In this document: positions 1 through 64,000 of the stretch, piece after piece
Layout of the letters: each line of letters opens with the position of its first letter
Position numbering within the stretch: the first letter of the stretch is position 1
Assembly (NCBI GenBank): GCA_964187785.1
Contig: OZ076409.1
Span: 4,900,001-4,964,000 of the forward strand
DNA: 64,000 nt
Direction of reading: 5' to 3'
From: Amphiscolops sp. MND2022
Taxonomy: Eukaryota
Position numbers and translations under genes: made by a program
The notes under the pieces: generated by a model
What the model was told of the DNA's origin: nothing
Seen by the model: only the letters and a program-made list of their open reading frames with translations
Databases searched by the model: none

Positions 1-447
1 TCCAATTGTCTGATATTGATAAAATATAGTCATACAGTGAAATATTTGCCAATGACACTATATTGAAATACTTTGACCGAATTGATTCAAGTAAACTGTT
101 TTGAATTATTGTATACGAGTTGAATGAAACATTTTGCGGACCCGAATGTTTCCACACTTTCACACTAATAAAACTGTAATTATGGAACAATATTTTTACA
201 GGAAAAACCTAATTTTTTTCAAGTTTTCAGAAACCACTGGTGAGCAAAATTTAAGAAGAAACAAAAATTCCGCGATGATGATTGTCAGTGATTGCAGAAC
301 CACCCAAATAAATGTTTGCTCAATTTCAAGTGAGACATTCAACCTTGCATGTATTAGTACTTACACCGGCGAGGGCGCATTTCTTTGAAAAATGAAAAAA
401 ATTGGTAAGTACTCGAGTGATAATAAATGACCTTTAGTACCAGTTTT

Positions 448-648
448 GGATCTTTTTTGTTAATCCCCCCCCCACCAATTTAATTCCCCCCAATTAAGCG
501 GTCAAGTGAAATTATCATTGAATTAATAGTAACAACCAATCAAATTGCAGTATTTCATAGCTCTAACTGCAACTGAAACTCATCGCTGATAGTGGTTGGG
601 GAAGTAAAACTTCCGCGCATACTGTGGGGGGATTAACGGAAAAGATCC
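448..648. mobile_element. MITE with GGATC termini and 8-bp TSD (Merlin-like); further copies 54010-54185 and partial ~60295-60385
   Basis: TIR GGATCTTTT..GTTAATCCCCCC; TSD CCAGTTTT/CCAGTTTC; second copy TSD GATTCTTA/GATTTTTA; shared core CTCTAACTGCAACTGAAACTCATCGCTGATA. Confidence 0.75.
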
Positions 649-709
649 CCAGTTTCTATCTTGTAGTGATTATATTGACTAATCAAAGAAAGAACGACAA
701 TAGTCAGAA

Positions 710-2737
710 CCCGGGTTGACCCTCTTACTAGAATCTCGGCTGTCTTAGCAAGATCTGCCAAATTTTTACTACATCTTGGCAACCATGGATCCCATGGCAA
801 GATTCTTATTAAGATCTTACTAAGATAGTACTTATTCCAAGATCATATCTTATCACGGTGGACAAAGTTTATTAAAAAACACTATACTTTCGGTACAAGC
901 ACCCGAGACTCAATCTAAAGGCTCATTTCACCCAACAACGACTGTTTCTACCCGTTTCCATAATCAAAATGCTTAAACCTGCTGGAAAAAAATTTGCATG
1001 CAAAAATGCGTGAAAAATTACGATAACGTATTCTGGCTTCCGAAATTTTGACCGGAATCCCAATACCTGCTCACCTTTTTAAGACTGAGAAATGCGAATG
1101 TACCAAATGAAAGGTCATTTCAAGGGTTTTCCAAAACTTGTAATGTATCACACCTGTCGATTCCAAACACGGGGAACAATGCTCTTAAACGTCCAGAGCC
1201 ACTATCGGAAAGTTACACAGGGAATTATTGGAAATCAAGAAAAATTTTGTATTTTCTAATCTTCGGCTTTTTTGAGCCTGTTTCAGCAGTCCTATTACTG
1301 TTGGAAACGGTGGTCATTACCCCGTTTTGGGTATTGATTCAGGTCGAGGCTTTTCTAACGCCGCTATTGGCGACGGCTTTGCTATTGATAGAACAATTTA
1401 ATCTGAGCCTCCTTAAATATACAGCATAAGCACTCTTCAATCAAATTTTATACCTTGTGTCAGAATGGATTGGAGATCTATTTTGCGACGTATTACTGCC
1501 ATTCTCTTCTCGATTACTCGAGGAAATTTTATCCGATAGGGTTCGCATTAGCGAGGTTAATTCTCCAATCTGTCAGTTCATTTCATTGAACCTGCGTTCA
1601 ATTCGTACTTTTTCATGATATCTGAAGTTGGTTGTGGCGATAACATTATTCTCTGACTCGAAGGTGCGAGTACTAACTTCTGGCAAACTAATATCGCTAG
1701 AATTGGCGTCATTATCGCTCATTTCGTCTTCTCTATTCTGGTTATTTTACGAAGGTTGAGCTCTGGTATTTACCATTTTGAGAGAATTATTCAGTTTTTT
1801 TTAAAGAATTGAATTGAGTGGAAGGAAGTCTATTCTATTGAGATAGTGTTGTATTTAGTTGGCTGTAGAAAATGAAAGCAGAATCGGGTAATGTAACGAC
1901 TGCACTTGTGATATTCCAAATCTCACTGAAGTTGGTTAGTACTTTTTTCAAGTACTCAATTATCATTTAAGAGTCGTTTAAATGTGGCTTTTAATTGGTT
2001 CATATACTAGGTGATAATCGTTTCGCAGGTACGACTATGTACTCTAGTCGTTAATGTTATCTTAACTTTAAATACAAAAATTAATTGCACCTGTTAATCA
2101 CTGGCTAGAGTAACTTGTACTATTCAATGTGATGATAGCACTAATCCTCGTTACATGTAATTATTGCAATTTTTACAACTAATGAAAAATTGAATGTTCA
2201 AACGATGCTTCTAATATGGCGAGCAACTACTAGCACTAGACGTAATTCCCAAATGATTTCCAAATGATGACTGTGAAAATGTTAATAAATTCGAGGAATC
2301 GATGCAATTCTAGAAAGAAATATCGATGCACTATGACAGAATGTGTAGTAAATTAGTTTGCATGAATGGTATAAAATTCTGGACGACTAGTTATGCTGGT
2401 CGTCCTTTCTCCTTTAATACCTTCATGTATATATTTTGGACGAAATTAAGTTTTTCTGAGTTTGTGACGTCTGGAGGAGATTTCAATCGTTAGATCCAAT
2501 CATGCGATCGAGCATGACACCTTGCTAACAGAAAATTGTCATGTCTAACATGTAAATCTGCATAGATGTATATTTTTGTTGACTTCCTTTCAGATCTTTT
2601 CTGCCCAAATAGGATTTTACAATAATTTTATTCTTCGGAACGTGGCTCTCTTGATAAGATCTTACCATGACGTCTTGCAATTCTTGGCAATATCTTGTCA
2701 AGATCTTACTAAGATATCCATGGAGGGTCGACCCGGG
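710..2737. mobile_element. Non-autonomous TIR element (EnSpm/CACTA-like) with subterminal CAAGAT/AAGATCT repeats
   Basis: TIR CCCGGGTTGACCCTC / GAGGGTCGACCCGGG, flanked by AA on both sides; no transposase seen. Confidence 0.65.
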
Positions 2738-4733
2738 AAAGGATACAACAGTCTGTTGCGGCAAAATTGACAACAATCTTCAAATCAACTTTTTATGAAC
2801 AACAAATGACTGAACTTCAGCTTTTTCATACCAACCGGGACCTCTGACATCCCGAAACTTAGATTCCCGTTGAATTTTCTTTCGTCTACTAGCCATGTTG
2901 TTGATCTCTTGTAAAATGTAAAAAAAATGGTTTGTTGTGTTGGTAAAACGTGATAAAAGGTGTTAGTACTCACACATTTCCGAAATCCTGTTCGGAGTAT
3001 AGAGACTGGTGTGACGATGAGTCATCAAAGGTCAAGCTGTGACTCATCGACTGGCCATTGATGACGTCAGAAGAACCCCCTGTCTCGAAAACCTCCTCGT
3101 CCTCAAAGATCTCGAAACTCTGTCTGTTGTCCACACTCATATCAGGGAGTCATCTCGTCGTTTTGTTATAAACTCGGTTATAAGGCGACGAAGGTACTTA
3201 TAACAAGCAGCTTTCAGGTCGAAATGAGCTCAATTGATAATTGACAAATTCTGGGACCTTGTGTCACATTCCCCGTACAAATGCCATTATGTCGACATCG
3301 TTTGCGTTGGAATTTCTGTCCAATAAAATAATTGATGTCGACATAATCCTATCTTTTACATTATTTCATAGTTAAAAGTTGGTCATTTTAATTTATGGGG
3401 GGGGGGTGGAGAAAATTTGCGTTAAAATAGGGCTTCCTATACAATTTTATCTTGTTACAGGGGTGAATTCATGCTTTTTTGTCCAGAAAACATCAAATGT
3501 CTGGATAATTTTTGCTGCAAGTGTCGAAACAACTCTAGAGACAATCCGCTAAGTATTCATAGTCATATCATTTTCTTTCATTCGCCCAAAAAGTTTTTTC
3601 AAGCATAAAAGATGCTGATGTGTTGGGGTGGGAATAAGTAACCAAGTGTATCTAGGGGGGGGTTTGTGAATAAGACAAATGGTCCAAACTCTGAAGTTGA
3701 GGCATATTCTTTGAGCCGCTATAAAAACTGAATTCAATTTTCACTTCACAGTTGGAAAGATTTTGATGAAATAGATTTGATTTGAGGAAAACTTTCTGCT
3801 CCATTGGAGAAGCTACAACGTGAGTTTTCAATTAAATAACTTTCACCTTTTCATAAAAACTCGTCTTTACTTTTTAAAATAAATATTTACAAAAAATATT
3901 GAAACTACTTTTAGAAACCTTGTATATAACTTTTCGACCTGAAATAACCTTTTATCTCTTTTGTAATTGAAATTTTTCGTAATAAAAGTTTTTGCAGCCT
4001 CCAAAACTATAAGTATTTTTTTGTTTTTGAATGCTACTCGATATTATGTAACAGCAGATACCAAATAACTTTTTTCATCTCGTAATCAAATCAGTGAAAC
4101 ATTTGGAATGATGCAGTATTTGCGTTAGTACTTCGCTGTTCTACTTTAAATTCTTCGCTTCAAAAAGGTTGAGCTTTGAATGAACTGTGAAAGGTCTTTT
4201 TTCTCAGCAATAGTTTCACGTTTGAACAATGAGCAGTATTTATAGCAGAGAAGAAAGATTTTGGTCTTCAATGGTATACGTTTCGCATGGTGCCAATGTT
4301 ACGTCATAGCGTATGATTCAGTGCTTTTATGAGACGTTCTAATGAGACCATTATATTAGAAGTTTTGGTTATTGTTTAACGAAAGTTCTGAACTAAAGCT
4401 GACGACTTGGCATTATTTTACGACAATAATCGCTGCAAGCTCGTATATAATTCAGCAAAGATGTCTGACTCGAAAGTAGTTTAATCCAATAGATTCATTT
4501 ATGAATCAATTACTGGATATTAGTATGACGAAAATAGACAAAATTAAAGGACCTTTGTTCGACATGATTCAGGAGTTCAAATTTCAAATTCGATCATCAA
4601 GTAACAAAAAAGCGAAACGTCCAAAAATACTATCATAAACCTTCTAAACAATTGTATTTTGATTACACGGTATGAATGGAATTTTTGAAAATATTGAAGT
4701 TACGCCTTCATACAAGGTTACAGGGTTAAACAA

Positions 4734-4885
4734 AACAGGAGAAAAGATGGTTTTACCGGGTATCAAATTTTAGAATATACTTTACCAGTTTTTTGTAGAA
4801 CACCCAATTTCGATGGTGTTCTACAAGAAACTGGTAATGATTATTCGAAAATTTCATACCCGGTAAAACCATCTTTTCTCCTGTT
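4734..4885. mobile_element. Palindromic MITE (~150 bp hairpin)
   Basis: AACAGGAGAAAAGATGGTTTTACCGGGTAT and its exact reverse complement at the other end; interior also inverted. Confidence 0.8.
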
Positions 4886-4955
4886 AAGGCATACTTCCAC
4901 GTCTGAGCAATGAAATTTTTGAAGAGTTCTCTTTTTTGGCGCTACAAGGAAGACC

Positions 4956-5645
4956 AACAAGCCGGGAACGGTCCAAGTTGGCGCTATATTTCTAAGGCTC
5001 AATCAATTTTACAGTGTCGAAAAATACCTCGAGGGATACGCATAAGACTCGAAAATCACCTTTTCCCCAACCGGAAACAGCAAAAAACCATCTTACTCAA
5101 AAAGCCAAAACCTCTCAAAAAACAAAAAGATGAGCGAAAAAGTTCCTTCCAAAAATGTATTCGGTAAATCGCCTAGTGCCGAAAATTCTAAGTAGGACCC
5201 TTTGTCGGTTTTAACATCCATTCTGTTGCGAACTATCAAAAAAAATTGAAGGGGGCCCTTTGAAGACTTTAAAAAATTTCGAAAAATTCTTACACAGCCG
5301 AAATTACATCTGAACTTTGAAAACGTTACATCCGAACTTTGAAAACGTTATATCCGAACTTTGAAAACGTTACATCCAAACTTTGAGAACGTTATATCCG
5401 AACTTTGAAAACGTTACATCCAAACTTTGAGAACGTTATATCCAAAATTTGAAAACGTTATATCCGAAATTTGAAAACGTTATATGCGAACTTTGAAAGC
5501 GTTTTATGTGAACTTTGAAAGCGTTATATCCGATCAAAATCTAAATACGTTCAACAGCTCAGCTTATAAAGCGTATAAGTTCTGTCACTTCGCCGGTCTA
5601 AAGTCAGCGCTATAGTCTGCGCTTTTTACGAACAGCGCCGACTGA
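4956..5645 (-). mobile_element. Helentron/DINE-1-like non-autonomous element (HINE) with central 22-bp tandem repeat
   Basis: subterminal inverted repeats AGT(C/T)GGCGC / GCGCCGACT, terminal GCCG-GGAA-CGG hairpin, TCCGAACTTTGAAAACGTTATA array 5305-5532. Confidence 0.6.
5305..5532. repeat. Minisatellite, 22-bp unit, about 10 copies; same unit at ~53380-53442 and ~61188-61290
   Basis: direct reading; no unique spacers. Confidence 0.9.
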
Positions 5646-6004
5646 AAAAACGGATCACAGCAGAAAACGTTCAATCTTCATGACTGCATCATTTGTGAAG
5701 CACGCTCTGAAACTGTCAATTCTTTAGAACTGAGCTCGGAATACGTAATCACAGGCGCAAAAAGTATGGTTCCAATTTCAGAACTCGCAACGCTGTCTTT
5801 CCGAAGAAAACTACCCTGTTTCAACATGTTAGAAAATTCTGCATGATGGACTCAATCATGCAAAACTGATATTTTAATAAACATCAGGGAGCTCTTTTCT
5901 GCACCCCTACCCCCGAAGTTTTTGAAAGTTAATTTTTTCAGATTAGCCTAATCTGGTGCTCGGAACAGTTGTAGGTGGGTTCGACTCCAGCACTGGACGA
6001 TTCT

Positions 6005-6490
6005 TTTTAGTCGGCGCGCGCCTTTTCCCTTAAGGAAAAAAGCTCGACATTTACAGTGAGTAGTTTTTTTTCAGTTGACAATCTCGCTCTGAGTGGTCCA
6101 CTTTTCACAATTTGTTCATTTGTTCAACTTCCACCAATTTTCTGAACCCGGAGAGCGTGGGTTCGATTCTCGCACTAAACCATAAATTTTACTTACCCAT
6201 AAATAAAAAGTACAAGTTAGACCAAAGGGGTTTTTTTTGGCACTATGCAACTTTTCTCGAAAATTTTCGATTTTTACCAAAAGGTACCTTGCATTTTTTT
6301 GTTTTAGTTTTGTAAAAAACGTTTAAAGAGCCTAAATGACCTCTTTTCCAGTTTTTCGGCATTGTGCGACTTTTTTAACAAATCATTTTTATTGAAAAAA
6401 AAAATATTTTTCCACATGTTTCCAATAGTTCTTCCTTGAATATTTTTGAGCCTTAGATATGGCGCCGACTTGGGACATTCCCGTCTTGTT
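6005..6490 (+). mobile_element. HINE-like element, same family
   Basis: TTTTAGTCGGCGC ... GAGCCTTAGATATGGCGCCGACTTGGGACATTCCCGTCTTGTT. Confidence 0.65.
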
Positions 6491-8119
6491 TGATCTTGCA
6501 AAAGGTATGGGGGAGTTTTTGTCCAATTTTTTGTTAGCCCAACAACTAAGGAACATACATGGTTGCACTAAAGTCCATCCAGATACTACCAACTCACCCC
6601 TAAAAGTGAATTTAGTGTTTGTTTTAAGTATGTTTTAGCGCCGAAATTCTCCCTGCTTTTGAATGTTGAATGATGTTGAATATATTTTGATGTTGAAAGA
6701 ATCCGAAGGATTCTCAGTTTGATTTTCTATTCTGTTTTTAGTAGGCGTTTTTCGTAGAAAAACGCAGACTATATGTAACGTCAGCCACTCGATTACAAAG
6801 TTTCGTTGAAATGTGAAAAAATGTGCGATTCAAAATGGCCGTCCTGGCACGTCCCAGAAATCACAAAAAGCATAAGAGAACGCAAAAAATACCCCCCAAC
6901 CCAACCCGAACTTGAGAAGAACACGCAGAATTGAGAAGAAGAACGTCAGAGAGTGGAAAAACGCTGTGTTGTGCCATCCACTTCTTGAATATGTCTCAGA
7001 ACACCCAAAAAGAGCATATGACACCCCAATGGATTATCCCCAGAACAGTGGGAACTGGATGAAGAACTCAAATGTGCTAATTCTTGTTTGTTTTTTTCCT
7101 ATTAATGTTTTTTTGTAGACTTGCAATGATAGTGGATCTATTAGATCCCTATTTTGGTGGATTTAGACGTTATTCCACGAATAAAATGTACTTCAGCTAG
7201 AAAGTATTATTAGACATCGGGAGTATGTAGGAACACCCAGGAACCTTAGGATTCATTTTTACAGGCTCGTGGGACGTGTCCGGACTTTGAGAGTTTGGGG
7301 AGACTCCTTAGACGCTTGAAAAAGTCCATTTAGGAGATCATTTAAGGGACAAAAAACAAATGTTTAGGGCTGTAGTAAGTCAACGGTCTCCTATTTAAGC
7401 ACCCTAGGCATTATCCCAGTTCTACGATGTAGGCTGCTAGCTGGACGTTACAATAGTAATGACATTGTTTTTTTAGGACGAACAAGATGACAGATTTTAC
7501 TGGTGATTTTACAAGATGACATTTATTGGTCCATTTTGTTTTTCTCAACCCGGGTGATTGCAACATTGGCTAAAAATTCCGTGTTTTCATGCATCTTTTT
7601 CTTCAGTGCTAATGGCTAATGTTGGTGTAATCTATGGAGATGTTTCCTGAAACTATTCTTGTTTTTCGAACCTCCTAATTGTTTGTCTGACAAAAAAGCT
7701 CCTACGTGTACGGGAATATGTTTTCTAAATGACTCTTTTGCTCTTGTCGGTTTTCCGGTGATTGGTTAAAGTCGTGGCTTGTTATTTTCCTCAGAAGTGG
7801 TTTGAATAAAGTCGACTCCATGGGGCCTCCATCTCGTTTTTGAACTGTAAGGTGGTTTGTCCAGCCCACCTTCCACACCGGGTCCCACGGGACTCTTCTT
7901 GGGACTCTCATTGTCAGCCTAGTTCCTGAAAATGGCTTGAAAGAAAGAAGTTCAGATTCGTTTTTTATGTAACCTCAAATCAATGAGAATGTCGATTGAT
8001 ACGAAAATTGGATAGAGTAGGTGGTTTGCCAGAAGAGCAGAAAACACGAGGTGATAAAAGCCAACAGTTGAAAAAAGTCTCCATTGTCTATCAATTTGCA
8101 ATTCTTCTCAATTTTACGT

Positions 8120-8325
8120 GTTTCAGCCTCACTGACAGTGGTTCCAGGCTGGCGTGAGGGGCATTGATTATTACGACTGGTTGCAAGAGCATCCATCAAC
8201 GTGACCCAATATACTAGCTTTTAACCCATTTCCCAAGGAATCATTGTAACACAGTCTGGGCGTTTGCCTTCAGGTCGATTCAGTTGACGCGGCTCGAGCA
8301 TTGAAGACAAGTCGACAGATCCCAA
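8120..8325 (-). mobile_element. Fragment of CRE-type non-LTR retrotransposon endonuclease region
   Basis: reverse complement matches 23940-24140. Confidence 0.7.
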
Positions 8326-8419
8326 ATACGATACCAAATCGAACTAATCGAACTAATTACGAAAATGTTAACTTTGTGACAATGGAAATTATTTATTTCT
8401 TTAGATTGAATTTAGCTTA

Positions 8420-9300
8420 TTGAACAATTTGCCAATCATCAGAAGATAAAACCATAAGTGAAAAAAGACACAAAAAAGAGATGTAACTATATTGTATAGC
8501 AGGCACGGACACAACTAAATGAAAAGCAAGTTTGATTGCTAGCATCAGAACGCGTATTTCAGGGTATGGCTGCGTTATTCGTCCTTGGTAATCAATGTCG
8601 GCCTCAGCGTAAACTGATACCAGTGGGAGTAAAACCCTCTTTGATCTTGTGCTGCCCAACAGAACCACATATGTTGAATTAAGGAAATCTTCACATTCAC
8701 GAAAGTGTTCCCCAAAGGACCGCTCTTCAATCTGTGTTTTTTGATACGCTTTTGTAGGTGGCGTGTGGTTCGACCCACGTAGTCCCCCCTACATTGGGGG
8801 CACGTTATTTTGGAAACAACCCTACTAGGCAACTCGGAGTAAATTTGTGTCTTGAGCATGGATTTTTGATGGACCAACTTGTGGGATGTGAAATTAGATT
8901 TGGCAACTTAACAATTTCAAATTTTAAGCAAAGATCGCACTGATCTCTTCACTATAATCTAGACCCGGTCTTATTTTTGAATCGAATTCTTTTGATGTTT
9001 GACTTGTGGGTTTTTTCCACACAGTCGATTTTAAAATCTTGAAGTTGAATAAATCAAACACTTCGGGTACTGATTTTGTATTAGGCCTCCAAAGCAGCTG
9101 ACCAGCTCAAGTTGAAACTTTCCCAAAACGAAGTGGTGTTGAATATCCGGTACAACGAGCCAGCAATCAGACTAATTTTGTCCACTTTAGGAGCAAGAGC
9201 AGGAAAATGAAACAGTCCCCAGTGTCCATCTACCGGAACCATGACGATTGAATTGGAACCCAGAACAATTTGACACAACTTGTCTACGTTTAAACCGTCC
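8420..9300 (-). mobile_element. Penelope-like retroelement 3' fragment (RT thumb + GIY-YIG endonuclease), degraded
   Basis: SRVVSKITCPQCRGDYVGRTTRHLQKRIKKH; HFPALAPKVDKISLIAGSLYRIFN. Confidence 0.75.
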
Positions 9301-10200
9301 AAGATATGATTTCTAGAATTGATGACAAACCTTCGAAAATTTCTATGCTCGTCAAGGCAAATTTGTGTCTCAGTGGCTGAACGTCGTCCCGTGCACGAAC
9401 GTTAAACTTGATGCTTCGGATCAGCAGCTTAGGATTTCAATTTAGTCTCAGAGCCAAAATCTTTGTTGCACATAAGTGAGACTGTGATAAAAGAAGTGAA
9501 CGGGACGGTTTACACCGTCCTTTTCGCACCAAGAGTGCTGGTCGCTTCTCACGTCATGCTACTCGCAATTTTCGCATGAAGCAGAAGATGGGATCTCTCG
9601 ACTTGCCTTCAATGCTCGAACTACGTAAGACTGTACCTAACAGATGGCAATCGCCCAAGATATGATCTCTAGAATTGATTACAAACCTTTGAAAGTTTTT
9701 ACGCTCGTGAAGGCAAATTCGGGTCTCAGTGGTTGAACGTCGTTCCGTGCACGAACGTGAAACGTGACCATGGTGCTACCATGGTGCTACCATGGTGCTA
9801 CCATGATTCCTTGTAACATGGATGAACAGCTGGTGTGGGATGTCACGATGGTGCATGCTCTTTCACCAAGTCCCCCGAATCAAGGCTCCTTATGCAACCG
9901 GGGAACCACGGCCAACGAGGCGAAAGCGCATGAGATTGATACGCATCATGAACTAATAGCCAATGGATACATTTTCCCATCGTTGGCCATGGAAATACAG
10001 GGTTCTTCAGGCAAGAACAATGAAATTTTTATCACGCAGTTCTGTAAAATGCTCTGTCGCTCGCACGACGATCAATGAGCTGGCAGTTTTTTGAAGTAAC
10101 GGATATCGATGGCTCTTCAGATCAGCAATGCGGCAAGTGCTCTAGGAACTGTGAGCAACAGAGATGCGTTCGAAGAAATTTATTACATATAGTTTATTTT
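9298..10200 (+). mobile_element. CRE-type non-LTR retrotransposon 3' fragment with internal duplication and 11-bp ACCATGGTGCT repeat
   Basis: QLVWDVTMVHAL, GYIFPSLAMEIQGS restriction-like endonuclease region; 9298-9410 repeated at ~9657-9765. Confidence 0.8.
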
Positions 10201-10401
10201 TTAAACTCCTGTAAAAATTTGTAGTTTTTCGAAAAAAAAATTGTTTCCACGAGTCGACTGGGATAGTGGCTGGTATGAACAGTTTGTTGGTTGTTTTTTG
10301 TTACTGGTCTACTGCGATTCCGGGCGTTTTAGCGACAGACGTTTCGACGGCGTTCGTTTCCTTTAGCATCCTCTAAAAGCAAGCTCTTAATTAAAAGGAT
10401 A

Positions 10402-10810
10402 CACGGGGAACAAGAATAACCCCTGAGGTATAACGTCTAAAAATGGAGTAACGTCTTGAAGCGTGTTTAATTTTTTCAGTATTTTCGCCCACCTAATATT
10501 AGGTCATAAACGATGTATGCACGCTCGAACTCACCGTCGCAAATACCAGCTCCACTATAATCGCTTCGTCATCTCCGGTACTGCTAGGACTTTGCTTCTG
10601 TTCGACCTCGCTTAACAAGATGGGAACATAAGCGGCGCCAAGGGCCCGCAGGCACTAGAGGACATGGGGGCAAATCCGAGGCACATTTTAATGCAGAAAA
10701 GGTATGTATAAAAAGGGTACTTTGTTTTTAGTTTTTAGAGGTACTTCCGGCGAAAGTGTTGTTGCCGAAAAGTCCAGCGCCATATTGTCGCCGAAACGTC
10801 TTGTTCCCGT
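10402..10810. mobile_element. TIR element carrying shared GC-rich core (10515-10685)
   Basis: ACGGGGAACAAGA ... TCTTGTTCCCGT termini; TAACGTCT repeats left, GCCGAAA repeats right. Confidence 0.55.
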
Positions 10811-11369
10811 CTACTGGAAAGGTGGCTGGTGTGGGGTTACCAACTTCCGTTGCTGACCACGGGTGTGTTTCATCTCCCGGACATCATGATACACAGGGCA
10901 CTTGGTTAATGACGATTGAATAGTGCCATATTTTGTGTTAACTTTAGGTCAGAAAATGAGGGAGAGTCGCCACTCCCTAAAGTTCCCAACATATACTTTA
11001 GGTTTAGCTGAAAAGTGTTCGCATAATCCACCAGATAATGCGATCAGTGATGTTCACAAGCACCTAGTGCCGCGAAGCTAGGAGAGACGTGCCGTCACTT
11101 GATCGAGGGCTTTTTTTGGCGAAGGCCGAGTCGTACAACTAATAAAAGTCGTACAACTAATACATTGTCAATAGTTTTAGAAACCCCAAGCACCGTTTTC
11201 CCTAGTTTGTCACTCTCCTCGTTTTTGATTGGTCGGTCACCCCTCTGAAAATGAGCAATATAACACGTGTCGCGTTCAGTGCCTGAAACCATAGGTTGGT
11301 GGCTCTGAAAAAAGTCCCGGAGACGAATCAATAGGTTCTGCTCCGCTCAAAGATGTTGTGAACCCTCTG

Positions 11370-14130
11370 GCAGAATTTTTTGGGTAGGATGTTCAAACTG
11401 CCGTAGGTGGTTCCATATCAAAGGTGTGGGATATACGAATTAGCAGTCGGAGGAGGAATCGTTTTTTGCAGACCTTGCCAAGTTGTGGATGCGGGTGCTC
11501 CACTGAACCTTACCGCTGATACTCGGATAGCCGTCACCCAAGCAGACTCCACCATTCTGAAACGAGTACTCGAACACGCACAAATTCCATTAGCAAAGAT
11601 TCTCAACGAAGCGCTTGATGGCGTAGTAGCAAAGCCACAAGATGAAACGTGCTAGGTGAGTTTCTTTCTTCAATTTTGCGCCATCATGAAACAGCCAAAA
11701 CGATCTGGCAAACGACAGAAATCTGATCTGGGGAGTGTCATATGCGAGAGAATCGACAAAGGTCTAGCTCTTGGTGATCTTGTCGTCCCGCGTGAAATGA
11801 AGGATTCTTAACTCGGACAAGATTGCGAAAAAATGGTCAAGTTGTAACTTCCCAGCGGCAATAAGACTTGCAGCGTCTGACCACACAGTAGCTCCCTGTG
11901 ACAACAACACTTACAAAATCTTCAGTCAAAACATGCCCTCCGAGCCGCAAATCATGGCCATTAAGTTTTCGAAGTCAGCTTAATTACGTTTGAGCCCACC
12001 GTAGCGAAGGCACTCAAGTTCTTCCCTCTTGAGTCTTCGGAAGGACCAACCCTACTTCTGCCCCTGCTGTACAAAGACCTTATCGCGGAGAGCAATGACC
12101 CCAAAGGCAACGAACGTGTTCCTCCAGAAGCTAACAAGTGTACTAAATAATGTCTTAGAGGGCAACATCCCTGTAGGTTTGAGACTTTTTTCCTTGGTGC
12201 TAACAAGACGGCGGAACTCGACCATTTTGCGGTCGGAAATACCCAGCGCCAAAAATGCTCAAAATGTGTGAGCTCCTTGGGGACTGACCACCTATGAAAT
12301 GATTCCCATGGTACGCAGTTCGGCTGCGGAAGAAGTCGTGGAGCTGAAGTCATAAACATGTTTTTCGAAACCTCATTGAGAACGAGCAGATTCTTGAAAA
12401 CGTTCCCCTGAAGATGTAATTCAAAAACGTTTCTAAATCGCTGAAACGTGACAAAATGATAGACACCGTTTCGCGAAAACTACGCTAGATTTACAATTAT
12501 ACTCATTCTACATATAGCGAACCTCTCATCTTTTCTTCGGACAGAAATTTATCTAATCACAAGAGGGCTGTCAGCAAGGGGACCCTGAAGGTTCAACTCT
12601 CTTCTCCGACACTTTTCAAGACCTCGTTAACCAAATAGTTTTGCAATATAGCGTTTGGTACCTCGACGACGGAAATCTTACGGAGGGTTTTTGTGGGCCT
12701 CAAATGAGTAATTGCTAGCGCCGATGAGTATGGGTTATCACTCGAAAAAACAAAATGTTACCTGAATTTCCTGAGAAATTTTACCGAAAGCTCAAAAAAG
12801 AGAATCAAAACGCTTTCTGACGAAATTTGACCGGGCATTAAAGTGGATGATCGTGAGAACTTGAAATTTTCAAGGGCGCAAATGCTCATCGAGTCCTGTT
12901 GAACAAAAAAATGTTGCAAAGAGTTGCAAAGACTCTCTGAAGTCGTTACAAAATTAGACACTCAATATGGTTTCTACCTGTTGAAGAACTACTTCAGTCT
13001 ACCTAAACAACTATGCTCTCTTCCTACCAGCCCTTGCTCTGAAGAGCTGGAGTTCCTATTGCAGTATGAATCCAATATTCGCAAATGGTTGTCCATCATC
13101 TGTATTGTGAATTTCAATGAAAGCAGATATACTCAGGCGATTCTCCCAGTTGGCAAAGTGAGCAAAGGCATTGCGTCGGCTTCCCAGATTGATCTTCATG
13201 CTTTTTTAGTTTCAGCAACAGGCGCCAAATGTGCTCTGTTGTGTATCCTCCTGGGAGACTATGTTGATGCATCGTTTGAAAAAGTTTTGACTTTGTGGTT
13301 GACAAGAACGAACCTATCAGGGGCACCGTTTGATTTCATCCAAAAACATTGGACGTCTCATTTAAGCGATTTTATTTTGATAAACTTATTAGAGACAATG
13401 ATGCGGAAAATGTCAAAAAACTAAATGCTTACCAACACGTTTTGCCTGAAGTAAGTCGATCAGCAACTGCGCATCTCGTTATCCGTCCACCTGGTTGCGA
13501 AAATTTGCGAGAAACACTTTTGCTGTTGTGGGAAACTTGTCGAAGAGAACGGACAACATCGTCGTTCCTGTACCAGAAGCGCGGGACATTTCTCGAGGCA
13601 CCACAACCTCAATACTCTCGTGAAGAAGGCGCCGAGTTCCATCAAAGTTCCCTCAATTTTGGAACCAAATGGTCTGACGAGAACAGACGGAAAGCGAGCA
13701 GATGGAATTACCCTAGCGCCCTAGGAGGAAGGCAAGCAATTGGTTTGGGAAGTTACCTGTGTCAATCTTCTTGCCCCCAGCAGAATCGAGAACGGGTCTG
13801 TCCCCAACCTAGGCACAGCAGCGGAGGATGCAGAGGAATTGCAAACGCATAAGTACGTTTGTTTGACTGACAAAATGTTATCTTCCCACGCTTAGACTTT
13901 GACATTCAGGGACGAGTCAGACCTTTACGTGTTCCGAAAAACCTCTGAAAAAAATGTGCGTGTGCAACCAGCATATTGGAGCAGGGTCGTTTTTCAGGCA
14001 GGGTCGTTTTTCAGGCAAGGATTTTTTTGTCTGCCGCTTGGGCTGGGGGCACATGATGAATAAACAAGCTTTTTTAAAAAAAGTGCTGCTTGATGACGAT
14101 CCAATTCTGATAATGAATAAAGAAATAATT
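11370..14130 (+). mobile_element. Degraded near full-length CRE-type non-LTR retrotransposon (RT + restriction-like endonuclease)
   Basis: frameshifted RT motifs SQEGCQQGDPEG (~12557), WYLDDG (~12656), LLKNYFSLPKQL; endonuclease region 13560-13900. Confidence 0.8.
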
Positions 14131-14379
14131 GAATTAGTCTACGTGCGCACTTTAGTTTCGCTGCGATGGAACTTTTTTCAGTTTTCCGCGCAATGAATAG
14201 TTATCCTGCGAGAGAGTCTCCAAAAGTCAGTGTGTCGAACTAGTCGATTGAAACTCTCGCTTCTCGGATTACTTTGGATTGCTGACTTGTTGAGAGAGAA
14301 AAAAATACCTAATTTCCTTTCCGGGGAAACAAAAGTTTTAAATGACACTCCTACGAAACTTACAAGTGTATGTTAAAGT

Positions 14380-17300
14380 GTATGTTATCCTTACTAAAAA
14401 TATGTAATGAGAGCAAACAAGATAAGAACAGAATTTGTTCAGCATGAAATAGTTCAAACAGCTTGAATATTCATAGTATCCAGCCCAGTAATGATTTTAT
14501 GTCTGTAAAGAAAATTGATCATTTCAGCAGCTCTGGAGCAAAAGGATTTTTGATTAGATCGTGAGTGGTAGTTACAATTGAGTGAACTCATTGCGTGAGT
14601 TCTTGATTCGATCATAAACACGAAAGTCAATATGGGTAGCATAGTCATACAAATACGGCCCAGTAAACACTTTAGATGCCATTTTGACTGTAAGAGGTTC
14701 AATTTGATAACACGCAGGCAGTATATTATAGCTTTTCAACTGCTGTTCACACTGTAATTTAGAATCAAAGGCCCAACGGAGGCAGGATTTTTGAAATTTG
14801 TCCATTTCGTTCATCATCGTTGCATCATGATGCCAAGCAGGAATTCCATAGAATAGATTGGATAACACCGAAGAAGAGTATAAATTCAGCTTCGTTTTAG
14901 AGGGATTAACAAAAAGAATCCAATATCTAAGAGATAAAAAGGCTTTTCGAGCTTCATTGAGCTGAATTCCTACACGATTAGACCAATTTAAACCGCTGGC
15001 TATAAAAATTCCGAGGACTTTGTGATGTCTTACCTTTTCCAACTTTTACAACGACTCAGATGCGTCGGCGGGAGAACAACTGTTTTGCCAGCAAATAGTA
15101 AAGATTATTTTTGCTGGAATCAGCTGTCATACCATTTGAGACATTCCAGTTTGATAGCCTTTCGAAATCATTATGGAAACTAAGGCATTGAAAATTAAGA
15201 GGGTTGAAAAGAAGCTTCAAAACATCAGCAAATCGCCATGGTGAGCAGTCTAACAAAAAAGAATATGAGCAAATAGTTTATGAACAAAATGAGGAAAATA
15301 GGGCCTTCAGGAGCTCCACTCACGAAGTTAACTGAATCAAAGACATGGTTATCAATTTTACCATTCTGAATCCGATCTTTCAGGCAGCTTGAAAGTAGAT
15401 CAATGAATATTTCATCCCCGCCAAACTTACGGATCTTACTGAAAAGAAGTGTGTGAGGAACTTTATCAAATGTTTTTTCATTATCGAGATACACAGTATA
15501 GGTTACCAAGGTCTCCGTTCTATGTGCACATTCTAGGTAGTCTATTAACTATAAAACAGACAGTTATCTTGACTGAGAGCCCAATGTCTTGGGTGTATCT
15601 CCATCCAAACGTAACTATAAATGTGCAATGTGCCTGTAGACCAGTTTTTCAAACAATATCGAGCATTTTTTGGGAGACTGGAAGGACTGTGATTAACAAT
15701 GCATGAGGTTTTCAGCCCCATTCTCGTGTCATAGCACTTTTCCAAGTATTAGAGTAAATTCTCGTAAGAATTGTCGAGCAAAAAAACAGGATAAAGGAGG
15801 GTTGCAAAACATCAGGACAGAGTTTCAATAACTTAGGGGGGAGAAACTCTTAGGTAATTGTCGTTTTTTTTTTTCATATCGAGTCGTATCTCACGAAATA
15901 TTGAGGGATTAATGAATAGAAAAAAATCATCAAGTTTGACTAAACCAATTGATTCAAAAATTATTGCTGGAATTTCTGCATGATTGAAATTGCTAGAGAA
16001 GTAAATTTTAAAGGCGTTTGCTATTTGAGGTACGGTCTTCAAGCAGTCGTGATTGTAACTCATCACCATAAGGTATGCATTTTTCTTGAGGCTGTTCAAG
16101 AGATGAAACAGTCGGGCAAAGTATTCGTGGAAGCTCCAGCAACGAAAAACATTCGATCCAATTCCGCTAAATTACTAAACTCCACTTGTCGTTTTTCGAC
16201 AGATTCAATGTTAGTTTTACTAGGAAGGATTTTTAACAGCTTTTCTTTTCACTGTTTTCAGCTTGTTGAGCGTATGCATCGTATTGGAAGTGTGGTAAAA
16301 CGGGTTGGCTAAGCGTTTTTTTCTCTTTTTCCTGAATGAAGTTTCAATACTATAGCAAACGTAATTGTAGAAATCAACCACAATTACTCTGCTTAGATAA
16401 AACTCGTATGGAAAGTGAATCCACGTTTTTGCGAATTATTTCAACAACTGACGACTCGTGAAGGAGACTACATACGTGAAGAGTTGGGTAGGACAGTATT
16501 CTCGAAGTTCAAAATTTTTGGATAGTGTTCACTAATATCATTTGTACAAATGATCGCGAAGGATAGAGGTATAGTGTGTAGGTCACATAGGATAATATCA
16601 AGGTTGTTAGCCCCACAATGTGTGCTTTCAGTCAGGATTAGCGGAGACAATCCGTACTCTGAAAAAAATTAGGAAACTGTTGTTCTCGGTTTCTGTAGCT
16701 CTGCATTAGATTCCAATCAGTTAACGGAACGTTGAAATCTCCTAAGACAGAAACAGAGTAAGAGTAATCAGCGGAAAGAAATTTGTTCGAAAAGAACGAA
16801 AGATTGAGTCGATTAATCGTTCCATGTCATCAAAAGAAACTTTGTAAGGAGTAGGGTACGGTAGATAACCCAAAATGATCAAAATAGCTGAATCACCAGA
16901 AAGCTAAATAACAGCAGCAGCTGCGAAATCAAAATCATCTGATTTAGTTTCTTCTGGGTGTATATCACACGTTAACATGCTGAGAATTGCAACTCCTTCA
17001 CGAAAACCATTTTGTCCATCACTTCTTGCAATAGTTTTGAACATGCCAAAAAGAGAACAGCTCATGTTATCAGTCCCCCATATTTCGGTTTTTAGTGAAA
17101 CAACCAAGTTAGACATAAAAATTACAAAATCCAACAAGTTGCCTTGCTTTGAGATGGTATCAAGACCACCATGTGTTGAATGAAAAATGTTTAGGACTGA
17201 TTAATTAAGATGTTTGGTTTTCCTCAGTAGTAATAGATATTGTTCGAATTGGCAGCGATGGTCTCAAAGGCATCTCTATCTTTGATTACAACTCCATAAC

Positions 17301-17500
17301 AAAGAACTATCAACTTTTTATTTCTGAATAGTTTCCTATCAAAACCCTGTTGGAAAAGATCATAGCGTAACTTCAGTAAAGACGATTCTTTCTGCCACTT
17401 GAGTTCGGGTTTCACAAAATATGACTGTTTTATATTAAATATGCATTAGCCATGAGGAGTCTCTTGTCATGTTCACAATCAAATATTATATAAGGGTTGG
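14380..17500 (-). mobile_element. Degraded CR1/L2/Jockey-group LINE (ORF1 remnant, APE endonuclease, RT)
   Basis: YLDNEKTFDKVPH, SGAPEGP..FIN, KVLGIFIASGLNWS; APE-like TEIW, GVAIL, STHCGANNLDIIL, ISEHYP. Confidence 0.85.
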
Positions 17501-17584
17501 GTTTTTGACTGCTTCCTTCTGTTTGTTGAGCTGGGTTGAGAAGGAAACACTAAATGGGAGTTGATTTCATGTTCAAGATAAACT

Positions 17585-18498
17585 GTGATCAGGGGCTTGA
17601 AACTTATCGTACCTTGGCGATGGAAATTTAAGTGATGATAACAGAACCGTTTTGAAAGATCTCAAACAAATTGTTGAAGCTAAAAAACGCTGGGACTCAA
17701 AATTGAACCCACAAAATGCGATTTTTTCCTTGGTGACATCATTGAAAAACGACGATCGACAATTTTAACATCTTTCCATAAACTTTGCCCCGGGATCAAA
17801 ACACCAAAGAAAAATGAACTTATCCTCCTTGGTTCACCGCTCGGTCCGAAATCACACGTAGACTTTAGTAAAAGAAAGTTTTTGAACTGGAAAAAGTTAA
17901 TAGAATTGTTGAAAAACTAGATGCGCACTATGGTTTGTTTTGGTCGAAAAATTTTCTTCAGTGTGTCAAAGCTGTTGTACTTCCTGAGAACCAGTACTTG
18001 TTTTAATCTTCCAGCTCTCTTGGTAAAATATGACAAAACCGTACGCGACGGGCTTTCCAAAGTGTGTAACGTGAATGCGACGTTATTTCGAGTACTCAGC
18101 TGGCTCTGCCTGCTGAGATGGGTGGTCTTTGGGTTTCTTCCGAATCACTTTAGCACGTTCTGCCTTTCTGGCCTCAGCTTTTGGTGCGACTGACTTTCTC
18201 ACTACGTTTTCCTCGGAAACCTTCGAAGATGTTTCGTTTACAAAAGCGCTGGGGAATTGGTTGAGTTTGACGAATGGACAGGAAAGTCCTCTCGATTTCT
18301 TGAATGCATGACAAACGTTCGAAAGTTTTTACGCTCATCACGGCAAGTTCGGTTCTCACTGGCTGAACGTTGTTCCCTGCACGAACCTGAAACTTGATGC
18401 TTCGGATCAGCAGATTCGGATTTCAATTGGTTGCTTCTCGGAGCCAACATCTGTGCTGCGCATAAGTGCCACTGTGGTAAAAGAAGTGAACGGGACGG
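17585..18498 (+). mobile_element. CRE-type element, 5' part (continues at 23856-24261 and 38854-39000)
   Basis: WYLGDG-like RT motif ~17608; sequence resumes exactly across both insertions when compared with the copy at 9480-10190. Confidence 0.85.
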
Positions 18499-21400
18499 TG
18501 TGATAACCTGGCAAAGCAAACGTAAAATGGAATTTTAATTTCACGTATGAATCAATATCAGCTCAACCTGAAAAGATACAGTTTACAACCATCAGTTTTA
18601 ATGTTAGTTGAATCAGTCAATAATACATGTAGTCACCACACTCTCCCTGCCTTTGGTTTCTGAGTCTGCCACTTCTCCGTAGCGGCGGAGATGACGCTTC
18701 TTCTAGAGACTGTCTGGCTGGGGATACGTTCAAACCAACATGCGGATGACTTTCTACGGTCTTGACCGGGCTCGAGGCTCTTTTACACCAAAGTATTGAA
18801 GGGCTCAGGTTCTGGTCCCTTCGATATGAATGTTGTGTGGTGATCGTGTAGATTCGGTTTTTATCAAGGTACGAAACCACTGCGTGTTGTGGCGATAATA
18901 GGCGCAAGATTCGTGCAAGCTGTACTAATGAATCGTCTTCAGACTTCTTTGTAAAATTCTTGACGAATACTGCTGAACCCTGGGACTTCCATTCGGGTGT
19001 AAAACTGGAACATGTTGGCGTTACGTCGCTTTTGTCAAAATCTATATAGTTCTGGTCCAGTGATGAGCATCTTCTGAATCCGAAAAGGTTTTTGTGAGGA
19101 CTTTCGAAGCCGATTGCTTTCGACGACAAACATCGAATATTGCACAAAGCTTGCGGAATCTTTTCGTCCCAGAGCTCAACTGGTTTGTGAAGTTGCTTCA
19201 GTCGAAGTTTCACTGTATTCCAGATTATTCCGTTCAGCCTCTCGTTTTGGGCGTTACAAGCTGGATTGTACGGAATGGTTCGCGTTTTGCATACATTCCA
19301 ACAATCCAGGAAGGCTTTGAGCTTTCAAACACACTTCCTCGATTGCTATGAATTGCCAGTGGAGGACTGAAGATCGAGAATAGTTGTGATAAATCCAAAA
19401 TGACACTTGTTGTGTTGGCTTCTTTGACGGCAAATGCGAACGGGAATCTGATGAATTCGTCTACAACTGTTAAAAAGTTGTGTTTCCCTTGGACCTACGA
19501 AGTCTGGCGACTGTCTCGCCCAAGGTCTTTGGATCTGATAAGTGGAGTGTAAGGTGGTTTGAAGAACCTGGGTTTCAGCTGTAGACAGACAGAGAGTTTC
19601 GAGATGTAGTCTTGGACCTTTTGCCTCATTCTGGTACATCGAAATTTCGTTGGATAATTTCAACAGTTCTGGCTATTCCGGGATGGCCCATTCTGTTGTG
19701 GACTTCCTTGAGTATTAAGCTTATGTCACCTGCGATATACTTCTTGTTCTTTTCTTCGTCTATGGCGTCGTAGCCGGTTTCGTCCAATTGTGAGCAAAAA
19801 GCACTGACTCGGCTTATCGCATCAGCCACTACGTTCAGTTTACCTTTGTTGCACTGTACGTCAAAATCGTATTCTGATAGTACTAATCTCCACCAATATA
19901 ACTTGCTGTTTTTAAAAGAGGACCATGACTTTGAGTCAAACATTGACGAAACTGCTTCTTGATCTGTCAGTATGGTGTAATGACTTCTTAGCCAGTACCG
20001 CCAACAATTCCGTACAGACCACACAATAGCAAATGCTTCTGTTTGAATCGCTGACCAATTAAACCCTAGATCCGATACTTTATGAGATACGAAGGCTGCT
20101 GGCTGACCATTTTGCGTTAGGGCTGCGCCAATTGCGTTGCCGGGGGCATCTGTTGTGAGCACAAAAGGCTTCGTTCTGTCTGGGATTGACGATGCCGCTT
20201 TCGATACCGCCCGTTTAATAGTATCTATGCTGTTTATGGTCTCAGTGTCCAGCGGAAGCTTTTGTCTCGTTTCGCCTTCAGCAGCGGAGCAGCTTTATTC
20301 GCACAATCATCTACCTACTTGGAGAAGTAAACACTCATACCGACGCATCGGTCGAGTTCTACCAGTGTTGTAGGAACTGGGATTTCCAGTAAGCGTTCCA
20401 TCCGCGATTCGTCTGGATGAATTTTTCCATCTGAAAACCGATGGCCAAGGAAGTTCAACTCCAGAACTTTGACTTTTGATTTTCCCTCATTGATCGTTAG
20501 ATTATACTTTTGGGCGCGCAATCGGAATTCTGCTAAAATTTTGTCGTGTTCCTATTCAGTTGCACCACCATCTACTACGTCGTTGATGTCCACGGTAAAA
20601 GTCCATCGTCAAAAGTGTTAATTGCTTTCTGAAGGTCTGGAACTGCGTTCGTTACCCTGAACGGTATATGGTATATTGCCACTATTCTCCAATTGCTTCA
20701 AACGAGGCTAGATGTTTCTCATCGTCTAATAAGCGGAGCTGGTGGTAGGCCGACTTCAGGTCAATGTAGACCACTTCCAGGAGCTCACTTTCAATAACAA
20801 TTGTTCAGTGACCGGGATAGGGTAAGCGTCTGGAAGAGTGGGCCGATTCACTGTTGTAGAATATTCAATTATCATTCGTTTTTTGTGGTTAGCTGTTTTA
20901 GACACTACTATCCGGCAATCCTTGACTCATCCGCCCTTTCACAAATTAAATCGAAAACTATGAAGTACCAAGGCTTAGCACCTCCTTCAGCTATTGCTAG
21001 CAATGCCAATTTACCCGTAGAGGGGTCCGGAGGACAGAATTACATAAATCTGGAGCCTTTCCTATCGTAACATTGCAGGAGAACGCCAGCCCGATTCGAT
21101 GCCTTTCTCCATTCCGAAGTGAGGAAAATCAAGAATTTATACGACAAGACATCAAAAAGCTTGCTGAAGCTGGTGTCATAGAGAAGTCCCAATCCCTTTG
21201 GCGGGCTCAGGTCGGAAAGCTTCGTTGCTACAAAAATAGTTTCTTTCCTCTCGTGTTCTTCAATAGAAAGATGTGCTGTCGCAGAGCCAATGATATTGAC
21301 CGGTTTGTCTCCGATCGAGCGAGTGTAATGGGTTTTGGTGTTGATGCGCAATTTCAGTTGTTTGACAACAGATTGTTCTACTACCGTGATGTCACTGAGG

Positions 21401-22429
21401 AGTCAACTAGGAAATGTCGTGACACGCCATCGACTTCAGCAAGAATGAAGCGTCCTTCCATTGTCGCGACTCGTTTCCGCGTTAGACACAGGTCTTGAAA
21501 ATGACCCTTGCGATTACATTTGCGACAGATTTTATCTCTGGCAGGACATCCACAGGACATCTTTTGCAGTGGAACGTGTGGGCCCCGCACCAGTGGCATC
21601 GACAAGAAAATTCGGAACTCTGGACATGAAGCGGTTTCGTCGGAACCTTTGTATTTTTTTATTCGCAGAAGCATCCGCCGCAACTTCGTGAGTTGACGAA
21701 CTTGTTTGTCGGGCGGCTTCTTCCACTTCCGCTGTCGTAACCGCATCGTTTAAGAAAACTTGCTTAGATTTCTGTGTTGCCGAAGCGAACGCCCGGGAAA
21801 CAGGTTGTTTAGTCGTTTCTGAGAAGAGACCCTGGCAAAAGGCGTCCGTAATGGCTTCGTCAGCGAATGTAGCCGAGAAATTGCAAAACTTTGAAACCTG
21901 GCATAACTCACTAAGAAAATCGTTCAACGATTGGTTCGGTTTCTGCTTGAGTGAATACAGTTTTATTCGATCCGACAGAACATTTTTACCCGCAGCAATT
22001 TTCTGTATACGAAATCGACGGCTCTCTTGTATTCGGTTTGTCCTGCGTCTTTCTCCTCTTGCGTAAAAGGTGGCCAAGTGACTTCGTTGTAAAATTTCAC
22101 AGCTTTAGGCCCAACACAGAGAAGGAACGGATCCAATTGATCGGCAGTGTTAGGCTTGGTAACTCGAAAGTATCGTTCGGATTGACTTAGCCAAAGGTTG
22201 TAGGCGTCGATATCTTCTCCAGTAAAAAAGGGACAAAGCAAGGAAATTTTGGTGGCCATTGCAATAGTTCAGCACACTGTCCTGTTTAACTAAGCAACTC
22301 TGGGGAATTCCGTCCCTTCTCGAATCACTAGCAGTGAGATGCTAAACCTGATTGTTGGGTTAATCTGCGAGCTTTCTTTGACATGGATTGGCCCCGTTTG
22401 CCTCTCCTGCTAACTAGTTTATACAAGTC

Positions 22430-22995
22430 AGCTTAGTTGGCTCTCATGGTTAGAAAAAGAGCTCATTCAAACGCTACAAACGCTACAAAAGGATGTAGCT
22501 GTCTTATTTCTTGAGAGAATGCCAACCGACGTCACTTGGAAAGCAAGTGACTTTTAACGTTGATTACTAAAATGCCTGTTTGGCGAAACTGCAACTCAAT
22601 ACAGGTCGTCCCAATTCTCTGGCAATAGATCAGTGCAGCAATACGTTCCTGGTGTTTTCCAAAAGTTCGATCTATTGAAAAGTTGTCAATGGGCTGTTCC
22701 CGTTGGAGGGATGAGAGTTCACGCTGTTATTGAGGACGTCGTGTCAAGTCACAATGTTTGATTTCTGCTTGAGTGTTCCCGAATTCAGGAGAAAGCTCAA
22801 GTTTTTAAATTTCGTTCGCGAATTAGGGTTGAGCGATAATCCTCTGATAGCTGTGACGTAAGTTGCAACATGCCGTTGGTAGCAAGGTTGACGCTTCTGG
22901 GTTTTTACCAGATTGTCGAGTGACGAAGCTCGGATAAAGCAGACTATCGAATGGGGATGGTAAAATAATTGAGCTGATAAATTGGTTAGACGCAA
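22430..22995 (-). pseudogene. Degraded SGNH-hydrolase-like ORF upstream of gag
   Basis: manual translation across stops and one frameshift: VCFIRASSL...AIRGLS...NIVT*HDVLNNS...IAALIYCQR...QLHP. Confidence 0.5.
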
Positions 22996-23703
22996 TTCGG
23001 CAAATTGTCATTTACGTTCGTCAAATTGGGTTTCGGCAAATTGTCTTTCGGCAAATTGTCCCTAACCCTAAAGGACAGTTTGCCGAAATCCAATTTGCCG
23101 AATCCGAGGGACAGTTTGCCGAATTCGGCAAACTGGGTTTCGGCAAGTTGTCCTTTAGGGTTGGGGACAACTTGCCGAAAGACAATTTGCCGGAACCCAG
23201 TTTGCCGAACGCGAAGGACAATTTGCCGAAATTTTTTCCGCAAATTTTCCCTTTGAATTTGCCGAATTTTGTAAGCACAATTTGCCGAATACGTAGCGTT
23301 TTCAAAAAACAATGTTCTTGACTGTCGGATGTGCCCCCATTTCCTTTAGTGCCCCGCGGCCCCTAGAACCCGCTTTTGTTCTCATCTTGCTGAGCGAGGT
23401 CGAATGGGAGTAAAGACCTTGCGGGAACGGAGATCGCAAAGCGATCGTAGTGGGAGCTGGTCTTTGCGACGGTGAGGGCGAGTGTGCATACACCGTATAT
23501 GACCCCATATTAAGTAAGGAGAAGTACCTAATCTATTTTAAACGCTTCGCAGGAGCAAAAACCTGATACGGAAACTTTGCCGAAAGACAATTTGCCGGAA
23601 CCCAATTTGCCCAACGTGAAGGATAATTTGCCGAAAATTATTCGGAAAAATGTCCATGAGTCACTTTTTGACAAATTGCTTTCGGCAAAATGTCCCGTAT
23701 CCG
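22994..23703. mobile_element. Foldback-like element with TTTGCCGAA/TTCGGCAAA arrays and shared GC-rich core (23325-23500)
   Basis: many direct and inverted copies of the motif; terminus TGTCCCGTATCCG; left end unclear. Confidence 0.7.
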
Positions 23704-23855
23704 TCCATTATTCCAAAATTATGGTAACCTTGCAAAGCAAACGTAAAATTAAACTTTAATTCCACGTAGAAATTTTTATCAGCCCAATCTGAAAAATTTA
23801 CAACCATCAGTTTTAATGTTAATTGAATCAGTCAATAATACACGTGGTCACCACA

Positions 23856-24261
23856 GACGTTTTGCACGATCTTTTTTGCACCAAGAGTGCTGGTCACTTC
23901 TCACGTCATGCTTCTCTCTCAGTTCTCTCATAAAGCAAACGTTGGGATCTCTCGACTTGCCTTCAGTGCTCGAACCGCGTGGACTGTACCGAACTGATAG
24001 CAAACACCCAGACGGTGTTACAATAATTCCTTGGGAAACGGGTAAACAGCTGGTGTGGGATGTCATGGTTGTGGATGCTCTTGCAGCCACCTGTCTGAAT
24101 TAAGGCTCTTTATGCAATCTGGGAACCACCACCACCGAAGCTGAAGCGCGTAAATTTGAGAAGTATCGCGAATTAATAGAGAGTGGATACATTTTTCAAC
24201 CTGTAGCCTTGGAAGTACAGGGTTCTTTAGGCGGGAGCAGTGAAATTTTCATTAGATTCTC
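23856..24261 (+). mobile_element. CRE-type element, middle part (endonuclease)
   Basis: PSVLEPRGLYRTDSKHPDGVTIIPWETGKQLVWDVMVVDALA. Confidence 0.88.
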
Positions 24262-27200
24262 CGTAACGAGACCCTCGGGTACAGCAAAATCTACCAATTT
24301 TGGAACTTTGACATGTTCAGAAATTTTGTCAAAAGTTCTAATTCGATCTCTGACGTGGCACTGAGCATGTGATTGCTCTTTTCGCTGTTACTACGAAATT
24401 GGCAGGTACTTCGACAACAAAGAGCAAGAACGAGCAAAAACATGGGTAGGGGGCCATGACAGAGGACGGAGAGCATGAAAACTTCTCAAAACAGACTCTT
24501 TTTGAGGTGCTAACCCCGGTTTTCGTTGATTTCAGCATAATGCTACCCTTTGCGGCAGAAACCTGTAAAAGGAGTCTTTTTGCCTAATTATCTTTGTTTG
24601 GTTCTTGGAGCCCCTGCGCCCCAGCTTGTAGCTGTGTGGTTTGCCTGTCCGATGTGTGCTTTGATGTATTTTTTCTGGATTTAGCCATTTGAACTAGCTC
24701 GAGCGCTAGTTGGTGCAATTTTAGATCTGATTCCCCATTTTAGATATTATTCCGATATCAGATGGAAGATGGAAATTTACACTGCTTGTCCTTGGCATTG
24801 ATTTTAAAGGCTGTCTAAACGGTGGTCTGAGGCGAAGGTCCGAGACGATGCCCGTTATTCTCAGCAGTTACAGACTGGGACCAGGCCAGAGAGCATCCTA
24901 TAAGACGGTTCCCCACCCTAGGATTGGCTCCCTTGGAGGCAAAATGAGCTAAGGCCATGGAGATCTCAGTCCCGGATCATTTTCACGATTCTAGTTCTTC
25001 CACTTCTTGGTTCGGTCAAACGCCGAGCGCTTACCGTTACATGGAACATCATTTTTTGACGACTACAGAGGGATTGTCTTGAGCAGCTTACCCTAGCGGT
25101 TTTTAAAAGATCCGGCCCCCTTGTGATTGACGCCAAGAACAATTGAACTCTGACAGGAGGAGTTTACCAGAGTTTTGCCAACTTTTTCAAATGGTATGAT
25201 GTTATATTTTGGTATTTTTCCATTCTTTCAGGGGATTTTTCCGAGTACCTGTTGTATGTTTTGTTCGAAGGTGTATGTTGACAGATATCGTCTAGAATTG
25301 CAAGGTTCCCATCAGCGGGTTCTCTTTTTCGAAGCGTAGTGCACAATAGCACGTAGCTATTGGTGTTTAACAGGTTTTTCCTGCTGTTTTCAGTGATTTG
25401 CGCTTATGTACGAGAGGTGAAATTGATGGATGAACCACATTCATTCCGACAGATAGATGAGCCGAAACGAGTGTTCCCGACTCTCCTCTCTCATTTCTCC
25501 TACAGAGCTTGTAGCCGGATGGGATTTGGCGGAAAAGTAGAACACGCACTGACGTTGCCGACAGTTAAAACCGTTTGTCTCTAGCTGGTTTGGATGTTGA
25601 GAAAAAAGACGGCAATGGTACCACTTCTCAATCCAGAAGTACCGACATTTTGGAGTGTGGTATGAAACAATTTTTCCATTGCGTATTTTTGATGAGGAAT
25701 TGTTTGGTCATGCTAGTTGTTCCTTATTGCAACTCAGTGTGTGCTTTTGCAGCCGTTTTCAGTGAGAAAAGTCCGATTTTGGGTGCGAAAGTAGCAAAAA
25801 CGTCAATTTTTGCATTTTTGAGTGTTTTTCTTGGTACGAGCTCGAGCGCTCTAGATTTTTACCACAGAAGTTGCAAAAAAAATAAGGAAAGCAGTTTGAA
25901 ACCCCTAGGGTTCTGTTACATAAAGTAACGATTACCAAGAAAGCCGATGGAGTCCTTTTTGAAACTCATTTTGTATGAAAAAACCCGATTTTTTGTGAAC
26001 TTGGCAAAAAACCACCAAAAAATGCTACTGGGAGAGTGCAAAATAGTGGTGTAATTGCCTCTTCCAAGCTGCTGTCAGTTTGGGGCACACTCCATAGTAT
26101 CAAAAAAAAGGATTTACAAGAGTTTGTAATGTTTTCTAAGTGATAACAGGTCGAAAAACCTTGATTTTTGGCCATTTTGAGCAATGCCAGAGTGCATAAT
26201 TAAAACCTCTAGGGTACTCAATGTTTTTGTGACCTGGGAGCCCCCGAGCTCTCTTTTTCTGTTTTTATAGTAAAAGTAACGTGTGATGGTGAAATTCGCA
26301 TGTGAAAATTCCCATGCAGTGCTGAGAAATGTGGAAAAACGCACTGAAATTGACCAAATTTCCACGAAACAGGACTGTCCAATTGTTAGTGTCGGGTCAT
26401 TGATTCACAAACCCTAGCAAAAAAGTGGTTGCATTTTCGCAACCATCACAAGAAAAAAGTTAGTGCCGAAAAATTGGTGAGCCTAGCGCTATCCAAAGTC
26501 GAGAAAAGACGTTTTGACCTCAGAAAGTGCTAAAATAGTCGAAAAAAGCCAAAAATGTAGGACCGACAGTGCCTTATACCTAACGGGCACGGCTATTTGA
26601 GGGCTTGTGACTGTGCTGTGACCGGTGGTGCAACACACTGACCCTCTTTTGCCTGCCGTAACATTTTTAGTGTCGACCCTCTCAGCCAATTTGTGAAAAA
26701 AGTGTCAAAAAAGACTGTTTTTGCTGAGATAGTGTCTGTACCCAGACGGAATACCTTGAAAGCTCGCGGGCTTCCATCGGATCATCGAACCAATTTTGTG
26801 AGTGTTCACTGGCAGCGCCTACTATGTTTTGTGCCGATAGGTGCAGTATTTGTTGAGAAATTGACGAAAACGTACTGCTCGAAAAGAGATCCAAAAAAGG
26901 AAAAATTTTTCGAAATATTCTGGAAGTGCCTGAACACCTTAGCCGAAAAGTGGGGACAAATTGTAGCCCACCATCGTAACTTGTGCTAAATGGTGCATTT
27001 TTAGCGAGAATACTGAACAGCTAACTGATACTGGTGCTTAGAAATTGTATAATAAGCGTGCATTTTAACTCCTACTGAGACATAGGTGTGCCGCACATCT
27101 GTACCAAGGCGAATTCGTGTACAAGTCTCGGAACCCAGATCGACGTTCAAAATCGTGTACCTACGTGGGTGGAGGATTCCCTGGTTATATTTGAGCCAGA

Positions 27201-29011
27201 TCCGGCCCTTGAGTGACGAATACAAGCCACTTGTGTTTTTTTTGTACTCTCGAAGAAAGTTCAAAATTTGTTGTAAACGTCTCGTGCTTGTCTCATTGAA
27301 AGCGCAACTCAAATCTAAAGTCATTTTCTGGCTTGTGAATTGGTATCAACGGCGTGAGTGATTGTGAACTCACTACGACTCACAGAAGTGATTTCGACCA
27401 ACTTGAGACGTCCATATCTTGTGTTTGTCTTAAGGTTTCACCGAGACGAAAACTAGGAAAGTGGGACAAAACCCAGCTTTACGTGTTGGAAATCTGTGGA
27501 AAACCCCCTGGTGTGAAATCCTATTCGTGAATTTTTTGCTGTAGGTGCGAATTGCGGCCAATATCGAGTGTGCTGGGACCAGTTTTGGGAGTTGTTGCCG
27601 CACCTCATCGGAACGTTGGGACTACATTGCTCTGGACCACGAGAGTCTTTGGTTGCACGCAAAAAATCGAGTCAATTGAGATACGGTCATACGGAAAGCC
27701 TGTTCAGCATCTGCAACTCATTCAATAGTCTGAAGCCTGATTGGTGCTTATTGCAGTGCACCTGGCTATACGTAGTGGGGCCGCGTGGCTACTTTTGAGC
27801 CCGATCTTACGTTTCCAGTGTTGGCAGGAGCCACTTGAGTAATTTTCAAAAATAAATTGAAAGTTTCAAATTCGTTAAAAAACACTCTAGCTTGTGAATG
27901 GAGGTATTTATCCGCTTCTTGAGGTCATTTTTCCAACTTGTGTGACTGAACAAACAGACTGAGGAGTTTTCTACCCAGTACACGCCTGATAGGACTGACT
28001 TTGACTGTGCCCAGACCCGCATTTCGGCCAAAATCCCGAAAAACCGTCAGAAAAACGAATCATAATATCTTAGTACTCTCACTATACGGAAGGCAGAGAC
28101 CAAAAGCCTTTCATTTCTAACCGTACGTACCTATTAGATCTTCCAGGGTTCAAACAAGGCAAATCCTATATTTCACAAAAATAGCCGGCAGGGGTCATAT
28201 ATTTTGACTCAACTGGTACTTTGAAATTTGACTCTGATAAAGTCTCAATCGGGGGCTTTACGTGCCTGCGACGCACTTTTTACTAAATTTTTCAACGCGA
28301 ACATCTCTAGGCGTTACTTTGTGAGCCCAAACAGGGTTTCGAAAATACAAAAACCACCCTGAGGGATCCAACTTAACCAAAATCACGAGTTTTTGAGATG
28401 AGTCACCTTCTAGCGCCCAAAATTCGACCACGTTCCCCAAGTGTGAAATCCTTTTGACCATTCTGGTTCCCTAATTTGGTGTTATTGTGCAGTATCAAGC
28501 AGTGTGAGGACCAAATATCACGTCAGCTTTGCAGAGAATACTTTTGGGTAATTGCAACACACCCAAATTCATTGAAGTTTAGAGGTCAACAGACAGCTCG
28601 ACTGTTTGTTTCGTGTACACTATCCCCCACTACCGCAGCATTGTGCTCGAGCGCACAATTTTCCAGTCCGACGCATATCGTGAAATAAGGTGGGGCAATT
28701 TTCAGCACGCACGCTGTGACCACTAGAACTCATCTTGACTGTGCCCCTGAGACTAATTTTGGGTACAAAAACAGTTCCAGTCAAGCAGTTTCAACCTATC
28801 TGAAGCTGGAATGAATTTGTGGAAGGTCCTAGACAGCTTCCGTTCCTTTTTCAAGGGGGAAAAGGGTGTCAGTGCAGCACCACCAATAGCTGAACCCGTC
28901 TTGAAAGCAGAAAGTGAATCTCGGTAAATGAACATGGCCGATCAACCAAATTAGAGGACTGGCCATTGGAGAACGAACAGTTTCAATGTTTTACCCGACT
29001 TTCTAGACTCA

Positions 29012-30340
29012 ATGTCAGGTAAATCGCACGTTACCGAGCCAGAGGGGATGAAAAGGGCTTCCAGTCCTAGTTCAGTATCGTCGTCGAGAATGTCCTCTCT
29101 CTTTGAAACCAGTTTTCACACTTATGAGGCAGTGAACCAAAAGCTAGAGATCCTAGAGCAACAGATGGATGAGTTATCAATCTCGTTCACACAAAGCGAT
29201 CTACGTAGAGAGAACATCCTAGCTCGAGCGCTAGTGCAATTGCAGTCGATAAGTGCAGCAGTACACTTCGAAAGTGCCACTATCAATTTTCAAAACGACT
29301 CAGAAGTAGAACCAATGACACCGCCTACAAAAGATATAGACCCAATGTTTTTGGACACTACAACCATGAGCATCACTGATACGTTACCTCTTTATCAGAC
29401 CAATGATTATGGATTGCTCGAGGGCAATCCCTGCTCAAGTGATACGAAAGATGAACTGATAACAACCTCATCAATGCTGGAGGAGAGGGTACCCACAACT
29501 CCTAATTCTTGCTCTGCAACAAATTGCGGAACGAGGAATCTATCTGGCAATGCTGTGTTGGAAGCTGAAAAAACACCAACACCAAACATCCTTCAAAACC
29601 AATCGACAACACCAATGGATTCGGTTTGCGACTCTGACTTCCCTGGAACAAAGTCCTCATTATCAATTTCGTGGTTGCTGCCAGATCTGTTGAAAGAATC
29701 TATCGAGCCAGGTTCTGCCAAACATGGTCTACAGGATTTTCTTTTGGCAAACCCACCAATCTTTATCCCCTGGTTGCCTAGTTGTTCAACTAAGACTCGA
29801 CCAGCTGGACACAGACGTGGTCGACCACCGCGCACTTCCGGTAAACACACATGGCAAGCAGTGCTGTTATACCTTCATGATGGAGGTCGCCGCGGTCGTC
29901 CACCACGCCCAGTTTGTCTATTAACATGGTCACAACGACCAAAGGAACATAGGCGTGGCCGTCCTCCGAACAACTCTCCCAGTCGTGAGACAGACTCAGT
30001 CTCCACAATTTTTTTATCAGATTTCCGGATGATTCATACTTGTTGCATGTCCTGCTGCTATCGGATAATAATGTCAATCCACAGACCAAACCACACCACT
30101 TCTTTTCAAGGGGTGAGGAGGTGTCGTCAACGCTTAAACTATCCTTCTGCATTTTTGTGTCGGGCATTCAATTTTGTCTATTCATCACTTTTCTCATGTG
30201 GACGAAGGTGCCAAACGATTAAGGCCCGGGGGTCGATTAAGGCCCCAGTGGAGGGTAATAATACCCCCGTCAAGCTCAATTGCAACGGACAACGCCCTGA
30301 GTACTTCACTACGTTTGGTAATGGACACTCGGCAGTGTGA
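29012..30340 (+). CDS. 442-aa ORF of unknown function inside long-LTR element; N-terminal coiled-coil-like segment, three RRGRPP motifs
   Basis: long uninterrupted ATG ORF in otherwise closed sequence; no known domain recognised. Confidence 0.5.
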   Translation: MSGKSHVTEPEGMKRASSPSSVSSSRMSSLFETSFHTYEAVNQKLEILEQQMDELSISFTQSDLRRENILARALVQLQSISAAVHFESATINFQNDSEVEPMTPPTKDIDPMFLDTTTMSITDTLPLYQTNDYGLLEGNPCSSDTKDELITTSSMLEERVPTTPNSCSATNCGTRNLSGNAVLEAEKTPTPNILQNQSTTPMDSVCDSDFPGTKSSLSISWLLPDLLKESIEPGSAKHGLQDFLLANPPIFIPWLPSCSTKTRPAGHRRGRPPRTSGKHTWQAVLLYLHDGGRRGRPPRPVCLLTWSQRPKEHRRGRPPNNSPSRETDSVSTIFLSDFRMIHTCCMSCCYRIIMSIHRPNHTTSFQGVRRCRQRLNYPSAFLCRAFNFVYSSLFSCGRRCQTIKARGSIKAPVEGNNTPVKLNCNGQRPEYFTTFGNGHSAV

Positions 30341-31442
30341 CGCTCCCATTCAAGCAGCTATTTCTTCAAAGCTTTAGTTTTAGTCATGTAAACGTCGTCA
30401 AATTTTTGTTTCTTTGCTTCTTCGAGCATTTTGACAAAAAATACTTCTATAAACTCATGAAATAACACAAAAACTCTACATGTATCGGTTCGCTTGAAAG
30501 GTACTATTTCTGTTTTTGTGTAGTTTTCACAAGGTTTCCAGTAGTTTCCTTCAAATTTCAACGTGATATCGTGATATCCAGAAAAAATGTGGAGCTCGCG
30601 CGCTCCAGGTATCTGAATTGCAGTTTTATGTCTATCTTTGTCTCTTTTACTCCACTGCTTACTCGTATGAGCAGTTCGTAGTTTGCTTTTGATGCGCTCT
30701 TTAACATATGCTACTGAACTCTATTCAGTAATGGAGCTGCACATCAGTGCGTGTTGCCCAAACCACGCCGAACTGTTAACAAAAAAATATCCGGGAAACA
30801 GCTTGTCTTCATTTTTAAACTGGTTTTCCGCAGAAAAGAAATTTTATGTAAACATCTTTTAACCTTGCTTCAAACTGAGATTTTACTGTCGTGGAAAAGA
30901 AATTTTTGCAGAAATCACGTGTGCTTCGGAGCTTGAGGGCTCCGTAAAAGAGATTTTAGATGTCAAAAAACATTGTGCTAGAAAGATCTTGTTCAACTTT
31001 GGTGCAGAAAACCCGTGCTAACACCGTGGTGCGTTCTTGATTGAGGTATGGAGTTTTGGTTTTGATCAATTTCAACGTGCATTTTTGAGTACTTGTCTTC
31101 TAGCTCGAGAGCTGGCTCTGTTTCAACAGTTTGTGGACGATGCAGTTTTCCAGGATAGCAAGAAGCCAGACCTCAAGAATGCCCGATCAGCGAAAGATGA
31201 CAGTGCCACTGGACTCTTGCAACGTCGCTAGTTTGAGATGCCAGTGAATTGCAAAGATGATGTGGAGATTGTTTCAATGCCAGCTTCTCCGCATGACAGG
31301 GACGTCAAGCCTAAGGCCCGGGGAGTGATGTAACGGGACCCGCTGAAACAGCAAAATGAACCAATTTTGGAAGTTGGACATGTTCAGAAATTTTGTCAAA
31401 AATTCAAATTCGATCTCTGACGTGGCACTGAGCATGTGATTG

Positions 31443-31979
31443 GGTATATGCCCTTTTTGCCTGTAACCATTTTGCCGAATCGCACTTTGCCGAAAGCATG
31501 GGACGTTTTGCCGAATTTTTTTTTGGTTAAGTGGTCATCAAAATTCTGCAAAGTGGGCAACCAGTTGTCTACATCTGCAAAAACAGACTTCTAAAGCTAT
31601 AAAGTGATTCAAAGTATAAAACGTGTCGCGGATATGTCCCCATTTCCTCTAGTGCCCAGCGGCCACCTTAGGTCCGCTTATGTTCCCATCTTGCTAAGCG
31701 AGGTCGAACAGGAGCAAAGACCTAGCGGGAACAAAGATCGCGAAGCGATCGTAGTGGGAGCTGGTCTTTGCGACGGTGAGGGCGAGCGTGCATACATCGG
31801 ATATGCCGCACATTGTATTTTCGCTCTCAAAAAGTCTGTTTTTGCAGATGTAGACAACTGCCTTGCCCACTTTGCCGAATTTCGATGCCCACTTTGCCGA
31901 AACAAAATTCGGCAAATGGCAAAGTAGGGACACTTTGCCGAATTCGGCAAAATGGGTATCGGCAATTTTTCCCATATTC
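31443..31979. mobile_element. Foldback/MITE with TTTGCCGAA repeats and shared GC-rich core (31628-31810)
   Basis: 8-bp TSD TGTGATTG (31435-31442, 31980-31987); empty site visible in 5' LTR at ~24368. Confidence 0.88.
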
Positions 31980-33452
31980 TGTGATTGCTCTTTTCGCTGT
32001 TTCTACCGATTTGACAGGTACTTCGGCAACAAAGAGCAAGAACGAGCAAAAACAAGGGTACGGCCATGACAGATGGTATCTCGCCATGACAGAAGCCGGA
32101 GAGCTTAAAAAACTTCTGAAAACAGACTCTTTTTGTGGTGCTTACCCCGGTTTTCATTGATTTCAGCATAATGCTACCCTTTGTAGCAGAAACCGGTAAA
32201 ATGAGTCTTTTTCCTAAATTGTACTTGTTTCGTGCTTGGAGCCCCTGCGCCCCAGCTTGTAGCTCTGTGGTTTGCCAGTCCCATGTGTGCTTTGATGTAC
32301 TTTTGCTGGATTTAACCGTTTGAACTAGCTCGAACGCTAGTTGGGGCAATTTTAGATGTTATTCCCCATTTTAGATTTTTTTCCGATATCAGATGGAAAA
32401 TGGAAATTTACACTGTTTATCTTTGGCATTGCTTTTAAATGCTGTCTAAACGGTGGTCCGAGGCGAAGGTCCGAGACGGATGCCCGTTATTGTCAGCAGT
32501 TAGAGACTGGGACCAGGCCAGAGAGCATCCTATAAGACGGTTCCTCACCCTGGGACTGGCTCCCTTGGAGGCAAAAGCTAGGGCCGTGGAGATCCAAGTC
32601 CCGGATCATGTTATGAATGTAATATATATATGTATATATATAAAACGAGGGCTACAACGGAATTGTGAAGAAAGCAGTTCAGTGCCTGCTACACTCCACA
32701 AACCGCCCACTAACTGACTGGGAAAGTGTCCTACCATCAGCGCTCTCGTCGATTCGGACACTTATCAATACCGTCACCAAGGAGAGCCCCCATGATCGCT
32801 TCTTCTGTTTCAAACGCGGCGAGCCGCTGATCCGCCCCTCCAGTAGCGCACCTTGGCTCAGAGCAGACGCTCCCGCGTACATCCGGAAATTTGTGAGGGC
32901 GAAAGACCAAGCTCCCGTTCTGCCTGTACAGATATCCGAAGTCATCTCCCCTCACCTTGCACGAGTCTCCTTTGGCGATGGGCGAGCTGACACTGTTTCT
33001 ACAAGTGACCTCTCTCGACGACCTCCGGATAATGACAATGAAGGAACGACCTCACAACCAGGAGGTCAATACAAAGACAAGGAGGCCGATGTAGACATCA
33101 GAACATCGGGTCCTGACATCAGAACCGAATGTGAACCACCTAAATCTGTGGGACCAATAAAGGAGTCTCAATTCAGCCCGGACTCTCCCGCTCCCACCTT
33201 GCGACGCTCGGCTAGGAACAGGAAACCTCCTACATACCTAGGCGACTTTGTGTCGGCTATGAACTAGAGACTTTCGAAGCGGGAAGGAGTGTTATGAATG
33301 TAATATATGTAGTTATTAATACTGTTATATAATGTCGTTGTGTTGTTTATGTTAACCTAATTGTTGTATGTATACTTCAGATGAATGTTTATCGAATAGA
33401 AACTTCCTGCAAGTAGTGTTTTCCCCCTCGACAATTCTATTCGATACTCCTC

Positions 33453-34019
33453 ATGCGTTATCACCTCTTCAAGACCTCGCACACTCGTAACCTGGTTATT
33501 ACTGATTCACAAGGAAGGAACCTGACGTTCCCTAACTTCAATATTCTCGTCCTACCAGGTGCCCGAGTTGGAGACGTGAGACCTTTCTTACCTGCAAAAT
33601 GTCGAATTGATCTGATTGTACTCTTCATCGGAGGCAACGACTTACCAACCGACAGCACTCGAACTGTTGCCAGGAACATCTCTGACCTTGCCGTAGCAGC
33701 ATCTGAAGTTGCACTCAGAGTCTTCGTTATCGCGGTTCCTCCTCGGCTAGACATTCCTGACCAGGCCAAGGCCTTGAATCGTTTCCTAGAAGACAACAAC
33801 GATCGCCGTTGGCTTTACAGATGCATATCTCGAAGCATCTGCAGCGCCGAAAAACACACTACCCGAGACGACATCCACCTAGAGCCTAGGGCCATTAGTG
33901 GAAATCCCTCCATCTTGAAAAACCAAGTACTTCGGAAAGCCGTCTGCCCCCAGATCGACAAACAAGGTCACCCCCGAACATACGAGTGCCCTCGAGGTCA
34001 TTGCGCCTGCCCGCGCTAA
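33453..34019 (+). CDS. SGNH/GDSL hydrolase-like ORF (188 aa) between 5' LTR and gag
   Basis: block I LVITDSQG, block II LPGA, block III FIGGNDL, block V DDIHL; intact ATG-to-stop. Confidence 0.85.
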   Translation: MRYHLFKTSHTRNLVITDSQGRNLTFPNFNILVLPGARVGDVRPFLPAKCRIDLIVLFIGGNDLPTDSTRTVARNISDLAVAASEVALRVFVIAVPPRLDIPDQAKALNRFLEDNNDRRWLYRCISRSICSAEKHTTRDDIHLEPRAISGNPSILKNQVLRKAVCPQIDKQGHPRTYECPRGHCACPR

Positions 34020-34181
34020 GTCACGTAAACTGGACGTGTCTTCAGGTGGGCGACTTTTCTGTTTAAGCTACTACGGTACTTCTTCAAGTTCCTCGTAGCT
34101 ATCGACCATTCCGCTACTACGGTACTTCCTTAAGTTCCTCGTAGGAATTGTCTATGCGCTGTATTCCCTCTTCCGACGCCC

Positions 34182-34980
34182 ATGAAGTTCAAACCACCCG
34201 ACTTGCCATCAAATCCTTCTCCCGAGAAATGGAAATGGTGGAAGAAATGTTTCGAGGACGGCTTACGCATCAATGGCACAATCGAAGATGCTGACAAATT
34301 AGTTTTTCTTCGTACATTTGTCGGCTCCGACTATTTCACTCTCCTCGAAAGCTCTGCAACGTTTGCAGACGCCCTGAGAACATTGGACAGACAGTTTCTG
34401 AAGCCCACGAGAGTGCTCTTTGCCCGTCATCAAATGCTCAGTGCCAGTCAAAAGGACGACGAATCTGTCGTACAGTTTTCAGGAAGGATAAAACGTCTTG
34501 TTGAAGACTGCGAATGCACCAGCTCGACCGTCTAAGCACATAAAGACTATCTAGTACGAGACTTTTTAATATCAGGGCTCAGGTCTAACGACATTCGGGC
34601 AAAACTATTGGAACAAGAAGGCTCCAAGGCCGACATTGATAGCTGCATTACGTTTGCTTGTGCTATCGAACTATCCAGTGACTTTTCCAAATCTTTCAGA
34701 AGTACCGAATCTTCAACTGTAGCAGCAACCAAGCCGTTCTCCCAGACAACTCGACGGCAACCTGATCGGCCCGGCAACTCCGCTGCCTAACAGGTTTCGA
34801 ACAAGCCTCGTCCACGCTGTCAGTTCTGCGGTCTAAAACAGCATCCACGCTCAGGGTTCCCAGCCAAAAAGGACACTTGTCACAAATGCTCGAAAGCAGG
34901 ACACTGGGCTTCGGTATGTAGATCGACCGCTGCTGTCTTACAACAGTCATCTGATGATGAACCCGAGACTGCCGCCGTTT
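34182..34980 (+). pseudogene. gag (premature stop 34533-34535, later frameshift)
   Basis: WKWWKKCFEDGL, ARHQMLSASQKDDESVVQF..RIKRLVEDC, CHKCSKAGHWASVC knuckle ~34877-34920. Confidence 0.88.
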
Positions 34981-37795
34981 TGTGCAGTACTGGCATATCC
35001 CCTGCCACTCTGAATGTCAGCCTCAAATTTGCCGGAAGCAATGAACAAGTTCAAGCAAGGATTGATACCGGGTCCACGGGCTCCTTTATCAGCGCCTCAA
35101 CAGCTGCCAAATATGGCCTGAATGTCAGCGCGAAGCGCAAGGTCACTGCCTTGGCAAATGGCGATTCTCTGATTACGTCAGGCACCGCTAAAGCTAAAAT
35201 TGAGGTAAACCAAAAGACCTATCAAGTTCTCTTCACTGTCGCAAAATACCTCGTTGCGGATGTTATTCTCGGGCTTGACGTTCTCCGACAACATCACTCT
35301 GTGAGACTGGAATTAGGCGGTGATCGACCAGAGACGGTTATATCTGCCGGGCTCAAGGAATTAGAGTTCCTGGCGATGAAAATCGCCCCTCCGACCATAC
35401 TTTCCAAAACAGTTTATAGTGCCAAATTGATTGCTACAAAATCGCGTCGTCACAAACCGCAAGACGTCGCCTTCATGGATTCAGAAGTTAATCGAATGCT
35501 CGCTGAAGGCATAATCCAAGTTTCCACGTCTCTCTGGCGGGCTCAAGCCTTTGTCGTTAGGGACGGACCCAAGCCACGGATGGTGATTGACTATTCTCAG
35601 ACAATTAATCGTCATACGTCCAAAGACGCCTTCCCCTTTCCAAACATGCAAGACCTGTTGGACCAAGCAGCCGAGAACACTACTTTTTCGAAAATCGATT
35701 TGAAGTCTGCGTATCATCAAATTCCCCTCCATCGCAAGGACATGTCATTCACCGCGTTTGAAGTGAACGGACGACTTTTCGAGTTCACAAGACTTCCCTT
35801 TGGCGTCACGAACGCTGTAGCGGCATTTCAACGAGAAATGACAGCCTTTGTGCGCCGGCACAACCTGAAGCGAACGCACCCATTTCTTGACGATGTGATC
35901 ATCGGAGGCAGATCCGAGGAGGAACACCAAGAGAATCTGAAGAACTTCCTGAAAGCGGCCGAGATTGAGCGTCTGACACTGAACAAAGCTAAGTGCGTTT
36001 TTGACTGTAAGACAGTACTAATGCTCGGTCACATCGTGGGAGCTGGGTCTAAACCCCCCGATCCGAGCCGAATCAAGACACTGATGGATTTCCCGATCCC
36101 CGAAAACTCGTCACAGGTGGAACGCCTTCTTGAGTTCTTTGCGTACAACGCAAAGTGGATTGCAGACTACTCAAATAAGGTTGCTCCCCTGCTCGCAGCA
36201 CAGAAACAACTGGCCTTTCCGCTCAATCAAGCTTCTCGGCTGGCTATCGCAACCCTCAAGAAAGAAGTTGCCTCTGCCGTACTCTGGCTGCCCCGGGCAA
36301 ACGAGCCTCTCGTTCTCCAAACCGATGCATCCGGAACCGGTATCGGAGCGACACTCACTCAAAACGACAAACCTGTCGGTTTCTTCTCGAGAACTCTTAA
36401 TCATAGCGAAATGGCGTACTCGGTGGTTGAAAGGGAAGCTATGGCTATCTTGGAAGGCTTCCGCCGTTTCTCAGACCTGTTAGGGACGTCATGGGTTCTA
36501 GTTCGCACCGATCTAAAGGCCCTCTCTTTCATATTTGGACCCAACTCTTCCAGAGTAAAGAATGACAAACTGATTCGCTGGCGTCTGGAACATTCGGAAT
36601 ACAACTTCGAGATAAGCTACCAGAGAGGTTGTCAGAACGTGTCAGCTGACGCCCTGTCTCGATTAGCGTCCCTACAGCCCAGCTGTAAAACCCTACACGA
36701 GACACTTGCGCATCCAGGAGTGACCCGACTGTACGAATACATTCAAAGACACAAAGTCCCAATATCTTTAGATGAGGCGAAAAGGTTACCGAAAACTGCA
36801 AAACGTGCGCTCTATGGAAACCGCGCTTTTTGCGACCAGCCGGCAGCGATCTTATTCGATCCTCCAAACCTTGGGAGCGACTATCAATCGACATTGTTGG
36901 CCCCAAACCAATGACTAGAAAGAAAAACTAATACCTTCTCACAGTGGTGGATGAGTTTAGTAGGTTTCCTTTCGCCTTCCCTCTCCGGAACATCACGTCT
37001 AGTAGCGTCATCAAGTGTCTTTCAACACTTTTTGCCATCTTCGGAACACCTGGGTTCATTCACTCTGACCAGGGCACACAGTTCGTCTCATCGGAATTCC
37101 AAAACTTCTGCCGCCAAAATGGAGTTGCGACCTCCAAAACTACGCCCTACCACCCTCAGGGCAATGGCCAAAACGAGGGCTACAACGGAATTGTGAAGAA
37201 AGCAGTTCAGTGCCTGCTACACTCCACAAACCGGCCACTAACTGACTGGGAAAGTGTCCTACCATCAGCGCTCTCGTCGATTCGGACACTTATCAATACC
37301 GTCACCAAGGAGAGCCCCCATGATCGCTTCTTCTGTTTCAAACGCGGCGAGCCGCTGATCCGTCCCTCCAGTAGCGCACCTTGGCTCAGAGCAGACGCTC
37401 CCGCGTACATCCGGAAATTTGTGAGGGCGAAAGACCAAGCTCCCGTTCTGCCTGTACAGATATCCGAAGTCATCTCCCCTCACCTTGCACGAGTCTCCTT
37501 TGGCGATGGGCGAGCTGACACTGTTTCTACAAGTGACCTCTCTCGACGACCTCCGGATAATGACAATGAAGGAACGACCTCACAACCAGGAGGTCAATAC
37601 AAAGACAAGGAGGCCGATGTAGACATCAGAACATCGGGTCCTGACATCAGAACCGAATGTGAACCACCTAAATCTGTGGGACCAATAAAGGAGTCTCAAT
37701 TCAGCCCGGACTCTCCCGCTCCCACCTTGCGACGCTCGGCTAGGAACAGGAAACCTCCTACATACCTAGGCGACTTTGTGTCGGCTATGAACTAG
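34980..37795 (+). pseudogene. pol: protease-RT-RNase H-integrase, disrupted near 36780-36930
   Basis: IDTGS, SKIDLKSAYHQI, LPFGVTNA, FLDDVII, LQTDASGTGIGA, HETLAHPG, VDEFSRFPFA, IHSDQGTQF. Confidence 0.95.
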
Positions 37796-37975
37796 AGACT
37801 TTCGAAGCGGGAAGGAGTGTTATGAATGTAATATATGTAGTTATTAATACTGTTATATAATGTCGTTGTGTTATTTATGTTAACCTAATTGTTGTATGTA
37901 TACTTCAGATGAATGCTTATCGAATAGAAACTTCCTGCAAGTAGTGTTTTCCCCCACGACAGATCATGTTCACGG

Positions 37976-38790
37976 GGCGGGCGGGAATAACGTCTAAGGA
38001 ATAACGTCTAAATTGAAAACGGGAATAACGTCTAAATTTAAATCATTTTTCGGGAATAACGTCTAAAGTTTTAGACGTTATTCCCGTTTTTTTAGACGTT
38101 ATTCCCGTTTTTTAGACGTTATTCCTGTTTTGAAAGTTGAACTTTCTGAAATCAAAAAAAACAAATTTCTGAATATTTTCACAACAAATGGCCGGCACAA
38201 AAATGGGTCCTGGCAAGTGTATCATTGTCTACGGTACCCTTAATTCGAACAACAACAATTCATAGTTATTTATTTTTCCCACTTAATGTGGGGGCGTTTT
38301 CGGTGTATGCACGCTCGCTCTCACCGTCGCAAAGACCAGCTCCCACTACGATCGCTTCGCGATCTCCGTTCCTGCTAGGTCTTTGCTCCTGTTCGACCTC
38401 GCTTAGCAAGATGGGAACATAAGCGGCCCCAAGGGGCCGCGGGGTACTAGAGGAAATGGGGACATATCCGAGACATGTTTTATACTTTGAATCACTTCAT
38501 AGCATCAGATCTTAATTGACCTGAATTTTTTCAAATTTAGACGCTATTCCCGTTTTTCGGACGTATTTCGACAAATTTTCTGTATTTTAGTCGTTTTTCT
38601 GTAATTAAGACGTTATTCCCGTTTTCAGGTTTAGACGTTATTCCTCTTTTTAGACGTTATTCCTCTGTTTAGACGTTGTTCCCGTTTTTTTAGACGTTAT
38701 TCCCTAATATTTCAATTTAGATGTTATTCCTTTAGACGTTATTCCCGGTGGACCTTTAGACGTTATTCCTTAGACGTTATTCCCTCCTCT
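37976..38790. mobile_element. Foldback (Mutator-like) element with GAATAACGTCTAA arrays and shared GC-rich core (38300-38480)
   Basis: 9-10-bp TSD (A)TGTTCACGG at 37966-37975 and 38791-38800; inverted terminal arrays. Confidence 0.85.
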
Positions 38791-38853
38791 ATGTTCACGG
38801 TTCTAGTTCCTCCACCTCTTGTTTCGGTCAAACGCTTAGCGCTTACCGTTACA

Positions 38854-39000
38854 TGCTCTTTCGTTCGCACGACGATCAAGGAGCTGGCAGCTTTTTGAAG
38901 CAACGGATTTCAATGGCTCTTCAGATCGGCAATGTGGCCTGTGTTCTAGGCCTGCGACAGGGATGTGTTCAAACAATTTTATTACATCTAGCTTATTTTT
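38854..39000 (+). mobile_element. CRE-type element, 3' end
   Basis: GSFLKQRISMALQIGNVACVLG; matches 10050-10190. Confidence 0.85.
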
Positions 39001-41316
39001 CAAAACCTCTATATCATTGCAGCTTTGAGAAAATTTTCAACCGGTCGACTGCGATAGTGACTGGTATAAGTAGTTTGGTGGTTGTTTTTTGTTACTGGGT
39101 TAGTGGCTGGTATAGGGTTCCCTACTTTCGTTGCAGGCCACGGATGTGTGTCTTCTCCCCCCAACATGATGATACACATGGCACTTGATTGATGACGAAG
39201 ATCCATGATATCTGATAGAGGAAGAAATAGAAGCGAGGAATGAAGAATAAAAAAGGCTTGAGAAGTGTATTCAAGTTTCCATTGAGTTTATTGGACGTTG
39301 TAATTATTTTGCATTTTTAAACCAGTTTTTTCACCAGATTATTCTCCTTTAACGATAATAATTACCGTCGAACCAAATTCATGTTAAAATTAAATTGCCT
39401 GGGAGGCCCGTGTTGCATTGAGGTCGTGTCAGAAAAATAGGGTGTCATTCCCGCTGCAATTAATAACGTTGTCAATAACGCTCCCATGAAAATGTTGAAA
39501 ACCATAGCAAGTGGAGGGAAATATACAAATCTTTCCAGATTTATATGCACAAAACGGTCATCGTAGCACTATTCTTTCTATTCATACCAAATTCGTCGAG
39601 CAGTTTTTGGCCCAATTCGTTTAAAGTATTAAATTTTTGAGAATTCTGCAGTTCATTTTTACGTCCCTTATTATCGCGACAAAGTTAACGCGACGTTAAT
39701 AGAATTATCACATCAAGGTCATTGTTTTAATTGATGAAAATACGACGGAATTTCAGTTTTTGGAGCATGTTTCATCAAAAATGATGATTGAACTTAATCT
39801 TTTGCCCGCATTCTAAGGCAACTATTTTGGCCAAATGCGGTTTCTCCTCGCGGGCAGTCTCTGTTGGAGTAAATTCGATAAATTGTAGGTTTTGACACCG
39901 CTAATTAGCGAATTAGTGGCCGCGCGGGACCTTATCAGCGATTTCAATAACGATTCAAATTAGCAGCAACTAATAAAACACACAAAATCAAAAGTTCCTC
40001 AGAATCCTACACCGTTTCAATCTCAATTTAAACTCACCCTTAAAAAGCCCACCTAGAATGAAAAACTCCACTTTTTTGCAAAATCTAAATGAAGATATAA
40101 ATAAATTTAACCACTTTTTCATTCAAGTCGAAATAGAATTTAAACCAAACATCCAATAGTTTGAAAAAAAGTTTCAGCGAAATAGCGAGTTAGAAATGAA
40201 GGGTTGTAGATCACTGAAATCAAAGAGAATACAAAAAATTGAATCAAAACCCTCTGTGATTGTAGAAGGGAGGAAGCTATCAGCTAATGATTGATGTCTT
40301 TATTGCTTGGCAACTGAAGAACACCGAAGTGAAAATCGAAAACCTCCCATTTCTCTCCACATCCTCGCACATTCCTTACCATTTTCACTATATCGATGCC
40401 AAGCACGTCAATCCCAAAAATTAATCTCAATCTTCGTTTTTTAACCCATAAATATATATGAAACCTTTTTTTATATATATCAACGAAGTGTAGATTTTTT
40501 ATACCGATAATGAATCCAAAAATTAGCGATTATATTGGGTGACTGGCCATTTCAGTCTCAAAAATGTGAATTTACGCAGACAATTCGGTCCCTCACTTTG
40601 GTGTCAAAAATGAAATTCATTCCGTCTGGTTAATTAAATTGTTGGGATGTAATTTTTCGGTAATCATACCCTATTATGATAGTTTGAAAAATCATTTGAC
40701 ACCGTACTTGCTATTGATTTAATTTCAGAAAGCGCACCCTGGAACTCACAAATCACATAAACGATTCGTATCACAGGCGAAATGAGCTTTTATCAGGCAA
40801 TAAAATTTATTGGGTCAAAAACAGGCCAAAATTGAATAGATATTTGGGACTCAAATATATGGGTCTAGAATACCTGGACATGATTGCATTACGATATCAC
40901 TGCATATGTGGCCTTAAGGCATGGTCCCATTTTCTCATGATTCAAAAATGTCTCTAATCTGTAGTTTAATAAAGTATCCCAGAATCTTCGCATACTGAAT
41001 GAAGTTCGCGTTCTTTATCTTTGTTTCTATTTGCTTGAGAAGACCTCAAGATGTATTCTGTTCAAATACTTCTTTCACTGTGGATTTGGTCAAGTATGGG
41101 TAAAGTTGATCCGGTTTTAACCACAAATGTGAACATGCAAACGCACTGATAAATGGCCTAGCTTAGAAAAGAGCTTATGTAAACTGTTGAGACGTTTGTC
41201 AAGATAATTGTCTTTGTTCTCAAATACCACACTGATAAAACTCGAGTCATTTGATTTTGCCGAGATTATATTGAATTCCTTTATTTCAAAACGAATTGAT
41301 TTGTGTGAAAGTTGAT

Positions 41317-41365
41317 ATGAAGTTTTATATTGTCGCCTTACTCGGCGTCTTCATTGGCCAACAAG
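41317..41365 (+). CDS. Exon 1, signal peptide MKFYIVALLGVFIGQQ
   Basis: ATG-Lys-hydrophobic run; donor AAG|GTTTGT, phase 1. Confidence 0.7.
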
Positions 41366-44300
41366 GTTTGTTTTTTCGATTGTTTTTCTACGAATTATTT
41401 TGAATTGTTTCCCCGTTTTTGAGATATTTCACAAGTTAGTCTACACGTTTATGCTTTCAATCAAAAAATATATAAGCTAGAATTTCAATCGACGATGTTT
41501 CTACGGGGTTTCAATCTATCAATTGATATCAAGAAGTTCGGACCAGAACGGTGTGACTCGCTATCAAAAAATCGCTTCTAGCTATTGCTGCTAATTTGCT
41601 TACCGTTACCGCTAATGATTTTTGCGATCGCGAAAAATAAGAACGATGAAAACTCAAGGTGATCAGTTTGATTTTTATGTTTCCATCTGTTTACCTGCTT
41701 GAATGAACTGCTTCTATTAATTTTATAACACTGTTGTTTTTTATATAGAAACGTGAATTCACCATCTTCGCTGAAGTAAAAAAAAGTTTGATTTTACTTT
41801 GTTATCATTATATTCGACAAGTTTTAAGGACCTAGCCGACTCCTTTTTGCAGTTTTCAAAGCGCCTGTGACAGAAAAAAGCGCTCTCTGCAGCACTTGTT
41901 GGTTGGTACACAGGCCAAAACCGTTTGAATGAGGTCTGTCAACGTATTCGTTTCTTGGCATCCCCAGTGATGCTCCAAAGTCACGTTAGTGACTGGGAAA
42001 TGAACAAAGGCCACGAATTAAGACCATAATGGCTGAATTGAATTATACCAACGCTATCTCTGGCTATTGGAATTTCAATGAGCTGTCGTTGGCCAATCAA
42101 ATTCAGCTAATAGCGGCGCTATCGCACCTAGGATGCTACCAGGACATTTGCCACTACGCAAAGAGCAATTGAGACCCATTAGCAGAATTATGAGAACAAT
42201 CAAGTTTGCTGGAATTTAGCACAAAAATTTGCAAAATATCCTTTAATCTTTAATATAGTCGTGAACTATGGATTCGCTAGTGCTTTTAGATTCAAATTCA
42301 GAGAAATTGTCCCATAGTGAACAGATTGTATTCCCATAGTTAGATTTAGTAGCAAACTACTTAGTAGCTAATAGACCCTACTAGCAAACGCCCTGTAACC
42401 GATATCGAAATGATATTTAATATATCCTCTGTCGTATAGTTAATGTCGAAAATGACTGTTCAAAAAAAACTTTTCATTCCGAGCGGTTTCAATTTTCAGT
42501 TTATGGCCAAGAATGCGATTCACTCATCAAACTGACCAAAGATGACGATTTCAACGCCTGTGTCTTATCAGGTGAGTAGTTCCTTCAATCATACACATCT
42601 GCATTCGTTTTTTGTTGTAGTACATGTATCCCCTATGCCTGAGGGGATGTCGCGCACTTAAGCGTCAAATAGACCATTTTGAGTCTTCCATCGCGGCAAC
42701 AGTGCAGGAGCGAAGGCTGTCGTGAATTGAGACAATCCCTAATTGGGTGCATATCCGGAACCTAGTTTTTCAACCATTTCAATAAATTTTGGTGTTTTGT
42801 TTTGTAAATCTGTCCTCCACTTGATGAGGTTTTCAATATTTGTATATGCGGGGACCGTTACTGACACTGCAAGGAGGCTCTGCAGCTTGCAGCGATTCGG
42901 CACTATCTCATTCCTCAGTTTAAAAATTGCCCCTTTGAACTCTGGGCCATCATTCCTGTTGCAGACCAACATAGTTTCGCTTCGCACGGTCCCCATTTTG
43001 TGAAAAGAAGAAATAGGAAGTACATGTATGTTTCATTTGTTTTTCCAAATCAAAGTTGAAGAATGGTTAAGCCGGTAATTTTGCATCCATTCGAAAATCC
43101 TGGAGTTTGAAAATCCTGGAATCACTTGAATTCTCTACAAAATGCATGGTATGTCATCCATGTTTGTTTTCCGAATTTTCAAAAATTTTTCATCGAAATT
43201 GTAGAATGATTTTATCATTTTCTTATAAAACGTTTATAACGATAAGAATGCGCCATTTCCGAATTATTCACATCGCTCCTGAGATTGTATTTTGCCGAGA
43301 CGAAGGTAAGAAAAATACTTTTTTGAATTGCCATTCTGTGACTTTATATACATTTTTACATGAACTAGTTTTCGGAGACTTTTTTACATTTAAGTATCAC
43401 TTTTTGGCGCACAATAAAACTGGAAGGTGTCTGAAGCTTTCTCTGAAGGCATGCTAGCAGAATATACAAAAAATCGCAGTGCTACTGCGTCTCTTGTCAA
43501 TCATCCTTTAAATGTGGAAAATAAATTCAAGGCTTTGTTTGAATCGTAAGGAAAATGCTCAACAAGACGGGAACGTCTAAAGTCGGCGCCATATCTAAGG
43601 CTCAAAAAGCTCAAACTTTTTGAAATTGTAAAAGGGGGGACCCTTTGGGTTTTTTGAAAAAAAAAGAAAAATCGAAAAATCAGAATTTTGAGCCAGTCTC
43701 CTAGTGCCGAAAAACTTGAAAAGGGAGACCCTTTGGGCTTTTTGAAACTTCAATTTGTTGTAAAATATCGAAAAAACTTGAAGGGGGACCCTTTGGAGCC
43801 AAAAAAATTTCGAAAAGTCGCACAGTGCCGAAAAAAACTCAAACCCTATAGTCTTGTCCTGTTTTGTATCTTACGATAAAAATGGAGTAACTGAAAGGGG
43901 GGACCCTTTGCACTATCCTAAATGCGCTCCCCGTTTGCCTTTGCCGGTCCAGTAGTTTAGTACTGTATTTAGTAGTTGAACCTTAATTTTAACGTTCGTC
44001 GCTTCGAAACTGTCTTAAAGAAAAAAAACGAGTGACTGTAATAGTCGGGCTCTTTTATTTATAAAAGCGCCGACTAAAAACGGCATTCAAGGCTTCCGAA
44101 CAACTCAGTTATCTGTACATACAAGTCCGGGTGAATTTATGTTTCACATTAATCAAACTCTGTTGAGTCCAGGAACCAGAGTTTTAACATCGCTATTTTT
44201 TCTAAACCGCTAACTCCAACATCGCTGTCTCGCCGAAAAACGTTTTTTTAAAAAAAAAAAATCATTTTGAAACTCGTGTATTTTGCGAGCAAAAATAGTC

Positions 44301-47300
44301 AATCTATTAGTTGCCGCTAATAGAATGGCTCGAAAATGTTTTGCGCGGCCGCTAAATCACTGATTAGTGGTGTCAAAACTGCCAGGAATAGATGCGAATA
44401 TAAATTACGAAAAAGTATACCTTTATAGCGGTATTCGGACTCGCGAATTTACAACGGCTCTTTGTCGATTAACGCCTTCACTTATTATCAAAAAGTACAT
44501 TTCAATTTTGTGAAAAAATTCAAAAGGACAGTTATTTATTCTTCGTTTGTACTGTGTCTTTTAATCAATTGAAATACAGTGGATACTTCAAGGTGTCAAA
44601 TTGGACCATTTGGCACAAGGAATGAAATACAAAAGTTGGTTCTTTTTTCAGCGTAACACAACAATACGGAGCGAGACTAAAGGGTCTCTTTCAGCTTTTT
44701 CGGCATTGTGAGACTTTTTTGCGAGAAAAAATTTGATCCCTTCCCTTTTTTGATATTTTGCAACAGATAAATTTTCCTCAATCAACCAATCAAAGCATTG
44801 CGATTGCAGGCGCGTGGAACAAGCCCCTTCTGTACGGGGAGAAGTACGTCGTGGATGTGAACGAGGATTGTGAATGGACTGTGGATGCACTGCCCAAAGT
44901 GAGGAGACTGTTGGAGAGTGGCTCGGACGCTGACGTCATCAAGGACCAGTTCAAGGGCGAGATGTGTGCCAGTCTGCAGAGTGCCGACAAGAAGCAGCTC
45001 TGTGCCGACACCACCGACAAGTACTACAAACGAGTGAGTCGCTTATAGTAATAACAAGCCGGGAACGGCCCAAGTCGGCGCCATATCTAAGGCTCAAAAA
45101 TAACAAAAGGACTTCAAAGTGTCAAGTATTCTCTTCAACAGTACCCGCATGAGGAAAACTTAAAAAAATCCGAATTTTTTTGAATTTTTTTTCGAAATTT
45201 TTTGGTCTCCGGTAAGTCGCATAGTGCCGAAAAATTGTAAAAGGGGCCCTTTGGGAGGTTTTGAACATCCATTCTTATGCAAAATAGAAAAAAATGAAGG
45301 GTGGACCCTTTGGAGACATTAAAAAAATTTGCGAAAAAAGTCTCACAAAGCCGAAAAAAACCTGCACAAAAAAATTTGATCAAGGGCGGGACTCGAACCC
45401 ACGTCCTTCTGCTTGGCAGACCTCAAAAAGCTTAATTAACCTCTATGCCAAGTGCCAGCAGTGATAGCTAGCGTTGCAGTTACTGTTAGCAGCTATTTAT
45501 AACTCTTTATAAAATCTGTCACTTCGTTGGTCTTAAAAAAAAGAAGTCACTACTATAGTCTGCGTTTTTCTTCGAAAAGCGCCGACTAATAATGATGATT
45601 CATTTTATCAGGGGTCAAATACATTCGAATAACAGTTATGTTGATCAACTTGAGGTGGTATGACCTCCCAAAAAGTTTTTGGTTTTTGAAAAAAATTTTG
45701 GGTTGGGAAGTTTGAGCCAGAGTACTACAAGCGAGTGAGTAGAAGTGCACTCCTGCTCGTTTAAAATAGTAAAAACTCATTTTATCAGGAGTCAAAAACA
45801 TTCAAATACTTTTATTGATTATTTTTTCAAAGCGAACGCATCTCCCAAAAAGACCTCTCAAAAAGAAGTTTTTTATTTTTTGGGAAGTTTGAACCAGAGT
45901 ACTACAAACGAGTAAGTGCTTCCTTTTCGGGTACGTGTTAGTATTTCTGCGATAGCGGGAATGATATGGAAACTGGAGGGAGATTTTTTTCAGCGGAGTT
46001 TGTTCATTAACCGAATACCTATTAAAAAAGGTTCAGATACTTGTTCAACAGAGAGTATAAGCGCGAGATTTAAATTTCTCGAGTATTCTACTACGAGTGA
46101 GTCGCCTATAATAATAAACAATTTTTTTCAGGAGTCAAATACAGTTTTATTGATTACAGAACACATCTCCCAAAAACAAGTTTACGATATTTTGGAAAGT
46201 TTGAGCCAATAGGACAAAGTATGAGATAAGTGTCTCCAATGTGACAGAATACAAGGAGAATTTTAAACGGTTTTTTCGTCTCTTATGATGTATTTTTTTC
46301 ATACAATCTTTTTCAAGATTTCAATTTCTTTACAATCTCTCCAAGATTTCATTCAAATTCAAACAATAACCAAATGAATTAAATTATTATTACACCAATT
46401 TTACTTTGAATGAAGCATCTTAACACTTTGTGTGAATCCACCAATGAAATTGAGTCGTATCCTTATCATAGCGTAGCTCTAATTTTCCACATTGAGTGAA
46501 ATAATATCCCTTCAAGTGAGCTCTAGCTGCGAACGGAGGAAAGCGATGCAAAACAATTTCATTTGATATGAATTAAATTCCAGTTTGAATGATTCGATCG
46601 CTGAGAATATAACTTTCAGTAAGCAGCGAGAAAAAACTGTAACCGAGCCTAACAAATTTTTTGAGATCAACAACGGCTACGTTTGTTTTCATTTTCCGAT
46701 ATTCCTTTGGTGAGTGATTCTTTTTTCATTTCAAATTGAGATTGAGTTGACAAACTTTTGATTGGTTTCGCAAAGTTTGTTAATTCTTTAGATTCACGTG
46801 AAATCTGATTCACTTCAGATACAGTACTGTGATTAAGAAATCGTCTCCCTATGCGCTGAGCACGGTGGTCAACCGAAAAATACTAGATAAAAAGACTAAT
46901 GTGAACTAGTTGAATTTCTAAGAAACTTTCGTTTCTTACGGTTTTCAATCTTTCCAACCGATTTCGAGAAAATCTAGCCTAAAATCGCCCGAGGGACGTT
47001 TTCTTAATCACAGTACTGTATTTTGGAATTGAATTGCTTTTTTTGTTTCGAGTCGTTTTTAATTGGCTGCCAACGCCGCTTCGGTATTCAACTAAATTGA
47101 GATGCTCTTCAATTAAATTGAAATTGGTCTATTATTGCTTTGATTGCGTGTTTAGGTGATTGTGCTTCTGTTCCTGGGAGTGCCGGACGAGAGGATCGCT
47201 GGTCTGCTGGGAGTGTGCAACAAGATGGGTGCCAAGTGTGACAATGCATTCGCCGTCTGTGATAACCTCAAGACCGCCAAGGTTCGTTTCCTTCCCAGTC

Positions 47301-50300
47301 TCTTTTCTCTTTTGTTTCTCTTGATGAACCTCGACAGTGCTTTCGTCCCCAAATGAGGACAGCGATTTTTTTCACAATCAATAAAATATTACGAAACGCA
47401 AAAAGCATATAGGAAAACGAAGTTTTGTTTTTCTAATCAACAATCTATTGGACTACCTGGGGCGAGTTGTTATTTGTGTCAATATAGTCTGTTTTCCGAA
47501 CCACCGGCAAAAAGGTAACTAGAAAAAAGTGAAAATTTGCAAAAAAATACTTTTCAGAAAATTAACTTTCTCAATGCCACAGCAACTGTTTGCTAAGTTA
47601 CTGTCACACTCTAGTAACACAGTTTGCCACCATTGAAACCGCATATAGAAGTTTTTTTAATGAAGCTTCAGCAAAAAGTTCGAGTGGCATTTGAAAGGCC
47701 CGGCGAAGCTTTTTCAACTTTTTCACTTTTTCAACTTCTCGGTGTACTGTCGAGGTTAAGTATGATCAGAGTTGAAACCGGGCCGGGCCTGTGTTTCTAT
47801 AGGTGTAGAGCAGGAAATGTCCGAATTAAACTCATTTCACAGAAATGTTACTAGGAGTTTCAAAACCATTGACCGGGCCTGGGTATTCGGGCCCGGTTCC
47901 AACTCTGATTATGATGCTTAATTATTCTGTGAAGAAAATAGTTAATTTCTTGTTCGTTTAGTTTGTTAGTTTTAGAGCCCGAATGTTGATGTTACCCATT
48001 TTCGACTACTTATGCAATCGTACCATTTTTGTCTCGACCTTTCAATGAAAAATTTAAATTTTTCAAACTGTCCATACGATGGCATCAAAACGCATGACTG
48101 GAATGTAAGAAACATAGCCAAAAATGGCCAAAAACAGCCATTTTGGGACTTTTTTCGATTTTCCGAAAAACTGTCGATACGATTCGAACGAAACTTTCCT
48201 CAGTCATAATACACCATATTATGGTCCTATGTGTGCAATGGCATCAAAATTGTATGCCTGGGATCTGAGAAACATAGCCAAAATCAAAGATTATGATAAA
48301 AGATTATTATTTTTAGTCGTGTGCGCGATCGAAGCAGTGCATGCAATGGATGTGGACTACCCCTGAGTTCGTACAGACAGTCTCCCAGCTCGGGGACGAC
48401 TCGTTCATGTGCACCGAGTGCCAGGCGCTGGTCTCCGAGTTGCAACAGATGCTGCAGAATGGGGCCACCCGACAGGAGATCATCGACGACGCTGACAACA
48501 TCTGCGAACGCTTCTTCTCCAACGACCAGTGCGAGGAGTACGTGGGCGAAGTCATCGGGGTTAGTTAGATCTAAGCATCTACTCTGTCCTTCTAGTCTAG
48601 ACTGAGTTGAAACAAGACGGGACCGGCATAAGTCGGCGCCATATCTAAGGCTCAAAAATAGCAAAAGGACTTCATAGTGTCAAAGTATTCTCTTCTACAG
48701 TACCTGGAAAATCCAAAAAGTTGAACCGAATTAGCCCGCCGGGCGCGGGGGGGTTTCGCTGTAATTTTTCATCCATTCTGTCGCAAATCATCAAAAAAAC
48801 TGAAGGGTCCCTTTGGGGAATTTTTTTTCGAAAAACAGTCTCACAATGCCGAATAAACTGAAAAAAGGATTCTTTAGTCTCTCCCGGTATTGTATGTTAC
48901 GAGGAAAAACCTTTTTGGTTCAGTTCGCTAGGCAAAATGATTCAATTTGGGACCATAAAATTTCGTAGAACTTTTAGAGACTATAATAGTCGTCGGGAAC
49001 GTCTGAAGTCGGCGCTGCATCTAAGGTTGAGAAAGCGCATTTTTAAAATATGCACAGGACGAAATTTCGAGAAACCCAAACGACCGAACTGGTCCATTTT
49101 TTTTTGAAAATTTTCGAAAATCGACAATTGAGAGTTTTGAAGTGTGTCACAGTGTCGAAAAATGTAAAAGGTGGACCTTTGGGATTTTTTAACATCCATC
49201 CTGTTGCAAATATCAAAAAAATTGTAGGGGAACCTTTTGGTGCAATCCAAAAATTTTTGAAAAAAGTCTCATAGTGCCGAAAAAATAAAAAACCAAGATA
49301 GTCGAAATGAGGATCTTAAGTATGTTCTCGAGGTTCTGGACTTCGGTTTTGTTTTGGACGGGGTTCTGTCGTTTACAGTATGTTTTAGACATCCGTAGTT
49401 CAAGAGCAACATATGTTAATTAGTTAATCAGTAAGTTCTCAGATAAGTAAGGCTTGTTCGTGCATACAAGTTCATGAACATTGACAGAAAAGTGCAATGG
49501 CTCTGCGATGTTTTCCATCGTTTTTGAGAAAAGCTTCATTTATAAACCTTCCATTCTTTAGAACTTGCAAAAAAAAATTAATTTTTCTTGAAAAACATGC
49601 TTTCCAGGTTACTTATTTTTATTTTTTTTTCGGTATGAACGTTTGAACCTCGCTGGTATAGGGGCAAAGGGACAGAGGTTATTTTGAAAATTAAATAATT
49701 GAATATTCAAAGTGTATCTTTTCCTAAACGCTGTTAATTCTGATCAACACGACGAAATCTCCGCCTGCCGGGTTGGGTTTCTTCTGGAAATGTGTGGTGG
49801 TTGTTTTCAGGAGATTTTGATGTTGCTGGAGAATGACGTCACGCCCGTGCAAGTGTGTTCTCTGATCGAGATGTGTCAGGAAAACAAGGAGTTCAACTGT
49901 GAGGCAGACTTAGTCACTCTCTGCCAGAACCCAGAACACGCAAAGGTCAGTACAGCAGTCACAACTTACAAACTCCGTTAGTTATAACGTATCGATGCGC
50001 TTAATAGGACTTATAGTTCGATGTAACATAAATTCATTGTAGAAATTTTATTACGAGCAACATTTCTGTCTTAATCAGGGTTTCGACATCGCTGTTTTTT
50101 CGCTAAACCGCTAATTTCAAGCTCGCTATTTCGCTGAATCATTTTTTCGTCAAACTATTGAATGCATGACTTGGAGTACCTTTTCAAATCAAATGATAAC
50201 TTGCTTTCAGTTTTTGTACGAAAAAAGATTTGAGTTTCTATTCTATGTGAGTCTTATAAAGAAAGGTAAGTTCTAGAAATCTTCGAAATTCATTTTGACA

Positions 50301-53300
50301 ACCCATGTATGTATAACAAGAGAAAAATTTGATTTTGGACATCTTGATAGTTGCTGCTAAATTGAACCGCTAATGAAATCGCTAAAAATTTCGCTAAATC
50401 GCTAACTAGAGGTGTGAAAACTCTGGTCTTAATGTTCAAAAATGTTGTTATAACCGAAATACCCGAAAATTTATCACAAAGATTACTTACAAGACTCGAA
50501 TTTTTCGACCGTTGGCCCTGATCTGAGTTTATTAGTTTTTTTCCCTAGGCGTGTGAGTTGGTGGCGGTGTGTGAGGACGTGCGCAGCTACCGGAGAGACC
50601 AGGAGTCGCTGGCCTCCATCTCGGACGAGGTCATCTGTGAGGGGTGCGAGGCGCTGATGGCCACTGTAAAGGAGTACCTGGCCAACGACGAGGTTGTGCA
50701 GTACATCGAGAAGGAGGCCGACCAGCTGTGCCAGTACTGTCCGGAACAACAGGAGTGCGAGAATGCCATCAATACCTACTTGCCAGTGAGTGTAGACATC
50801 ATCTATTGTAACTACTGTTCTAGTGCAATAACTTTCATTGTGTATGAGGGAGGAAATCATTCTGTGTTGCGTTTTTTTCTGCCAAATCACCACTCCAGTT
50901 AGTTAGTCACTGTTCTAGTTACTATGGCTCAGTTGGTAGTGCATCCGCCTGTCAAGCAGTAGATAGTCGGTTTGAATCTCGCCTTCGCCTGACTTTTTTG
51001 AGAAGGCGGAAAATATCCCGGTGCTTAGCGGGCGTCTTGTTTATTTATTAAACATAAAAAATGCTTTTGTTACTGTTTAGGAACCGGAAAAAATTTCGAC
51101 TTATGCAATTGTATCATTTTCTCCCGACCTTCCAATGAAATCCAACGAATAGAAATGTAACCATGGTAACTAAATATTAACCATGTGCGTGGGAGACATC
51201 TGCCTAGGAATAATATAGAAGTTGGAAGGCAAAGTTTTTTGAGCCAACTCTGTTCGCGATCCCAGTAGCTACTGAGAAAGATTCAGATATTTTGTTTGGC
51301 AGTGAGTATAAGCGTGAGATTTAAATTTCTCAAGCTGCCGACGACATTCCAATTCTCGTGCGATGGAACGAGCGAATGTTAATTATGCATTCGTACGCTG
51401 ACGTCAGTGAGATGAAGCGAGCGAATGTTTGTAATTATGCTTTCGTACGCCGAGTTATTGAGATGGAGCGAACGAGTGTTAATTATTCGTTCGCCGAGAG
51501 CTTCGCCTGCATTCAAATGCGAAACTTCGTCTACGCTATTAGATATAGTTTCTTTAGTCCGAGAAGAATTAAAGGCGGTGTGAACTGGTAGTAATTAATT
51601 GTGCGCTATTGAAATGAATAAGATATGCTTCTGTTATTGAAGATGAAATCCTAAAAGCAGAAGTAATTCTGTGCCCCGCAGGGGCCTCTTTTTGCACATT
51701 ACCAAGTCAATGTGCATTGCAGTCCAGCTAACTAAGTTTTTTGCCACAATAGTCAACTTCATAATGAGCGCCTTTTAGAAAAAAGCCAAAACCCCAGAGA
51801 GATTCGAACATGCAGCCTCCCGATTGCACGGCATAAGTGTTGACCACTGTGCCATAGGGACGTTATTGAACAAAGTTGAACTGTTGAATATATACGTATG
51901 CGATTAAAATAATATATATACGCATATTAAAATAATCGATGTCTTCGTCATGTGTTGCGAAGCACCGCTTCGCCTCTGTGTCCAAAATTGGTATTCGTTC
52001 CGTTTGGGATTTACTGAGGAAAGGTAGTTCCCCTTCCTCGAGGGGTTGGAGATGAACCTATTCTGAACTGGTTTTACGATTATTGTGCTTACTATGATCC
52101 ATAGTGTGATCTTTTCAAAAAAGTGAGTGCCAATAAGTATAAATAACTACATGTATTGTTACCATTTTAGTTATGCTAGGGTGTAAACATACAAATTGAC
52201 TAACCTCATAGCATTTCTTGTTAGAAATAAAATTACTATGGTTTCAAAATGTGTCCATTCAATTAGTCAAGCTAAGCTTACAAACCTTTGGAAAAAGCTT
52301 GCATTGCTTAGATGATAGAATGAGGTGTTTAAAAATCAGGTGTACCGATGACAAAATCAGTTCATGAAACATCAAACTTTAAATAAAAAAAATAGAGCCA
52401 ACTTTTGAGAAAAAAGCAGTTTACACTCAAGCTTACTCGTTTTCTTAGAAATATGCAGTTGAAAATGCAGAAAGACAAAGCTAAAAAAATGCAGAAATAT
52501 GCAAAACTACGTCCCGCATATTCCTGACAGCTGTGATTGAAAGTCATTTGTATTGTTTCATTATTTTCCGCCCACATTTTATGGAGGAGGAAAATCATAA
52601 TTTATATTGTTTTTTTTACAAATTCTGCGAAATCTTTTTATAACTCCATTTAGTAAATTTGTAGTGTCACCATGGCGCAGCTGATTGTGCGTCTGCTTGG
52701 CAGATACGAGGTCGTGGGTTCGAACCCGTGGTGATGCGTTACATTTTTAACGGAAAATATCTTTGGTGCTTAGTGGGCTTCTTGTTTAGCAAATCATCGC
52801 ATTGGTGCAGAACTACCTGCAGCCAGTGGAGGTGTGCAAGGCGCTGGGACTGTGTGGACAAGAGACCTCTGCCATCACCAACCACCTCCTCACCCCCGAC
52901 AACTTCCGTGCTGTCATCCCAGACTACGCTGTCCGATGTCCCAACGGAGAAGGTACGAGTTGCATGAAAAGAGTCGCCACAAATTGGTGCTTTTTGGAAT
53001 CGAAAAATAGGCATACACTCAGTTTTTTTATGAGAACACTTTTATCAGAACACCAGCCTCAGAGAGTTAAAAAAAATTAAGAACATTTTAAAAACACAGC
53101 CGGGGCTCAAATTGCAATTCATTTGGAAACAACTTCAAGTTACAACAAAATAAACAGCACCTTCAATATCAAAGATTAATAGAGTCATTTTAGTTATCTT
53201 GGTACTCAATTTTTTAGTCGGCGTTTTCGAAGAAAATCCCGACTCTTACAGTGGCTAGTTTTTTTTCGTCAGTTCAACGCGTAACGTCCACTTTTTTGTT

Positions 53301-56300
53301 CATTTGTTCAACATCTTACTTAGCCGAGGTATACCCGGATATTACTTCGAATATATTTTTTCAAAGTTCCCATGGTTCAAAGTTTGGATATAACGTTTTC
53401 AAAGTTCGGATGTTCGGATATAACGTTTTCAAAGTTCCGACATAACTTTTTTTTCGGCATTGAGACTCAGTTTTTTGGGCATTGAGACTTTTCAAAAATT
53501 TTTTTTCACCAAAAGTGCCCCTCCAATTTTTTTGACGATTTTCGACAGAATGGATGAAAAATCTAAAAGTGTCCCCTTTGGTGCGCCAATTCGGTTCAAC
53601 TTTTGGTTTTTTTTTTGGGTGCCGTAGAAGAGAATACTTTGACACTTTTAAGTCCTTTTGCTGTTTTTGAGTCCTAGATATGGGGTCGACTTGGGCCGTT
53701 TCCGGCTTGTTTATTGTTGGTATTTTTTAAATGTATACGCTTACATCCATACTTTGCATGTATAGGCTTACGTGCACTGACCGTCAGTCGTACTTTATAC
53801 GCTTGCAAAACTCAATCACGCGTTGTGAAAAGCTTCCGATTGCTAGAAATTGAGAACACATCGAGCCTCAAATTGTCGAAAATTTAAGAACATAAGAACT
53901 TCTTGAGTCTCATTTTGTCGGATATTTAAGAACACTTGAGCCTCGATTTGTAGGTAGTGTTCTTATAAAAAAACTGGGTGCAATAGTCGCTTTTATAAAA
54001 TGATTCTTAGGATCTCTTCTGTTGATTCAACCCCCCTCCCCCACCGTTATAATCCCCAGTGAAGCGGTCAAGTGACGGAATTATTGATTTAATAGTAACG
54101 ACCAATCAAATTACAGTTTTTTATAACTCTAACTGCAACTGAAACTCATCGCTGATACTGGGGGGTTGATGAACAGAAAAGGTCCGATTTTTATTCGAAA
54201 ACGAAAGTTTTACCATCAACACATACCAGCATCCTGGGGAGATTTGGGGACAAGACAACTTTTTTCTAATTGTTATCAAAATATTTTTTCATTTTTTTTG
54301 GAAAATCAGAAAGCGCAAATTTGATTCAATTTTGTTGAAATTTGTAATTTTACTCGCAAAGACGAAAAGCCACTATTTTATGTAGCGACGACCAGAACGA
54401 CATCAGGTAAGTGTTTTCTATGGTCTGTAAAGTCCCGTCAAAGACTAAAGTACTGATTTCATTGAAAAGAACATAGCAATGGCTACTTAACGTCTCACAC
54501 GAGCATTTCCAAAATATCAATTTTTAGATTTGTATTTCTGACCCATTACACTTTTTGATTTCAAAATAATTTTGACAGAAAATTTCTCCCGAATATTTCG
54601 AGTCTGACAATATAATTTTTTCTCAAAAATGTAAATTGTATGAGTATGAGCTTGCTTCAAGTTGTTAAATTTCAAGGTGGTAGCTTATCATGTGTTTTCA
54701 AAAGGCCTAAGTTTGCTGCTTATTTTTTCTAGATTTTAGAACGATTTTCAAATCAAAACATCGGGCTTCAGTAAAATCAGATGCATTGAACATGAAATGT
54801 TTCACACATTTTGAGCAAAAGTAGATCAAAAGTGAGAAAAACCTCAATTTTGACCTAAATTTGGATAAAAATGGCCTATCGTAACTTTTCATCGAATAAT
54901 TTTCAAAAAATATTAGTAAACTAGAAAAAATGTCAAACTTTTCTAGGACGGACATCTCCAAATCTCATTTAGTTGCCTGTTGGTTTCCGAATCCAATTTT
55001 TGCTGAGAAACCTGACTTCAAAAGTCTATTGTAATCGCATATAATGCCGATTGTAAGTATTTGCCAAAATTTCTCGCCTTTTTTGAGCTTTAAAAATTTT
55101 AAAGCACCGAAACTTCGTCATTGCCGGATCTTATGCTATTTTGTCGAAAACGTTGGCTAAGCACTCATTTGTCTTGTAAACAAGGCACTGGAACATTCCA
55201 TTGGCGGTCAGAATCTTCAAAAATTTACGTGTTCTTTCTTTGCACATGGCAAGAACCTATCAATCAAATGAAAACTGAGACAAATTAGGCAGTAGACATT
55301 AAAGTTTAGTTGTTGATTGGTTAATTAAGGCGTGACGCTTTTGAATAATTAAAATGGGGGTGAAATGGACACACATCAGACGTCAGCTGTACCCGGCTTG
55401 TCCGCTTTGGTTTTGCAATGACTGGATGTAGGGATGTACCGGACATCGAGTCCGGTCCGGTATCCGGCCGGATTTCAGAAAAATGCCCGGTCTGGTATCC
55501 GGCCGGTTTTTTGACGGAATTAGGCCGGACAAATATCTTTGCAAATGATGGCATATCTCAGATAGAACTGTTTGAAACTGCCAAAATTCGAACTTATGAA
55601 TCAAAAAGATCAAGTTACCATGAAAGAGCTTCAGTAGAAAAAATGAAGTGTAAAGACTGGTTGAATTGATTTATTCAACATATTCAACAAACTTTCCAGC
55701 ATTTTGATGTTGAAGAAAAATAGAATAATTTCCCCCTATTTCGGAGCAAATACCCCTTGCCCAATCCTCATTGCAGTCTTTTATTGCTTATAATTGGGGA
55801 TCATGTCCTGTCCGGCCGGTATCCGGCTCAGTTTTTTCCTGTCCGGCCGGTCGAAAATTTTCCTGTCCAGTGCACCTCTAACTGCGCCCCCAATGAAAAG
55901 CGCCGGTGTGAAAATGTCAAATCTGGCATTACCAGTGACTTAACATTTTCTTTGAACACCTTCAATTATGCTTAGCTTCATCCCTAACTTAGTGGTATGG
56001 TCAATGAAAAAATAATAACGCATTTGGCGGAGAAAAGCAAAACCAAAAAGCAACGGTGAGAAGTCAGACCTTTGTGACCTTGAGCAAGTCGCTTTGAAAC
56101 CACAGCTTCAAGTCCACCATTACTTGACCACTTGGCTGCAAACATGGTACCATAGCTTGCTATGGGGAGATAGTATCCGAAAAGCCGCCGACTTAGAAAA
56201 GCAGAACTGCTTATTCGGCGTCCACCCCGCGGTTATGGGCAAATTAACTTCTCTCTTAATTAGAGGCGGTGAAATCAACTCAAAAATTAGTAAGACGTTT

Positions 56301-59300
56301 TGCATTGGGGCGCTTTTGTCTGGTAAGTTACCAGTGGTAACCAACCTATAACTGGATGAGGTGTTTTGCAGATTGTGCCGACTCTGAGACGTGCTGCACT
56401 ACCGGAGGTGGCTCCTACGGCTGCTGCCCCATGCCCCGAGCTGTCTGCTGTTCCGACATGGTGCACTGTTGTCCGGAGGGGTACAGCTGCGAGCAGAACT
56501 ACTGCGTGCGCGCCACCAACGCTTACGACGCTTTCGAGTTCGCATTCCAAGTCGGTTAGTGTCGCCCAACCGAGAACTGCCAACCCCCCCCCCCCCCCTG
56601 AATTTTATTTTATTGGTTTTTTTGTCTTGGGAAAACTACCGTGGAAAACAATGCGTTATGCACAACGGTTTTTCATTTGTGGCCAAATATTTCATTGTTG
56701 AAAATGTAACGAATGAATATAAACCATGAAAGTCATTCACTTCATTTTTTACATCGTCGTCATTTTCACACAATATATTTTGATTTGAAAAAGGTTAAAA
56801 GTACCAAACAAATTGAACAGTCAGAAACTAGACCATAAACAACTGAAAAAAAGTGTCTGAAAAAACAGGAAAAACTGTTTTTTTCTTAATCGTTTTATTC
56901 ATGTTTTCTTGTTTTATTCATGATTAATACTTTTTAACAACCTTGCAGACCTTACGTCATAAGTTCTGTAGTGTGTAGTAATCAGTTATGGTCATTTGAA
57001 TATTGGAAATTTAAATTTCAATTGATTTAAAAATGCTGGTAATATTGAGCAATTCAAATGGCCAATTTGAATGTAAATATTGAAGAAATGTATTGTTTTG
57101 CACAAATTTTGAAAGCGTATAATAACGGCAGTAAATCGTTGTGAATTCGCTCCTCGCGTGTCGGAATAGCAGCGGTCGGAACAGTTGAGAAAATAGCAGC
57201 AGCAGCTATTGGTGTTTGGCGAACCCTCGCGAGCGAGCAATTGCCGAAGGAGACTCCTTCTGAAAATCTATTTCTTTCACAGAGAGCCAAAAGACCACCT
57301 AATCAGCGTTATAACCATCAAACGTGTTGGACCTTCAAAAATTTATTTCCCTGTCCAATTTAAATTTCAATTAATATTTTTGCTCAATTCAAATTTCAAT
57401 TGAAAAAAAATTAAATGATCATCACAGTGTGTAGTTTTTTGCTAAATTGGTTGCGATGAGTAAAGAACCATAGTAATTTGACACGATGCCCTATCAAAAG
57501 GTGGATATTTGTTCAGACCTTCAACAGAAAACGGCGTCCATGCCAAGATCCAGACGTCAGGCTGAAGCCGAACAAGAACAGCCGGTAAGGAAACAGCATT
57601 TCGTATCATTTCAAGTGTCATTCCGTTATGAGAATTATGGGCCCACCACTCTTATAAGGCCTTTTCGTCGATTTTTTTCCTCATTGATTCTAACTCATTG
57701 ATTTCAACTTGGCTTCAGAGGGCGTAGACTAGAAAAGCATCTCTTTGCTCCTTTTACGTTCTATTTGGGTTCTTTTAAATGCATCTAGGTTTTTTATAGC
57801 TAATGATGACTGATGTAGTTCTGATGACTGATGATGTTATATCTCTTGAAACAAAGGTCTTGAAGTTTAGCAACGTTGGTTAGTCATATAGGAATGAAAC
57901 GAAAATCAACAGTGACTTGAAAATCAAATATTGTTTTTTTTCAACCTTGCTTGTGAGCGCACATCAGTTTTATAGGGGAGTGTATTTCCTGTTTTTTCAG
58001 CAGCTGCCGTCGATGCAGATGTTGATGAACCTGGGCCAAATGTTTCTGACACAGATGAACTCACAAGTGTCCCAGAGCGCATGTACCGCCTGCAAACTGG
58101 TCATGAAACACCGACTATGTTAGTTTAGTCACACTCAGTTGACACCATTAGGAGGAGATTAGGGTGTCGAAATTTCATCCTGTGTAATCTCACCGGTGTC
58201 ATTCCAACCGCTCACAATTTCAACTAGAGGTGTACCGGACAACAAGTCTGGTTCGGTATCCGGCCGGATTTCAGGAAAATGTCCTGTCCGGTATCCGGCC
58301 GGACTTTTTACAATGTATAAAGTGTATAGGCATCGAAAACTGAATTTATGACCGTGAATCAAAATTCATTGAATTTATGTGGAGGAAAAATGATGTGGTA
58401 AGAGCCTGCTTCGTTTTTCGTAATCATCATTGCCCAATTCTGAAAACAGCCCTTCATTGCTTACAATTGAGGACAATCTCCGGTCCGGTCGGCATCCGGC
58501 TTCAATCAGTCCTGTCCGGTTGTCCGGCCGGACGGAAAGTTTCCTGTCCGGTGCGTGCACCTCTAATTTCAACCTTTGCATTTTTAACTTTCTGCAATTT
58601 CGACCTAAATATGGCTAATGGATCCTTACTAGTTATATAATTATTTCAGGTGGTTTTCATTTTCATTCATTCTTAATTCAAATGTGCTAGTTTTTAGGAC
58701 AGTTTGAGGTCCTTTTGGTAACGTAACCTACAAAACCGGACGAGACTAAATAGTCCGCCTTTCGATTTTTTTTCGGCACTGTGAGACTTTTTTTCCCAAA
58801 ATTTACTAATGTCTCCAAAGGGCCCCTCCTTCATCTTTTTTGATTTTTTGCAACTGAAGGGATCTGGAAAAAGCCCAAAGGGTCCCCCTTTTACAATTTT
58901 TGGCATTGTGAGATTTTTCTAAATGAATATTTTTTGTCCTCAAAAATTGTTTTCTATTCAGTTTTTAAGACCTTTGCGCATTTTGAGCCTTATATATAGC
59001 GCCGACTTTGGACGTTCCCGTCTTGTTCGAATCTGCGCCTCCTCGTTAATGAAACGCAACATAGTTCGGATATAACGTCGAAAATTCGGATATAGCACTT
59101 TACTCCGGTCAAAATTTGGGATAGCGCTTTACTCCGGTCAAAATTTCGAATAGTCTCATAGTGGAAAAATGTAAAAGGGGGGACTCATTGCGCTTGTTGA
59201 AAATCCAGTTTGTTGCGAAATAATCGAAAAAATTTGAAGGGGAAAAATCGAAAAAAGTCGCACAGTGCCGAAAATAATTGAAAGAGGGGACCCTTCAGTC

Positions 59301-62300
59301 TCGTCCGCTTTCGCAAATGCTCGAAAAAGTTTCTGACTGAAGCAGGGACTCGAACGCGCGACCGCTGGGTTCCCGTAAACCGATTAACGTCTGTACTAAA
59401 AAGTGGTACATACAGGGTGACGTCTGTGGTCTGACGAAAAAAAAAGAACAAGACGGGAACGTCTAAAGTCGGCGCTATATCTAAGGCTCAAAAAGCGCAA
59501 AATACTTTCTTTTGAAAAAAACTTGAAATTTTTGATTTTTTTCTTTCAGAAAATGTCGCATAGTGCCGAAAAATGTAAAAGGGGGGGCCCTTTGGGCTTT
59601 ATTAACATATATTCTGTTGCAAAATATCCAAAAACTTGAAAGGGGGACTCTTTTGAGACATTAAAAAATTTTCGAAAAAAGTCGTACAATGTCGAAAAAA
59701 CGGAAAGGGGGGACCCTTTAGTCTCGTCCGGTTTTGTAGGTTACGTTAAAATAGTAAAAAATGAAAGGGGGGACCCTTTTGCACTAATTTCCGCTGACCA
59801 GACTTGGCCTTATGGTAGTAGTTTTAGTAGTTTCGATTGTAAGAAAAGTGGCCCAATCAGAGTGAGATTGTAGTCTGACGAAAAAAAAACTAGCCACTGT
59901 AATTGTCGGGCACTTTTCACTAGAAAAGCGCCAATTAAAAACTAGCCACTAAAATGATTTATAGTCAAGAAAAATCCTCGTTCATTTTTGTTTCGTTCGT
60001 TGCAGACGACATGCCCTGGAACCAGGAAGACCTGTCCGTGTACGTGGCCAAACTGCAGGAGACGGTGTGCAAAGAGGCCTCGGAGCAGGGGCTGGAGTGT
60101 CCCAGTGTGGAGGGAGTGCAGGCCATTGTGGAGGCAGCCAAGGAAGGCGAGTTCGACTCCGATGACACCGAGTGTCCCATCAAAGACATGTGCTCCGGTG
60201 CCAACCCTCTGCAAACTCTGAGCACCCAGATCTCCGACGTCTTGTTAGTACAAACTACATGTTCACACTTTGTTCATGTTCGGAGGAGGGTCGGTCCGAT
60301 CAAATTTCAGTATTTTTTAACTCTAACTGCAACTGAAACTCATCGCTGATACTGGTGGGGAATTGAAATTTCCGCGCTTACAGTAATTGGGTGGCAATTA
60401 GCAGAACTATGAAAGAAAGATGATTTTGCATGTATGGATGATTTTTGATAACGTCAAGTAAATAAACAAAACGCCCGCTAAACACCGGGATTTTTTCCGC
60501 GAAAAATGTAACGCATCAACACGGGTTCGAACCCACGACCTCGTGTCTGCCAGGCAGACGTACTACCAACTGCGCCATGGCGACTAGATTTTACTAAGTA
60601 CGACATGCTGGTCAAGTGAAGGGATCAAGCAGCCGTTACAACTAGAATAGTCAAGTAATTAAAATAGTCAAGTAACTCTAGTGTTACTGGTCAAGTGAGG
60701 TGAAACTGGGAGGAAATTTGGTTGAACAAACTGAACAAAAATTTCGTCGCATTTGAGACTGTCTTGAAGAAAAAAAAGAAAAAAACGAGTGATTGTAATA
60801 GTCGGGTTCTTCTATTCTAAAAGACTACAAAGGTTGATCTCTATGATTGATGAAGGTTGCATCGTTGCTGCAGGTGTCTGATGTTTGAGCGCCTGATGAC
60901 TCGTCTGGGGGAAGAGCAGTCGTGGGAGGACATGGAGGCCTCTGTGCGCCAGTGGAGTGACGTCACCAGAGACCCCGCTGTGAAGCAGGTCATGGTCGAC
61001 TCCATCGAGAGGGCCAAACTCATGTACGGGGATGTGGATGTCGCCACAAAAGTTGTAAGTGCCACTGCGGCTGCTACTGCTCAAGCAGCTAACATCAGTA
61101 GATTTTGTTTCAAAACCAGCCAGGAACGGCCCAAGTCGGCGCCATATCTCAGGCTCAACGAATTATGTGAAATTTTAGGGAAAAATAAAAACGTTATATC
61201 CGAACTTTGAAAACGTTATATCTAACTTTGAAAACGTTACATCCGAACTTTAACTTGAAAACGTTACATCCGAACTTTGAAATGTTAAATTCGAACTGAA
61301 ATCCGGGTTGACCTCTCGGGTAAAGGTTTAACAAATGAACAAAAAAGTCGACCATTCAGAGTGAACTGAAAAAAAACTGCCCACTGTAATAGTCGGACTT
61401 TTTCCTTTAGTGCATAATATTTTAAAGGTCTCCCAATTCTGAAGAAAAGAAAAAGCAAAAGGCAACTTTTTCGGTGAAATGAAGAATTTTATAAAGGTCT
61501 CCCAATTCTTAGAAGAAAAGAGAAATTGCAACATGTAACGTTTGGTTGGAAGTACGGTTGAAGCCGAACGGTAATAATGCAGAATAAATGTATAGCAGAA
61601 CCGAACCGAATTCTTAATTGTGATGGTCGCTCCGCTCCGTTCGACAGTGAGCTTTGAATGATGAAACTATTATGTAACTTTGCACCGGTCGGGAACCGTT
61701 CAATTGGATGACCGCTCAGTTAGACGACTGTGCAATTGATCAAATTTGCACGCATTCCATTTTCAGTTCGCCCACAACTTGTAATGATTACGTAATCGGA
61801 GTCTGTCAGCGAAGATGAATCAACCAATAATATTTTAGAAACAGCTGATAGTCTTCCAATTGATCAATCGGTTAGTTGAGCGGTCGTCCAATTGAGCTAG
61901 ACTCGCACCGGTCAGAGTATATGAAAGTCAAGGCAGTAAATTGCTTATTTCGTCGCCCAATCAGATTTGAGATCGGCTTCATATTTGTTCTAGTTGTTAT
62001 GTGATAAACCTGAAATCATGACTAACTAAAAATGATTCAGTTGGCGTCCATTTAAAGCCCAAAAATGTTAAGTGTTTGAATTTAGCTAAATAGCTGTTTT
62101 TGAGAGAATTCTGAAAAATCTCACGGTGCCGAAAATCTTTTGGTTTCCTTCGAGTGGAATTGTAAAAAAAAGATCAGAGGAGAGCCCAAGCTAAAAATGT
62201 TTTAAAAGTCGGCGCTATATCTAAGGCTCAAAAAGCGCAGTTTTTAAAATATGCGTAGGACGTTTTCATGAAAAATTCCTGTTTTCGAACCTCCGCCTCC

Positions 62301-62662
62301 TCCTTACAAAAACGAAATATAGTTCAGATATAACGTCAAGAGTTCGGATATAGCGCTTTACTCCTGATACTCCGAGGGAGGGGTGACCCTTTGGAGACAA
62401 AAAAAATTTCGAAAAAAAGTTGCACAGTGCCAATAAAAATTAAAGGGGGACCCTTTAGTCTAGTCCGGTTTTGTATCTTACCTTAAAAATGGAATAAATA
62501 AAAGGGGCCCTTTGCACCAGCTTAGATGCGTTTCCGCTCGCCGGTCCAGTAGTTTAGTAGTTTTGTAAAAACTTTGAAATTGTTTCATTTTTCTTTCAGG
62601 CTCTGATCCGAGAACAAGTGTACAACTACGTGCCTGACTTGAAGAAATGCGAGAAACAGTAA
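41317..62662 (+). CDS. 12-exon prosaposin-like/granulin fusion gene, 637 aa: signal peptide-(SapA-like/SapB)x3-granulin-unassigned C-terminal region. Exons 41317-41365, 42500-42571, 44810-45033, 47156-47281, 48317-48559, 49811-49945, 50549-50785, 52790-52952, 56372-56554, 60006-60243, 60874-61054, 62600-62662
   Basis: All 11 introns GT-AG, phases 1,1,0,0,0,0,0,1,1,2,0 join into one open frame (1,914 nt incl. TAA); most exons are GC3-rich islands in AT-rich introns; saposin and granulin cysteine patterns; AATAAA at 62803-62808. Confidence 0.85.
42500..42571 (+). CDS. Exon 2, VYGQECDSLIKLTKDDDFNACVLS (reduced 2-Cys SapA-like segment)
   Basis: acceptor TTTTCAG, donor CAG|GTGAGT, 72 nt, phase 1-1. 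Confidence 0.75.
43561..44080 (-). mobile_element. HINE-like element in intron 2; further copies 45053-45589, 48611-49400 (two partial), 53211-53711, ~58715-59027, 59447-59940, 61114-61410, ~62205-62565
   Basis: AACAAGACGGGAACG..AAGTCGGCGCCATATCTAAGGCTCAAAA start, ATAGTCGG..GCGCCGACTA end, no TSD. Confidence 0.7.
44177..44381. mobile_element. hAT-like MITE; related copy 50076-50425
   Basis: CAG..CTG termini; TSDs CCAGGAAC/CCAGGAAT and perfect GTCTTAAT. Confidence 0.75.
44810..45033 (+). CDS. Exon 3, N-part of saposin B-type domain 1
   Basis: TTGCAG acceptor, CGA|GTGAGT donor; GAWNKP...DCEWTVDAL...EMCASL...QLCADTTDKYYKR. Confidence 0.9.
46822..47018. mobile_element. Tc1/mariner-type MITE
   Basis: TIR CAGTACTGTGATTAAGAAA flanked by TA. 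Confidence 0.8.
47156..47281 (+). CDS. Exon 4, end of SapB-1 and first half of SapA-like domain
   Basis: TTTAG acceptor, AAG|GTTCGT donor; VIVLLFLGVPDERIAGLLGVC...CDNAFAVCDNLKTAK. Confidence 0.88.
47767..47907. mobile_element. hAT-like MITE
   Basis: TIR CAGAGTTG(A/G)AACCGGGCC; TSD AGTATGAT/ATTATGAT. Confidence 0.7.
48317..48559 (+). CDS. Exon 5, second half of SapA-like domain and N-part of SapB-2
   Basis: SCARSKQCMQWMW...MCTECQALVSELQQML...NICERFFSNDQCEEYV; TTTTAG / GTTAGT. Confidence 0.92.
49811..49945 (+). CDS. Exon 6, end of SapB-2 and first half of next SapA-like domain
   Basis: EILMLLENDVTPVQVCSLIEMC...CEADLVTLCQNPEHAK; TTTTCAG / GTCAGT. Confidence 0.92.
50549..50785 (+). CDS. Exon 7, second half of SapA-like domain and N-part of SapB-3
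   Basis: ACELVAVC...ICEGCEALMATVKEYL...QLCQYCPEQQECENAINTYLP; CCCTAG / GTGAGT. Confidence 0.92.
50915..51050 (+). mobile_element. tRNA-derived SINE (diverged)
   Basis: A box TGGCTCAGTTGG, degenerate B box GGTTTGAATCT, tail shared with other copies. Confidence 0.65.
52666..52789 (+). mobile_element. tRNA-derived SINE abutting exon 8 acceptor
   Basis: TGGCGCAGCTGA / GGTTCGAACCC boxes; colinear with copy at 60460-60587. Confidence 0.8.
52790..52952 (+). CDS. Exon 8, end of SapB-3, linker, first Cys of granulin module
   Basis: QIIALVQNYLQPVEVCKALGLC...YAVRCPNGE; TTTAG / GTACGA, phase 0-1. Confidence 0.9.
55429..55880. mobile_element. hAT-like MITE with CCGG-rich subterminal repeats; related copy 58225-58565
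   Basis: TAG(A/G)G(G/A)TGTACCGGAC..TGCACCTCTA termini; perfect TSD ATTTCAAC at second copy. Confidence 0.75.
56372..56554 (+). CDS. Exon 9, granulin/epithelin module
   Basis: DCADSETCCTTGGGSYGCCPMPRAVCCSDMVHCCPEGYSCEQNYC; with exon 8 gives C-C-CC-CC-CC-CC-C-C; TTTTGCAG / GTTAGT. Confidence 0.93.
60006..60243 (+). CDS. Exon 10, acidic 4-Cys region of unknown family
   Basis: TTGCAG acceptor phase 1 matching exon 9 donor; GC3-rich; donor GTTAGT phase 2. Confidence 0.8.
60460..60587 (-). mobile_element. tRNA-derived SINE
   Basis: minus strand TGGCGCAGTTGGTAG and GGTTCGAACCC boxes followed by non-tRNA tail. Confidence 0.8.
60874..61054 (+). CDS. Exon 11, predicted helical region
   Basis: CTGCAG acceptor phase 2, donor GTT|GTAAGT; GC3-rich. 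Confidence 0.8.
62600..62662 (+). CDS. Exon 12, terminal coding exon ALIREQVYNYVPDLKKCEKQ*
   Basis: strong acceptor TTTTCTTTCAG, TAA, AATAAA 140 nt downstream. Confidence 0.75.
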   Translation, partial: ALIREQVYNYVPDLKKCEKQ

Positions 62663-62802
62663 TTGAGTCGTTGTCCAATCCGGGATCTTGATTTGGAACC
62701 CACGAAACTCTGCTCTGCTTCCGATTTTAATGATTCATAAATTGAAAGTCAATGTCACGCTTTGTATCTTTAACCGTCTATACATCATGGTAGTAGGTTT
62801 TA

Positions 62803-62808
62803 AATAAA
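62803..62808 (+). terminator. Putative polyadenylation signal AATAAA
   Basis: canonical hexamer downstream of stop, followed by T-rich sequence; common by chance in AT-rich DNA. Confidence 0.5.
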
Positions 62809-64000
62809 TTCAATTGATTATAATTTGAGTTATATTTTATTTAATCGGAGAAATCAAAATAATTTTTATAATTATTCTTCGCTCTTTCAACTTTCACATC
62901 CTCTCAGCTTTAGTCTTAGTTTCTACAAGCGAAAAGAGTTGAAAGTTTGTTGAAAATTTTCGCAGTTAATGAATTTTTAGGAGTCGGGAAAAATGTTCGA
63001 CTACTTATGCAATCGTTCCGGTTTTTGTCTCCCGACTTTGCAGTAAAACTTTAAAATTTCTCAGAAACTGTCCGTGCGATTTTTATAAACTTTAGCACAG
63101 TCATTCTACACCCAAAATTGCTCCTGCGTGTGCAATGGCATCAAAATCCTTTGACTGGGATCTGAGTCATTTTTGGACTTTTTTCAATTTTTTATGAAAC
63201 TGTCTATACGATTCAAACGAATCTTTAAAATCTGAGAAACATAGCTAGAATTAGTCCAAAATTGACCAAATGACAATAAAATACGTGATTTGTTTTTCAA
63301 TATTTTAATCCGTTTCCGACTCCTTCACCGCACATGCGGCTTTGGCTGTACTTGCTTTGTACATTTTTTTCGCACTTTTAACCGAAAAACTCAAGTTATT
63401 TTGGGGTCTCCCAAAATCATCGGTGAAGAAAAATTTTGTTTCTCAAGTTTGAGCATCTAGCTTTTGTTAGGTATTTACTTGATCATATTGCAATACAGAA
63501 GTGTAAATCAAAAACAGGCCGCATGAATTTATTAAATGAATTCATTGGACAGAAACAAAACTAGCTCAAAATTCGATGAAAATCAAGGGTATTCGAAAGT
63601 CGAATGAACAAACGTTAACGTACAGTTTAGTGTCACTTGAAATAAAGATTTGCAAATAATGAAGAAACTTCCTACTTTCATTATTGTATTTGATCAATTG
63701 TTCACTATTTCGATGAAATAAACGTACCTTATGTTTTAGTATGGGAGTTAAACTCATTCAGCAGATTTTTTGACAAAGATTCCGAGTTTCACATTCGAAA
63801 TAATTATCTACTGTTTATACTCCTTGACCTGAAATTAACTTTTTATTCCCAGATTCTCTAAAAGATCAATTCTCAAAATGTTTTTAAAGGCAATCTTAGT
63901 ACATTTAACTGTTGTAGTTTTGATGTAGATTGTCATGTTTCATTCACTATTGAATTCACTTTTAAATAGTCCGATTGATTTATTGACAACTTTGGGAAAA

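Follow-up and report, generated by a model that had tools for sequence, protein, structure and literature searches.

In a stretch of 64,000 nucleotides of DNA from Amphiscolops sp. MND2022 (GenBank assembly GCA_964187785.1, contig OZ076409.1, positions 4,900,001 to 4,964,000)—the window analysed here—two Gypsy retrotransposons carry genes for SGNH proteins of two different families in the same slot, immediately upstream of gag. One is the intact open reading frame (ORF) of a plus-strand element (element A); the other is a broken gene, ORF0, in a decayed minus-strand element (element B; Table 1). We think it probable that this single slot received two captures from a shared pool of transposon esterases, by the route set out below. 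Throughout, family A denotes SGNH proteins related to the 188-aa ORF of element A and family B denotes SGNH-fold proteins related to ORF0 of element B.

Table 1. Positions of the features of elements A and B within the window.
Feature	Position	Strand	Remarks
LTR, element A	33290..33433	+	144 bp, followed by self-complementary PBS
SGNH ORF, element A, intact, 188 aa	33453..34019	+	ATG 19 nt past LTR
Element B, decayed Ty3/Gypsy	23855-18499	-	LTRs, TSD, gag, pol
TSD of element B, 5 bp	left copy 23856..23860, right copy 18494-18498	-	one mismatch; read from the sequence
5' LTR, element B	23722..23855	-	starts TG; 3' end abuts insert; 83.6% identical to 18501-18640
3' LTR, element B	18499..18640	-	TG...CA, 142 bp
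738-bp insert in element B	22984..23721	.	palindromic MITE-like repeat with nested dispersed repeat, between LTR and PBS
PBS position, element B	22967..22983	-	not tRNA-like; complementary to own LTR
Putative self-primer, LTR segment of element B	23775..23789	-	complementary to sequence at PBS position
ORF0 of element B, first half	22660..22947	-	block I Ser 22926, block II Gly 22842, block III His-x3-Asn 22743/22731
ORF0 of element B, second half, past frameshift	22328..22660	-	strands 4-5, block V His 22495, basic tail
gag, element B (broken)	21381..22259	-	ATG 22259, 68 nt past ORF0 stop; zinc-knuckle remnants
pol, element B (broken)	18641..21380	-	RT, RNase H, integrase in Gypsy order

Element B shows the features by which Ty3/Gypsy elements are recognised: TG...CA long terminal repeats (LTRs), a target site duplication (TSD) and the order reverse transcriptase (RT), RNase H and integrase. 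Its gag gave weak Retrotrans_gag and zf-CCHC matches in Pfam and tblastn matches to element A and to a related element, L018; its pol, matched in Pfam by RT_RNaseH (E 1e-20) and Integrase_H2C2, recovered in pieces by tblastn and with a protease recognised by eye only, extends to the 3' LTR. ORF0 precedes gag, so this is not the ORF3 placement of Vesta-type elements. The insert that now parts the LTR from the primer-binding site (PBS) has inverted arms (22996-23106 and 23120-23230) and contains a segment (23325-23515) found also at 10491, 31629 and 38281. The LTR runs into the ORF0 leader in three of nine close relatives by tblastn and in two more by eye, and the relatives' proteins run from LTR to leader without the insert; because LTR and ORF0 are joined in these other copies, we regard the insert as secondary and the adjacency of LTR and ORF0 as a property of the family.

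'Mag-like' is at most a tentative label for the window's Gypsy elements. In their LTR ends, element B loosely resembles the CsRN1 motif and element A that of Mag C (PMC3601003). Elsewhere, the window holds a decayed LINE RT fragment (14686-15491, minus strand) with no ORF0 match nearby, a 22-bp tandem repeat (5260-5567) with a shorter array far off (61164-61297), and a stop-free frame of 461 codons (28955-30340) with no Pfam match and short Arg-Gly-Arg-Pro-Pro repeats.

ORF0 of element B spans 22947-22328 on the minus strand, with its natural stop at 22330-22328; the intact gene would encode about 200 aa. The start codon has been lost, and the gene is damaged further by one frameshift near 22660, a short duplication near 22486 and five internal stops (22746, 22674, 22534, 22465 and 22435). 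Read with X at the stops, its halves are 51% and 52% identical (E 1e-28 and 7e-22) to P0012, an intact relative of 201 aa. A profile built from eight LINE-associated relatives, run as a six-frame search over the whole window, matched the same halves at E 6e-19 and 4e-8, the next best match standing at 1.8. Element B's copy is dead; the family is a real gene.

The initial annotation had recognised this gene from five short peptides in a translation through stops and had assigned it to 22430..22995. The minus strand contains all five in the order given, far beyond chance according to the profile search, and the gene does lie between the 5' LTR (23855-23722) and gag (ATG 22259), the 738-bp insert having gone unmentioned. 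The order survives, but not as a single readthrough: the first three peptides share one frame and the last two lie past the frameshift. As for the SGNH blocks read from them, the copy retains Ser, Gly, His-x3-Asn and His, but the peptide IAALIYCQR is the fourth strand and no catalytic block. The location was likewise right and its ends were not: the start column is 22947 and the end 22328, and 22430 adjoins an internal stop. A start of ORF0 inside the LTR, as in P0004 and P0006, was considered and dropped; since most of 150 relatives begin at strand 1, without an N-terminal coiled coil, we read these two N-terminal extensions as gene-calling run-ons.

Family B is large—283 clusters at 50% identity in a search with P0004, 94 of them at E<=1e-10—and our alignment holds 111 mostly full-length relatives out of 152 fetched. 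Pfam returned no SGNH match either to the ORF0 halves, at E up to 10, or to P0004 or P0005; for the 111 relatives, neither Lipase_GDSL nor Lipase_GDSL_2 occurs among the 25 of 45 families listed, the others matching at most one family B member each. PDB sequence searches with the alignments of the two families gave no match in one case and four unrelated weak ones in the other. The ESM Atlas held no usable match for P0012; a reading as PIN domain, drawn from ESM Atlas clusters at 0.83-0.87, fell below our threshold for leads and was contradicted by the fold searches. BFVD gave no match at E<=0.001, its best rows being phage SGNH domains, and viral contigs contained no relative of family A, of family B or of element A's RT.

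Structure prediction was more telling. An AlphaFold2 model of P0012, computed from the family B alignment, has a mean pLDDT of 95.6 and five strands (residues 3-6, 29-31, 63-65, 101-106 and 125-128). Its best Foldseek match is a GDSL lipase (E 3.6e-4, TM 0.50), and in an exhaustive structure search (Z 10.8, rmsd 4.0, 155 residues aligned) GDSL/SGNH entries dominate the list, the ZfL2-1 esterase (4c1b) being absent from the best 50 fold matches listed. A five-stranded alpha/beta/alpha SGNH fold for family B, predicted on a relative 51-52% identical to ORF0, is thereby supported, as is the SGNH-like fold first proposed for this gene.

Mapped on this model, block I Ser occupies the turn after strand 1 (96 of 107 family B rows), block II Gly follows strand 2 (99/109), and two adjacent Asn residues follow strand 3 in block III (89 and 105 of 111), a block that is non-canonical in that Asp replaces the usual Gly (103/110). 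Block V His (95/107) lies in the loop before helix 153-165. The triad Asp of D-x-x-H occurs in none of 107 rows; this residue is described as only 'often present' in SGNH hydrolases (PMC4021074), and its lack weakens the claim to a classical triad and leaves the fold untouched. Four residues before the first block III Asn stands a His (85/111) which—by spacing, not superposition—resembles the H191/N195 pair of ZfL2-1, which is called transposon-specific and for which S228 is the partner Ser (PMC3905857). The LTR-linked relatives are themselves partly decayed: in P0005 the block V His is missing, and P0011 ends early. An intact sister protein, 54-60% identical, has none of the motifs missing.

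An alternative reading leaves the origin of family B as it is but would make the protein a non-catalytic or weakly catalytic SGNH fold which, like the OSK domain of Oskar, binds RNA or else protects the RNA against silencing by the host. The absent triad Asp would fit such a job, as would a median pI of 10.5 with a tail that is 43% Lys/Arg (84 rows), the OSK domain among the P0012 fold matches (Z 8.0), and extra conserved His, Asp, Tyr and Arg residues outside the SGNH blocks. Against this, Ser, Gly, Asn and His are kept together in 62 of 103 rows, or 77 when the next Asn is counted, down to identities of about 30%, which argues for a retained active site, and Oskar is itself described as non-catalytic (PMC3905857). 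We hold this alternative to be unlikely.

A scan of metagenomes with one motif yielded 17 family B loci, two pairs of which are near-copies. In 10 of the 17, family B forms the separate first ORF of a LINE: homologues of LINE ORF1 or of APE-RT follow ORF0 in L001, L005, L007, L009, L010, L012, L013 and L014, and L006 and L008, counted here as LINEs, have downstream of ORF0 an ORF with a weak PHD match only. Three (L001, L007 and L009) look like complete three-ORF LINEs, with an SGNH ORF0, a Cys-rich/PHD-like ORF1 and an APE-RT ORF2. ORF1 starts 96-260 nt behind ORF0 in the six loci with a confirmed ATG, of seven checked. Short tandem repeats occupy the ORF0-ORF1 gap in L001 and L012 and precede both ORF0 and ORF1 in L009.

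Two further loci place a divergent family B member behind a GIY-YIG ORF: in L015 (2-4208) a PIF1 helicase is fused to a C-terminal GIY-YIG domain, and L016 (2-1766) retains the GIY-YIG end. These arrangements point to a Helitron-like element with an unusual nuclease; a Penelope-like reading was set aside in view of the PIF1 helicase in L015. The remaining five loci have no assignable context. Neither Gypsy gag nor Gypsy pol was found at the 17 loci, which does not show that a Gypsy context is rare, because identity to P0012 does not exceed 39% at these loci, some of which are short, and all come from one motif.

In a quick tree of 79 rows (arbitrary root, 64 rows without assigned context), the LTR-linked proteins form one clade with P0012, P0008 and P0009 (SH-aLRT 100), with P0012 as sister of the LTR-linked clade. 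That clade sits among LINE-associated rows on branches of 83-91, below 95, and LINE-associated rows cover more of the family B tree than it does. This suggests a transfer of family B from LINE to Gypsy.

The occupant of the slot in element A is another matter. Family A counts 44 relatives, with the frame open in many copies, and its ORF is joined to the LTR in three of four other copies tested. Lipase_GDSL_2 matches 14 of 21 aligned relatives weakly (E up to 0.1), the matches of the window's own 188-aa protein all falling below the curated cut-off. A model of the 188-aa protein matched an SGNH structure (Z 12.8, rmsd 3.1, 151 residues aligned), its pLDDT being 55 overall and poor past residue 116. 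Family A has the classical motifs (D-S, G-N-D and D-x-x-H), and all 21 rows have Phe at the position of the transposon-specific His. Its C-terminus has three conserved Cys and a His, a possible metal site, where family B has its basic tail. In element A the gag ATG lies 162 nt past the stop of the SGNH ORF. As a whole, element A (32609-37961) has three LTRs in tandem and has undergone a large deletion; an LTR stub, an integrase tail, an LTR, a full unit and an LTR follow one another between the copies of a 5-bp duplication, and the duplicated part is 99.4% identical.

That ORF0 has no evident DNA similarity to 33453-34019, as the initial annotation maintained, is borne out: neither blastn nor tblastn gave a match, and the local alignment score of 22 was reached by 90 of 300 shuffles. 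Direct protein comparison of the ORF0 halves with the 188-aa protein gave nothing. The wider comparison with that protein, which had been proposed as a check, disclosed no family link: hhalign aligned families A and B with a probability of 0.5%, and cross-profile matches at E<0.01 numbered 0 of 21 and 1 of 111 (E 0.0023). As far as sequence comparison reaches, these results show different SGNH families in the same pre-gag slot.

RT-RNase H-integrase trees were built from 17 rows anchored on L019 and from 12 rows anchored on an outgroup; apart from the clade described here they contained 4 and 3 Gypsy-like and 8 and 4 pararetrovirus-like rows (by our own reading), from 68 loci fetched. Elements A and B join three elements from a motif scan, L018-L020, in one clade in both trees (100/100 and 100/99). 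These three are eukaryote-type Gypsy elements that, like the microsatellites found with them, lie on contigs from bacterial genome assemblies and probably stem from host contamination. Their gag starts 26-28 nt past the LTR, so none of the three has a slot, and they group together (98/99 and 99/97) with A and B outside. The monophyly check that the initial annotation had envisaged thus came out in part: A and B share a clade, but only 18% and 6% of bootstrap trees make them sisters, a grouping that the AU test does not reject (p 0.32 and 0.135), the row of element B being decayed and 47% filled in the 12-row tree. Their pol sequences are 35% identical over 569 columns.

The clade has a further feature in common. 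The LTRs of A and B are 142-144 bp each, and neither element has a PBS of the tRNA type. The PBS of element A (33434-33446) pairs with its own LTR over 12 bp Watson-Crick (0 of 1000 shuffles). That of element B pairs with the 3' LTR over 11 bp Watson-Crick (1/1000) and with 23775..23789 over 15 bp if G-U pairs are allowed (0/1000), or 9 bp Watson-Crick only (9/1000). L018-L020 have an own-LTR PBS of 14 bp (0/1000), which brings the count to five of five clade elements, with 11-14 bp and a different sequence in each; pairing of either window PBS with the other element's LTR was not significant (647-950 of 1000 shuffles). In self-priming of the Tf1 type the primer is the 5' end of the RNA, set free by cleavage. 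Complementarity of the PBS to the element's own 5' LTR is described as the hallmark of Tf1/Tj1-type self-priming (PMC4600332). The pairing is shared with Tf1/Tj1 as described there; unlike those elements, element A has no chromodomain match in its integrase in Pfam. The matches suggest Tf1-like self-priming in this Gypsy clade, which probably consists of animal elements, and we found no description of self-priming in such a clade in the literature searched.

Since L018-L020 start gag 26-28 nt past the LTR, the slot is not clade-wide, and two histories fit: either the slot was gained twice, or it is ancestral, its occupant having been swapped once and the slot lost once. Its occupants are two acquisitions under either history. 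ORF0 belongs to the family that LINEs carry as their first ORF and the 188-aa ORF does not match family B; of the alternatives that the initial annotation had left standing, a lineage-level feature or a slot filled twice, this favours the second, and the first was not shown, with three of three other members slot-less. Its further point that the arrangement is no one-off capture holds, both ORFs being joined to LTRs in other copies and belonging to different families. The presence of a different SGNH family in the neighbour's slot points to two separately acquired occupants.

A single capture at the base of the clade could produce the same picture if the ORFs of A and B had since diverged beyond recognition, LINEs had taken their copies from Gypsy and L018-L020 had lost the gene. 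A and B do branch outside the slot-less three, as an ancestral slot with one loss would have it, and their ORFs share position, similar size and a basic character. LINE ORF0s, however, readily match the ORF of element B and family A does not; block III differs in kind between the families; and the LTR-linked clade takes up less of the family tree than the LINE-associated rows do. A single capture therefore seems to us very unlikely. If instead the slot is ancestral and its occupant was exchanged later, the preferred explanation of two captures still covers the case.

Nor need a captured gene be useful: a 5' fragment of a LINE might have recombined into the Gypsy leader and been amplified without benefit. 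Every LTR-linked copy seen is decayed, relatives transpose without the slot, ORF1p of ZfL2-1 is described as dispensable in HeLa cells (PMC3905857), and rotifer ORF3s are reported to show no departure from neutrality (PMC5408684). Yet element B has a clean cassette, with a 36-nt leader, then the whole ORF, then 68 nt to gag, and no remnant of LINE ORF1; the intact sister protein has kept every motif despite its divergence; translation of gag should suffer from a long ORF ahead of it; and a second family, open in many copies, occupies the same slot. We regard a neutral passenger as distinctly unlikely.

The explanation that we prefer, two captures into one slot, can be carried through to a mechanism. 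The first cistron of the Gypsy family, between PBS and gag, is a stand-alone SGNH-fold protein of about 200 aa with a basic C-terminal tail, in the case of ORF0 probably drawn from a pool of transposon accessory esterases that includes the first ORF of LINEs and the ORF behind PIF1/GIY-YIG. Capture most likely came about by template switching between co-packaged RNAs, from LINE to Gypsy for ORF0. Because the ORFs start 36 nt (element B) and 19 nt (element A) past the LTR, where relatives start gag, ORF0 would most likely be translated first from the genomic RNA of an active element, and gag-pol then by reinitiation or leaky scanning.

By analogy with the ZfL2-1 esterase, the ORF0 protein might hydrolyse esters slowly by way of Ser and His, attach to acidic membranes through its basic surface and hold RNA with its tail, so as to tether the assembling RNA-Gag particle to membranes in a matrix-like job; we advance this membrane-tethering function tentatively, as somewhat unlikely in itself. 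A bolder version, quite unlikely in our estimate, is that this clade of animal elements twice recruited a membrane-binding SGNH esterase pre-gag, once straight from three-ORF LINEs. Translated separately and placed where matrix lies in retroviruses, it would be a matrix substitute that directs particles lacking env to membranes or vesicles and so from cell to cell, with the same Pfam-invisible family serving LINEs, Gypsy and Helitron-like elements.

That mobile elements can carry SGNH genes is already known. Esterase ORF1p has been described in CR1, L2, RTEX and Penelope elements, with ZfL2-1 as the example (Schneider et al., 2013, PMC3905857; PMC4120745; PMC13343379), and SGNH cargo also occurs in Penelope-like elements (PMC5408684, PMC6431247). 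The ZfL2-1 esterase is reported to work slowly and to attach to acidic liposomes by virtue of its surface charge (PMC3905857). Family B resembles it in SGNH fold, first-ORF position, basic character and an arginine-rich stretch; compared with ZfL2-1 as described, family B differs in having no N-terminal coiled coil and no triad Asp, in its C-terminal basic stretch, in its invisibility to Pfam and in being, in LINE loci, a separate ORF before a Cys-rich/PHD-like ORF1 rather than ORF1 itself.

The closest precedent among LTR retrotransposons is Vesta, an element from bdelloid rotifers whose ORF3 is of the GDSL/SGNH kind (Rodriguez et al., 2017, PMC5408684), and template switching between RNAs has been proposed for the rotifer ORF3s there. 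As described there, Vesta too is Gypsy-like, with LTRs and a free-standing SGNH ORF that other retroelement classes also have, and with no transmembrane segment or coiled coil. Its ORF3, however, lies in the env slot, whereas element B's ORF precedes gag; it is shared with Penelope-like elements and does not cluster with LINE esterases, whereas that of element B is shared with LINEs; and the window's Gypsy elements have two different families in one slot. Ngaro-like elements (bioRxiv 10.1101/2021.08.05.455354) and Helitron-borne texim (PMC4021074) also have SGNH accessories, but belong to other classes as described, with the ORF after the recombinase in the former and introns in the latter; the two PIF1/GIY-YIG loci, L015 and L016, resemble the texim case.

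Some plant elements have additional ORFs upstream of gag (PMC3485330). Leaving aside Repbase and GyDB entries, supplements and most subscription papers, the literature searched contained no SGNH ORF before gag, and, Repbase, GyDB and supplements aside, no three-ORF LINE with a separate esterase ORF0; the pre-gag position thus appears to be new within that literature.

Why many unrelated mobile elements acquire SGNH esterases is a standing question (PMC3905857, PMC5408684). Family B is large, with its 283 clusters, and was missed by both Pfam and the ESM Atlas; its intact natural members, among them three-ORF LINEs that look complete (L001, L007 and L009), bring tests of enzyme activity, membrane binding and ORF0 itself within reach. 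With a family present in LINEs, in Gypsy and in Helitron-like elements, genes can be seen directly to have moved between classes, and a slot that one Gypsy clade filled by two separate captures would indicate that function, not sequence, was selected.

Follow-up and report, generated by a model that had tools for sequence, protein, structure and literature searches.

Priming of reverse transcription without a tRNA is usually tied to chromoviruses, and to our knowledge its experimental proof is limited to the fission-yeast element Tf1. The locus examined in this study is an LTR retrotransposon in a 64,000-nt stretch of the genome of the acoel Amphiscolops sp. (hereafter the window). It raises the question of how minus-strand synthesis is started in an element whose primer-binding site (PBS) complements its own LTR, and of which RNA would supply the primer.

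Element structure

The order PR-RT-RH-IN, together with LTRs, a polypurine tract (PPT) and a target-site duplication (TSD), identifies the element as a Ty3/gypsy LTR retrotransposon. Its features in the window are as follows.

32604..32608, + strand: 5' TSD GATCA of the whole compound insertion; the identical 5 bases recur at 37962-37966
32609..33289, + strand: 33-nt LTR-start stub, then 648 nt that duplicate the 3' part of the integrase with the PPT
33276-33289, + strand: PPT within the integrase-end copy, before the LTR at 33290
33290..33433, + strand: LTR, 144 bp, TGTT...GACA; 3 differences from the 3' LTR
33326..33332, + strand: TATA-like box TATATAA, a putative promoter, 29 nt upstream of 33355
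33355..33367, + strand: look-alike of the 5' end of the spliced leader (SL), 12/13 identical in this copy
33378..33380, + strand: trans-splice acceptor CAG; SL joined to 33381 in L044, L162, L163 and L164
33390..33401, + strand: putative self-primer arm, with the predicted primer 3' end and cut site at 33401/33402
33435..33446, + strand: PBS complementary to the arm, without TGG; the adjacent base 33447 is hypervariable between copies
33453..34019, + strand: extra ORF of 188 aa, SGNH/GDSL esterase-like, beginning 6 nt past the PBS
34134..37795, + strand: gag-PR-RT-RNaseH-IN in Ty3/gypsy order, split into several frames in the window copy
37804..37817, + strand: PPT, assigned from sequence
37818..37961, + strand: 3' LTR, followed by TSD GATCA (37962-37966)

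The initial annotation had taken the LTR at 33290 for the 5' LTR. It is an LTR, but the outer 5' end of the insertion lies elsewhere, at the stub that starts at 32609. Positions 32642-33433 and 37170-37961 are 99.4% identical, with 2 differing sites in the 648-nt integrase copy, and the LTR at 33290 is the shared LTR of a tandem-type structure, the TSD GATCA bounding the whole insertion. Tf1 is reported, in the available part of PMC11042837, to make shared-LTR tandems via PBS homology, and the tandem in the window may by analogy have formed in the same way. Tandem or shared-LTR copies are frequent in the self-complementary families described below (L002, L006, L039/L040, L091 and L096, in addition to window positions 32609-33433).

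The element has inserted into a member of a different repeat family, further copies of which lie in the window on either strand (24388-24983 versus 32000-32612; 23325-23515 and 31599-31814 versus 38271-38500). The window also contains a 22-bp tandem repeat array at 5260-5567, with a second short copy far off at 61180-61255, and a dispersed repeat family rich in GGGGACCCTTT motifs at 43561-49285, 59164-59770 and 62442-62507.

Complementarity between the PBS and the LTR

As the initial annotation had noted, TTCTATTCGATA (33435-33446) is the exact 12-nt reverse complement of TATCGAATAGAA (33390-33401), the segment called the arm here. No TGG follows the LTR, which ends at 33433 and is separated from the PBS by a single A. 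The arm is kept in the 3' LTR (37818-37961), none of the 3 differences between the LTRs falling within it. When the LTR was shuffled 20,000 times with dinucleotides preserved, no complement to the 20 nt past the LTR was as long as 12 nt; the best match was 11 nt, found in 3 shuffles. The overall folding stability of the 131-nt region was ordinary compared with shuffles (z +0.64), and the 12 arm:PBS pairs had predicted probabilities of 0.76-1.00 when folding started from 33354, 33381 or 33390.

The family of the window element (family A) has 70 exact LTR-end/PBS junctions in the genome, 62 with an alignable arm and 8 without. Arm position 5 pairs as G:C in 39 of the 62 and as A:T in 21, and is mismatched in 2; these two paired states follow two subfamilies, and thus probably reflect one compensatory event. 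The covarying position involves a CpG, and independent CpG decay was considered as the source of the switch; it is unlikely given the 2/62 mismatched copies, a single inherited event being the likely origin. A T>G arm mismatch occurs in three family A copies.

Covariation extends well beyond this family. Twenty more distant RT loci taken from the genome yielded families B-F, while two loci had no LTR pair. All six families (A-F) have 12-15-nt arm:PBS pairs whose letters differ by family, with RT 37-56% identical to that of family A. Two still more distant families in the genome have a TGG, which may belong to a tRNA-Ser PBS, and no arm:PBS pairing. From metagenomes, 80 loci were collected, 28 of which had a flanking direct repeat; an 11-19-nt complement was found at the PBS position in 20 of these 28, and the 8 left uncounted comprised 5 repeats that are not LTRs of these elements, 1 TGG element, 1 damaged PBS and 1 misplaced LTR end. 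Shuffles matched the observed pairing in 0/1000 cases in each of the 10 metagenome families tested and in 0-2/1000 in the six genome families. When arms were compared with the PBS of other families as a control, the modal match was 5 nt, and 7 of 240 pairs reached at least 10 nt. No TGG occurs at the PBS in any of the 16 self-complementary families (6 genome and 10 metagenome), and the pairing is retained in copies with near-identical LTRs. The compensatory changes that the initial annotation had proposed looking for in related families are therefore present, the pairing being conserved with different letters across the 6 genome and 10 metagenome families.

The nearest named relatives of the element are proteins of shark, ray, spider, psyllid, moth, anemone and fluke (42-46% identity); Ty3 scored 169 bits and these relatives at least 366, the values coming from different searches. 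In a quick RT tree, 17 self-complementary rows lay apart from 2 TGG rows; this tree contained two long-branch outgroups and no named references and is effectively unrooted. No relatives were found in IMG/VR.

The spliced leader and the RNA front end

In each of families A-E the arm is preceded, at a distance of 2-16 nt, by a T-rich tract and a YAG, and in family A the acceptor CAG (33378-33380) ends 9 nt before the arm; in several metagenome families a YAG is missing from the vicinity of the arm. The genome contains 1,678 exact matches to a 31-nt SL, which is the same sequence as the acoel spliced leader given in the available part of PMC9911081. The features by which SL RNA genes are recognized were all found: the genes form tandem arrays, the SL is followed by a GT donor (GTAAGT) inside a stem-loop, an Sm-like site is present, and the same leader heads retrocopies. 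One SL array (L142-L160; G000 C1, ~16.2-16.4 Mb) repeats mostly every 904 bp. An A precedes the 31-nt leader in 8/8 gene contexts and 19/22 other contexts, and the leader may be 32 nt long. Many full-length retrocopies (L005, L069, L070, L131-L141) start with the SL, several then continuing directly into a second acceptor-like TTTCAG/CTTCAG.

Copies of the element itself also carry this leader. Among 14 genomic SL/ATG junctions, 3 belong to family A and are joined exactly at 33381, and none belongs to families C, D or E. In three family A copies (L044, L162 and L163) the SL lies inside the LTR in place of the last 26 nt of U3, while in a fourth (L164) it is present in an antisense extension. 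The gag sequences of these four copies are 91-96% identical to one another, no closer than to ordinary copies, and do not group in the gag tree, which points to separate events. The genome contains at least five separate SL-bearing copies, spread over two families, and in both families there are reverse-transcribed copies with the SL joined to the acceptor of the LTR. As a further observation, the 5'-LTR SL of L162, L163 and L044 has several mismatches, and the 3'-LTR SL of L162 and L163 is perfect.

The SL look-alike at 33355-33367 is 13/13 identical in most copies of the A:T subfamily and heads the U3 stretch that the SL replaces; it contains a branch-point-like CTAAT motif. It is likely to be a relict SL. 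Neither this look-alike nor the trans-splice acceptor nor the SGNH ORF had been noted in the initial annotation. The TATATAA box is conserved in nearly all of 30 aligned copies, and a TATA-directed upstream RNA start near 33355 is probable. From the structure of these copies, packaged RNAs whose 5' ends are longer than the arm, with the SL trans-spliced at 33380/33381, clearly appear to exist. In family C (L088, L089) the LTRs are 79 bp, with 38 nt before the acceptor and no TATA box, and the gag ATG almost adjoins the PBS.

Fossil copies bearing on priming

One of the eight family B junctions, L083, has two identical LTRs, both without the SL. Its PBS continues into the anti-exon start, the complete anti-SL, 10 nt copied from the PBS edge, the SL end and then gag, a structure that needs SL-spliced element RNA as the template. 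This extension fits a fossil of primer read-through in which an SL-bearing primer had remained annealed to the PBS fragment. Of the 70 family A junctions, 7 have an extended PBS (L162, L292, L294, L297, L299, L300 and L301). The extension of L294 reaches precisely to 33355 and has two untemplated C added to it; that of L162 ends at the SL 5' end, that of L301 near 33361 and that of L299 near 33382, and in all four copies the sequence then jumps to internal sequence. Extensions that copy the exon start and the whole SL are thus present in the genome, and a PBS extension of at least 29 nt also occurs in family F (L085). Every long-extension copy seen was deleted or rearranged.

Some of these structures have other possible origins. 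The extensions of L292, L297 and L300, which continue through U3, can be explained by DNA fold-back without an RNA primer, and so can that of L162, because its LTR holds the SL. L297 (G000 C6) is an integrated mini-element of the form U3-R-U5-PBS-antiR-antiU3, bounded by U3 on both sides and flanked by the 5-bp TSD TTCGA; it is the palindrome left when a self-complementary PBS folded back. L164 has antisense U5 fused to the RT region via a 9-nt match at 33401-33409, which is consistent with a mis-transferred minus strong-stop whose template had been cut at the 3' edge of the arm.

Normal copies carry information on the other edge of the duplex. At 33447, the first base beyond it, 61 normal family A copies have A (43), C (10), T (7) or G (1). 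The base is thus non-modal in 18/61, compared with 0-5 copies at the following positions, and C and T occur in both subfamilies. No such variation past the duplex was seen in 7 normal family B copies. Additionally, a duplicated copy (L320/L321) ends at the LTR plus the 12-nt PBS. The hypervariability looks like the outcome of run-off and untemplated addition at 33446/33447, and the available parts of several papers report that Tf1 RT adds untemplated bases at cDNA ends (PMC7175516, PMC4600332, PMC10085805, PMC11042837). The variability at 33447 and the end of L320/L321 indicate that 12-13 nt of the primer are usually copied, and the edge of the duplex, at 33389/33390, seems to be where copying stops in most cases. 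Either a longer leader that is trimmed or left uncopied, or a separate start at 33390, would give a copied primer of this length.

A model for self-priming

The tRNA-independent self-priming put forward in the initial annotation is supported by the covariation within and between families and by fossil PBS extensions that copy the element's RNA front end, and it is very probable that the element primes minus-strand synthesis in this way. We infer that the arm is the primer: LTR bases 33390-33401 of the element RNA would pair with the PBS at 33435-33446, and a cut at 33401/33402, presumably made by RNase H by analogy with Tf1, would free the primer 3' end. The fuller version of this model, in which a longer, often SL-capped or upstream-started leader is the usual source of the primer, is only marginally favored. 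The RNA front end would then be made upstream of the arm, either by SL trans-splicing at 33380/33381 or by a start near 33355. The unpaired 5' tail (SL plus 9 nt) would usually be trimmed or left uncopied, and the plus strand would then normally extend no further than the edge of the duplex; failures at this step would give rise to the deleted fossil copies. Since the front end of the fossil copies is sometimes the host SL, host RNA splicing may help to build the element's primer. The transcription start near 33390 that had been predicted from the pairing is favored by the variability at 33447 and disfavored by the SL and upstream-start fossils, and is neither established nor refuted by them.

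A broader joint reading is put forward tentatively, as a possibility short of an even chance. On this reading, self-priming is common to a Ty3/gypsy lineage that is widespread in animals and lies outside the chromoviruses; in the acoel, this lineage has made host trans-splicing part of its replication, the SL-capped RNA end being the primer precursor. The SL look-alike in U3 would be a relict leader at which anti-SL cDNA ends could land during strand transfer, with the LTR repeatedly recapturing the leader. The start of R would be set by trans-splicing, and therefore very short, nearly promoter-less LTRs such as those of family C (79 bp) could be fed by host read-through transcripts.

The elements that probably self-prime here form a broad animal lineage that lacks a chromodomain. 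Intermediates otherwise seen in particles alone have left apparent fossils in the genome, namely products of primer read-through, a mis-transferred strong-stop DNA and DNA folded back on itself. Should the primer usually come from the SL-capped end, the retrotransposon would depend on host trans-splicing for one step of its replication, and this step could be a point of control. The entry of leaders into LTRs, and the seeding of new acceptors across the genome, would then be explained as well.

Alternative explanations

The main competitor of the longer-leader model retains self-priming in a strict Tf1-type form, in which the productive RNA starts at 33389-33391 and the arm is its first 11-13 nt; SL-spliced and upstream-started RNAs would be mRNAs or side products, sometimes packaged and then yielding faulty copies. 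The hypervariable 33447 agrees with this account, its commonest variant, C, being what a cap at 33390 would template, as do the end of L320/L321 at the 12-nt PBS and the deletion or rearrangement of all long-extension copies. In addition, the priming competence of Tf2 is reported to depend on start-site choice in the available part of PMC5341516. However, no TATA box lies ~30 nt before 33390, the TATATAA being placed for a start near 33355 instead, and an acceptor-like YAG has been retained just before the arm in families A-E. The recurrence of SL-bearing copies (at least five, in two families) and the extension of 7/70 family A junctions also weigh against it. The strict form is less likely than not, but it is still a strong competitor.

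Readings in which the arm is not the primer fare worse. It is improbable that the hairpin serves only to hide the poly(A) signal of the 5' LTR or to control translation while something else, such as a tRNA fragment, primes. The arm does contain AATAAA/ATTAAA in 9/16 families, its distance from the LTR end is 26-52 nt in 15/16, and the family A arm occupies the position where relatives have AATAAA; nevertheless, the signal is absent from 7/16 arms, the pairing begins 0-2 nt past the LTR, at the exact position of a PBS and in place of TGG, and the PBS letters vary by family, tracking each family's own LTR (cross-family mode 5 nt). The duplex may hide the 5' poly(A) signal as an added role, which would be compatible with priming but would supply no primer. 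Priming by a tRNA fragment, as in half-tRNA-primed elements, whose PBS complements an internal tRNA segment, gains some room from the partial sampling of the host tRNA set, for which the search gave 41 matches, mostly arrays of one tRNA-like type, but the PBS extensions seen copy SL and LTR and none copies a tRNA, and a tRNA was found at 0 of 30 scanned sites (of 58 in the genome) with the arm core before a T-loop-like motif. As for a chance match or a functionless by-product of fold-back, fold-back products do occur (L297) and the overall folding energy of the region is ordinary. Against this stand the shuffles, none of 20,000 reaching 12 nt, the equal geometry with different letters in 16 families, and the pairing kept among copies with near-identical LTRs; this reading is already contradicted by the between-family covariation and is extremely unlikely. 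The arrays of tRNA-like genes (L101-L130) share one tRNA-Lys-like body with many anticodon variants (Arg, Glu, Gln, Asn, Thr and stop), and are probably pseudogenes or a SINE.

Comparison with known systems

In Tf1, the first 11 nt of the transcript pair with the PBS and an RNase H cut follows, according to the available part of PMC7175516. As in Tf1/Tf2 of S. pombe, Tj1, Tosmo1-3 and the Tf1/sushi group, the PBS of the acoel element complements an LTR segment rather than a tRNA and forms a short duplex right after the LTR, and shared-LTR tandems and untemplated additions at cDNA ends are further likenesses to Tf1 (PMC7175516, PMC4600332, PMC10085805, PMC11042837, each as far as available). 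Unlike the Tf1/sushi chromoviruses, the acoel element has animal nearest relatives, an extra SGNH ORF and, in agreement with the initial annotation, no chromodomain: Pfam gives rve alone in the integrase, the C-terminal 181 aa have no match at E<=0.5, and a chromodomain accession occurs in 0 of the 120 relatives listed (proteins of up to 1238 aa were searched). Furthermore, a trans-splice acceptor precedes the acoel arm, and reverse transcription acts on RNA that is capped by the SL. The three-duplex "pretzel" described for Tf1 in the available part of PMC10085805 is not predicted in the minimum-energy folds of families A-F, which give the central duplex and local U5 hairpins alone. While the PBS pairs with the element's own LTR, membership in the Tf1/sushi group is therefore not supported by the chromodomain search or the predicted folds, and the element should not be filed there.

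Self-priming has also been predicted for the plant TAR (Ty1/copia) and Tcn1 lineages from LTR:PBS complementarity of at least 10 nt, which implies that the trick arose more than once; those lineages belong to another superfamily or to the chromoviruses, and the available part of PMC6317226 describes no link to an SL. The insect Mag lineage of Ty3/gypsy resembles the acoel element in its short LTRs, length of 4.5-5 kb and 5-bp TSD, with no chromodomain mentioned in the available part of PMC3286476; the insect Mag-like elements differ in using tRNA-Leu, -Ser or -Arg (PMC3286476). The TGG-primed relatives in the acoel genome look similar to Mag-lineage elements, and a TGG-starting PBS of the tRNA-primed kind, Mag lineage included, was found neither in family A nor in any other of the 16 self-complementary families. 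Cer1 of C. elegans is likewise a Ty3/gypsy element with SL trans-spliced RNA, but its PBS is of the tRNA-Pro type and no leader is spliced onto its full-length 8-kb RNA (PMC3315495, in the part available), whereas the acoel acceptor lies inside the LTR before the primer arm. In the literature searched, mostly the main text of open journals, no report of such self-priming in animals outside sushi and no paper linking spliced leaders with self-priming was found. Some Repbase entries reportedly describe self-primed invertebrate Gypsy families, and clade-level self-priming may be known there.

The SGNH esterase ORF

The ORF at 33453-34019 (188 aa) has the S, G, N and DxxH positions all present in alignment and, carrying these SGNH/GDSL blocks, is a putative esterase. 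Its Pfam match (PF13472, E 0.0013) is below the cut-off, its top Atlas matches are GDSL at 0.93, and its single-sequence AlphaFold model (pLDDT 38) was too poor for a structure search. The ORF was found in families A and B and was not detected in families C-F. Relatives ~43-46% identical to it occur in BEL LTR, LINE and copia elements of the same genome; the most distant SGNH matches, mostly BEL, LINE and copia rather than gypsy relatives, were left out of the PBS comparison. According to the available part of PMC5408684, rotifer Vesta LTR elements carry GDSL/SGNH as ORF3 on the 3' side, and CR1/L2/RTEX elements have an ORF1 esterase. As in these, an SGNH esterase is an accessory ORF in unrelated retroelements of the acoel, but unlike the 3'-side ORF3 of Vesta, the ORF of the acoel element lies upstream of gag, directly past the PBS (PMC5408684). 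One SGNH esterase family is common to gypsy (window 33453-34019; L081, family B), BEL (L066, inside both LTRs), LINE (L069) and copia (L078) elements, always before the main ORFs, and in the BEL-type copies the SGNH ATG follows directly after a TAG acceptor-like site.
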